A stretch of 63,976 bases of DNA, filler included, from Dugesia japonica (taxonomy: Eukaryota), in assembly GCA_001938525.1 (NCBI GenBank). It is 7 parts of 7 records of this genome, joined end to end, with 100 filler letters (N's around TTAATTAATTAA, not from the genome) between each part and the next. Parts side by side here need not be neighbours in the genome. Positions count along the whole stretch, not along the records: positions 28,329 to 38,246 come from MQRL01607009.1; 6 more parts are not named here. The stretch is one strand, 5' to 3'. A program made the translations under genes and the position numbers. Positions 1 to 63,976 of the stretch are shown piece after piece. The notes under the pieces were generated by a model, which worked only from the letters and a program-made list of their open reading frames with translations, was not told the DNA's origin and ran no database searches. Every line of letters starts with the position of its first letter. Positions within the stretch are counted from its first letter, which is position 1.

Positions 1-862
1 TTGATTCAATAATTTTACAAATAATTAAACAGCTAGCTGTACATCGAAATACACATTTAAAACAAACTTTATTCCAATAAATTTATTCGTTTACATCTTT
101 ATAATTATAATTATCAGACGAAACAAATTTTCTGGAAATATGCCAGGAATTATTTTTAGTTTTATTTTTTGAATAATTAAACAATACAAAAATTACATTT
201 GATATTTAAAATGAACCTGTTAAAAATCAATAATTTAAGATTTATTTTATTAAAATATATTTATTTTTATTTAAATCGTTAAAAATTATTATTTTTTTAA
301 TAAAACATTTTGTCGAAATTGTTCATTTTATCAATTAATTTTCTTTTCAATTATTATTTCTTTTAAAATTTTCAACATAGGAAATATTTAAAAAAAATTC
401 ATAATTTTCGTTTAGATATTTTTATTTATATTTTCATAATTGCACAAAAATATACACAATATTTGATGATCTCCTTTACAATTTTATTTACCATTCTATT
501 GTTTTCTTTATTTACAGAATCAGAATTTAATGGTTAAATCGATCAATTATTTAGTTATTTAAACAATCTTTATAAATCAAAGAATAAAACTTTCAATATT
601 AAAAATATAAATATTGTTTTCAAAATTAAAATATTTCTCCAGATTTATAGAGAAATATTGTATCCATTTCATTAAACGTAGATGAAATAACGTGAAACTT
701 AACAAGAGAAATTACAGAATCACACGCCACTATACATCATTTGATACAAAAAAAATATTCTATTTATTATAAATATTAAACTAAATTAGGCGATTTTCTG
801 GGTTTTTATCTATTTATTTAATAATAAATTGAAATTTTATTGACATGATAACATAACTACTC

Positions 863-1359
863 ACCAGCAATTTCTTCATCGTCATCAAATAAACAAGCAT
901 TATGGTCAAACATTCCGTTAGTGTCGATCAAGGATGAATGCTTTTTATTTTCTTTTAAAGCTTTTGCAAAATTTTTATTCGATTTACGAATTTTAATTTG
1001 AACGTTATCAATAGGTCGCTGATCAGGTCCAGAATGTTCTCTAGATCTTGGAATTGGTATTTCTGATGATCTTTTTTCTAAGCTACTGCTATTATCTTTA
1101 TAAAGAAAGTAACGTAACCGATTTGAAGTCAATAATGAAAAATATAAATTACCACTGTTACTACAATTCATGTCTGGATATAAAATTGAATAGCTAAATG
1201 ATGTTGTATCAGTATTTGTGTCTACTGAATCGCGTTTTATTTTAAAATTAGTTCTGAAATCTTCATTTGATTCTTGACAAGATTTTAAAAAATTTTCAAA
1301 AGATTCTGTGAAAACGTTATTTTGTGTAATACTAATTTCAAATTCAAAATGCCCTTTGC
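863..1359 (-). CDS. Probable internal exon of an unidentified host gene
   Basis: Open frame of about 165 codons (GKGHFEFEISIT...FDDDEEIAG) bounded by a ttag acceptor and a GTGAGT donor on the minus strand; no recognisable domain. Confidence 0.4.
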
Positions 1360-2456
1360 CTAATTTAATAACTAATTAATTATGTACATTTATTAATAAT
1401 GATCAATAATAATAAATAATAATAATGAATAATAATAATTAATAATAATAATTATAATTAATAATTATAATAAATAATAGTTGATATAGACGTTTTCTGT
1501 AAAATACAAAATTTAGATTTTATCACAATTTATTCCTAATAAAGAAGTTGTTTTAATCCTTTTGCTTATTTAAACAAAATAAATATTTTTATATAGCAGA
1601 AACAATTTGAAAAATCAATTCGGCTATTTGGAATATTGGGTATCGATAACGGAAAATCGTATTACCGTGAACTCTAGTGAATTCCCAAAATAATATTGTT
1701 ATTTTTGCAATTCTCTATAATAATGCTTATATTTATTTTCCATTAATGACATATGATGTAAGAAAAATGAACCAACTTATCGTATTTTATTGAACATTTG
1801 GTTCTCAATGGAGATAAATAAAGGGATAGTTTGTATTTGAAATATATTCAAATTGAGGCTTTTCACTGACAGCAGTGTCCAATGGAAATTCGATTGTATC
1901 GTTATTTTAGAAATTTTAATTCCCTACATTTAAAGAAATTTGAAAAAAACATGTTTTATTAATTTTAGGTTTTAATTTTAGAAATTAAACAAGTTTTTTA
2001 ATAACATTAAAAAATACAAAAATTATTTAGTGTGATGTTTGGCAATTGTTTTCTTGAACCATGCCTCTGAAATCTGGTGTAAATATAAAATATGGTTAAG
2101 AGGCGAGTCCATATCAATAAAATAGATTTATAGTTTCCAGGATAATCGATCNTGCTTTGAAGTAAAAGCACATCTACAAACAGGCTAATCTGCTATTATG
2201 AGCACTTATCAAATCTTCCCAACATTTATTTGTTTTACTTACAAAATATTAATAAAATAAAATTGTTTCTGTATCCTGTTTTCTATGGCAACATATGCTT
2301 GACTTAATTATTATTTTCTTATAAACTGCTTTGGATTTTTATGACGTATACATGATAACGGTAAAAAATATATTGTACCTGAACTAGCAATTTTCTTTTA
2401 CAATTGCAATTATTGCGAGAATAATTGTTGGACATAACCATTGATAGTTTTATAGA

Positions 2457-2654
2457 ATTCATTTAATATAAAAGCTTTTATCAAAATTTTGGTTTTTTAT
2501 TGATATTGAATAACAATTCGATTGTCGACCTTGTCTTCGACAGGAATTGACTTTTTTTCCATTCCTAACGAATCCAATGTCGAAATATCGAATTGTTATC
2601 CAATATCAATAAAAAAAACCAAAATTTTGATCAAAGCTTTTATATTAAATGAAT
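2457..2654. mobile_element. Foldback/MITE-like element with ~65-70 bp terminal inverted repeats
   Basis: attcatttaatataaaagcttttatcaaaattttggttttttattgatattgaataacaattcgat is mirrored near-perfectly by atcgaattgttatccaatatcaataaaaaaaaccaaaattttgatcaaagcttttatattaaatgaat. Confidence 0.65.
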
Positions 2655-3163
2655 AGCAATTTTCTCTTCTGATATGCAAATACGTACGTTATATCTTGAA
2701 AATTTAATGTCAATATGTCTTTTAACGTACACTTTTGATGACATGTCACAAACTTTATCGAGTTTAAAAACAAAGATTATAAAAATTTATGAGTATTGGC
2801 TTAAAATTTCTTTCTAATTTTTCTTTGTAATCTTAAACGGGAAATCGTTAAAAATTTCAGAGAATGGACAGGAAGTCATTTCTGATTGGCAATTCTATTC
2901 TTTTAATAGACCTAGGGTAAATTTTGTAATATATTTTAAGTGTTTTTAAGATTTTTAATTTTATTTTTATATTTAAAAATATTTAGGATTAGAAATACGT
3001 TTCTTATAAAATTTTGCTAACTATAAAAAATTTTTCTGTTCTAGGTAATTGTTTTGAATTAAATACCTAAACATTGATTTGATTATAAGAATAATTTGTT
3101 TAAATAAATAATATAATATGAATAAATAATAAATAGAAAGTTTAATAGTTATTGAAACAATTA

Positions 3164-3799
<636 letters not shown>

Positions 3800-5076
3800 A
3801 TTAAGATAACTTTTTTTATCACAAACTTTTGTAATACTTCATTTCTCATAAAATTAAAACCAAATTTATCTTTAGTACATTTTCACTTTACAACAAAAAG
3901 TGTAAATGTACACTTCTAAATTTATTTCTGGATAATCATTTGTATTAATATGTCTTAGAAATGATTTATTAAAAAATTTTATCGTTAGATTTAATCTTAC
4001 AACTAATATTAAATATATTGCTTTAAATTTTTCGTTTTAAATAGGATTTCAATTAGACATTTATTTTAATTTTTCTGTAGACTTTTTTGAAAATAAAATA
4101 CAAAAATTATTTTAAATTTCTGCATACTTATTATTTTGTAAATACATTTATAAAGACATTAATATCGTAGCAATTATAAAATATTATATAATACTATATT
4201 ATTAGAAATAGAAATAATTTTAGAATTTATTTTAATTAATATAAATTCTTATTATTTCTCTAATAACTGGATAAATCAAAACGTAAATCTCTGAGGAAGA
4301 CTATCGTCGAAAATTATGATTGCTAACAAAAACTAAAAAACATCATTTTGATATAAGCTTTTTAATTTATGGAAACTTTAAAAGTTCATTTCCATAATGC
4401 AAACAAAATAAAAGAAAAACGTTCATTTAATGATAAATTTGAACTGGATTATTAAATGTGTAATATATGCTATGTAAATAATAAGTTGTAAGCAATCATA
4501 AAACATTATATTCGCCAGCCAATTCCTTACGATTGTATTAGGTTTGGACAGCCCTGACTTAAATCAATGATAATATTATATAATATTTCGTGAATTAGTA
4601 AATTGAAAATTAAATTAATTAAATAATATAGAAAGTAAATAATGATATAACAAAGAATAATTTTTTCCCATTATAAAACTATGCTTTGGAAGAAATGAAA
4701 TAATGATATTAAAGGTTTTATTTCATTAATTAATAAATAAATATTTTACTTTTCTGTAATTTAGAATTAGATTTGATTATTAACTCTTTAACTTTATCAC
4801 AGTTTGTATCGTTGATATCAATTGAATTTATGTTTCCAGTTGTCCATTCACAAATGAATTTATTGCCGTCAGCTGGTTCCCCAATTAGACACAACCGCAT
4901 CGACTGAACATGCAAATTACCTTGAATACCCGAATTTATCTTATTAAAAAGGCCACTCGTTTCTGATACTTTTTTTAGAGTTACATGAAAATTAGCACCT
5001 AAATAAATGAAATTATTTCTTAAATGAAACATGGTTCTTGATAAAATAAAAATTTGCGATCAAGTATGCAGTTAAA

Positions 5077-5275
5077 CCCTTTAGCTCCTCCAAGCGTGTT
5101 AATTTGCAGTGTTTTTAAATAACTCATTGTTCAACACGACCTTTTTACGTTCGGTGCCTATTACCCACGATCCCGTTATATGTGAATGAAGTGATGTTGT
5201 GCTTTTAGTGAAGTAAGAAAGGAATTTTGTGCACAGCTAGCACAAAATATCAAAACTTATTGAGCAGTAAAAGGG
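5077..5275. mobile_element. Small MITE-like element, possibly piggyBac-type
   Basis: Imperfect TIRs ccctttagctcctc / gagcagtaaaaggg flanked by ttaaa / tttaa. Confidence 0.35.
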
Positions 5276-8200
5276 TTTAAAATTGGAAAAATTTAAAGTC
5301 TCAAAATTTGAAAAGAATATTTACAAATTGTATGAATTTCTAATTTAAACATGTGTGAATAATATTGCCCTGTTTTTCCATTAAAAGCTAGTGACTTAGT
5401 AGAGTTTACTGAGCAAAAATGTGGTTAGTATGGAGTAGTGACCTAATAGATTGTGGTGGTTTAATAAAAAAAAGAATAAAAATAAAATAAAATTTTAAAA
5501 AAAAGATTTATTATTTATTAGAATTACTATTTGCCATTTTAAAACATAACAATTCACTTATCATCAAAGGAAATTCATAAGTGAAGTATTATGTTTTGAA
5601 ATGACAAATAGTATTACTAAATCAGAATCTATTCATGAAAAGAATTGTAAAATCTCTTTCAGGTGATTAATTTACAAAATATTTTAAACATTTTCAATAT
5701 TTAAGAAAAATCAACATGTATCAAATTTATAATAAATAGAATATTTATAAACTAATTCAATACGCCACAGTACTTAAAACTAAAAGAATAATAATAACTT
5801 TAGGATACTTGGCCAAATACAAAACACTTATTCTTCCAACCCAAGTTCTTAAACAAAAAAACGCAAAATATAAAAACATCAAGTAATTCTCAACCACCAC
5901 TTAATAAGCACAAGTTCAAACTTTTAAACAGTTTAAGGATGTGGGCTCGCTAACGAAAACTTTTCAACGAGATGCAAAAGAACCATGTATCAGTTGCTCA
6001 ATATTTTGTTAAATTTTAATGCGTTTACGTTATTTTCATATTTATAGAAGTAACATAATAAATCCTTTACTTAACTTTTATTGCTAACGTCGTAGAAAAA
6101 GTAAAAAAGCCTTTTCAGCAAAACTCAATGAGCTAAAACATTAAATAAATGTGGATGAGATAGAAGACTTGAAAACATATTTCTAAAACGGTTACAATAA
6201 AATATCTGTTAAAAAATTAACAAGAATCATAAAAAAATATAAAACACTTAGTTATAATTCCTACATTCAACCATTTTACTAACATCATAAAAAGGTATTA
6301 TCTGCCAAATATATTAAATAAATATTTCTTTCGATCAAAGCCCAATTGTAAGTTTTGGTTTTCTACAAGTTTATGTTTTGGATGACTATGTTGAGTGTGT
6401 GCATAATGTTTTGCTACATCGAGTGACACTGTAATGATAATAATGCAAGTATATTAAAATAATTAATATAAAGATACAATCTATTATAAATAATAGAGAC
6501 GATAAATATTATAGTTAATATTATTAGCAAAAGTTTGACTGACATAATTATTTTTTCCATTCTCTAATATATTAGTAATATTTTCTTAGTGATTACAAGC
6601 AATTTAATTTTTTCTTTATAATAAATTTCTTTTTTAATATTTTTTGAATCTTTATTTAAGGCAATTTATACCTAGGAAAAATTTTATTTTATACCATAAT
6701 TTAATCGATACTAATCACATTTTAATTGATTTAGCCCATATTTACTTTTTTTTATAATAGCAATTAAGTTTCTTTACGAAAATTTTATTTTAAAGTTTTC
6801 TAAAAATATAAAATATTTGTTGAACTAAATACCTTACTATAATTATATTGAATAACCAGAAAAGCCAGCACTATAACAAAATAGTGAAGGTATTAAAATA
6901 CTATTGCAAAAAATGCAGAAGTAAACCAAACACATAAGATAAAAGAACCCCAAAAATGACACCTGAAAGATTAAAAGTTAATGATAAATGAAATGCTAGA
7001 ATTAACAAAGAGAAACCAAAATAGTGTGAAAAGCAAAACTACGACCTATAACCAACAAGATCAAATAAAACAAAAGTAACAAAGTAATTCCAAAAATTAA
7101 GAAAACAATCAACAAACTGAAAGTGAAATCAAATTACATTGTATAAAAACATAAAAGAAAACTGTCATGAAGTTGAAAATAATAATCAACTAGAACAGAT
7201 CGGAAACTATTACGGAATAGCGTGTCAGGAAAAAACAAATGTTTAACGAAGAAAATACAGAAAATGAGAAAATAGAAAAATCATTTAATAATTGATAAAT
7301 ATTAACTAAAACAGAGGATAATTATTTTAGAAAATAAATTAAATAAATGGGAAAGAAGTAAATGCACCACAATAATGAATTTATTTGAATAAAGAAATGG
7401 TTAACAAATTAAGAAAATAAAAATGAGGATTAAAGTAGAAGAAATGATTTAATTTATAAATAAACAAATTTAATTATTAATTTTGAAGGAAAATCATCAA
7501 AAATGATCAATTCTATTGTAAAAATTGCAGGACAATAAAATGATGTAATATAACATGCAGAATATAAAACAAATGATAGAAATCTGGAAGACCTTCTACT
7601 AGTGAAAAAAGTAAAAATAACTAATTGGAAATCACCACAATAAAGTGATATTTTTAACTAGTCAGTAGCTTCTAATAGAGAAATTTTATATTAGCCAATA
7701 CATTTTTCATACTTCCATGTTTAAAAAGGTTAAGGTTAATTATTCTATCTTATTTATAATTGAACAGACTAACTTGCTGTCTAGATTTTTACGTCAAATT
7801 ATGTTCGTAGTCAAATTTTTAAATATCATTGCATATCATCTCAAATATCATTGAATTCCAGAGTTAGTGGGACCCTTGTCATATGAATAAACCGATGACG
7901 CTCGAATTTTTTTTTATCTAATCTGTTTTTGACGAGTTATGTCTATAAATTTTATTGAAATTAATAATGAAACAGTAATGAAAAGTAAAATTTTTACTAA
8001 TTTTTGTGATTATCTCAAATAAACTTTAATTTAATATTAATATCTTTTAGTAAAGTCAAACTTGTATTGAATCATATTAAAGTTTTATGATTATTTTAAG
8101 TAATCATTAATTTAGTAGCTATCATTCATAAAAAAATTTAATTGAATAGTAATTTTTAATAGATAATAAATATTTAATAGTTATTAATAGTGATTAACTA

Positions 8201-9026
8201 GAATAACACACACGTTGCAATAATAAGTTACTCCAGCTTTTTAATGTGTTTATGTTAGTTGCCAAGATATTTAATTTGATGACAACANAGAAGATAAAAC
8301 GAATGAAAAGGCGACGTAAATTGTAAAATGCATCAAAGTCACAAGATTCTTCTGGTCCAAAAACAAACTAATACACTTAATCAAAACTATTAAATCCAGC
8401 ATTTCTTGTTTCTATTATCTAATGTAAATTATCATATTATCTCCATTTTAATTGTCTTCATATTTGGAGCTGACTTCAATCATCTGACGAAATGAGTGTA
8501 AATTCCAATCAGGATCAGAATAATCTTCAATTATTTGGCAATAGACCGTACATTCGCCAAGAACAGAGCTACAATTCCTAATGGGTAATGAAAAGTAATT
8601 CGCTAGAACTAACTTGCTATGCACTTTCTAATCATTGCGGAAAAATCACCAAAAATAAAATTTCAAAAAATGACTCTTTGGAACCCAACCATAATTTTAT
8701 AACTTCTTATTTCTTAAGAAATAAGAAACAATATCGCTACAAAAATTAAGTATTAAAAGAAATTCTACTAATTCGAGTGTTATAGAAATCGTTTCAGTGG
8801 AGAAAAAAGCATCAATCACTGTTAATAGAAATCAATCATTGGCGACAAGAGCGAATGACATCATTCAAATCAAAATTGGTTTCTTTCAAGCTAGCACAAT
8901 ATTTCCTAATTGTTATTTCTCGGAAATAAAATTTATCATAGAAACCTGTTTTAGCCGCTGAATGACACTTAAGCTACGATTAATGCTAAGGTCAATAATA
9001 ATGGATCTATTATCTAAATGGAAAAG

Positions 9027-9357
9027 AGTAGGGGGATAGAAGCGCATTACGGCAATTTTTTTAGCAGACCCCCCGGGGGGGCTCGGAAACACGTAACGAT
9101 GAGGGTATGATTTTTGGGATCAATTTTTTTTGATCGGATCAGATTTTTGGGATCAAATTTTTTTTTTGATCAGATCAGATTTTTTTTGATCGGATCAGAT
9201 TTTTGGGATCAATTTTTTTTGATCAGATCAAATTTTTTTATCTTTTTAATATCTTTTTTTACGTTTTTTTAAAGAATTTTTTTGGCGGAAATTCAAAAAG
9301 AAATATTTTTGGTCGGAAATTCAAAAAAATTTTTTTGGTGGGAAATTCAAAAAAAAA
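9027..9357 (+). mobile_element. Probable Maverick/Polinton-type terminal inverted repeat with subterminal tandem repeats
   Basis: Starts AGTAG; GC-rich head (atag-aagcgca...gcagacccccc...acgtaacga) shared with 28329-28400 on the minus strand; followed by tttttgatcggatcaga and ggaaattcaaaaa repeats up to the contig end. Confidence 0.45.
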
Positions 9358-9457
9358 NNNNNNNNNNNNNNNNNNNNNNNNNNNNNNNNNNNNNNNNNNN
9401 NTTAATTAATTAANNNNNNNNNNNNNNNNNNNNNNNNNNNNNNNNNNNNNNNNNNNN
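9358..9457. other. Artificial contig linker (N-TTAATTAATTAA-N)
   Basis: 100-nt spacer with a palindrome giving stops in all six frames; the same spacer occurs at 18348-18447, 28229-28328, 38247-38346, 46920-47019 and 55688-55787. Confidence 0.97.
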
Positions 9458-10133
9458 CGCTTATTTTTTGTTTAAAATTAATTAATTTTCTTGTATTAAT
9501 TAATTATTTTTTATTATTGTTTTTCTGGTTGTTTCTTTTAACGTTATTAATAATTTTAATTGTTGATCAATAATGGTTCATTTCTTCTACACCTTCTTCA
9601 TTGCATGTTCCTTTCTTTTTTATTACCACCTTTATGAACTTTTATTACTTTTCCCGGCCTATTTTCTACTTTAGTGGGTGTTCCACCCCAACAGAATTAT
9701 TATAAAATTTTACGTAATCGATCCGGAACCTTCTCCTGGTAATGAAAAATAGAAAAATTGATGTGCGATCAATTGGAGATCAGTATGGCTAAAACATTTT
9801 CATTGGTTGATGTTAGATTGTAAAAATCTTCTTGACAGTTTTTATTTGTTGATACATTTTATTGGTTTTCTCTTCGTGTAATTGAGCTGTGTGTGGATGA
9901 TGGAGTATATAAACGATTTGAATTTTTGTAAATATTTGCAACATTTTGCCCAAAAAAAATTATTGTGTATTTGGCGTCAATTTTAATAAAACTTATTCGA
10001 ACAATTTGTTTGTTTAAATTAATTTTTTATTCTGCAAAACGGACTTTTATCTGATCAATGGAGTCAGATAAATTATTCATAGTCAATTACTTTAACATAT
10101 TCAAGCTTATTCTTGGAAAACACCCAACAAAAC

Positions 10134-10151
10134 TCGTGAGCCCGACGTGAT
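10134..10151 (+). promoter_or_regulatory. Primer-binding site, tRNA-Trp type, just after a probable 5' LTR end (...cccaaCA at 10129)
   Basis: tcgtgagcccgacgtgat matches the tRNA-Trp PBS tggtgaccccgacgtgat at 16/18 positions; it lies 4 nt after CAACA and upstream of gag. Confidence 0.75.
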
Positions 10152-10232
10152 AGGTAATTGCGGAAACCAAAAAATTATTTATCAATTGTTAACTTATCAA
10201 AGTTCCAGTGCCAAGAAACAAGAAAAAGCGAT

Positions 10233-11270
10233 ATGTCTCAGGATGACAGTATAATTTAAGAAATCGAGAAATTAAAATTGAAAACGATAGTGATATGAAG
10301 GAAAATGTCAATGTTACTGAAGACGGCAATGTATCTAATGGATCCAATTGTTAGAAATTACCTGTTGCGCAGTACGGAGGAGATTTTGTGAATTTTGTGG
10401 ATTTTATGAGAGATTATTATATGTATAACAAAGCCTATGTATGGCCAGAAAAAATTATGGTAATAAGGTTACCACTTTATTTAAAGGGAGCTGCGAGAGA
10501 CGCATATTGTCAATTAAATGCAGCAAAATTGGATACTTGGGCGCATTGCAAAGATGCACTAGCTGAACGATTAGTTAGTGAAGATGTTGGCAGAATTATG
10601 AGAAAGAAATTCTATAACCGAGTTCAAAATGAAAATGAATCTGTAAATGAATTTGCATTTGATTTAAGCACTTTGTATGAAATAATTAATAGACAATCAC
10701 CAAAAGTTTGAAAGAAACAGCAATTTTCAACAAATATCTCCAAAAAGAACCGTAATATGTTTCAGGTGCCTAGCAAAAGAGCATACTGCTAATCAATGTC
10801 GCACAAAGTTATTCAATGAAGGAAATCGAGAAAGTAGAAGATCAATTAAATGCAATAATTGTGGACGATTAGGAAATTTATCTAGAGATTGCACTGCACC
10901 AAGGTCACGTAGCCCATCAACCTCTCGATCTCCACAAAAAAATCGGCTGAATTTTAAAAGTCAACAACAATGCTATTCACGCAAAAAGTATGGCCACATT
11001 GTAAGATCATGTCCAAATAATGTGGATCGATTTCATAAACCAATATTAAAGAAATCGGTAAAAATTGATAATAATCCTGTAGTAAATGCTACTTTCTCAC
11101 CTGATAATGATTTCAGAGGAAATTTTGAGGCAGAAATGGATGAAATGAGACAAAAATTGGATAGATTCACTACAAATGGCTCGGATAGTGAAAATGATAA
11201 TCTAATGATATTTTTTGAAAATGAAGATGCAGAAATTGATAAAAAGATGCCAGAAAACAATTGTCAAATT
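10233..11270 (+). pseudogene. gag: Ty3/gypsy-type Gag (capsid plus two CCHC zinc knuckles), disrupted
   Basis: RLPLYLKGAARDAY and FYNRVQNENESVNEF (retrotransposon gag/MHR-like); knuckles CNNCGRLGNLSRDC at ~10851 and CYSRKKYGHIVRSC at ~10970. Confidence 0.88.
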
Positions 11271-11299
11271 TCACCCATTATTGACGACGTGGTAGTGGA

Positions 11300-11670
11300 C
11301 AAAGGTCGAATTTTATATCCACATTTGTCGAAAAATATCGAAAATTGCGAGCAAGATATGTAAGAGATCTTAACAATTTTGAAGGAATTAACGAAAATGA
11401 AGTTTCCATTAGAAAAATTGGAAAACGTAATGAGAAAATGTATCTCGAATTTTGGTACTGGAGTAAAGCATATTACTGATATGAGACTCGTTATGGCGAA
11501 AATTGGTCAAGAGATGCAAAGAAATTCTTGGTTAGAAGACATATGTGTAGTTATTGTTAATGAAAATGACGATAAACCTACGAGAAATATTAGTGCCTAC
11601 AGTACTGTTAAAGAACAAACTCAAACGATCAGCGAACTTAAAGGATGGAAAAACGTTAAATTGAAATTTG
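11300..11670 (+). pseudogene. Divergent Bcl-2-like domain, copy A, directly upstream of the env signal peptide
   Basis: ILYPHL...ISELKGWKNV with the same 111-codon LYP-to-GW spacing and the same position relative to env as copy B; one in-frame stop at 11361. Confidence 0.45.
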
Positions 11671-11771
11671 CTAATCAAATATTGAATGATATAGATACTT
11701 ATATTGTGGATATTAGAATGAAAAAGCAAGCCAAGCAAAGAAACACTCTATTTTCAACGAAATTTGGGGGC

Positions 11772-13180
11772 ATCTTACCATGGTTGTTTATAATGATCAT
11801 TATGATTAGCCTGGTTAATAACACATCGTCACTAACCACTTATGACTGTTCACATACCGAATTAGGAAAGTTTTATTCATTAGTCGATGTGGCGGAATGT
11901 CAAGGAGCTTATCCATTGAAACTGAAAACTGAGGAAAATGTACCATATTATATTTATCGGCAGTCAGGTTTTCGTCGGACAATGGTTTGCGAATGTATAG
12001 TGAAACGAACAACTTTTATCTTCTATTGCATAAAGTGGAGTCATTCGTCATTAAAAGATTTTAAATCAATACCAAGGTCAGTGGATATCACACCTGAAAA
12101 TTGTAAATCGGCTTTTCAAACAAAGGAAATTAAAATTAATGCGGAGATTAAACTATCTGCGAAAAAGAATTTTATTATCAGAGAATCATTTACCGTTAAA
12201 GGAAAACTTTTGGAGAATGGAGATTTTGAGGGTGAATCTTAAAAAATTGTGGAAAGTATTGTTGATAAAACAATGATTGTTGAAGAGTATTCAACAGAAT
12301 TACGAGAATTTGAAGGGACGTTTGACGAAGTAACAGGACAAAGGCAAACGCACCCGTTTTGTGACATGTATAGTACTTGTTGTCACACAGGAGAATCTAT
12401 GCCTGTGTATAAAGTAAAAGTAAAGAAGTGTAATTTAGTTCAATTGAAAAGGACAGAATTTACTGAAATAGCTGGGGAACATATTAAAGTCAAACTGGAT
12501 GTTTCTATAGTTCCTAAAAATGAACGTGGTAGACAAATGTCACCTGTCGAAAGAAACCCAACACCTATTGTGCTTGTAACATCAGTAAAAGAGGAAGGAA
12601 TGAGATTTATAAGAAAAGAAACTGTCATAAAATGCGGTTAAACAGTATACGAAACAAATTATAAAGGTGTATATGTGTCCAAATCAAGAATTGAAGATGC
12701 TAAGGAGAATATACATATTCCGGAAATCAAATTAGCGCAATATTTTAATAATAATATAGTCTTTATTTTTCATTTTCAAATTGGAACAATATCAAATTTA
12801 TATCGGGAAATAATATTAAATGATTGTAAATTGAACAGAGAAATTTTACAAAGTCGGATGACAATGGTAATGACAAACCCAAATGTGGTTGCACCCATGC
12901 TTATTGATGAGAATGGGATATTTGCTAGAGTCTTGGGGGAAGCATTGTATAGGTATAAATGTAAAGAGATACCGGTTAAAATCATAAAATATGATGAATG
13001 TACGAACAAATTGCCAGTTAATGTAGATGGAACATTGAGATTTATGGAACCTATAACAAGAGTGTTAATAGATAAAGATTCAAAGCCAAAGAAATTAGAA
13101 TGCAATCGGGTGTTAGCACCTTTAAACAAATTAGCTCCTGATACTTGGATATCATTTCCAGGCAGAAAACAATTAGAGCC
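11772..13180 (+). pseudogene. env: Envelope glycoprotein, chuvirus-G / herpes gB-like class III fusogen, copy A (C-terminally truncated)
   Basis: Signal peptide ILPWLFIMIIMISLVNNTSS, then LTTYDCS...YSLVDVAEC, ECIVKRTTFIFYCIKWSHSS, NDCKLNREIL and GIFARVLGEALYRYKCKEIPVK...ECTNKLPV...FMEPITRVL...C; single frame with stops at 12240 and 12639. Confidence 0.8.
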
Positions 13181-24003: not shown

Positions 24004-26184
24004 NNNNNNNNNNNNNNNNNNNNNNNNNNNNNNNNNNNNNNNNNNNNNNNNNNATAATAATAATAATAATAATTGTTATTATTATCTTACTGATAGTTGA
24101 TATTGTAATCTTTTGTGTTCTTGTGGAAAATAAAAATGTTTGCTAAATACATGATTAAAAAAATTAATTATTTAATTTATTAATAATTCCATCACTTAGT
24201 TAATGTTAGATAATGTTGCATATAAAGAAATATCTTTAAATTATTTTATTTTAATTTTAACAAATTTATTTTAAAAGTAAATATAAAGTTTGAAATATNN
24301 NNNNNNNNNNNNNNNNNNNNNNNNNNNNNNNNNNNNNNNNNNNNNNNNNTTAGTTTTTATTCATTTAAATGTTTCAAATATAAATAATTAAATATGCCGA
24401 AGTTATGAAACAGTAATAAAACAGCCGAACTGATGACGTCATATATTATATGGAGAACCTTACTATTTAACAAATAGACTGAACCCTGTATTTTAAATTT
24501 GAATTTTTCAAAAATCGTCTCATAAATTATTAGCAAAATAATAAAATGCCACAATGGAACGCACAAAACTCTGTTAGATTTGTACATGAGGCGACAAAAA
24601 CAAAGGTTTGCGAGTTAGATGTATTTTAAACAATTCTAGCCAACATTAAATTATTTTAGTCACTAGCCGAAATATTTGCAGGCAACATGACATTTGAATA
24701 ACTGAATTGAATAAATACTGTACAAAAATAATTAATTTCGTTTGTCTATTTTATTGGTCTATTTCAAAGTTTCAGTTTTCTTAATTTAATGAGATTACAA
24801 AAAGGAAAAACATTATTCTCAAGTTTAAATACATATCAAGCTGACACTTACACCCAGTTCAATTTTATAATGGAAAATTGAACTCAGAATTCATAATAGA
24901 TTTTTAGAATTATACATAGTCTCCATTTACATTAATACAAGTTTTACATTAATAGAACTTTGCTAACGATTAACAAGATTTGAAAAAATCAGTTTTATTC
25001 AAATAATTAAATTTTGTTTTAATTTATTCCGTTATTAACAATCGTGATGTTTCAAGGTATGCAATACCAACACGCAAAACAAACAGAGAAACGATTATCT
25101 CCTTGACACTTTTAACAATTTAGATTAGAAAATTAACTCACTAGCTTCATCATTAATCGTATTAAGTAATCCGACATCTCATATAATATATTCGATTACA
25201 TTTATCTATATCATATTATCTCTTACATATCCTTTATAAAAAAAATTAGTTTCTATAATATGTATAATAAATATATAATTTAAAAACAATATTTAACTAT
25301 GAATAAGTAGAAAAATAATGACTTTAAAAATATGCAGAATAAGTTGAAATTTAATCGTACGAATATATTTTAATATGTTGAAAAACGTTTATCTTTTCCA
25401 TTTTTCAAAAGAACTCATTTTGATATAAATTACCAATTTATCAATAATTCTGTATATATTTATCATACCAATGGATAACTTGTAGTAGGATAAATTATAA
25501 TTTTACTTCACTTTGTAAAACCGTATCAATTAATATTTGTTGAGTGAGAATAAACCAAAATATTTTATATTTGATTAAAAAANNNNNNNNNNNNNNNNNN
25601 NNNNNNNNNNNNNNNNNNNNCATATTTGTATTAGAAACTCTTTATTTAATTATTAAATCCTATTTCTAAGTGGTTACTGATAGATAGATTTTCTAAAAAT
25701 GATTAATTTTCCAAATCATAACAATTAATTTCACATATGTATTTTCTACCTAAAATTGTAAATTATACATTAATTGTAATTATACATTAATTAATAAAAA
25801 GAAATTATCTTAATTCCTATTGATTGAAATTATTCCTAACTATTTCCTTATAGTTACAAAACTGAAATTTTGGTTTCTTTCCCGAATAATCAAAATGTAA
25901 AAATACAGTGCCAAAATATGATTTTAAATAAAAAATTTAGAATTAAAATTTTTAAAATTTATTGCTAATTAATATAATATTTTGTTCTCAGCCAGAATTG
26001 AAATAAATTTTTCAAAATGCTCTGAGGTACGACGACAGGTCATAGGAATAATCAACCATTTAGGCAAAAACTTTGCATCTCAAAGCCCCAGGGGAAATTT
26101 AGTCAGAACACAGTAGTCAAACGTANNNNNNNNNNNNNNNNNNNNNNNNNNNNNNNNNNNNNNNNNNNNNNNNNNNNNNNNNNN

Positions 26185-26239
<55 letters not shown>

Positions 26240-26645
26240 ATTATTATTATTAGTTAAAACAATATTATTAGTAGAATTTTCAATTAAAACAATTTCAATA
26301 GTTTCGTATTTTTCTCTCAACGTTATGCCTTTCTTCAATTTTTGACTGCTAATAATAATCATTCAAACAAATTATTTTTATATTAAATTAATATTTTAAT
26401 AAACAAATTTAAATTAAATTAATGAAACCCAAAAAAAATTTCTGTGATTTAAAATTTAAAAATTATTTTATTAATGATTTAGAAAAAAATTTAAATGACT
26501 TTTATCGAATTTTTTATGATTTTTATCAATATTAAAATAAAAAATTTGAAAATATTTTTTTAAACAAATATCTAGAATTTACCGAAAATTGCAATACATA
26601 GTTTAATAAAACCTCAAATACATTATGAAATTTTAAACGCTTAAA

Positions 26646-26712
<67 letters not shown>

Positions 26713-28328
26713 NNNNNNNNNNNNNNNNNNNNNNNNNNNNNNNNNNNNNNNNNNNNNNNNNNAATAATAATAATAATAATAATGAAAATTTTGAATGATA
26801 TATCTAAAAGCACTGCAAAATATAAAAAATTAAACTTCGCAATAAATCTTCTGCGAATTGCATGAAAAAGAAATTAAACTAGAAAACTTAAAAAGTCGTA
26901 TATCGATGAAGATGGTGAAATCAATCTTGTTTGTTTCATTTGCAAAACTACACATAAAAACAAAAACTAAAGTTATAAAAAATAAATAATGTTAATTAAC
27001 CAGCAGAGAAAATTAATTAAATATTTATGCGTGAAAATTTACTTTCATTGTTGGCGAAGCATTTAATTTGCAAGACTTCTAGAAATGATAATCAAACCCT
27101 TTATTAAATTTCTGGCTATAGTTGTTAGAAAATTCAAAGGGAAACAACGCCAATTACATGACATAAATGTATCTATTATGATCATTCATTTAAACAAGCT
27201 GAATTCATTAAAAATTATATATAATTTTCATTAATTTATTTTAATAAAATATTAACATTTTATCAAATCAATATTTCTAAATAAGAACAGTAAAATATTT
27301 ATATTTAAAATTGGTGTATTTTAATCAATTTAGCATTCATCATTTTTAGAGAAAAATTAATTCGAACATTGAAAAGGAAACCTTAAAATATATTGGCTAA
27401 AGATATGCGTAATATGATTGGTGAATTTATTTGCAGAAATATGAGATTTTATTAGAAGAAACTATCAGTATCTTTCCATGTCTTGCTGAGATTTATGCTT
27501 TAAAAATATGCAGTTTCTCATTGATATATCTACAAACACGCTTCATCATTATGAACAGAAACACACTAGCAAAATTCAAACGGAAACACACATTAATAAA
27601 AGGGCATGCGCATGGATCTCAAAAGAAAAATCACGACGTATTTGTTTGTAAAGCGAATTAGATATACTACTTGGTTATGTCATACATTAACAAATCAAAC
27701 TGCTAATTGATTAGAGAAATAGTATTTCCCCTATAAAATTATAATATCGGCTTTGGTCGCAAAACTAATATTTGATTTCCATTGGGAACAATTTTTCTCA
27801 ATGCGTCCTAGTAAATCTAAACGGTATGAAATAAACAAATTCCTTTAACTTCGTTGTTAGTTTTACATTTGTTTGTAAATGAATTTTAATTTTTACAATT
27901 TAAAAAGCAGTATTTTTTGATTATGCATATTTGTTATTATTTCTTATGTATATAACCAACTTAATTTATGATTATTTAAGCAATTAGAAATTTTCCATCT
28001 AAATAAAACTTAAGATACAAAACATAAAAGTAAATTTCAAATATAAGNNNNNNNNNNNNNNNNNNNNNNNNNNNNNNNNNNNNNNNNNNNNNNNNNNNNN
28101 NNNNNNNNNNNNNNNNNNNCTTACGTGGTAAATGACTTTTGCCAATGCTTCTTAGCAGGACTGATCACAAATAAAACGACTAATGTAAAAATTTCTATTT
28201 CATGTAGTAAATATAAATAAATTTTAAGNNNNNNNNNNNNNNNNNNNNNNNNNNNNNNNNNNNNNNNNNNNNTTAATTAATTAANNNNNNNNNNNNNNNN
28301 NNNNNNNNNNNNNNNNNNNNNNNNNNNN

Positions 28329-28400
28329 TTTCGTTTCGTTACGTCACGGCGGGGGGGGGCTCTGCATGTGTGTGCGCCAGTGCGCTACTATCTATCTACT
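28329..28400 (-). mobile_element. Probable Maverick/Polinton-type terminus related to 9027-9100
   Basis: Reverse complement begins agtagatagatagtagcgca...gcagagccccc...gtgacgtaacga, with the same motif order as 9027-9098. Confidence 0.45.
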
Positions 28401-28789
28401 TTGGATAGAATTGATAATAGTGAAAGGCCTGGTATTTATACAATTAACGATATTGAGAAGGCGCAAAAACATATGCTTTCCCCAATACAAAGAGAGAAAA
28501 TAATATCAATAATGGTCGATAAATTAGCAAGAAGGAGTAATGGAGACGATGTAAATTTTGAATCACTATTGCACGCAGATCATTTTAAAAGGACAATGCG
28601 CAATTTTGTAGATAGATTTTTGGGGGAATGCAATGGTTTGGCAATATATTCTCATGTATTTTATTTGGGTGGTATGTATTAACATTTTTAAAATTAGCAG
28701 GTCATCAAATACTTTCTCTAAGACAATTACATGCAGTTTTTGGTTACACATGGAAATTAGGAGCATGTTTCTGCCCATTTATTGCAAAA

Positions 28790-31700
28790 CCATAGTGAAA
28801 AAATAAAAAATCTAGAAAATAATCGAGGCGTCTATACAGTAAACTTAGATGATGAGCAGGAGTTAAAAAAATTAACTAATGATAGATCATCAGGTACAGA
28901 ATATAAACCATATAAACAAGAAAATATTGAATTAGAACAGATAAAAATAGATGATTCAACACAATATAAATATCAAAAGAATTACTCAATGTCAGTCATA
29001 GATTCGGAAAATAATAGACCCACAACCGATATTATAATAAATGGAATTAGTATACCTTTATTAATAGATACAGGAGCAGTATGCTCAATAATAAAAGAAC
29101 CATGATTAAATAAAGCCTAAAGACAGAAAATAAAAAATTATAAACCAGAAGGTATAAAATCATTCAGAGGTCATATAATAAAAACAAAAGGCATAATTGA
29201 ATGTACGGTCTTAATTGGACAAGAAATTGTGACACATCCATTTAGAGTGATGGAAAATGGAACATAAAATTGTATTTTAGGTATGGATTTTCTGGAAAAA
29301 TTAAAAGGGTACGTCATTGATCTACAAGATAGCACATTAAAAATGATAACATCATTACCGGTGCAAGATGTAGGTAATGTAATAATAACAGTGAAACGCT
29401 GTAGCGAATGTATAATACCTGTAAATACAGAAGTACAGAATAATAAATCATATATTTTTGAACCAAATGATAAATTGATAGAAAAACATAATTTATCAAT
29501 AATGTCTGGATGTGTAGAGCCAAGAAAAGGGATAATACCAATGAGAATAGCTAATTACAACAATTACGATGTAAAACTCCGAAAAAATACAAAATTAGGA
29601 AAATTGTTTGAAAATGGAAATGAATATGAAATATATGAAATTGTAGTTGAAGAACAAAATAAAGAGTGAACTTACAGAGGCAGAATGAACAAGCCCAAAA
29701 TACAAAATCAGTGAAAAAGGGTTGTCAACTAAATAATCATGAATTATCTGAACTTATAATGGAAAAACAAGAAAAAATTGATAAAGTAATTGACAAAAAA
29801 TTAATAAAACAGAAACAAGCAAAATATTATGAAAAAGCGAAAATAACAAATACAGATCTTACTATAAATCAGAGACAACAACTACAGAAATTATTAGATA
29901 AATATGAGCATGCATTCGCTAAACATGAGTTTGATATGGGAGGAACAAATATTATAAAACATATAATCGATACAGGTGATGCAAGACCAATAAAACAACG
30001 ACCGTATGTGGCACCATATGCGTTAAGACCAGAAATCAAAAGACAAGTAGCGGAAAAGAAAGCGAATGGAATCATACGAGATAGTTTTTTTCAATGGGCA
30101 TCGCCAATAGTACCAGTTAAAAAGAAAGATGGTGAAATTAGAATGTGTATCAATTACAGAAAACNNNNNNNNNNNNNNNNNNNNNNNNNNNNNNNNNNNN
30201 NNNNNNNNNNNNNNTACATGAACAATTTAATAAATTAATGAATGCAAAATATTTTGCAAGTTTAGATGCTAATAAAGGTTATAATGTATACCTAGTACAA
30301 GAAGAGGATCAAGAGAAAACAGCATTCTGTACTGATGATGGACTATATGAATTTGTTAGATTACCGTTTGGACTATGTAATGCACCAGCTACATTTCAAA
30401 AATTAATGAACACAGTGATAACAGGTGTGGAGCATGTAGTTGTATATGTGGATGATATACTCATAGCATCTGAAACATTTGAACAACATTTAATTAATAT
30501 AGAAAATGTATTGCCCAGATTTAGAAAAGCGAATATTAAACTAAAACATAACAAAATGTAAATGGGCAGAGGAAAGTGTTTTATTTCTCGGACATATTGT
30601 ATCATCAAAGGGATTGGAGCCAAATCCAGAAAAGATAAAAGCGGTCCAAAAGTTTCCAGTGCCAAAAAGCGTACAACAATTACAAGGATTTAATGGGTTA
30701 GTGGGATATTATCGGAGATTTATACAAGGTTTTGCAAAGATATCAGCACCATTGGTAGAAATAACAAAAGGTATGAAAACAAAAGGTGAAAGTAAAAATG
30801 TCATGATTGTAGAACAATAAGATGAAAAATCAAGGAAGCCTCAGAAGAAATGGGGCCCAAAACAACAAGAAGCTTTTGATACATTAAAACAACGATTGCT
30901 AACAGCTCCAATATTAAGATACCCTGATTTTACAAAGCAATTCATAGTAATGACAGACGCAAGTGGATTTGCCATGGGAGTAGTACTCGGTCAAGAAGAC
31001 GAAAAAAATTAAGATTATGTAATTGCATATGCCAGTAGAATGTTAAAAGGAGCAGAGACAAGGTTTTTAACAATTGAAAAAGAATGTTTAGCTATCATAT
31101 TTCCGTTAAAACAATTTAGACCATTTATATATGGAACAGAAATAATTATCCGAACAGATCATAAACCATTAAAGGGTCTATGGAAAAATAAAGATGCATC
31201 CAGTAGAATACTGAAGTGGGCAATGAAAATCCAAGATATGAGCATACGTATTATATACATGCCAGGTAGAGCAAATAAAAATGCCGATGCATTATCAAGA
31301 ATTCCGGAAATAAATATATTAGAAATGATGTCAATTGTTATGACAGGAACAAACCCAAAAATGTTTTTGGAGGAACAAAATAAAGATATAAAATACAAGA
31401 GGTTAAGAAGATGATGCTTCAAGAAAAGAATACTAAATATAAAATGTATAAGAATTTGCTTATGTAAAATAATTTAGGAAAAAATCTGATGGTTGTACCA
31501 GATTCTCTAAAACAATTGTTATTATTACAATATCATGATGGAGCGCTCAGAGGGCACTTGTCTACTAGAAAAACCACGTCAAGATTACTACAAAAATACA
31601 ATTGGGATAATATCAAAGAGGATGTAAAGAAGTGGTGTCAAGCATGTAGTATCTATGCCACAAGAAAGAATACAAGAATAAAAACCAAGGTTCCATTACA

Positions 31701-32580
31701 ACCAATGCCAATACCCAGCTCACCAATGGAAACATGTGCAATGGGTTTTTTTAAGCAAGTTACCAACAACAATAAAAGGCAACAAACATATATAAGTATT
31801 CAATGATTATTTTACAAAGTGGGCAGAGGCATTTCCTACAAAAGATGAAACAGCAGATACAGTAGCAAAGTTATTAGTTGAAAAGATAATATACAAATAT
31901 GAAGCACCAAAAAAGCTGCTATCAGATAGAGGGAAAGGTTTCCTCAATGAAGTCATACAAAGAATAACAAATATGTTCGATATTAAAAAAATTAATACGA
32001 CGGCTTATTACCCACAAACTGATGGGTTAGTTGAAAGATTTAACGGTACATTATGTAATAGATTGGCAGTTTTCGTAAATAAACATCAAAATGATTGGGA
32101 TCTATTCATTAAACCAACATTGTTCATACATAATACAACTGAGAACGAAGCCACTGGATATTCACCATTTTATCTTATGTATCTAAGACAAAATCATATG
32201 CCTATAGATATAAAATTTGAGCCAATTTTATCACAGTATATGGATAATCCAGATTATGTTACGAAAATGCAAGAAAGATTACAAGAAGTATATAAACAGG
32301 CCAATCTAAAAGTAAAATTCAAACAGGATCAATACAAAGACTATTATGACAGAAAACCTAAAAAACATAATTTTAAAGTAGGAGATAAAGTGAGGATAAA
32401 GACACCAGTTACACAAAAAGGGTTAACAAATAAATTAGCAAGACCTTATAAAGGTCCATATGAAGTAGTAAAAACAACTCTTGCGAACTTGCACGTATAA
32501 AAAATAAAAAAGATGATCCCAAGATTGTGGCAGTTAACCAATGCAAAATGGCAGATGCAGAAACTGATCAAGATCACAAA
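28790..32580 (+). pseudogene. pol: Ty3/gypsy Pol: aspartic protease, spacer, RT, RNase H, integrase
   Basis: LLIDTGA; WASPIVPVKKKDGEIRMCINYR; LPFGLCNAPATFQ; YVDD; MTDASG; IEKECLAI; TDHKPL; NADALSR; HHCC-like YHDGALRGH...CQAC; YPQTDGLVERFN; YKGPYEV. Many stops and frameshifts. Confidence 0.96.
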
Positions 32581-33457
32581 ATTCATTATCACTCTTTGCA
32601 CTAACTTTAGTGACATTATTAAAAATAGGCGCAGCTCAGCTGGAGAAAGAAGAAAGTTTTGGTATTATAAAAGTGATAATATATTCCAATAGAATCGTAC
32701 TCAAGGCACCAAAAAATATAGCAATCGCTGCAACAATAAAAGAGCAAGTAATCGAATATGTCACAGCAAATGAATACATCACGAAGAAGAGATATGTTCT
32801 CAAAGCAATATCAATAAAATTTAACAAAGGATAGGCCAGATAGAAATAAAAGGACTAGAAGCTGATACAACATATAGTATTTGGATACACTATAGAATGA
32901 GTGGAGTCAAATAATTGAGACAGTAAAGATTACACTACCAATGAAACTAATTGCATAACAAAGATATTTAATGACTATTTCAAAAATACAGGAAAAACTG
33001 AGTACAACAAAACCACAGACAAAGGCAAAATTTATGACTATCCCTACAAGACAAGAGAAGTTGAGTACAATCAAACTACAGATAGAAACAACTGTTCATC
33101 ATAATACACTAATACATAGTAGTTCTACAGGGAAAACGACAACAAATGCGATGACCAACAAAAATTCAAAAGGAGATAGAAAGACTTTGAATAATAACAT
33201 GAAATTAGATCATCAACAACNNNNNNNNNNNNNNNNNNNNNNNNNNNNNNNNNNNNNNNNNNNNNNNNNNNNNNNNNNNNNNNNNNNNNNNNNNNNNNNN
33301 NNNNNNNNNNNNNNNNNNNNNNNNNNNNNNNNNNNNNNNNNNNNNNNNTATAGGTGGAAGAGGCAGCGTTATCGGCGTCGCAGTGCCCCACAAATTCCGA
33401 ATTATGTCCAATGGACATTGGTTTGAACACCCAATACCAAATTTGCAAAAAATGTTA
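32580..33457 (+). pseudogene. Accessory ORF: signal peptide, FN3-like domain, Thr-rich repeats, Cys-rich tail
   Basis: SLSLFALTLVTLLKIGAAQ leader; IEIKGLEADTTYSIWIHY matches the FN3 tyrosine-corner pattern; duplicated MTI...QEKLST.K.Q repeats; ends QCPTNSELCP...ICKKC*. Frameshifted and interrupted by a gap. Confidence 0.45.
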
Positions 33458-33808
33458 AAATTCTATATCATTATTTATATATATTTTTATTTATATAATA
33501 AGCTACTAATACATGTGGTAGTATATAGGACTAGTCAGTCCTTAAAATCAAAAATTAATTATTCCATTCTTTTAGAAATAACATCTCAACAAAAGATATC
33601 AGAAACAAGCCAGATCAATCAACACATTATAATTTATAACAGAAAAAACACAAAATACCATTCCTTTACACATTACATAATGTAGTCAAAACAGCACGTT
33701 ACACACATTCGACAATCAAATAATAATATACAGAAAACACATCAATACAAGCAAGCAGAACATAACATAACAAGAAAAGATAACAAAAACAGCGAATTAG
33801 CACAGTCA

Positions 33809-34994
33809 ATGCCCAATAAATCTACACATTCGGCAAACATTCCTTCATTCTCATCCTTAGTCACAAAAGGTGTCGCGCATTTTTATAACCATATACAAAG
33901 TTTTGTGTTCAAAGTTAAAGATAGTGAGCCTAGGATAGAAGTTTTTAATGGTGCAAATACAATCCCGAATGTCTTAAAGAACAACACTTTTGATAAAGAT
34001 ATCATTATGATACGATTTCAGAAGGCTCAGAGATACTCACTACAACAATTGATTGGATATATAGAAATAGAGTGAGATCCACAAGAAGCACTAATAAATA
34101 GCAAACGAGTACTTAAAGAAATTAGATTACATGTTACAAAAACTCCTATTAGATTCTCATATAAAAAGAGATATACATATGCTTGCAAACAACACATTGA
34201 TATTAGAAGGACAAATAGATCCAGGAATGAACGAAATAAAAGTTGCAATACACGATATTCCAGCCGTTCTTTGTGTAGAGTTAATTTATCATGATCGTAT
34301 TCCTGTACCTTTCCCTACATATACTGCTATAAAAGGGCATTGCGCAGTAAACTATATAGATTTAATTAACTATACATCGTTCCTCAAATATGCAATCTTA
34401 ACAGAAACTGATATTGAACAATTAATAGTATATGTAGATATGATAACAGTCAAGGATTCATATTTCAATCTGCAAGTGGTAGAGTTGACTATATTAGATA
34501 ATAAAGGAGAAATTATATTGGACCAAACCCTATGTCAACGAGAAAGGATAAAGCATTTTGACACGCCGAGTACAGGGTATACCCATGAAAAGATAAAGAA
34601 ATTTCAAGATGCATATCCTATAATTCTGAAGGCACGGCAGTTACTGTACGGGAAAATACTAGTCGACTTTGAATTAGGAAATAAACTAACGAGTCTACAC
34701 ATTGACCACAGACATGTTATTGGTATCATAGATCTTGCGGAAGACAGATGGCATAAGACGTATACTCCAAATGTAAAGAAGTTGAAATTGATCCACCATA
34801 TGGAAGCAGTATTCAAATCCATAAGGCAGGATAGGGTCATCGGAGATATGTTGAAAACAGCGAGAGAAAAAGCGCAGGAATCAACAGCAAAACGAATAAC
34901 ATTCATAAAGATTACATACAAACAAATAATTACTCAGCAAACATGGCAAGATTCTATATATCCTGGTAATAATCCGGTTATGGAAGGTATATAA
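33809..34994 (+). pseudogene. Accessory ORF ending in a REX4/ISG20-like DEDDh 3'-5' exonuclease fold with altered catalytic residues
   Basis: LIVYVDMITV...VELTILDNKGEIILDQTL...IKHFDTPSTGYT...LLYGKILVDFELGNKLTSLHIDH...IIDLA follows the REX4-family pattern VAIDCEMV...ARVSIVN..G.V..D....SGI...LL.GKILVGH.L.NDL..L.L.H...DTA. Confidence 0.7.
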
Positions 34995-34999
34995 AATAA

Positions 35000-35740
35000 T
35001 GCGCCAATATTGCAAGAAGTCATGACTAGAGAAAAGGAGAAACCAGATAGTGTGATATGAATATTAGACTCTGGAAGAGAATAGAGAAGAGACAGATGGA
35101 AGCACATATAGTCAATCCAATATGGGTAATGACATGGATATAGAATGGGACGAGGTAGACTTACCAGAAGAACGTAGATTACATAACGACACTGGTGAGC
35201 AGCAGAGACTGATTGATGATATAATACAACGAAATCCTAAAGAGATACAAACTGATATGGACGCATCTGAGGTTGACGAAATTCCAGAAAGGACCATGTC
35301 ACAAAGAGACCAAAAGGAGTCTGAAAGTGAAACTGAATACTGGTCAGGTGAGGAAGTGGAGGATCTTAGTTTAGATCAAGTAAGAGGAGATCGCGAGGTA
35401 ATAACGTATTATACGAATAGCGACAGTGATGATCTTGGTCCTGAGCCACAAATTGATATATATGAACCTGGTACTGTCAATTTAAATAGAGCCATCAAAA
35501 TAGATAAGTTGGATGGAAATATTAACAATGCAAAAATAACTTTGTAAAGGATATCGGGTAAAGATATGCAACTACAGTTTGGAAAGAAACGCATTAGATT
35601 GACAACCATTAAAGAAGATAGTAAGAAGACATTAAAGTTTGTTGTTGAAAATGTTTTGCTTAACACCATTGCTGTCACGAAAAGGGTGCCACTCTTACAC
35701 TTTCCGTTAACAATGATTAAAACACATTATATATATCTAG
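35000..35740 (+). pseudogene. Accessory ORF, strongly acidic, unknown function
   Basis: ORFs 35122-35547 and 35566-35802 are in one frame separated by a single stop; D/E-rich. Confidence 0.45.
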
Positions 35741-35798
35741 TAATTATTATTATAATGTCTTTCTTTTTATACCTATTATTGATATTATATATTTTAGA

Positions 35799-37076
35799 AT
35801 GAATTCCGATTTTCAATCTCAGCAACTATTTTTATTAGACAAAACACGCATCATATTATATGAAAAACATAGAAGCCTCACGAATCCTTATAACTACTGT
35901 TGGCAGGACATTGAATTAATTATCTTGTTCATTGAAGACGACCCCATATGTCCCTTATGTTATGACCAGCCTTTATTACCTCGAATAGCACCCTGTGGAC
36001 ACTTCTTTTGTTTCGCTTGCATAACCCAATACTTTCATGTCACCAACTCTGATAATGTACCTTGCTCTTCTTGTAGAACTCAAAGAGTATTTAACACTTA
36101 ACTAAAACGTGACAACTTTTGTTACATTACTCGACCCCATATCGAACAATTCATTCCATTAACCCTCCTGATTAAAATGCCATATAATAATTGCACACGT
36201 TTTGCTCATCTTACCCATGTAATTCAGCAGATGGATGTCCCTGATAGTTGTAACTCCATTAGCGATTTCCAAGACATCTGCATCCAATACGATTCTCTAT
36301 CAATAAAACAGATTAACAACAACATTAGGACAGTTAATTATGGCCAGTTCACAGCAGCGCAAAAAAGGAAATTGATCAAGCTACTTAAAATTGAAAGAAA
36401 ACATTTTACATTCAATATTAAAATTCTTGATAAGTTTGAACACGAAAAGTCGTTCACAGATAAGACCCGTAATGAGGATAAATTCAATCTCCTCGCCCAT
36501 TACTCTACACTAACAAATGTTGAGTTATTTTACCAAACAGCTATCTTCCCACGAACTTTTCTCAACAATGTGCAGACAAAAATGTTTTTAGACAATCAAT
36601 CTGAAGACATTCCCTTTCGCATGGGTGGATACATCACAGCCATGGAAGAAGTAATCGTTGATCACCATTTAGATCTAAATAGACCATATCATTTCCTACC
36701 TAATCGAACAAAAATTAGAATAGTGACAATCCGAATGGAGACATCCTCCACCTCAAGACATCTTGGCCCATTAAGTTATCTACACATTCATGCCAATATA
36801 ACAAGGCTAGCAATAGAGAGGCGTAATAAAGATTTACAAGATATCGCAAACGAGAGTAAAGCTAGAGTAAAGCCGGGTCAACTGGCCAGAATACTCACCC
36901 GTCACTCCAATACAAAAGCAATGGATATTTTCTCTAGAAGCCCTTCTGTTTGCCCATCTTCCATAAATCCAGAAGCCGAATTCCCGGCATGTATTTTCAA
37001 TGAACCTTGTTCCAATGATACCTTTTCACCGTATCACGATATTGCATGTCCTTATTTCGCGTTTACCCAAAGATGA
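35799..37076 (+). pseudogene. Intronless RNF10/Mag2-like C3HC4 RING E3 ligase inside the retrotransposon (426 codons, one internal stop at 36099)
   Basis: QLFLL...WQDIELI...CPLCYDQPLLPRIAPCGHFFCFACITQYF...CSSC, then LK...IPLTLLIK, FYQTAIFPRTFLNNVQTKMF and YHFLP...IRIVTIRM; these follow the order of RNF10 blocks (ELFLQAN, W..VEQV, RING, FYQAEDGQHMFLHP.N...L, YLSHLP..CEFSICEL). Confidence 0.75.
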
Positions 37077-37091
37077 TGGAGCATCTTTTTT

Positions 37092-37101
37092 GGAGAGGGA
37101 A
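37092..37101 (+). promoter_or_regulatory. Polypurine tract
   Basis: T-run followed by ggagagggaa, 4 nt before TGTTG. Confidence 0.7.
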
Positions 37102-37105
37102 CGTT

Positions 37106-37826
37106 TGTTGAGGTTTGAATGTACAAGCATACAATACACACAACACACAAAAAACAAGCAGAGTAATATAACTCAAAATCTATTCAATCAAAATCTCCAA
37201 ATCAATTATTCAATCCAAGTCCTCGAATCAAGATTAATCAATCCAACTCAAATATGCTGATATTACATTTTATTATTATGTCTATTATTATTTGTAAATT
37301 AATTTGAACTGAAAATTTTACAAATATGCTGACATTACATTTTATTATTATGATTGTTTGAACCTGAAAATTTTATGTTTATTATTATTTGTAAATCAAT
37401 TTGAACTTTATTATTGTTTGTAAATTAATTTGAATTAAAAATTTTATGTTTATTATTATTTCTAAGTAAAATTGTTTTGAATTTTGCACTAGGCATGAGG
37501 CCTAGTGTAAATTTTACTATAAATACTGACGTATGTCAGTTTATTTTTCAGACATTTTTAATTAAGGAAACCTCTTTCTTTAAGTGGCTTTCCTTCTTTA
37601 AATAAATTATTGCTTATAAGGTTAAGCGTATATCCTAAATAACTATTTTGAAAAGGTGATTGCTTATTCATTTATATAAGGAAGTATACAATATATAACC
37701 ATATTTATATTTTTGATAAAATATCGTCTATATAAAATATAAATCACACACAATATTACAATTATCTTAATCATTTATAACTATACTATACGAACCATAA
37801 ACTTTTGTTGAGTTAAATACCCAACA
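37106..37826 (+). repeat. Candidate 3' LTR
   Basis: Begins TGTTG right after the PPT; internal tandem repeats and TATAAAT at ~37518; ends cccAACA like the 5' LTR end at 10129. The right boundary is inferred because no second LTR is in the window. Confidence 0.55.
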
Positions 37827-38617
37827 TAACTTTGAAAATTATTTTGGAACTGCTGCAAAATTAATTGAAGACATGGATAAAGGAAAAATAATTGAAGAAA
37901 TTATAGAAGAAGAAAATACAATTATTGAAAAACAAATTCCGGATAATCAAAAGATGGAAGTGACTTGCGATTGTTACTGTAAGGAAAAGTTAAAATATTA
38001 ACTAAAAATTTCATGTTGTTTTAAATAACTAAAAATAGAGAAGGTCGTTAAAGAAAATATTTAAAAAGTGTAAGTAGTTAAAAACTTACGGATTTGTTAA
38101 TTTATTGGATTGCTTTATTACTATTGATTGCGAGACTTTCTGGTCCTGTTTGGTTTATCGATTTATTTGGGAATATTTATTATTGTGTCATTTATTTCGT
38201 GGAAACTGTTTATTATTAATACGTGAGTATTTATTTGGTATTGTAANNNNNNNNNNNNNNNNNNNNNNNNNNNNNNNNNNNNNNNNNNNNTTAATTAATT
38301 AANNNNNNNNNNNNNNNNNNNNNNNNNNNNNNNNNNNNNNNNNNNNAAAATTTTATAATTTTAAATTTTTATAATTTTATTATAATTTGTAAAATTGTCA
38401 AATTTCTGATTTTCAATAAAATATATTTTTATTGTATTTTTAAATTTTACATTATTAAAATTTTAAATAAACTTACTCAATGGAATATTTTAAAAAATGC
38501 TGATTTTTGATACTTTGCGTTTCGAATATAACTTTTTAAATTGGTTTTTAAAAAACAAATTTATATTCATCGTTTTGTTTTTGTGAATAAATCTTTTATG
38601 GAATCTAGTTTTATTAA

Positions 38618-39378
38618 CCCTTTCACGCTTTTATACACATAAATGCGGGAAATATTTTTTAAAAAACATAAAAATGGGGAAAGAGAAATTGAGCAAATCC
38701 AATGTAGTTAAAGATTATAATTCATATATAAGTGGTGTTGATTTAATGGACCAATTGACTGGATATTATGAGACTAATTAGTGGACAACAAAAATCTGCT
38801 TTCACATACTCAGCAGTGCTTTCCATAACAGTTGTGTCATATATAAAAAACTAAGTTCAGCTTCTCAGAAAATAACTTATTTAAATTATCTAATTAAATT
38901 AATATATGAGTTGGGAGGGAATAGTGTTGCCGACTTTCCTGAAGAAGNNNNNNNNNNNNNNNNNNNNNNNNNNNNNNNNNNNNNNNNNNNNNNNNNNNNN
39001 NNNNNNNNNNNNNNNNNNNNNNNNNNNNNNNNNNNNNNNNNNNNNNNNNNNNNNNNNNNNNNNNNNNNNNNNNNNNNNNNNNNNNNNNNNNNNNNNNNNN
39101 NNNNNNNNNNNNNNNNNNNNNNNNNNNNNNNNNNNNNNNNNNNNNNNNNNNNNNNNNNNNNNNNNNNNNNNNNNGAGAATAAAAATTATTTAGTTTAATA
39201 CTTTTCAGCAGTTTTTTTTTGATATTTTTGGATTTTAGTATATATTTTAAAAAATCCTTTTTTAAGCCATATTATTTATTATATATTTTAATATTTAAGC
39301 CCCAATATTTTAAAAATAATTTTTGTTTTTAAAACAAATATTTTGACTCCTAATTTTTTATTAATAACCGTGAAAGGG
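38618..39378 (+). mobile_element. Non-autonomous piggyBac element
   Basis: TTAA TSDs (38614-38617, 39379-39382), TIRs ccctttcacg / cgtgaaaggg, transposase remnant VVKDYNSYISGVDLMDQL..YY...W.TKICFHILSSAFHNS. Confidence 0.92.
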
Positions 39379-40059
39379 TTAATCATTCGATGAATACTTC
39401 AAACTGATCTAACAGTATGCATACATCTTACACATATATTAGTTATCTAAAAAACATTGAAATTAATTATATTGATATATAGTATTGTAACTATATATAA
39501 CAAACCTAAAAATCTTTTTTTAAAATAATATACTATTATTTAAATATTCCAATTGATATTGAACTATATTATAGTTTTAAAAGCAAACCATAAAATATTT
39601 TATTGAGTAGAAATACCCAAAAATTGATTGCTTCACAATATAAAATATTATTAATTATAAATTATAATTATAACTGTAAATAATTATAATTTTTAAAAAA
39701 TTTTGATGACATTCGAATAAGAATAAAAAACTATATTTTATATAAAGAAATACTACATAGAAATGCTTCGTTCTCGTTGGGAAAGATGTGGTGCGCTGGA
39801 TAAATACTTCACTCGGTAAAGTTGTTTAGAAATTTTTCATTTTTAATTTTTGATAGAGACTACACGAATTGATACGCTTCGATATACAAATCCATATTTC
39901 AGGTTAGAAAATCCTCCCCAGACTGAATCATGTCCTGGTTTTGTCAGCTTGAAGCTGTATTTAAAATAAACAAAAAGAGAAGAAAAAGAAGATGGCGCAA
40001 GGAAATGGCAGGATTTATTTGGAACTCTAATAAGTTTCATCCACATCAGATATTTTTGC

Positions 40060-40690
40060 TCTGCAGTCTTCAATTTCTTCAATCTCCAGATTTCCAGCTT
40101 ATCCGTTGTGGAAACTCTAATGATCGAGACAAGAGCGAATTTTTTGATTGTGTTATCGAGGAACTTAACCTGTTTGATTACAGACTCATTTTCTACACAC
40201 CACAATCCCAGACACCCGATTGAGATCGTCTTAAGGAGAATTTCCATTTTGGGTAAGCTTTTCTGGATTTCCTCCTTGAGTGGTGTGTATTTCCCAATGT
40301 TTACGTCCTTCGCTAATTTTAGATTATTGGATGTATCATAGTGATTCTTTACTTCCAGAAATATAGTTCGCTTTCCCTCCTATTTATTAGTTGCAAGTCA
40401 ACGCGATCAGTCCTGTTAACAAGGTCACAGGTCTGATCGATGATGACTTCAAAGCAAGTGTTGGCCCTAATAAATCTGGCGAGTAGATCAAGCAAATCAT
40501 TGTTTTAAACGCTGAAGAATGGGGGCAATGACACAAGACATGTGCTTGAGTTTCCAAATGGAAACAATACTTCCGCCAGGCTTTTAATGGCACCCCATGG
40601 TTGCAACGTACTGGAAGTGTGCCGGTTCTTGCTCGGTGTATGAAACGCCATTGATCAGGTTTAATAGAGCCATCGTACAGCTGTTTGGTA
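40060..40690 (-). mobile_element. 3' fragment of an RLE-type non-LTR retrotransposon (NeSL/Utopia-like)
   Basis: QWRFIHRARTGTLPV, zinc-knuckle remnant C..LETQAHVLCHC, and ISIGCLGLW of the restriction-like endonuclease C-terminus. Confidence 0.75.
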
Positions 40691-43198
40691 GATAGTTGAA
40701 TAATTTGTGTTTTGTATATTTTGTAAGTAAAACATCAATTTTAAACGTGTATTTTGAGTTAACTGTTTTTGTTTAAATATTTTATGAATAATTTAAGTTT
40801 TAGAGTAAAATTGAGAAGGAAAAATAAATTAAATTTAAATTGGCCGTTATTATTTTTTACGAAAAATATGTAATAACAAAGTTTTTAATCGAGTTATTAA
40901 AAAATTATTAAGTGTAATAGTCAAAATTTGTTTAAATTAAACGAACTCTTGAAGAAAAAAGAACCTGTGCATTAACAAAATTGTAAACCAATACCAATTT
41001 GTAATTAAAATAAATGTTAGTATTTTTTAAAAAAGATTTACGTAACTCGCAGTTTAATTAATTATGTAATGGAAAGAGTATTGAATATCAAAGTTCATTT
41101 CAGGATGAACTTTTAAATGATAATCGCACACCAAAAATAATAATTATGAATTATTAAATTAAAAATAAAATATTTTAACATAAATATTTAGTGTATTTTT
41201 TTTACGGAGCATTATGGAATTTTTAGACTAGTAAAATTTATTTCATTTACAAACCGTTTTCGTTAATTAATTAAGTTTCTTATTTTTGTAAACGATCTGT
41301 ATTTTAAATTGAAAATAATTATATTTTATAGAAATTATTTTTTAAATTTTATTCTAGGTCATTTATTATAGATTTTATGGAATAAGTAGAATTTCAAGAA
41401 GTATTTTATCTAGAAATACTGAGAGAAGAAGAAAATATTTTTATTTAATTAATAAAATTTCTCCCAATTGACTGCAAACAAAGAATTTTTGCACACCTAT
41501 AAAAACCAAAGTTTAAGTAGCCCAAATAAGTCAATAATCACTGCATAAATACAATGAGGAAGTCACAAAATGTGAGAAAACCAGGAAACATTACAAATAA
41601 ATAAAAAATTAAATGCTAAATATCTATTTATTTTAATATGAATAATATTTATATATATTTCATAAAATTTATATTCCGAGCAGTAAAATTGTAATTAATT
41701 AAAATTTAATTAAAATAAATTAGCGAATGTGAAAAATAATACAAATGAGATCACCAATAAAAGAAATTAATAAAATATCATTTAACTGTAAAGTTTTACT
41801 TGTATAAAGGAAAGTATTTTTGTACTGAAAATTATATAAGTGATTATTTATTATCAAGTATTTTACAATTTTATTGCTTACTATATCAATGTTACAACAC
41901 AGAATTTATGAATTAATAAATTAAAGTAGTTATTGGTTTAAAAACTTAATTAAAAATATTATTATTTTTATTTTTCTTAGTGAAATATTGTAACCAAATC
42001 CAGTAAAATTCAATTTTTGAAATTGTAAAAATTTATTTTAATTTGAGATTGTTTAGTTCAATCATTTTAAATAAAATTTTTTTAAGCATTCATTTTTACA
42101 ATAATTCAAAATTTTAATTTTCGTAACATTTATGGAATTCAATCATAATTAAATTGTTTTATTGAATCTGCAGTCTATGCTTAATCAAATAAAGTCTAAA
42201 TTGATACGTTTGTAATCAGAAAATGAAAAGTAGTGTAGTATAATTTTAGCTAATTTTAGTTTCCCATGCGGAAATTGATACCAAATTATAAAGAAATAGC
42301 AGTTAATTTAGAGATTTTTAAAAACGGTAGAAAATATTATACGGAAATTTTTTTGCTAAATATGTTAAATATTAAACAGCTTTCTTGCTAGGATCAATGA
42401 GAGTATATACGTCTGCCTCCATTGACTACGCCCTCTATTATTTTTCGATATTTTGTTACTTATTTAAAATTTATCATAATCAAAGGTTCATCAAATTCGA
42501 AATATCAAGAACTAAAAAGAAAAGCTTTTTATTTAATGAAATCAAATTATTTATAGTAAAAATATTTTCTTGATAAATTGATATAGTATGAAATGATTTA
42601 TTTATTTGCTTGTTTGGTTGTGTAGAGTATAAATAAATGATAAGAGATAAATACAAAACGAAATTTGAAATTACTAATTGTAATCAATACAAATCATTAT
42701 TGAGTATCCAAATAAAATCAGATGAATACAATAAATTAAATTTATCAAAATAAAAACGACATTTATTTTTCTGAATTAGTATGATGTTTTAATGGTTGAC
42801 GGTTTCTTAAGAGCGAATATTGTGATGGTGTATTCGAAATCTTTTAAGAGAACCGGACAAGGTATTTTTTATATCTATTAACTTTGTAATTTCTTTTATT
42901 TTCTGAATATTCATAAATTCTGAAAAGTAAAACAATTTGTAAAAATGACTGAGAAAGGGCCACAAATAAGACAGGTCGTTCTTTACAGTGTAATTATATT
43001 GATTAATAATTCAGATCTTTTATATATAGGATTTCAGGATTATATCTAAATTTATGGATTTCGAGTGCTTGTTTTCCACTAAATATTATCTTCGAATTAT
43101 ATAAACCAATAAATAGTTTTCATGAGCAACTTTTTGGACTTATTGTAATTCTATAATTAAACAAAAGAAAATAACAATTACACATTTATTTTCTAGTT

Positions 43199-44140
43199 TC
43201 AACAAACATAAAATCTTCTCACCATATCCAAATCATTTCTTGATGTAACATGGTTGTAATCAATTATATCNNNNNNNNNNNNNNNNACAACATTTTCTCC
43301 AGGAACACAAGCGAATCCGTAGCTTGGATAGTGCATAACACTGTTTGTTTCATAGGGTCCATCTACTTCACAACCTTCACATTTTACGAACTGGCTGCAA
43401 TCTGTTAGATTAATTAATATTTATAATAAATAAATTTTAGTTGTCTTACGAGATGACAGAATTCTGTCCCATCTTATATATATGTGGCTGTCTCTGTCCT
43501 TTCTCATGTGTGTGTGCATGAATCCTAAAGCATGAATAAATTCGTGTTTTACTGTTCCCTTGGAATACATGCATCCTGGATTTTGTAAATTCAATGGTTG
43601 TTTCGGTCCTCCGGTGTAACCCAATAATGAATAACATCCTTGGTCCAGAGATTGTACTTCGATGTAATGAGATGCTGTTGATTCGCTGAATTTTACACAA
43701 TTTCCGAGATCTTTCTGTAATTCCACTAAGCATTCTCGAACAACACCTTTTTTGTCATTAGCTAAAACCAATCAAATTTCATCAATATCAACATGAAACA
43801 CTTACGAAATGCTGGTGCAAAAGAAAACAAAACTTGATTGTTTGGCCATCTCTTCGTGTTGGAATAATGAGCTTTGAACTGAAACATTATAAATAGTATT
43901 ATATTATTGTATCATGTCATATACAAATTGATTACTCCATTGATTAAAGCAATATCACTCTTGTCGAGAACCATATCACCCATTTGCATGCTATTCAGAC
44001 TTCGCTTCAATAATTTCTGAACACACACAAATACAAATAAATAATTTTTAATGCTATTTTACTTGTCGAGGACATCCGCATTGACCTGCCGCGTAATTTA
44101 TTGTTGCAATAATCAATAAGAAGCAAAATAATTTCTGCAT
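43199..44140 (-). CDS. Secreted astacin (M12A) metalloprotease, 5 exons, catalytic domain only
   Basis: Signal peptide MQKLFCFLLIIATINYAAG; prodomain GDMVL; RWPNN; GCYSLLG; HEFIHALGFMHTHMRKDRD; Met-turn SVMHY; short GT-AG introns (44 and 48 nt checked); stop at 43199-43201. Confidence 0.93.
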
Positions 44141-44329
44141 TATACAGACTATTGAAATTTGCAATATTTCAAATATATTTATACATTTCTCTTTAAAAGG
44201 AACTCAGCAGAACAAATATTTCTAATAGTAAACAAATTAAATGAATGTTCTAGATCAAATAATGAAAAAATTGAATTTCTTTATAATAAAGATATTTATT
44301 ATGCATTTTAATTTTCTTACTCACTGGAA

Positions 44330-45748
44330 TTTCATCTACATAATTATTGGTGGCACTATCCTTCTTAGAGGGAACCTAGTATCCTCAAGTATTTGTGATA
44401 CCTGCATGCTATGCCTCTCTTTTCCTGGTTCAGCGTGACTTTGTAGTATTGTGTTTTACACTCTGGGGATGTTCGTAGGCAACATTTAATTTGCTCAATG
44501 ATTACTTTCATATTGCATTAACATAATAGTTTATACGGCCGTACATAGCCAAAAATAATTGGATAAGACATGTTACTGCTAAGATTTATTTTTTACACTT
44601 CAAATGTATAGATCAAATGTATTCCCTTTTTCGTTGGTTTCTTACTTCGATGGTTGGTAGGCCAAGTACAAGGTTCTCAGCGTTACGAAGAGAGTAGACT
44701 CTCTCTTTGCATAGATTTTTGTGAGATCAGCCATACGTGGATTGTCTTGCTGTAAGGCAAACTCCCTTTTAGTTGTAATCGTCGAGTTTCCGACTTGATC
44801 TGAAGTGCCAATAATCGCAGTACTTAATTCCTTAATTCTCACCTCTCTTCTTTTTACTTCTTCTGTACATTTACCAGCTTCTTCTTGAGTATCTGATCAT
44901 CATTTTTATTATTCACTAAATTATCGACATTAAACATAATCATGGCGTACATAACATTACAAAAAAAAATTTAATTTCAATATATTGTATGATCAAATAG
45001 TTGAAATTTCGTTTATCTTAACACGTTTCATAGTTAATGGGACAATCGACTCGTATTCTTTTTTCATTCATTTCTGCATCTACAGTTAATAAAAATTGAA
45101 AAGCATGTAGTGACGTACATATCACTAAAGCAACCAAAAAAATATAAATTCAAGATTCAACGAAATAACAAAGTTAACAATGTTTATTTGATGCATCGTC
45201 AGCAAACTTCAAAGACTGGATTGAGTCGCTCAGGCCGATTAACTCCTGCATGACTTTGGTTTCTTCTTCTCTTTCTTCGTACACCTGCAGTTTTTGTTTC
45301 AGATCCCGAAGGTTATTAGACCCTCCATTTGCCCATGGCATGCGATCAGATATCTCTTGGATGTTTTGTTCGATCTACGTGCGTAACTTTACTTGTTGTT
45401 CGTCAGACTGTCGTTGCCACTTTCTCAGCATCATCTGTACTTCCGACCATTCTTTGTTGTAGTTGCCTTCAAGTTTGATGTATTCTCAATTGCATATGTC
45501 TGCCGTTTTCTTTAAATACTCTCTTTACAATTCATTCATTTATTAATAAATAAGGATTATGGAATTTCATATCATTAGTACATCATTTGAATAAAATAAA
45601 AACAAAACTATTAGAACTTTATGTTACTTTGGCCGTTGATTGAATATTTTCTTTGTCCCCACTCTTGGATTCCTAACGAGCGAATATATCGCTATCTTTC
45701 CTCGTTCAAACTCCTTCGGAGTTTTCACAAGAATTCCCTGTTTATTCA
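44330..45748 (-). pseudogene. Multi-exon unknown charged/coiled-coil gene with in-frame stops
   Basis: GC-richer exon-like blocks (~45630-45748, 45190-45520, 44646-44900) with GT donors; translations such as NLRDLKQKLQVYEEREEETKVMQEL are interrupted by stops. Confidence 0.35.
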
Positions 45749-45949
45749 TTATTCATGAAAATTAGGTAAATGTACCATAAAATCAATAGGAAATAAACTC
45801 ATAGGCATTATCCAATCTGATAATAATAGTTGAAACACAAATAAGTGGTATCAATTTGTAAAGTAACTGAGTCAATATTCTATTTGCTAAAATAATGTAT
45901 TAGTGTTTAGAATGTTTAACCGAACTGCAAGAAAATTCTAATTCACTGC

Positions 45950-46750
45950 CATTATTGTTTTCTTATTAAAGTGTTCTACCCCAACATTATTATTATTATT
46001 ATCTCTGATTTTCTGGAGACTCACTTTCATGGTGTGCGGTTTGCCGTTATCTTGATGCAGGATAACGCCCTTTATATTGGCAAATGCACGATATTTGCGT
46101 TAGACACCATCTTTTATTAGTGTGGACTGTTTGCAAGAGACTCCCTCTGAATATATTTTGCAATGTGCGAGCAGTGTTTAGTGGATGATTTCATGTACAT
46201 TCCACCAAAGAATTTTTTATGATGTTGAATACCAGAGATGATTCAAACGTTTATCCGGGTTAAAGTCAATACTTTGCTGAGGATTGGTGTATTGTATTCA
46301 TTATCAGTGACAATCCAATTAAGAAAAGGGATGAACAACGAAATGCAAATGGATAATCTTTGTATTTTATTCTTTGTAGCCATTAGACGATGCATTAGAT
46401 TTTCTTTCACAATTTATCTTTCCAATATCTTTAAGATGATCAAACATTTTTTATTTAGGAGCGTTTAATTTTTCAACGATATAAACTACGGTAATCTGAG
46501 GATCATCCTCCACCAAATCGTACAGAACTTGATAGTCTATACCTAATAGATTGCTGAACTTGGTTCATCCTCCAGTTCAAAGTGTCCCAATCCAAACGTC
46601 GTGAAACATCATTTTACCAATTTGTCATTAAAAGCTTCTTCATAAGCTCCAATATTGTATTGCACGGCCTTTGTTGCTGATTTCTTTCACTTAAATTTGC
46701 TCAGTATCAGATTGCGCAATTGTTCCACTGATGGTTCAAAGTTTGCCATT
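45950..46750 (-). mobile_element. Degenerate mariner transposase
   Basis: N-terminal MANFEPSVEQLRNLIL...GHFELEDEP and catalytic-region KGVILHQDNGKPH. Confidence 0.75.
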
Positions 46751-48130
46751 TCATAATTTTTAAATATATTTTATTTAAACTTAGTCGAAGTAAAAATATA
46801 ATTTACTTTATTAAACATATGACGATAAATAGGATTAACTTCATAACGATTGAATTATCATTTATGGTTAAATAAATTGTTGTATCAAAATTTTTAGTTT
46901 TCATTTAAAACACAAAATTNNNNNNNNNNNNNNNNNNNNNNNNNNNNNNNNNNNNNNNNNNNNTTAATTAATTAANNNNNNNNNNNNNNNNNNNNNNNNN
47001 NNNNNNNNNNNNNNNNNNNCATATAATTCACGTGTCATAAGTATTTTTAGCCTACACTCATTGATCAACAATTCAAATCAATAAAACATCATATTTATCA
47101 ATAATTCTAATAAGAATGAAAATATGTAAAATTAAGTTTCGTAAAAATGTATTTTCAGCCTACACCGATTTAAATCAATAAAACATAAAAAAATTTAATA
47201 TTCTTATAAAAATAAAAATGTTGAAAATTAAGTATTGTAAGTATCGATTTCAGACAACAGTACTGAAAAAATTTCTATTTTTGAAGCAGGGAATTGAATT
47301 GAAAATTAGGTTATTTGCTTTCTTCAGAGATTTACTTTAATAATTGCTTTACCATTTTGATCTAAACTTTTTAAAATAGTGAAACTTTAAAAATACGATC
47401 AATGGTTAAGTTCAACAATTAATCTAGCAATAATTATAAATCGTCATATATATTAATGTAAAATTACTTTGGAATGCTTTTAAATACAAGAAGTGACACT
47501 AAACTAATCAATGTGTAACATAATTTATAAACATTTTTTGAATAGCATTGGTCTTCAAACTGTTCCACGGAACTTCCCTAATTAAATTTTTTGATGTTAA
47601 AATTTTTTATTGAAAAATAATATTATTCTTTAATTGTCGATACAACCAACATAAAATCATTCTATAATACTTCATTTCTCATGCACTTTTAAAATGTTTT
47701 TTTATTAATACTCGTAATTTTAATAAAATTTGTAAAATTTGTATGAAATTCTAAATTTATGTTTAAGATAGCAATATACAAATGTTTTGCTTCTTAATAA
47801 TTCGATATTTCAGTATCCATTAATTAATTAATAGATTAATTAATCGTTCTTATTTTAAGGTATTTAAAACAATTTAAATAATTCTAAATCAGAGAATAGA
47901 AAATATCAAAGACAAAATTTAATCACTATTGAAATGTGAATATAAAATATTAAAGAAACATATCGCTGGGCATTTCTTGTACGTATTAATTTATAGGACG
48001 TTAGATCTAGAAACGTATAGAAATTTAAATTGAGAAAATAAATAAATAATACGAAAATCAAAATAAAGGGTTTAACTAAAAATGAATTTTTTTATTGTTA
48101 GAATTTAATTTCGCACATTTGAAATAATTG

Positions 48131-48196
<66 letters not shown>

Positions 48197-48246
48197 NNNN
48201 NNNNNNNNNNNNNNNNNNNNNNNNNNNNNNNNNNNNNNNNNNNNNN

Positions 48247-48311
<65 letters not shown>

Positions 48312-48363
48312 TACTATTACCATCAGTAACGTTTTTCAAAACTACGTAACTATCAATTTATAG

Positions 48364-48587
48364 GGTTCGACCATCAGAAAATTTGTCTTTACAAAATACA
48401 TTGATTTTAAAAAATCCCGAAATTCAGAATATGGATCTGATGATGCTTCAGACAATAGATAAAAAGGAATTTCCCTCATTTCTTTCTTTAACCTGGGGAT
48501 TAATTGCAAATGTTGATGTTGGATCAGATAAATTACGCTGGATGGGAACAGCTAGGTTTAATATATCTGCAGCAGTACAAATAGCAA
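48364..48587 (+). CDS. SPHK: Exon of sphingosine kinase (DAG-kinase-like family)
   Basis: MDLM...SFLSLTWGLIANVDVGSDKLRWMGTARF matches the SphK motif FLSL.WG..ADVDIESEK.R.LG..RF; tag acceptor at 48361-48363, GT donor at 48588. Confidence 0.85.
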
Positions 48588-50429
48588 GTAATAATTTTTC
48601 CATTTATTTTTTAATGAATGCAACATTATAAACTTAGAAATAAATAGTATAAATTCAAGAATGAATTTTGGTCCTTTTTGTGAAAAATTAAAATACAATT
48701 ATTTTATAATTTATACTTCGAAATACAGTGAAGGACGCTTATTGTGATCATGTTTGCCAACTTACAATTGATCCGTTGAAACGACAATTCAAATAACCGA
48801 AAATAGTAAATATTAAACGGGTAAGGCGAAAAAAGAACGGTCACTTTGAATTTGATTCTATAAAACTGCTAATTCTAATAACCAGTGTTCACAATAAATG
48901 GCATCTACTGCGCTGGTTATACAATATTTAAATTAATAATAGAAATTTTTACCACCAAAAATAGTGTGTTCTTAATTTTTTTAGAAATCGGAACCTTTTT
49001 ATTTTGAAAATAAGTTCTTGAATTCTCTTAGAGAATATTATTACAATTTATTATTTATAAATTATAAAATAGAAATATTATTTACCTCTTCACTGTTTAA
49101 TTTTTTCTCCAAAATAAAATATATAAAAATAATATATAAAATTAAAATATATTAAAATAATATATATTAAAATTAAATTTAGTTATATTGAATAATACTA
49201 ATGCAATTATTTTGTCCTTGTAACAGTTGTACTTCACATGATTTGAAAAATTGTCATTTTTTCATGATGAGTATTTTCTACATAAAAATTTATTGCCGTG
49301 TTAGGCAACATTTTTCGTATTGCGGCAAATTAAACCACGAATGAATTTTAAGCAACACAGCCATAAATAAAACCTAGAAATTTTTAAAACGTGAGAAACA
49401 ATTTAATAAAAAACTGTTATCAATTACATGGAATTTCAAAAAATGCTAAAAATCAAGTGACTAAATGTTGAAGATTTCCCAAAAAATTTCAATGTAAAAA
49501 TAAAACATCGTTTTTTAATAATTTTATATTACAAATTAAAAAACTGAATAAAATTAGCAATTTTAAATACTTTTCCTTAATTTTTTGCTGCAAATGAGTT
49601 GCCGACACAGATTTATTTGGTGAAATGATTTGTTTTCAAATTTATTTTTGGTAAATATTGAAATTCTAACAAATTCAATTTTAGTTTTTATTACTATATT
49701 GCTAGTTTTGAGTATATTAAACAAAATATTAGATTTAAAACTTCTAATATCACTTGAATAACTTTAATGAATCTTTGGAAGATTTCATAAAATTTAAAAA
49801 TTAAACATCAAAAGCGATAATTAAAGTATCTCAATATTCTATGCTTAACTCATAAAAATGAAATTTTAAATTGTAGTTTAACAATTGAATACACGACATT
49901 GCTAAGTATTAGTATGGTGTAAATGTGTTCTATTGTTTGTCTCGAGGTCATTTCATATTAGAATACGTTTTGAATTGACATTATTTAAATGATTCATCGC
50001 TTTTAGGTTTTCATTAATATAATAAATCAATTGCTTAAACAATATACAAATTTTTGTACGTTTTTTATTATTCTTGGATTATCAATTTTAATTAAATATA
50101 ATAATCCTTGTCTCAATAAACTTCTCAGAAAAGTATGAAATAATCTATTGACTGAATAAATTGCATGAATTATTACAATTGTATTTAAAAAAATTGCAAA
50201 ATAATGGTTAATTTTTTTTAATAATCTTGATAGATTATTAAATTATTATTATGGTTGATGCCATATTTCCACCAAATTTTCGAATGGTAGGTTGTTGTTT
50301 AAAGCAGAAATTCATGCGACGCCGCGAGAATTTTCCAATATTGGACACCTATAAAAGTATCAAATCGATAGGACGAATAAAAGTCCATCGCAATCTGTTG
50401 TGACTCCTAACTATAAACTTTAATTTTTA

Positions 50430-50700
50430 AAAAACTATGGCAAATGTTTGATAAAAAATAAATAACGCCATTAAAAAATAAAATAAAATTTTATTGTTAT
50501 ATATTTCGACGGATCAACCGTCATCATTAGTTAATGAAAAATATGAGATTATTCAATCTGTATTATTCAAACAAAGATCCAAGCAATTATACTGAATATC
50601 AGATGGCTTTAATCAAAATTCTTAATTATTACTTTTTAAAAATTTTTTTCTTTTTAAATTTTTATTCTAATAACTTAATATTTTTATTCTAACAAAAATG
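50430..50700 (-). repeat. Penelope-like pLTR repeat with degenerate hammerhead motif
   Basis: Reverse-complement homolog of ~60960-61160; contains ctaatga-t-gacgg-ttgat-ccgtc-GAAA-tata-ta. Confidence 0.5.
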
Positions 50701-50869
50701 AAAATAAATGTAATTTCACATTTTAAAATTTTATCTAATCAATTTAAAAATTATTAGAAGAGTGTTGTATGAAGCGTTAATGATTAGATTTTATAATCCA
50801 ACGTAGGTACATACTGGCGCACGGCCACAATCAACTCCTTGTGTAAAAATCATTACGATAGTGAGTTAG

Positions 50870-52520
50870 AATTTTCTAAGCTTTTAAAGCGACGGTACAT
50901 ATTTGTGTATGTATTTGTATGTATTGTATGTATTGTATTGTATTGTATTGTATGTATTTGTGTATATGTATAATCCATAATTGGATTAATTTCGTGGGCG
51001 ACATTATCACATAATGGATTTAGTAGCTCAGAATTTAGGCCTTTTAGGCAGCGAGTAAATATGTGTGCATTACATAATTGTTGCTCGTACTTTTTATGTA
51101 TCTAGTTCAAATTTTTCCGAATTTATTTACTTTTTTTAAATATTTTTTGATTTTCATGGATTTTTGTGGTTAATCGGTGAAATTATGTTATCTTTGATTA
51201 AATTTTTAAATTCCTTAATTTTATAATCAAATTTTTTCGGAAATCGGATGAACAACCCAAATATTTTAAAAATTTTTCAATTTTGAACATATGAATATTT
51301 TTACATCAATCAATGCAAAATTCGATGGAGATCATTTTTCAAAAATAAAAATTTTTCGAAAAAGCTTTTCTTATTTTTACATAAAATAATCATGTCTATT
51401 TGATAGTGAATGTTTCGCTTATCATGATGGTTATAATTAAAATTCGTCAAACTTTATCCTTATTTAAATAAATGAGGTGTTATATTTCAAATTAAAAATT
51501 TTGGCGCTCAGTTTTCTCGGCGTACATAACATGTATGGCTTCAACTTTGGTATCATTAGATTCAGGAGTAAAAGTTAACTGGAAAAAGTTAAAATATCGC
51601 CTGGAAAAAAATCCTTCCTATCGAAGATATACAGCCGTCCTCCCGGATTTGTAAGTTTCCCGAAACAATAAAAGGTTTCTCAAAATTTATCGGAATTGAT
51701 ACCATTTGATAGGAAATTTTACGGTGAGAAAGAATGTGTAAATCTAAAATCGTCAAACCTTATAGATAAAAAGTTATATAGAAAAACGTGTACTTAATTT
51801 GGGAGTCTTTCCCAAGAAACATTAAAAAGTAAAAGTTAATTCACATTTGAACATCAAAGTATCTATTCGATAGAAAACATTTCGCTCATTACGAATAACA
51901 TTGTTAAAAATTGACAAACCTTAACCTTAATAAAATAATTTGATAAAACAAGTACTTATTATAGATTACTCACTGAACAATATCTATATTTAATGTTCAC
52001 AATTCAATAATAATAATAATTATATAAGATAGTTTTTAAAGTAGATTTTAATTTTTTGTATTTTGAAACTGAATTTATTAAAATCTGATTTGCTAAATAT
52101 TTAAATTCAATAATTAAAATAATTTGTGAAATAAATTTTAAAATTAACCGTTTAAAAAACGATTTTTAAAATTTTTTAAAAATTATAATTTGTGTTGAAT
52201 ATAAATTTTTTCGCAATGTATATTAAAATTTTATAATTTTATTGTAATTTGCAAAATTATCAAATTTCTGATTTTCAACAAAATATATTTTTATTGTATT
52301 TTTAAATTTTAACTTATTTATTGAAATTTTAAAATAAACTGAATTAATGTAATATTTTTCAAAAGGATGATATTTTTATTTTTCCTTTCAAATATAAATT
52401 TGTAAATTTGTTTAAAAAACAAATTTACAATCATAGTTTTTGTTTTGTGAATTAATCTTTTTTGGAAGCTAGTTGTGAATTCAATTCTTTAATTAGTTCT
52501 TCAAACTCATCTAACAAATT
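50870..52520. repeat. Non-coding interspersed repeat with GTAT/GTATT microsatellite (Helentron/HINE-like, tentative)
   Basis: Microsatellite at 50895-50970; segment 52225-52515 is homologous to 38347-38613 plus 39383-39412. Confidence 0.35.
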
Positions 52521-54549
52521 AATTAATTATTTTAAGTACAATAAGAATATTCTATAATTTTTTTTACTGTATCAATAACATATTAATACATACGTTTTAA
52601 AAAACATAAACATATACTTTAATTCATTAATTATTATTTCAAATGAGGATGATAGAAAGTCTTACCAAGAAAAATTAATCGACACTAGTATTCAAGTGTG
52701 AAAGCCAACAAATTACTACAAGTATGAGATGATTTTCTTTAGAAGATCAATTCATTACGCTTTTCAAGTACTATTTGATTTGCTAATTACTTTGTTAATA
52801 CTTTTTAATTAGAACCCTGTAACAGTGAAGCCTTGTTTTTATTCGTATCTGAAATCAATGACAATGATCAAAAGACTCTCAATGAACTATTTGTGAGAAT
52901 CGAGAAAAATGTATGAAAATTGAAGGTGCAACATTTATTAAATCAAAGGAATATATTTTTCAAGAAAATAAATAAATGATAACATTTATGGGATAAATGA
53001 AATTGGAAGACATGGTTAAATCAATCTGAAAGATAAAATCTATTCAAAACGTTGAATAAAATTTGCTGAACAAATATTAGTATAATTACTTAGTTTGTCT
53101 TATTAATTTGTATCTTTGTTACGTTAATGTTTATAAATAAAAACACGTATAAATCGATAAAGTTTATTTAAGTCAATCCCAATGTATTCAATGCTCTAGT
53201 GATTGTTCTGTATGACATTTGGTAACTCAAATTATAATATTAAAATAAATTATTAAGTAAACAAAATTACTTAAAGTATTTGGATCTCTTTCCAGTTTGT
53301 TGTTATCTTTTTTTTCATGTTGTTATCTTAATGCAACAAATTTAGTTTAATATTCATTTGAACTTGATTTATTACTTCTAGACTTGAGTAACTTAAATCG
53401 TCATTGAATTATTTTTGGAGATCGTATATTACCAAGCTTTATTCTAGGTTCATTTCAAGATGGAGAATAATAATTTCAATGTTAAATCAATAACTCTATC
53501 GAAAATGGTGAATACAGAGAAACCAATACTCAAGACTTAAGAAATGATGATTAAAGTACATCATATATGCAATCGATAGTTAGAAATATGGGATATCTAA
53601 AAAAAATATGAATTGTGGAATAACACTTGAAAAGTTTAAAACCAAATATCTCGTTTCCATGACGGTTGATCCGTTGAAATATATAGCAATAAAGCTTTTT
53701 TTTTAAATTGGTTTATTTTTTTTATATTTTTTGTATAATATAGCAATAATAATAAAAATTTTGTTTGGAGAGCCACAAAATTCTTGTGAATTATTGATTT
53801 AAAGATTTCTTAACGGATTTTATTATAAATTATAAAATATATTTTGAATAATTAATTTGAAAAATTTCTTTATAGAACTCACTAAATTCAAGGCAAAAAT
53901 TTGGTATCTTCCAACTCATTCATCACTTCAGAAAAACTTTGCATATCAGGTTTATAAATGATGTTATGTTAAATTTACATAAATGGTTTTAATTTTTAGA
54001 ATTCATCTGTACAAAATAATTCTTCAGATCAAGCTTCACATTCGAAATATCCATTCAAGTATATTTCAATGAATTATAAACGTTTTATAATAATAATACT
54101 CTTATTCAACTCATTACATAAACAAAATAAACCTTTTATAATATTATAAAATATAATGAAATAGTTTTAATAATATTTGGGTTCATCTAGGTAACTCAGT
54201 TAATCGCAATGTCTAAGAGAATACCACCTAGTGAGATTTTTAAGTACTTCATCTAAGGAATTAATATATTAATTTTGTGTCATTGTATTCTTAACAAAAT
54301 TAATTAATCAGAGATGCAGCTTCTAACCATAATAACACTATTTTAATTTTTTCATTAAACATTAACCTGTGCCTTTTCGTCTGATCTATTTATTATATTA
54401 AAAGAATACAACTGCCTTTATATGACATTCGTTTTGGAAGTAAATTTATTTATGAATAGCTTAAAACATAATGATCAGAACGTAAATCAATTTTGTCCTT
54501 GAATAAATATAAAATAGTTAGAATGAAAATAGAATACAGCCGGAACAAA

Positions 54550-55687
54550 ATAATGAATGGTTATAATAAAAAGCCACATAACTAAATCAACTAAGAATAA
54601 ATACAAACCAACTGACATTTTAAAATCTATAATAAGAGCCCTAAATGCCAACTTTGGCATACCTCTTTGTTTTTTCCTTCTATTGATATCTGCTTTACAG
54701 CTGATGGCAGTTTATCAATCACTTGCCCAATCCTCTACGGGCAGATCGATAAACCATCATTTTGAATTTAAACGATTTTATTTAAATAACCATTACATAA
54801 AAGTAGAATGTGTTGCATATTACTTCCCTGACAGAATTTATGTCGAATAATTAAAATACAGTTGTTATTCCAATTTGAGATTTCTTCAAAACATATTAGT
54901 TTATGTTTTATTGTAAAAATGAAATATAGCTAAATTTCCCACGATTACTTAAGATCAGGTAAAAATCGATATTTTAAAACCAACCAATTATCACGGTAAT
55001 ATTTTTTTTAATTGGGTTGAGTTGAACAAAAATTTGTGATCCGAGCGGATGATGAATTTTGTCTAATAAGTAATGTTAAAAGTGTTTGGAAATACTAAAT
55101 CTAGTAGCTATTTTAAAAGTGAAATATGGTCAATCACCTATATTCTTCTGATTTTGATTTACTCCAATAGACGATCGCGATGCATCAGTGCATAGTATGA
55201 ATGTCTTTTGTTGATTTGGATTTTCCATTTCTGTCATTCCTGTTAACTTTAGTATCACCTTATGAAAAACATTTTCATGCTTTGTTAACTTTTTAAACGA
55301 TCTCTTGTTATCTAACGTTGAATGCTTATGCAATGGATCAGGAATATCTGTTGATAATCAATTCAGGTATTCAATAACTCGTTTTAAATGTTTTTCATGT
55401 TCTTTGCTTAATTTTGAATTGATCAAAATGTCATCAATATAACTTGAAGATAATGACTGACAGCTATATAGATACTTTTTATGTGTTTTTAAAATGCCTG
55501 ACACATTTTTTAATTCAAATCGCATTATTTTATATTCAAATACAGATTTTATATTTATATTCAAATTATCCATTTTTTTGCCATCTGATTTCTGGATGGA
55601 GATCCGGTGATATGCTTCTACTAGACCATGCGTGGATAAAATATTGCATTCATTGTTTTTGTCTAGCATGCAATTCAATATTAACTT
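54550..55687 (-). mobile_element. Highly degenerate Ty3/gypsy RT-RNase H fragment
   Basis: AYHRISI, FEYKIMRFELKN, YIDDILI...EHEKHLKRV, FILCTDAS. Confidence 0.85.
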
Positions 55688-56417
55688 NNNNNNNNNNNNN
55701 NNNNNNNNNNNNNNNNNNNNNNNNNNNNNNNTTAATTAATTAANNNNNNNNNNNNNNNNNNNNNNNNNNNNNNNNNNNNNNNNNNNNACGTGTATACACG
55801 TCGAACACAGTTAACTGGTTAATGCTTCGCAATTAGGACACAATGTCTTTAAAATATTCCTAAAATCATTTAATACCGAGTTGGGTACATTTTGACGAGG
55901 AGCATCAACATATATCATTATGGCTATGACATTATGATTTTTTCTTTGATTTAATCTTGTCTTTATTGTTGCCCGAAACCTTTTACCTACATCATTATTT
56001 TGTTATAATTTTTTTTGTAATAAAATGAAAACGCTTCTTCAGCAGTCATAAGAATCGCACTTGTTTAACTTAATGTTTCATTAGTCAATTTGATTGGAAG
56101 TAGTATGTTTATTAATTGTGGAAAGAATTCAAAATCTATTACGTTATATATATTAGGTAATTTAGAATAGCATAGATAATATTTTTTACATTAATGCTCT
56201 CTCTCTATCATTATTTCCAGAGAATTATATAAAGTTTTACAATCTAGTATTATATATAATTCACGTTTACATTCTTTTCGACAAATTATTGAAGTATATT
56301 ATTTCTAATTTTTGATTTTCTTAAAAATATTAATAACATAAAACTAAACTTAAAATTTTTGATTTAGTTATTGATTATCAATTTCAGAATCTATATTATT
56401 ATTTTCGCTAAAATCAT

Positions 56418-56870
56418 TCAAATCATCATCTTTCCAATATTATATAGAAAATTTATTATTATCATTTGAATATGGTTTTGTATATACCAAATTATACCAA
56501 AATATATTGTATGATTATAGCAAAACTGTATTTCTGTTGGACCTTCTATTCCAAATTTAACCACTACTATAGCTCCATCACTTGTACATGTTACCATACT
56601 TGATTCCAATTAGACAGCTCTTGAAGGTTTTTTTCAAATCACAACTTCTACATATACGAACAAATACTAACTTATAAAAATTTTTATTAGAAGTAAGAAC
56701 ATTTATATTTAAATAATTTTCCATTTTGAAACTTGTCCATTCATCTATTGTTATTCTAACCTTTCACCATTTTGTTTCATTGAATTTAATTTAGTGATAA
56801 AATCTGCTTTTACAATCTCGTAACGTTTATGAATTGATTTCATAACATCTGATTCATTTTAGGATGTTTA
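56418..56870 (-). mobile_element. hAT transposase fragment
   Basis: CTSDGAIVVVKFG...QFCYNHTIYFGI matches the hAT D-G-A and CxxH motifs. Confidence 0.6.
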
Positions 56871-57574
56871 TACCGAGAAGTAAAACAATAGAAATATGTA
56901 TTTAACAGAATCAAAAACTAAAATATTTTCTTTAATATTTTTTATTAAAATAATTCCAATTTATTCAAGGAAATAAAACAAATAAATTAAAGAAAAACTT
57001 CAAAAATAATTCTCGGACAAGAGAAAATGCAAACTTTTAACAAAAAATATTTGTTTAAATTTAAATTCAAAGAAAGTCTACCTGAGAAATTATACAAAGT
57101 TTTGATTAATTTTAGAAATGAATATCGTTTATTGGTATAAACAAATTGAAAAACACTTAATAAATATGTATAAATAATTTATATCACGGATTACTGAAAA
57201 TTTTTTAAAAATCTAATGATAAAACACGAGTATTTCCACATTTTAATTCAACAATTTTAAAACAATATGTTAAAATAACGTCTCTTGAAGAAAGCAACAA
57301 AAATATTAGTTATTTAAGAACACTTGTACTTGACACAAAATTTAAAAATAGGTAAATACTTAAAAAAATTATCTCAAAAATATTTATTTCCTCTACAATT
57401 TAAATAAAAGAAAACATGTGAAATACCAAATATTTGTAAAATTTAATGTGATTTACATGAAATATAAAATACTTCGTAGATCATTTTAAAATTACCCTAT
57501 GCTTTGTAGAATTCTAATGAATATTTTGTTTTGATATCAACTTTATGATTTTATTTAAATAAACCATTGTTATA

Positions 57575-58229
57575 TAGGGTGTTCCAAAAAAAATTTCGTT
57601 TTTTAAAAGTTAGGAAAAATTAAACTGAACAACAACAACTATATATATTTATAAATGTTTAAATATTTAAATATAATTTCCATTCTTCTTGATTACTTCT
57701 TGCAAATGATTTTTCAAATGATTCAACTCTTTAGGTAACTTAGAACTTGTCATCTTATTTTCCATGAAATTCTGTATATATTCCAAAAGAGAATTATTAT
57801 TAGGAAATCGTTTTTTTCTTCTATCGAATTCGAGATTTCTAAATACGAATCTATTCAATAAATTTATATCAGGTGAGTAAGGTGATTGCTTTAATAATTT
57901 AATTTGATGATCTTTACAAAACTTTTGCGTTACGACAGCCGTATGAGGACGAGCATTATCATGCATCAGCTCCAGACATACAAATAAAAGTCACATTTTC
58001 GGTTGTAACGTTGTTTATTATATTGAATTTGGATGTGATGAGTAAAACAAATATATAATAATAATAAAACAAATATAATAAAACAAATAATATAATAATA
58101 AAACTTTGATATAATAAAACAAATACAGTAAGTTTATTTTCATATTAATTAATTTAAATTGAATTGATAAATGTTTATTTTAAATTGATAATTAAATTTT
58201 CCTAAACGAGATTTCTTTGGAACACCCTA
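57575..58229 (-). mobile_element. Internally deleted Tc1/mariner element
   Basis: TIRs tagggtgttccaaa / tttggaacacccta with TA flanks; ORF 57667-57966 HDNARPH...PYSPDINL. Confidence 0.92.
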
Positions 58230-58649
58230 TAGAAAAATTCAGAAAAGTGAATTTATTTTTTGAAATCTTTCTTGAATGATTCTTTAAATTTTAATATATT
58301 AATTATTATAATATTTGGAAAACTATAACATTAAGTTATTTCATTTATTTTAAACAAATATTTATTTACAATTATCAAAATCTATTGAAGTAATTCAGAA
58401 TTCACAATTGTAAAATAAAATATTCAATGGAAACTAAAATTGTGAAAATAAGAAAAATTGTGTTTAATTATTTTAATATTTTAGAGTATAAAAACGCCAG
58501 TCTTATCAAAAGAATATTACTTATGGGTAAGCAGAAATTGTCATTTGAAAAAGTTTCAATAATGAATTCACGTTTATTCAAGTGACAATTTTTGCACAGA
58601 TTTTATTAAAAATGATTTAAAACGAAACAATTCAGCAAAACGTATATAT

Positions 58650-59300
58650 CAATGATATATGTAGTCACCGTTATTTTAGAACTCCTGCTTTCAACAATGG
58701 AATATATCGTTTGCCTCGAATTCAAATTATTTCCAGGGCCACTGAAGATAAAATGCGTAAGTCAGCGAGCCGCTCTAATTATGCAACTGACTGTAACACT
58801 TCTTTATCGCCGTATACAACATTATTATTTATAGTATTGCTAATTAACAACGTATTATATTCAGTTGTTGACAGTAAAACTAAGCGTTGATCTATTTATT
58901 ACATTCCAACACTTTCCAATGAATAACATTCTTTAAATATCACCAGACACAAACCATGAGCTTCTTTCGATGAAAGTTGGTCTTTTCTGAGAATGTACAG
59001 TTGTACCTTTTCTGTTTAACTCTTTTGTGTGTCATATGACGTAGAAACGTCATTTCTCATCTACAGTAACCACTTTATTCGGCCTATTAAAACAACGCTT
59101 TGTAAACAGTTATGTTATGTAAGAATATATGAGGTGTAGATGATCGAAATCAGTTAGTTGACATCTATATATTAAGTTTGCTAACTTTGCCACATACTCT
59201 CAGTGATGCAAAGGGACTATAGAGTATACATACAACATTTCAATCAGCTCATGTGTGGTCAGGTGTGGATCAGCTATCACACAATATTAATAATAGTCGA
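58650..59300 (-). mobile_element. Degenerate mariner transposase fragment
   Basis: ADPHLTTHEL, VVTVDEK, KLMVCVW. Confidence 0.7.
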
Positions 59301-59639
59301 TGTTAATAAGTGAAAGTTAACCATATAGTAACACAATAGAAGTATCGTAAGAAGCTCAGAAATGATGAAAAATTCAATTAAAAGATAGTATATAAATATA
59401 TATAAATAAAGACAGAATAATCATAAAAAATCCAAACTAATATATAAATTGTTTAGAAAAATAATTTAACTTTTTGTAAAACGAAATGAACAATTTGAGA
59501 ATCATTTGGCTATCTCAAGTTTTGAAGTTTGTATTGATCTCTCAGCTATGCTTAACAATTGTCATTGCTGGCTTTGGAAAAGTATCTATTTTTATTCCGA
59601 CATAAGAATAATAAACCACTATTCGTTGCTTTGCGTAAC

Positions 59640-60045
59640 AAGAAATAACTCAGGTTGTCATGTACTGCCATGTTTTTGACGCTAAGTCGATGTGGTATCT
59701 ATTTTCCACGTCTATTTATTTTTCCAATTGAATGCAAATTATTTACTATGGTTACATGGGTGCAGTTGACCCCTGAGCAAGTTCTCGAGGAGTTTGGTCA
59801 GGATCTGCCTCAATGACTTCCTTCAATTCATTATCATTCACCAGTTGGGGGTGTTGACCATGTTGATCATTTTTCAGGTTTTCATTTCCCTGTTGGAAAT
59901 GTTGAAACCATCTCCCGCATTGACTATGACTAATAACAATATCTCCAAAGACATTGCAAATGGTTCGGTATGATTCCGCGTCAGTATTCATTTGCTTGAA
60001 ATCATACCACATACACGTGCGAATTCGGTACTTTTAGTCATCCAT
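59640..60045 (-). mobile_element. Mariner transposase N-terminal HTH fragment
   Basis: YDFK...RTICNVFGD...RWFQHFQQGNENLKND..G.P...LKEVIEADPDQTPRELA. Confidence 0.88.
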
Positions 60046-60714
60046 ATTTTTCATTTTATTTTTACACTAAAAAATGAATAAAACAAGGATCATAAATCAA
60101 TTAAGACTTCACCAACATCAATTAGAAAATTCGAAATGCACGGTGTTTCTGTTAGATAATTCAATAATTAATACATTTTATTAATACATTTAACATCGTA
60201 ATTATAATCCAAAACTTTGATTAAAAATCTTTCAGTCCGTACTTAATGACTTAATATGAAAGATAAAATATTTTATTTAAAACAAAAATTACTTTGATTT
60301 ATAATAAGAAACAGCAACTTTATAGATTCAGGAAATAAAACTATAGATAAAATATTCAAATATCGAATATTCAATACCATAATGATATTAAATAATAGTC
60401 CTCACTTATATTTAATACTTATTCATCAAATCACAAATTAAAACTTCATTCACACGCGATTGCATGGTGTTGTCCTCATCAATTAAATGTCTCCTTAAAT
60501 CAATGAACCACGGAAAGTTTAATGAAAGTTACATTAAATATTATATACATATTAAATACAACTTTCATTATTTGACAAAATATTTGAAATATAATACAAA
60601 CACAAAACTCAACTACGTCTTAAAAAAATTAACTGATTGTATAATTTAAATAAGACCTCCATTTCTAAATTTATATATTAGCTATTTCTTCTGAATACAA
60701 CTTATAATTTTAAC

Positions 60715-61160
60715 ATATATATGTTTTGACGGATCAACCATCATCATCAGAAAAAAAATGAAAAATATGAGATATTTTAATTAATAATTTAGCCATTTTA
60801 TTTTATTTTTTTTGATTTTTAAAAATTTTTTGACAAATGTTTCTTTTTGATTTCTGAGTTTTAAAATTGTAAAAATAATTTTCAAAAAATTATTATAAAA
60901 AAAGTTTATTAGAATAAAATTATTTATTAGAAAAAATTATTTTAAAAACTTGAAAAGTTAATATTTATGATTATTTTTTTGACAAAAGCTATCTGATATT
61001 CAGTATAATTGCTTGAATCTTTGTTTAATTAACAGACTGAAAAATTTCATATATTTCATTTTTGTCTGATGATGACAGTTGATCTGTCAAAATATAACAC
61101 TAACATTTTATTTAAAATGGCGTTTTTATTTATTTATTTTTTATCAAAAAGTTGCCATCG
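60715..61160. repeat. Inverted pair of Penelope-like pLTR termini with hammerhead-like motifs
   Basis: 60722-60780 is the reverse complement of ~61040-61098; each has CTGATGA-stem-(a)AAA with the GAAA box mutated. Confidence 0.5.
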
Positions 61161-61849
61161 TTTTGGAATATTTATATATGATTAAAATGATTTAATACAT
61201 ATTTAGTTAATTATTGTCAATTGAAATAATAATAATAACAACAATAATAACAACAATAAGTATAATAATAATAATTCAACTATGGTAGGAAAATTAACAG
61301 AAATCATTGTTGAGTAATACAAAATTAAATAGAAAATACATTTTTAACATAATAAGTATTACCCCATTACTCAACAATTTTTCCATTAAATTTTTTTAAA
61401 AAGATTTGATGCGCTTTTATGTTAGCTATGCAGAATTATACTTTTATTATTTTTTCATTAAATCCAATACATATTCTAATTTTCCTTATTGTCATTAATT
61501 CACTGCCATCAGCACATGAAACATTATTACTTTTTTCTTTACTTATTTTAATTAATAATTTAAAAACATTTTTATCAACTACATTTATTTTTGCTCCAAT
61601 ATCAAATTAAGCATTAACTTTTAAATTGTTCACAGTTATTTTTTTTAAATAACCTAACATCAATTTTATAATAATTAATTAAATTTAAATCATGAAATCA
61701 TTATTATTAATTCAACTATTATATAACATACATAATTTACTATTAAATACAATTATCCAAATATTTCATATCGTCCTTTTCACTCTAATACTACTATTAA
61801 AATTATTAATGTAATCATTATCACACATCAAAAATGTCCGCATTACGAA

Positions 61850-62365
61850 AGTTACCTACATTATATTCAGAGCTCTTATCGATTCCCCTTTATTCGGAAC
61901 TTCCACTTTCCCGAAATCTTGTGCTCGTCAGCTTATGAAATTCCATTCTCGAAAAGTGCAGCATATCGGTTGCTATGCTTCTAATATAAATTTGGCAATG
62001 TATGCTTCAACAGAATCTTCTGTAATTTAACAGCGTATAAAAATCATTAAACTAAATGTTTTTCATTCTTATTCCTAATTTTTTTCAAGAGTTTTATCAA
62101 AGTTTTCTCTGGCAACTTTATTAAGATAAGCTCTAATAGCAATGTTTCTTTGAGCACTATTTAGTCTTATCACAGAAAAATAGGACTGCATTTTTCTTGA
62201 AAATTCTTCATCTCCAATTTTATATACTTTTAGTTGTGAAAATATTTGTAATGATTCTTGTGTCAAAATAATGGTCGCCATCTAAGATAAAATATTACAT
62301 AATTTTCTCTTGAATATTGGGTGAATATTCAGTGATTTCGTAATCAATCAACAGACACACCAATT
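61850..62365 (-). mobile_element. Degenerate retrotransposon gag-like fragment
   Basis: IRAYLNKVARENF and EDSVEAYI resemble gag capsid/MHR motifs; stops throughout. Confidence 0.35.
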
Positions 62366-63431
62366 TAATTAACATCAAAATACAAACATGCATATTCAAA
62401 CTCATATTTTAGATAATTATTTACCCTCGTTTCTACAGAATGTCAATTTGGTATGTTTTTTCTTGTTTCAACTTTAAAAATGAACCAGCTAAAAATGTAT
62501 CAAAGATAGTTTGGATAATTAACACATTATCCACAAGAGAGATTGTATAATTTATAAAATATACAAAATGCTAAAATTTTAATAAAATATTAATAGACTA
62601 TATGTTTTGATTTTTGTTATGTTTCCAAAATTTTCCATCTACAAAATTGATTTTATTTTTTTTGTTTAAATAAAAAATGTAAATCAGTTGGAATTTGAAA
62701 TTTTAATAAGAAATTAAAAGAAGTCGTACTTCTAAATAAATTAAGAATTTTCGATACAGATTACACAATTTTTTTTAAAAGTTTTAATCCCAAAAAAAAA
62801 TTGTTTCCATCAATTCTCAATATAAATAAAATAAGAGAAAATTTGAAATTGATTAATTTGAAAATTGAAAAAAACTAACTTTTAGCCATATGTAAAAATT
62901 GTATTTTCATCCCTTTTGTTAAAACAAATACTACAAAAAACACCAGAATATTTTATTTTAGAAATTTCACGAATAAAAAATAAGTAAAATTAGAATAATG
63001 AATCACTGATGGGAAATTGTGGATTTATAAAAATAAAATAAGTTAAATGATGTTATCAGTATTTAAATTATATATTATACGAGTCTCATAAGACCATTAA
63101 ATGATGAATTAGCTGGGAATCACCACAATACAAACTCTTCAGTATTAAACGAGTCTGAATAGAATTAAGCAGGCAGATATTTTGTCAACGGACAAATCTA
63201 TTAATAATTTAGCATATGAAAAATTTTTTAAAATAAATAAAGTTTCCAATTTTCATAACTAGAATGCTAATCAGTAATTACTTTTAGTAATTGAATTAAA
63301 ATTAGACTGTCATATATTTATTGGAAATTAAAATAATTGCGATACTTTAATATTTTTAATTATAATTTTTGTAATTTGATTGTAATTTATTTAATGATTA
63401 AATAAAATTTTAAATAAACTAAATACTAAAC

Positions 63432-63766
63432 CTCTACAGTTTTTAATCTATTATTCGAATAGCAATTATCTATAGAATCGTCTGATTGATATTGATCTTG
63501 CATTTGGAGTCTCATTATTGTGTGAATGAAATGTGTTCTGACACGAATAGGGTTGAATTCCACTCGACCAAGTGGATTACTACATGGATTGGGGCCACAG
63601 CCGCAAGGAAAATTACCACGATCTACTTGACATTGAATTCCATTTTGAGAACAACTACAGGTCTCGGGAACACACTGTCCAGCTACACACTGACAACCAC
63701 ACCGTTCTCGACTGGAACGAATCAGATCACAAATTTCTTTATCAACTGTTTCAATTCTAGATATTC
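63432..63766 (-). CDS. CSRNP: Exon of cysteine/serine-rich nuclear protein (CSRNP/Axud1), not in the ORF track
   Basis: IRSSRERCGCQCVAGQCVPETCSCSQNGIQCQVDRGNFPCGCGPNPCSNPLGRVEFNPIRVRTHFIHTIMRL is the CSRNP signature; ttag acceptor and GT donor. Confidence 0.93.
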
Positions 63767-63976
63767 CTAAATTTCAAAAATGTTAAACAAAAATTATCGA
63801 ATAATTTCAATAAGTGTTATTCACTGAACACATATTTTCAAAACGAATTTACTATAAAATAATTAGATTATACAAATGAAATTTCAAAACTATATATTCT
63901 CGAAAAATTTCTGAATATTTTAGTTAATAAATTACAGTTTGAACATCGTTCAAAAATTGAATATTTACAATAAAAT

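Follow-up and report, generated by a model that had tools for sequence, protein, structure and literature searches.

We find that the stretch at 11772-13187 is very probably a truncated gB/chuvirus-like envelope (env), interrupted by stops, from a Ty3/gypsy LTR retrotransposon that is now dead. The element was likely one of the gag-env-pol type known from planarians, and the stretch abuts pieces of two likely Burro-type relatives. The window, meaning the whole 63,976-nucleotide stretch of Dugesia japonica DNA analyzed here, is AT-rich, with about 20-26% GC outside the elements. The contig at 9458-18347, bounded by two N44-linker-N44 joints, holds this envelope (env1) in element A, a second envelope (env2) in element B, and element B', an inverted divergent paralogue of B. 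A third envelope (env3) lies on another contig.

Identity and decay of the element A envelope

Env1 (11772-13187, +), which has a signal-peptide-like start, was recognized by the Pfam family PF24664 (Monjiviricetes_fusion), by a homologue profile, and by a structural model. In a Pfam scan, its separate ORFs matched PF24664 at E 3.6e-17 and 6.3e-26. When X was placed at its two in-frame stops (both TAA, at 12240 and 12639), the match reached E 3.9e-46 and 157.7 bits vs. a cutoff of 27. On a profile of 632 positions built from 9 database env homologues, the part at 11784-13187 spans positions 6-467. Ending at position 467 of 632 and carrying two stops, env1 falls short of a complete ectodomain and is without its stalk and membrane anchor. 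A hydrophobic helix precedes the YDC motif in env.

An AlphaFold model of env1, built from a 12-row alignment, had a mean pLDDT of 66 and a pTM of 0.45. A Foldseek search with this model, a check that the preliminary description had proposed against gB and Jingchuvirales glycoproteins, returned 102 structures from the PDB at E ≤ 0.001, the best at 1e-8, and among the matches listed, all were gB. Global TM-scores with herpesvirus gB were low (0.22-0.28). In BFVD, the model matched the glycoproteins of qin-, chu-, and xinmoviruses, with a best E of 2e-23 and identities of 15-18%, and a search of the PDB by sequence with the env profile found no relative. Env1 belongs to the class III (gB/Monjiviricetes-type) fusion glycoproteins, and the gB/chuvirus-like envelope that the preliminary description had claimed at 11772..13180 is confirmed by the PF24664 match and the gB-like fold matches. 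The env copies at 11772-13187 and 15013-15438 are both relics, unable to make a working envelope.

Upstream of env1, element A retains a PBS-like site of tRNA-Trp type at 10134-10151 (+). The 18-letter pattern used, which includes one N, matched once in the window with one mismatch and in 0 of 100 shuffles; the tRNA-Trp assignment rests on this motif and is putative. The capsid part of gag follows at 10355-10711 (+; PF03732, E 2.1e-7), broken upstream and with a frame change downstream, and is 38% identical over 97 aa to the gag of the database protein P0009. The nucleocapsid part, at 10686-11363 (+), was identified by PF00098 (zf-CCHC, E 2.2e-6) and by translation, and has three CCHC-like knuckles, two of them degenerate. 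A linker at 11364-11771 (+), seen in translation, runs in the same frame as env1. We dropped a candidate Bcl-2-like domain before env1, suggested by a faint motif, after a profile search of this linker gave no match. The order of element A is therefore PBS-like site, gag, linker, and env1, with env1 in gag's frame, and it includes both a gypsy-type gag and a putative tRNA PBS. Element A is without the end of env, and the contig at 9458-18347 carries no pol at all, as the preliminary description had stated. By blastn, no paired LTRs were found in either contig, the elements being truncated and the contigs short.

Since its best viral structural matches are chu-, qin-, and xinmovirus glycoproteins, env1 might be read as an independent chuvirus glycoprotein EVE that was inserted by chance beside gag. 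This is almost certainly not the case, because those viral proteins are only 15-18% identical to env1 vs. 34-50% for its closest database env homologues, env1 shares gag's frame with no other chuvirus gene nearby, and all three env pieces sit in retroelement context.

Gypsy pol in envelope-bearing relatives

A phmmer search with the ORF at 14239-15231 against 1.84 billion representatives returned 20 matches. PF24664 was detected in 17 of these, in some below cutoff, and a Bcl-2-like part stands before env in seven (six by sub-cutoff Pfam scores and P0007 by alignment). P0014 and P0021, which are repetitive and without env, were dropped as chance matches, and P0020 (57 aa) was too short and had no Pfam match. 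Env1 was 27-50% identical to the 17 database env homologues compared. Within one ORF, P0009 has the order gag-CCHC-ubiquitin-like-Bcl-2-like-env. P0013 runs from a CCHC-like gag end through env-PR-RT-RH-IN in one 2627-aa ORF, and P0023 (4844 aa) has the order env-PRs-ankyrin-RT-RH-IN; in both, env shares a protein with PR, RVT_1, RT_RNaseH, Integrase_H2C2, and rve, arranged as in gypsy. The NCBI record of P0013 lists it as a hypothetical protein from a Flavobacteriaceae MAG, and it likely comes from a mis-binned animal contig. P0023, P0022, and P0007 have serial aspartic-protease-like domains between env and RT, with seven such stretches in P0023, including one tract with ankyrin repeats.

Env3 (28368-28819, +), found by PF24664 (E 9.8e-7, 27.5 bits, cutoff 27) and by the homologue profile, is frameshifted and represents the stalk and membrane portion at the C-terminal end of a third gB-type env, covering profile positions 480-618. 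Directly after it stands a broken Ty3/gypsy pol comprising PR, RT, RNase H, and integrase with a GPY-type end (29019-32512, +), and the best PDB matches of this RT were 4ol8 and Ty3-G Gag-Pol (7q5b), at E 1e-21. A PR-RT-RH-IN set of gypsy type is linked to env in env3, P0013, and P0023, and not in env1 and env2 themselves. That env lies between gag and pol is indicated by gag-env1 in element A, by env3-PR on the other contig, and by both in P0013. The Ty3/gypsy backbone claimed for env1 is thus supported by the PF03732 gag, by the gypsy-order pol of P0013 and P0023, and by env3 before a Ty3-like pol. The earlier view that this superfamily call rests on gag and PBS only had overlooked env3, directly before gypsy pol (28368-32512) on another contig. 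The preliminary description had also passed over the Ubl/Bcl-2-like cargo ahead of env2.

Judging from its sequence, env3 looks like a separate lineage from env1, being 30% identical over 47 aa to P0003, which is itself 50% identical to env1. We also considered whether env3 is the missing end of env1, given that profile positions 467 and 480 nearly abut; the low identity to P0003 makes this unlikely, with only 47 aa compared. A short GC-rich repeat end occurs at 9063-9105 (+) and 28329-28375 (-), near a contig edge both times, and at 28329 it adjoins the env3 start.

At E ≤ 0.1, no BEL/Pao families were found in P0013 and P0023, and none were listed for the window ORFs and P0024; the families considered were those of Pao-type gag and peptidase. 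The RT linked to related envelopes, which the preliminary description had singled out as decisive, comes with gypsy domain sets in P0013, P0023, and env3-pol. It is highly improbable that env1 was instead carried by a BEL/Pao element. The same class III glycoprotein type does occur in mosquitoes, on BEL/Pao elements that carry a Chuviridae-like G (Dezordi 2020, cited in the available parts of PMC13524379), and env1 has no physically linked RT. However, those elements belong to another superfamily and have another gene order, whereas the gag of element A matches PF03732 and resembles that of P0009, and the related pol sets are of gypsy type with Ty3 as the best match. We therefore retain Ty3/gypsy as the backbone of element A.

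Beyond the integrase, a broken coding stretch at 32503-33220 (+) appears FN3-like by eye and had no informative Pfam match; P0013 has a comparable extension after its integrase and P0023 a much longer one. Extra ORFs farther downstream, at 33686-37076 (+), probably serve the same large element as accessory genes. They include an acidic ORF, a stretch at 34098-34994 (+) that is exonuclease-like by eye with no Pfam match, and a RING-finger ORF at 35721-37076 (+; PF00097, E 1e-6).

Elements B and B' and their junctions with element A

Env2 (15013-15438, +) preserves the N-terminal ~140 residues of another gB-type env, which is cut at the B' junction. It matched PF24664 at E 5.6e-22 (77.9 bits), contains one stop, and covers homologue-profile positions 6-142. 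Its identity to env1 is 30-32% over 126-132 aa, so the second divergent copy that had been reported at 15013-15434 is present, at about 31% identity. In an env tree of 148 columns, built without a viral outgroup, env1 pairs with P0008 (98/95) and env2 with P0006 (96/95), with the deeper forks tentative. The glycoprotein phylogeny proposed in the preliminary description thus places env1 and env2 in separate supported pairs. Env1 and env2 most likely derive from separate elements, both decayed, rather than from a duplication within one intact element.

The middle of the element B polyprotein (13173-14330, +) is in frame with the env1 stump and contains one stop and a frame change near 14300. It is 26% identical to B' over 156 aa (E 2e-11) and shows the same 26% identity to the part of P0006 that precedes env (E 4e-7). 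Similarity to that part of P0006 also defines a ubiquitin-like stretch at about 13494-13760 (+), for which no ubiquitin-family Pfam match was found. Element B then continues through a low-complexity spacer with the frame change into a Bcl-2-like domain and env2. The Ubl, BCL2-like, and env parts share one frame apart from this single change between Ubl and Bcl-2-like, and support for the Ubl is weaker.

The Bcl-2-like domain (14497-14895, +), in frame with env2, has BH1- and BH2-like motifs and was identified by profile searches. It matched PF00452 at E 0.013, below cutoff, and Pfam scores were likewise below cutoff in all copies of the domain. A profile made from seven database homologues only finds 14683-14895 at iE 5e-10 among 648 targets, and a six-row profile matched Bcl-xL in the PDB at E 1e-5. 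A single-sequence model was poor (pLDDT 47), with Foldseek E-values of at least 0.079, and all the rows listed were Bcl-2-family structures. The BH2-like motif is present in all eight proteins examined, and only the element B copy of the window retains the BH1 Gly-Arg pair. A word-index search of this region among longer proteins gave no match, and an atlas search of the domain gave no informative family.

Element B' (15440-18347, -) has ubiquitin-like stretches and is cut just before its env. It includes its own frameshifted Bcl-2-like domain (15996-15551, -). Identity between B' and B is 37.5% over 96 aa and 33% over 52 aa, and ranges from 26 to 37% across their common parts. In the atlas, B' gave ubiquitin/Rad60-SLD at 0.83-0.88, which serves as a lead only.

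At about 13180, env homology ends and the frame runs on into element B without a stop, and at about 15438, env2 is cut and meets the inverted B' head to head. The B/B' joint (15434-15446) falls on a 5-base inverted repeat, for which chance or microhomology is possible. No piece bridging either joint was found among the 32 of 1763 pieces listed from four contig runs. In three DNA-type runs from one organism, 7,037-11,368 contigs match the contig at 9458-18347, together spanning its full length. Because these contigs number in the thousands and are mostly 90-95% alike, the elements are repeat families and this copy is aged. Summed contig depth in run X1, which is not a copy number, was about 1-5 thousand over A and 13-66 thousand over B/B'. 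Element B is a more abundant family than element A. One RNA run gave 194 reads, mostly <90% alike and 70% of them running on into unlike sequence, and was uninformative for this copy.

We read the juxtaposition of A, B, and B' as best explained by nested insertion or recombination, followed by decay. Alternatively, A and B could form one two-envelope family (gag - anchorless env1 - Ubl - Bcl-2-like - env2 - pol), or the joins could be assembly artefacts, as might be suspected from the in-frame, stop-free passage of env1 into B and from the lack of bridging among the contig pieces listed. This seems improbable because in B' the homologous point is preceded by Ubl-type sequence rather than env, and because the env of P0003, env1's closest relative, goes on to a normal stalk. 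Moreover, the depths over A and B/B' differ as given above, and none of the 20 phmmer matches shows two envs.

Known elements, envelope processing, and remaining features

The planarian element Burro/GYPSM1 has been described as one ORF containing Gag with two or three CCHC knuckles, a Ubi/SUMO-like domain, BCL2, env, and PR, with an env that matches mononegavirus fusion glycoproteins (PMC6431247). The same study reports decaying Burro fragments with stops and frameshifts in Dugesia japonica and, in its available part, cites Grohme 2018 and Jurka 2007 for Burro and GYPSM1 as giant gypsy elements. The pieces in our window are similar in their Retrotrans_gag with CCHC knuckles and their Ubi/SUMO-like, BCL2-like, env order. 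By contrast, only fragments are present here, whereas Burro measures 25-30 kb, with a single ORF of ~5000 aa and BIR/MATH/ankyrin cargo, and element A is without cargo. No BIR, MATH, ankyrin, or dUTPase was detected in the element pieces present. Elements B and B' are likely Burro-type relatives. Env similarity points to a planarian as the likely host.

According to the available parts of PMC13524379, Ty3/gypsy elements with a gB-type env are found across the animal kingdom, and nematodes, bryozoans, and flatworms have elements of gag-env-pol order; the available main text makes no mention of bcl, ubiquitin, or Burro. Among the elements that these parts describe are Smed_errantivirus_1/_2 of Schmidtea mediterranea, which are HSV/gB-type Ty3/gypsy elements of gag-env-pol order, intact and with 45 and 215 copies listed. 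Their gB-type env stands directly after gag, as in element A. Domains I-II of env1 share about 55% of positions with the Smed_errantivirus_2 row (~137/250, counted by hand rather than computed), and env2 looks nearer by eye to the Smed_errantivirus_5/_6 rows. Unlike these intact elements, env1 has two stops and is without stalk, anchor, and pol. The table in PMC13524379 gives no tRNA type for these elements against which to set the PBS. The Drosophila errantiviruses (gypsy, ZAM, and Idefix) also combine a Ty3/gypsy backbone with an envelope, but theirs is an F-type env in a separate ORF after pol. The available parts of PMC8532177 and PMC11410931 hold nothing further on env. The preliminary description had suggested a separate env capture, yet both a gB-type env on Ty3/gypsy with the flatworm gag-env-pol order (PMC13524379, in its available parts) and an env between BCL2 and protease in Burro (PMC6431247) were already published. 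A gB-type env on gypsy and both layouts are thus already known, and the window extends these two described groups by relics only.

Intact relatives would express one long ORF of gag - (cargo) - env - PR - RT - RH - IN, a domain order displayed by P0013, P0023, and P0009. The internal hydrophobic helix before the YDC motif would act as a signal sequence, at which signal peptidase would free env. Held in the membrane by its C-terminal helix, env would then form trimers and act as a class III fusogen, and its release may let particles spread between cells. In the window, the end of env and the whole of pol are gone from element A, B follows in frame, and B' is joined head to head with B.

More tentatively, the signal peptide of env may also serve, in intact members, as a tail anchor for the Bcl-2-like domain, although this is less likely than not. 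In all eight proteins examined, the BH2-like motif precedes the first cysteine motif of env by 53-83 residues, and a hydrophobic stretch ends this interval. One of the eight stretches is weak (mean hydropathy 1.03), which, like the restriction of the BH1 Gly-Arg pair to the window's copy, counts against the idea. The Bcl-2-like domain is present in seven database proteins and two window copies and is joined to the env signal peptide wherever env is preserved. If this proposal is true, cleavage by signal peptidase would release from a single polyprotein both a class III fusogen and a Bcl-2 mimic anchored in the membrane, and the predicted mimic would shield the cell, whether producing or infected, from apoptosis in the manner of viral Bcl-2 proteins. 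This idea of shared-anchor processing was not found in the literature searched, which lay outside subscription journals, and the domain order itself is already published. The Bcl-2-like cargo also gives a testable form to the question raised in PMC6431247 of whether Burro-like elements meddle with host apoptosis.

Elsewhere in the window, we observed a second gypsy RT fragment at 55133-55735 (-) and, by eye, a non-LTR-like zinc-finger/endonuclease end at 39843-40734 (-) and a mariner-like transposase end at 57667-57990 (-). Host exons, which mark the host as an animal, were also present, encoding a CSRNP at 63426-63773 (-), with 50-72% identity to many animals and no named flatworm match, and an astacin metalloprotease at 43421-43771 (-; PF01400).

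Follow-up and report, generated by a model that had tools for sequence, protein, structure and literature searches.

A multicopy Ty3/gypsy retrotransposon of Dugesia japonica with a putative RNF10-like E3 ligase among accessory genes downstream of integrase

Host pathways that keep mobile elements in check tend to be taken over by these elements. A locus in the planarian Dugesia japonica (assembly GCA_001938525.1) raises the question of what several kilobases of coding sequence are doing between the integrase of a Ty3/gypsy element and its 3′ end. The window, i.e., the whole stretch of DNA that was analysed, has a length of 63,976 nt and consists of contigs of ~9–10 kb each chained end to end; the contig of interest, MQRL01607009.1, occupies positions 28,329–38,246. 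The DNA is AT-rich, and CSRNP and astacin genes in the window mark its host as an animal. An earlier note on this DNA had described about 4.5 kb of same-strand ORFs behind the integrase as a four-gene cassette, and the extent was borne out: coding stretches occupy 32568–37076, 3′ of the integrase and all on the same strand. Does this region belong to the element? How many genes does it contain, and what are they related to? How might their products serve a retrotransposon? Our answer to the first question is that 28329..37826 is, as a reading that is largely real, a decayed copy of a multicopy, env-carrying Ty3/gypsy retrotransposon with accessory genes in its 3′ region, and the anatomy given in Table 1, including that region, is likely correct.

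Table 1. Features of the element and of its 3′ accessory region (positions in the window).
Feature	Position	Strand	Evidence
gB/Monjiviricetes-type env (fusion glycoprotein), 3′ part; stops break the frame downstream	28329..28682	+	Pfam PF24664, E=9.8e-07, 27.5 bits vs cut-off 27
Aspartic protease piece	28761..29105	+	RVP E=0.003, below cut-off; DTG motif
RT, RNase H, integrase; decayed, many stops and frame breaks	30238..32500	+	RVT_1 E=2e-19; RT_RNaseH E=1e-22; Integrase_H2C2 E=4e-17; rve E=1e-6
Unit A, putative surface protein, broken: signal-like stretch, FN3-like strands, Thr-rich stalk, N run, Cys-rich and hydrophobic stretch	32568..33560	+	Weak; multicopy
Unit B: DEDDh domain of RNase_T/ISG20/REX4 type and the part N-terminal to it; this copy has substitutions at the catalytic residues	33809..34994	+	Atlas, PDB match
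Acidic stretch	35068..35712	+	No family match; frame differs from DEDDh ORF in this copy
AT-rich spacer, pyrimidine-rich at its end, where TTTTAG directly precedes the RNF10-like ATG (splice-acceptor-like)	35713..35798	+	Sequence
Unit C, compact RNF10/Mag2-like RING-HC E3 ligase, ~425 aa; interrupted in this copy by an in-frame stop (36099)	35799..37076	+	Pfam, phmmer, profiles
Polypurine tract (PPT)	37092..37101	+	Sole run of at least 9 purines from 36500 up to the LTR
3′ LTR-like unit, 721 bp	37106..37826	+	TGTTG...CAACA ends, each unique in the stretch scanned

The gene order read from Pfam matches and frame analysis is env-protease-RT-RNase H-integrase, and the element shows both the protease-RT-RNase H-integrase succession of Ty3/gypsy and a PPT followed by an LTR-like unit with TG...CA ends. 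The env fragment lies directly upstream of the protease, in the same frame as the DTG motif, and its above-cut-off match to PF24664 gives the arrangement of GAG-ENV-POL errantiviruses, with a gB-type env upstream of pol. The cassette had been suggested to mark a lineage separate from the env elements of this genome; a separate env-less lineage is ruled out by this in-frame fragment, since a gB-type env stands here in a Burro-like position. No alignment was obtained between this fragment and a second env piece in the window; the two cover different parts of the profile. Because the contig begins inside env, the 5′ LTR and gag lie off the contig.

At the other end, the integrase is separated by 4.6 kb from the PPT, behind which the LTR-like unit follows. 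The last ORF stops 15 nt before the PPT, exactly as had been claimed. The LTR-like unit contains TATA (37518) and AATAAA (37601), its 5′ part holds short tandem repeats, and read depth has maxima at both of its ends and in the promoter part. As the LTR of the element it stands by its termini, its signals and its place after the PPT, but not by a matching partner: neither a second LTR nor a target-site duplication was found in the window, in which the contig begins inside env.

Both the multicopy nature of element and cassette and the location of the cassette inside the element are supported by other copies. Their contigs join the integrase with the FN3-like part, the ORF from 33809 with the DEDDh ORF, the acidic tail with the RING, and the RING ORF with the PPT, and among the contigs listed their pieces tile 33535–37116 except for one short interval (~35060–35120). 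A 128-base N run between units A and B (~33.2–33.35 kb) is bridged by no listed contig. What holds the cassette inside the element is that it is multicopy, is bridged piecewise and ends at the PPT and LTR, rather than paired LTRs as proof. Read depth drops ~20-fold right 3′ of the integrase and reaches its minimum over the RNF10-like ORF, indicating many pol relatives that lack the cassette or are too diverged; the stretch just 3′ of the N run is nearly as abundant as pol.

The same contigs bear on the number of genes. Stops and frame breaks interrupt the ORFs of this copy, but the stops at 34992, 35545 and 36099 are not common to the contigs of other copies, which makes three genes likelier than four. 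They probably encode, in this order, a surface protein, a DEDDh protein that ends in an acidic tail, and an RNF10-like E3. The stop at 34992 is missing in 16 contigs of run X2 and that at 35545 in 23 contigs of this run; that at 36099 is absent in all of the listed depth of runs X1, X5 and X6 and in nearly all of X2. An acidic ORF ending at 35547 as a gene of its own was rejected, as its stop is private to this copy; the acidic stretch is probably the tail of unit B. A hydrophobic run at 35713–35800 was rejected as a transmembrane helix, since it is an AT-rich spacer in which other copies have one-base gaps, and no spliced reads or splice joint were seen at this spacer in the RNA reads. Copies diverged by 15–19% align without gaps over 300–420 nt inside the ORFs. 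Of 40 sites that are fixed in other copies, 36 lie at codon positions 1–2 (P=6e-4; 9 of 11 in a pol control), a bias that points to selection within the family. The present copy is decayed and nearly silent: matching RNA reads numbered 4, 54 and 6 of 10.5, 13.6 and 11.6 million, and an identity of ≥95% was reached by 2 of these reads.

RNF10 is a host enzyme that tags stalled ribosomes. The kinship of unit C with RNF10/Mag2, already suspected, is confirmed by several sequence comparisons. The RING-HC domain exceeds the Pfam cut-off (PF00097, 28.8 bits vs 21) with all eight zinc ligands kept, and phmmer against 1.84 billion proteins returned 342 matches at E≤0.001, among the best 150 of which most begin at a conserved Trp ahead of the RING. 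Twenty of the matches were looked up by name: two are RNF10 (Echinococcus, Gordionus), one is another E3, RMA (Ficus), and 17 are hypothetical, “RING-type” or unnamed. A profile of 89 matches recognised the RING ORF at E=4e-24 and the collinear ORF behind the stop at E=5.5e-7. A profile of the C-terminal block, built from 68 matches none of which had been chosen through that block, gave 17.9 bits, the best of 972 window peptides, with none of 500 shuffles as high; two profiles from 37 RING-picked matches gave a weaker C-terminal match (E=0.53), equalled by 12 and 7 of 500 shuffles. Atlas on the C-terminal ORF stayed below recognition level and named no family, and a word-index protein search with the RNF10-like read-through and contig scans returned no matches.

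Unit C has in common with cellular RNF10/Mag2 (as described in PMC11604940 and bioRxiv 10.64898/2026.08.26.747346) a conserved Trp segment preceding a C3HC4 RING, the C-terminal block and a coiled coil. It differs in its size, ~425 aa against mostly 500–850 in the matches, and in residing inside a retroelement. An acidic F-P motif, RIM-like, follows the coiled coil at the place where family members have FPxL, but its fourth residue is Cys instead of the Leu/Phe of the RACK1-interacting FPx(L/F) motif, and the Q-x-x-D-G core of the C-terminal block, conserved in the family, is altered. Unit C is no more than 26% identical to cellular RNF10, and its branch in a tree with 87 matches is very long (2.7 substitutions/site), both of which fit a change of substrate. 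The tree leaves it unplaced, with a support of 0.46 and no closer to Echinococcus RNF10, and points to no donor.

For the DEDDh ORF, Atlas found RNase_T in 29 of 30 matches (best 0.91, 167 shared features), and the best PDB match was SDN1 (E=0.15–0.23), a signature of the RNase_T, ISG20/REX4/SDN1 type. No Pfam HMM matched this ORF, a word-index protein search gave no matches, and PHROGs and NCBIfam searches gave nothing useful. The SDN1 residues Asp144, Glu146 and Asp228 (numbered as in PMC6123492) are aligned to Tyr, Asp and Lys in this copy, in which no His-x4-Asp was seen by eye at the expected place, so that the D, E, D, H, D set is not retained. The description as nuclease-like is accordingly right as to the domain but not as to an active enzyme, and the protein of this copy, to judge from the alignment, is probably catalytically dead. 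A diverged copy covers 33819–34175 with one gap. Two single-sequence folds had pLDDT of 33 and 37, too low for use, and Foldseek with the second returned only noise. As for unit A, proposed to be an FN3/mucin-like secreted protein, its FN3 likeness comes down to a weak match to an FN3 strand of CRLF2 in the PDB (E=1), no Pfam FN3 match was obtained, and the signal-like and TM-like stretches both fall below the hydropathy cut, which weakens the label “secreted.”

How might these genes serve the element? The explanation that we put slightly above an even chance as a whole comprises the element model, a host origin of the accessory genes, and an RNF10-like ligase that would dock on the small ribosomal subunit and rewire stalled-ribosome surveillance in favour of the element; homology suggests RNA and ribosome surveillance as the targets. 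The three accessory proteins would be made from spliced subgenomic RNAs, by analogy with complex retroviruses. The E3 would bind 40S via its conserved C-terminal block and a RIM-like motif, and would either ubiquitinate uS3/uS5 or displace host RNF10. The RACK1 motif of RNF10 is described as promoting uS3/uS5 ubiquitylation (bioRxiv 10.64898/2026.08.26.747346). Ribosomes on the long A-rich GAG-ENV-POL message might then be recycled, not lost or signalled. The DEDDh protein without its catalytic residues could attach to RNA 3′ ends and there act as a shield or decoy that counters trimming by the host of the ISG20/REXO type. Taken by itself, ribosome targeting by the E3 falls a little short of an even chance, and the role of the DEDDh protein as a pseudo-nuclease decoy is tentative.

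With the same cassette, the ligase may have been retargeted, its RING recruiting an E2 to degrade a host restriction or piRNA factor, as viral RING ligases do, and the ligase would then have no role at the ribosome. The low identity and long branch, the altered Q-x-x-D-G core and the imperfect RIM-like motif would all suit such a change, as would the RING, BIR, BCL2 and ubiquitin-related domains described for Burro (PMC6431247); yet the ligase retains, in order, the Trp segment ahead of the RING, the C-terminal block, the coiled coil and the F-P motif, beyond what a retargeted RING needs, and we regard retargeting as rather unlikely. Docking on the ribosome, the preferred reading, also has to be set against the possibility that the captured genes do nothing. 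Host mRNAs taken up by template switching could be functionless cargo, consistent with the decay and near silence of this copy and with the rotifer ORF3s, for which no clear departure from neutrality is described (PMC5408684). The codon-position bias, the stops private to this copy, the gap-free diverged copies and RING ligands intact despite ~75% divergence from cellular RNF10 all speak against neutral cargo, which we hold to be highly improbable.

A different doubt concerns the junction rather than the function. The 3′ half (DEDDh, RNF10-like, PPT and LTR) might stem from a different or recombinant subfamily, joined to this pol by a scaffold gap or by recombination, as the unbridged N run, the strongly unequal depth of the pol, DEDDh and RING parts and the lack of a 5′ LTR to pair would allow. 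However, strand and order are continuous, the sequence just past the gap comes close to pol in abundance, and the tiling by other copies' pieces lacks one short interval only. We consider such a composite unlikely, and even then both genes would still precede a PPT and an LTR.

The nearest known systems are the planarian Burro and errantiviruses and the DEDDy ORF3 of rotifers. Compared by description, gag being off the contig here, the element shares a gB-type env upstream of pol, the Ty3/gypsy pol order and a multicopy state with the Platyhelminthes GAG-ENV-POL errantiviruses of the HSV/gB type, including Smed_errantivirus_1-6 (Chary and Hayashi, PMC13524379). The main text of that paper has no occurrence of “accessory,” “RING,” “exonuclease” or “fibronectin”; its search for LTRs reached no further than 3 kb beyond POL and lists none for the six elements from Schmidtea, whereas the LTR here starts 4.6 kb past pol. 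We predict that published planarian GAG-ENV-POL elements without an annotated LTR should carry accessory ORFs 3–6 kb past POL. It is conceivable, though unlikely, that the errantiviruses of flatworms are agents akin to complex retroviruses and have a 3′ accessory region that is spliced, and that one lineage of them would carry the first element-borne RNF10/Mag2 mimic controlling 40S quality control, along with a dead ISG20-like nuclease shielding RNA ends, and that the accessory region was overlooked as it pushes the 3′ LTR past the usual search window.

Burro/GYPSM1, a giant planarian gypsy element of >30 kb defined by a giant ORF1 with BIR, MATH, ankyrin and BCL2, likewise has env in frame ahead of the protease and is alike in its host-derived cargo of ubiquitin/apoptosis domains (RING, BIR, MATH, BCL2; PMC6431247). 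Its cargo lies in ORF1 or upstream, while the present element, known from env onward, has its cargo 3′ of the integrase and ahead of the PPT; the Burro domains described in that paper include neither RNF10 nor DEDDh. No element-borne RNF10, nor any element-encoded ligase of the ribosome-quality-control pathway, was found in the literature searched, with Repbase outside its scope; herpesviruses reportedly use deubiquitinases to attack ribosome quality control. If an RNF10/Mag2 relative is kept under selection in a retroelement, initiation-type ribosome quality control would become a front in retroelement conflict, and the borrowed genes would let the element tamper with the ribosome and RNA quality control of its host. 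An exonuclease of the 3′-5′ fold encoded after pol in gypsy-like elements has its counterpart in Juno and Vesta of bdelloid rotifers (PMC5408684). Their ORF3, as described there, is a single RNase D-like DEDDy ORF with intact catalytic residues, whereas the ORF found here is of the RNase_T/ISG20-type DEDDh kind, with substituted catalytic sites, and belongs to a multi-gene region.

The cassette, the region between the integrase and the purine tract (PPT) of a decayed copy of a multicopy Ty3/gypsy element, is a genuine accessory region of host origin that shows signs of selection, in an element that also carries env; its function is predicted from homology only. The DNA is that of an AT-rich animal, with host CSRNP and astacin genes outside the cassette's contig, and consists of contigs of about 9-10 kb, one of them bearing the cassette, joined by N-flanked linkers. 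The earlier note had contrasted this element with env elements; that contrast is lost, as the same contig opens with an overlooked fragment of a gB/Monjiviricetes-type fusion protein (PF24664, 27.5 bits; cut-off 27) in the reading frame of the protease, and thus the element itself carries env. Having env ahead of the protease in frame, it resembles flatworm errantiviruses and Burro, for which a GAG-ENV-POL layout is reported (PMC13524379 and PMC6431247, respectively). Another contig carries zinc knuckles of gag together with two env pieces of the gB type (PF24664, best E=6e-26); a weak BCL2-like stretch (E=0.013) precedes a second env start there. These pieces are Burro-like and possibly nested or converging. 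Between the protease and RT, a stretch with no Pfam match has a by-eye likeness to the dUTPase-like insert of Burro.

Features along the window
Feature	Position	Strand	Remark
Burro-like pieces	10686-15234	+	other contig
Burro-like pieces	16730-17716	-	other contig
Cassette-bearing contig	28329-38246
dUTPase-like stretch	29268-29669
Unit A, putative surface protein	32568-33560
Cys-rich segment	33350-33560
Unit B, DEDDh-like	33809-34994
Acidic stretch	35068-35712
Unit C, RNF10/Mag2-like RING ORF	35799-37076		in-frame stop at 36099
PPT	37092-37101
3' LTR-like unit	37106-37826
Flank past LTR	37827-38001
Host astacin exon	43421-43771	-	E=5e-23
DDE transposase remnant	57667-57990	-
Host CSRNP exon	63426-63773	-	E=6e-39

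The last ORF does end just before the PPT, as had been claimed: its stop at 37076 is followed by the purine tract and then by a 721-bp LTR-like unit with the ends TGTTG...CAACA, a TATA box (37518) and AATAAA (37601), for which no partner was found within the window. In sequencing run X2, summed contig depth has its maxima in the bins with the start, promoter part and end of this unit, as expected where diverged LTR subfamilies have these parts in common.

Other copies were studied via sequencing-run contigs aligned to the window. Each of four contig runs, drawn from three studies, covers the full set of 30 bins, for the most part with contigs 90-95% alike. At the sites listed, up to 78 contigs cover pol, 5-44 the DEDDh part and 3-21 the RNF10-like ORF, figures that do not equal copy numbers. 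One contig of another copy holds both the integrase (32164) and the FN3 part (32745). Among the rows listed, pieces of other copies (10-19% different) span 33535-33877 and 33819-34175 on the unit A/B side, 35417-35720, 35546-35817 and 35679-35938 on the acidic/spacer side, and 35941-36316, 36256-36674, 36450-36865 and 36782-37116 on the RNF10-like side; no listed contig bridges a 128-base N run near 33.2-33.35 kb or about 35060-35120. Past the integrase, depth is about 20-fold lower, and the cassette may therefore be absent or diverged in many relatives of this pol. A form linking 36279 to 37062, found in 3/4 runs at high contig depth, is a common deletion derivative without most of the RNF10-like ORF. 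The Cys-rich segment of unit A has a contig abundance near the pol level, far above the FN3 part before it and the DEDDh part after it, and is perhaps a module common to many subfamilies.

The same contigs bear on the number of genes, which the earlier note had put at four. Stop 36099 is missing from all listed depth in runs X1, X5 and X6 and from nearly all in X2; the RING ORF and the ORF behind it are therefore one gene. Stops 34992 and 35545 are missing from 16 and 23 contigs, respectively, in each case the whole of the X2 depth listed. The DEDDh ORF continues beyond 34994, and the acidic stretch would probably be its tail by an inferred join, making three units likelier than four. Length also varies among other copies at two frame breaks, close to the end of the integrase and the FN3 part, and one copy reads across the 33809/34131 ORF break with just one gap.

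Selection was approached on the premise that constraint should mark the sites at which the present copy departs from a near-consensus of the other contigs. Pooling units B and C, from listed rows only (40/1444 and 40/440) and with pol, unit A, the spacers, the LTR and the flank set aside, 36 of 40 sites fall on first or second codon positions (P=6e-4), a proxy for selection rather than dN/dS, with X2 counted in both tables and the row-ranking rule unspecified. With three stops removed the count is 33/37 (P=0.002). It is 15/15 in the first two ORFs of unit B (P=0.002), 16/19 in the RNF10-like ORF (P=0.08), 5/6 in the acidic stretch (P=0.35) and 9/11 in pol.

The compact RNF10/Mag2 relative (unit C) is the most surprising part of the cassette. 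Translated with X in place of its stop, it matched 342 proteins at E<=0.001, with no E value under 1e-10 and no identity above 26%; among 20 looked up, two were named RNF10 and one RMA E3, the rest having no specific name. A family profile of 89 matches (480-860 aa), tested on 972 window peptides, matched the RING ORF (E=4e-24) and the ORF behind (E=5.5e-7) collinearly, in a partly circular comparison; profiles built from 37 matches selected by their RING part alone gave only weak scores to the C-terminal ORF. Realigned from 68 matches (omitting 15 possibly circular, five cluster members and one length outlier), the C-terminal block scored 17.9 bits (E=1e-4), with 0/500 shuffles as high. Together with the retention of 8/8 zinc ligands of the RING, these matches uphold the proposed RNF10-like E3 identity; a tree of matches gave no placement of the donor. 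Downstream of a coiled coil lies an acidic F-P motif, and FPxL (as defined in PMC12823453) occurs in the tails of 20/89 family matches. RNF10 is reported to monoubiquitinate uS3 and to favour the dissociation of stalled 40S (PMC11604940), an activity that its RACK1 motif promotes (bioRxiv 10.64898/2026.08.26.747346).

Unit B had no Pfam match. In the Atlas, RNase_T clusters made up 29/30 matches (best 0.91, recognition 2780), and the sole PDB match of the whole DEDDh ORF was SDN1 (E=0.23), whose catalytic residues are Asp144, Glu146, Asp228, His278 and Asp283 (PMC6123492). The first three are aligned to Tyr, Asp and Lys in unit B, and no His-x4-Asp was seen by eye at the expected distance. The DEDDh nuclease likeness thus holds for the RNase_T signature but not for these three positions of the present copy. 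Codons of the catalytic positions are absent from the differing rows listed; a pseudo-nuclease state is likely common to the whole family.

Cargo-rich planarian gypsy elements (PMC6431247) and rotifer elements with an exonuclease ORF3 (PMC5408684) are known. In search listings, the literature on RNF10 and retrotransposons, virus-encoded RNF10 homologues, captured RING ligases in LTR elements, ISG20-like ORFs in retrotransposons and Schmidtea gypsy accessory genes showed no account of such a cassette. The LTR search of Chary and Hayashi (PMC13524379) reached only 3 kb past POL, and they list no LTR for 6/6 Schmidtea elements, which would fit a long 3' accessory region without proving it.

Unit A combines a signal-like stretch with FN3-like strands and a stalk rich in Thr, plus a Cys-rich stretch followed by a hydrophobic one that overlaps a TA-rich repeat. 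The FN3-like strand motif has a weak PDB match (E=1). These stretches suggest a surface protein, but none of them passed formal tests (Pfam, hydropathy).

Three raw RNA runs (6-25% sampled) gave 4 of 10.5, 54 of 13.6 and 6 of 11.6 million reads, nearly all partial and <95% alike, and no splice joint; the spacer ahead of the RNF10-like ATG has a splice-acceptor-like end by sequence pattern only. The present copy looks silent in the sampled libraries, with a trickle from relatives. The flank past the LTR translates as an acidic peptide. It is matched partially, with loose ends, by RNA reads of run X12, whose mate orientation is opposite to that of the few cassette reads, and it probably belongs to another transcribed repeat.

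Follow-up and report, generated by a model that had tools for sequence, protein, structure and literature searches.

An intronless, broken RNF10/Mag2-like gene as the probable last accessory gene of an env-carrying Ty3/gypsy element in Dugesia japonica

The giant Burro/GYPSM1 Ty3/gypsy elements of planarians, as far as the available part of PMC6431247 describes them, carry a mononegavirus-type env between gag and pol together with accessory frames, and their cargo (AIR1, Smc, MATH/TRAF, BIR, ankyrin, BCL2, SUMO-like, midasin and dUTPase domains) has been tied to ubiquitination and, by way of a midasin-like protein, to ribosome maturation. This cargo lies in or upstream of the polyprotein, with none after the integrase, and neither RNF10 nor an exonuclease is named in that part of the source. 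Platyhelminthes GAG-ENV-POL errantiviruses, of 12–18 kb, have env directly upstream of pol (PMC13524379); RING, exonuclease, fibronectin and accessory genes are not mentioned in the main text as available, nor are RING, RNF10, C3HC4 or exonuclease in the accessible portions of seven supplements of the same article. The Vesta and Juno LTR elements of bdelloid rotifers encode a 3′-5′ exonuclease (ORF3) after the integrase, of DEDDy (RNase D) type, and the excerpted text (PMC5408684) describes no E3 ligase in them. RING domains are known from Osvaldo and Isis-like gag and from Pao elements, as a lone domain inside gag according to the sections available of PMC3630058. RNF10 itself monoubiquitinates uS3 and promotes the release of stalled 40S subunits (PMC11604940, in part).

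The locus described here shares with the two flatworm groups an env upstream of pol, with Burro the mononegavirus type of this env, accessory frames and a link of the cargo to ubiquitination, with Vesta and Juno an exonuclease-like frame after the integrase, and with the gag RINGs a RING encoded by what appears to be an LTR element. It differs in that the exonuclease is RNase T/SDN1-like, and in that the RING belongs to a near-whole, host-type ligase encoded as a separate 3′ gene. The preliminary description of this DNA knew of no retrotransposon with such a gene, and full-text literature searches, with the primary Burro paper (Grohme et al. 2018) and Repbase outside their scope, likewise showed, among the papers listed, no mobile element with an RNF10/Mag2 homologue; the available portions of PMC8532177, PMC13238120, PMC12823453 and PMC12910113 contain nothing on an RNF10-derived gene. 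What would be new is the RNF10 cargo, host-like cargo, exonuclease ORF3s and gag RINGs in LTR elements being already in print.

Table 1 Features of the D. japonica window, with positions counted along the whole stretch.
Feature	Position	Strand	Basis
Gene very probably derived from RNF10 (E3 ligase), intronless, one internal stop at 36099-36101	35799..37076	+	frame, Pfam, phmmer, alignments
C3HC4 RING, residues 51-92, eight ligands, Arg93 after last Cys	35949..36074	+	Pfam, alignment
RNF10-family central block, residues 240-314 (FYQ-x7-FL ... LP)	36516..36740	+	RING-free profile, model
Long predicted helix, residues 324-355, in place of the family's basic coiled coil	36768..36863	+	model, alignment
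C-x5-C-x8-H-x3-C motif, residues 398-417, candidate zinc site	36990..37049	+	row comparison
C-terminal piece of mononegavirus-type fusion glycoprotein (env), directly 5′ of protease	28329..28760	+	Pfam
Decayed Ty3/gypsy pol: protease, RT, RNase H, integrase	28761..32497	+	Pfam
Broken membrane-protein-like frame after integrase	32568..33530	+	read from translations
Broken frame with RRM-like stretches (by eye) and DEDDh/RNase T-type exonuclease-like domain	33686..34994	+	ESM Atlas
Acidic reading frame, one stop	35068..35802	+	translation; no Pfam match
T6 run and G-rich purine tract, candidate polypurine tract	37086..37101	+	sequence scan
Putative 3′ LTR start, cut by contig join	37102..38246	+	inferred from position
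Astacin, CSRNP, mariner-like and HSP70-like pieces, jointly	43424-43771, 63429-63773, 57670-57990, 59755-60033, 3164-3424	-	Pfam/by eye

The window, i.e. the whole stretch of 63,976 nucleotides that was analysed, includes at positions 28,329–38,246 record MQRL01607009.1 of D. japonica assembly GCA_001938525.1. In this record the RING gene extends from ATG 35799 to TGA 37074–37076 (425 codons plus the terminal stop, no frameshift), in line with the intronless frame of 426 codons and one stop claimed earlier. Its only break is a TAA at codon 101; DNA of the same composition, when shuffled, holds a mean of 25.9 stops in this frame, and one stop or fewer occurred in 0 of 2,000 shuffles. As the stop lies eight codons past the RING, the present copy could yield only a 100-residue RING peptide and is a pseudogene. 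The RING, described beforehand as intact, is so: all ligands are present (C51, C54, C66, H68, C71, C74, C89 and C92) and Pfam zf-C3HC4 scores it at 29.6 bits (cut-off 21). The C-x2-C-x11-C-x-H spacing and a Trp 16 residues upstream (Trp35) are as in RNF10/Mag2, and the similarity reported beyond the RING was recovered as well, with Trp35 and the FYQ-x7-FL and Y-x-x-LP blocks present and colinear with the RNF10 family. An alignment-based model (mean pLDDT 71) is confident over the RING, the central block (mostly 77–91) and the long helix, this confidence being largely alignment-derived. PDB sequence and fold searches matched the RING gene to generic RINGs only, and the frame after the internal stop (post-stop frame) had no PDB match at E ≤ 10. 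The terminal Cys/His motif was found in 2 of 189 rows, the window frame and protein P0189, with a weak alignment score that 70 of 2,000 shuffles reached.

Two independent routes were used to test the kinship with RNF10: a DNA pattern in metagenome loci, and phmmer against 1.84 billion proteins. Word-based protein searches with the read-through frame among proteins of near or longer length gave no match, and an alignment search with the same query gave three proteins only, none named RNF10. The DNA pattern, which drew on nothing but the RING spacing and the upstream Trp of the window frame, retrieved 103 metagenome loci; in 59 of them 200 or more residues follow the RING, and 55 of the 59 form one family. 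A profile built from 37 non-redundant family members with the RING cut away scored the post-stop frame at 8.5 bits (1 of 1,000 shuffles higher), the top value among 189 window frames, in an alignment in register at FYQ-x7-FL, the next Pro and the LP block. The central-block profile alone gave 15.9 bits (0 of 1,000 shuffles higher), for a block picked after the first alignment had been seen; a profile of the block directly after the RING found no match in the post-stop frame.

By the second route, phmmer returned 343 matches at E ≤ 0.001 (best 3.3e-10). Among the best 150 of these, 200 or more residues follow the RING in 109, of which 97 carry the central block. Cluster look-ups of ten top matches gave one protein named RNF10 (P0094, Echinococcus multilocularis), the rest being unnamed or generic, and cluster look-ups for 12 family members gave generic names or none. 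The full frame is colinear with P0094 (20% identity over 413 columns); the post-stop frame alone is not significant against it in pairwise BLAST (E 0.48) and scores above 300 of 300 shuffles by Smith-Waterman. In hhalign comparisons with up to 70 canonical members it reached 70.7% (P 3.8e-5; best of 30 shuffles 2.5%), and 98.5% together with P0189 and P0098. Similarity outside the RING is therefore weak in single pairwise BLAST, yet above shuffles in profiles. The outcome set beforehand as counting against an RNF10 origin was that of unrelated top matches resembling the frame in the RING only; the searches instead returned proteins that largely carry the central block, and that block stands above all shuffles, so that the origin first proposed is upheld. 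To judge from these alignments, the gene is almost certainly derived from RNF10/Mag2.

With RNF10/Mag2 the window protein has in common the C3HC4 RING, the upstream Trp, the central FYQ...LP block and a coiled coil, in the same order. It departs from the family in its low identity (about 20%), in having 50 residues before the RING where 100–250 are usual, in lacking the basic C-terminal tail, in its doubtful RIM, in the Arg after the RING and the terminal Cys/His motif, and in being encoded by an intronless, broken gene beside pol. A tail regex matches 64 of 99 canonical rows and an N-terminal motif 36 of 72, and the window frame has neither. In the tree its end branch is 3.0 (median 0.84), and its central block scores 15 bits against 80–88 for flatworm RNF10s. 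Arg or Lys follows the last RING Cys in all three derived proteins (window, P0189 and P0098) and in 1 of 129 canonical ones, at what we take to be the RING ‘linchpin’ position. The linchpin residue supports contact with E2-ubiquitin (PMC12919000, in part).

P0189 and P0098 are stop-free, short, strongly diverged RNF10-like proteins with a short N-terminus that starts Met-Asn, as in the window frame. The tree groups all three at 92/71 on long branches, and over the part after the RING 6 (P0189) and 16 (P0098) of 300 shuffles scored as high; kinship is no more than suggested by these comparisons, and the two proteins are candidates for intact element-borne members. When the other long rows are removed, the window frame joins two flatworm-type RNF10s at 94/70 (unstarred, with long-branch attraction possible), and the word LPR-x-x-PCGH is common only to the window frame, two Echinococcus proteins and P0175. 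These similarities are compatible with a flatworm donor of the RNF10 copy.

An FPxF RACK1-docking motif (RIM) of RNF10 is required for uS3/uS5 ubiquitylation (bioRxiv 10.64898/2026.08.26.747346, in part). The window's sole candidate of the form FPx-hydrophobic is FPAC (residues 395–398), which overlaps the Cys/His motif, while Ser-Pro stands at the aligned column; there is no RIH-type word in the frame. The RIM regex is unmatched in P0189, the closest intact relative. However, it matches no more than 45 of 99 canonical rows and nothing after the core of the named tapeworm RNF10 (P0094), so its absence says little.

The RING gene is preceded on the same strand by env, protease, RT, RNase H and integrase pieces and by three extra frames. 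Pfam Monjiviricetes_fusion matches the env piece partially (E 1.5e-6; 26.9 bits, cut-off 27); a reading of this piece by eye as BCL2-like was rejected in view of the match. About seven stops and five frameshifts were counted by eye in pol. A dUTPase-like stretch (by eye; no Pfam match) lies between protease and RT (29268–29666, +), the position described for Burro. The membrane-protein-like frame that follows the integrase has a hydrophobic leader, an FN3-like stretch (by eye), a Cys-rich piece and a hydrophobic segment; it had no profile match, and seems to run on across a gap of 128 Ns (33221–33348). In the next frame the ESM Atlas recognised RNase_T (0.93; 179 shared features), while no Pfam match was obtained, the only PDB sequence match was SDN1 (E 0.23) and the single-sequence fold had a pLDDT of 33; this frame is likely a second captured RNA-processing gene of the element. 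It has two RRM-like stretches, and its acidic catalytic positions look altered when compared to SDN1.

The acidic frame and the RING gene share an ATGA, in which the terminal TGA of the former overlaps the ATG of the latter. The T6 run with its purine tract follows the RING gene at 15 bases and is the only such combination on either strand of the window, which has three G-rich purine tracts in all. Inside the putative 3′ LTR are a small acidic frame ending C-x-C-x-C (37801–37998, +; no Pfam match) and two short hairpins (37483–37540) that flank a TATA-like word. Self-comparison within the window revealed no LTR pair; contig joins (28229–28328 and 38247–38346) cut both ends of the record, which contains neither gag nor a primer site, and gag and the 5′ LTR would lie past the join, outside the record.

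Elsewhere in the window there is a second Burro-like element (10355–15231, +). It has a retrotransposon gag, a CCHC knuckle and two fusion-protein segments of mononegavirus type, and one stretch resembles BCL2 weakly (E 0.013); behind it lies an inverted piece that looks paralogous (15628–18058, −). Host astacin and CSRNP exon pieces (Pfam) and, by eye, mariner-like transposase fragments and an HSP70-like fragment were also seen; the astacin and CSRNP pieces identify the host as an animal.

Coming after the element frames and 15 bases before the purine tract, the RING gene is probably the last accessory gene, and we consider it quite likely to be part of the Ty3/gypsy element. The LTR-retrotransposon setting proposed in the preliminary description thus stands as far as the pol domains upstream on the same strand are concerned; its other half, the LTR pair, is absent from the window, so that the position inside the element is deduced. 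Retro-capture, proposed at the same time, is likewise likely from position, strand, purine tract, the lack of a poly(A) run or target-site repeat and pol-like decay, with the missing LTR pair again on the other side. The single break of the RING gene is consistent with decay in step with pol, whose rate would predict 3.5 breaks (P 0.14).

An improbable source of this arrangement is an old RNF10 retrogene or processed pseudogene of the host that lies beside or in a dead element, outside the mobile unit, or else a chimeric assembly. Such an origin would suit a gene of which one copy is known (no second copy was found by self-comparison of the window, word-based protein searches or look-alike searches), the missing LTR pair and a base composition unlike that of pol (A 0.34, against 0.44 in pol), although this composition fits capture as well as a separate insertion; owing to the N gap between pol and the accessory block, the join could also be an assembly chimera. 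Searches of viral contigs gave no relatives of the integrase, the RING pattern, P0189 or the exonuclease frame. Neither a poly(A) run nor a target-site repeat surrounds the gene, however, although an old insertion could have lost both, and the gene sits between element-type frames and the unique purine tract, with the ATGA overlap. Its history also argues against such an origin: the core has fallen far below that of flatworm RNF10s, yet the frame keeps all eight zinc ligands and has a single stop, which points to long selection, as a neutral pseudogene would hold many more breaks. It is highly improbable that this is the RNF10 gene of the host itself, evolving fast and with a stop that stems from a sequencing error. 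There is only one break, and long branches show that RNF10 has diverged strongly in some fast-evolving lineages, but the neighbouring frames are all broken, introns are absent, and flatworm RNF10s (P0094, and P0190 by tree position) keep canonical length and core.

The reading that we favour, by a little more than even chances, is of a broken, intronless gene derived from host RNF10 that was probably captured in the distant past as the last accessory gene of an env-carrying Ty3/gypsy element, and whose intact versions would probably have acted as a deregulated 40S ubiquitin ligase. A spliced RNF10 mRNA would have been copied into the 3′ region of the element by the element's reverse transcriptase. 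Within the lineage of the element the copy would then have evolved fast, with the RING, central block and coiled coil retained, both tails lost, and the Arg after the RING and the terminal Cys/His motif newly acquired. Ribosomes that finished the acidic frame may have re-initiated at the ATGA to translate the gene, and its product may have rivalled or sidestepped host RNF10 on stalled 40S subunits, altering how these are released or decay wherever the element is expressed; the present genomic copy presumably died together with pol.

That the ribosome was still the target of this ligase is possible, with somewhat less than even chances on sequence grounds, because the parts specific to RNF10 are retained and stalled 40S subunits are what host RNF10 releases for decay. 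Without its tails the enzyme may have been more active or have escaped regulation, and it could have protected or removed ribosomes engaged on element RNA, or changed the amount of 40S. The role at stalled ribosomes suggested in the preliminary description is hypothetical: the window copy is broken, and the RNF10 motif needed for uS3 is doubtful here and absent in P0189; nothing in the data points to the link with frameshifted RNA made in the same place. Capture followed by retargeting, in which the RNF10 scaffold came to ubiquitinate another host protein (e.g. one with a silencing or antiviral role) and the new Cys/His motif held the substrate, is unlikely in itself and nearly as likely as a retained ribosome target. 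It would account for the loss of both tails, the doubtful RIM, the absent RIH-type word and the very long branch; the Arg at the presumed linchpin position is in its favour too. The ubiquitin- and apoptosis-related domains of Burro elements (PMC6431247, in part) and the linchpin's described role (PMC12919000, in part) point the same way. Against it, the central block and coiled coil specific to RNF10 have persisted through about three changes per site, and the RIM is as patchy among canonical members, the tapeworm RNF10 included, as noted above.

Extending the favoured reading of a captured 40S ligase, a flatworm env-retroelement lineage may, through long selection, have retained an RNF10-derived ligase and an RNase T-type exonuclease as a 3′ cassette seizing host 40S surveillance and decay, with P0189 and P0098 as intact members; this is a tentative and rather unlikely proposal. 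If such a cassette is real, its ligase would be the first case of a mobile element or virus encoding an RNF10/Mag2 homologue. Viruses interfere with ribosome quality control, and if the gene is real cargo, ribosome surveillance would be a battleground between retroelement and host. The pared-down protein would mark a minimal RNF10 consisting of RING, central block and coiled coil, and together with the natural Arg variant after the RING it may serve as a test of how stalled 40S subunits are recognised and why the ligase stops at one ubiquitin.
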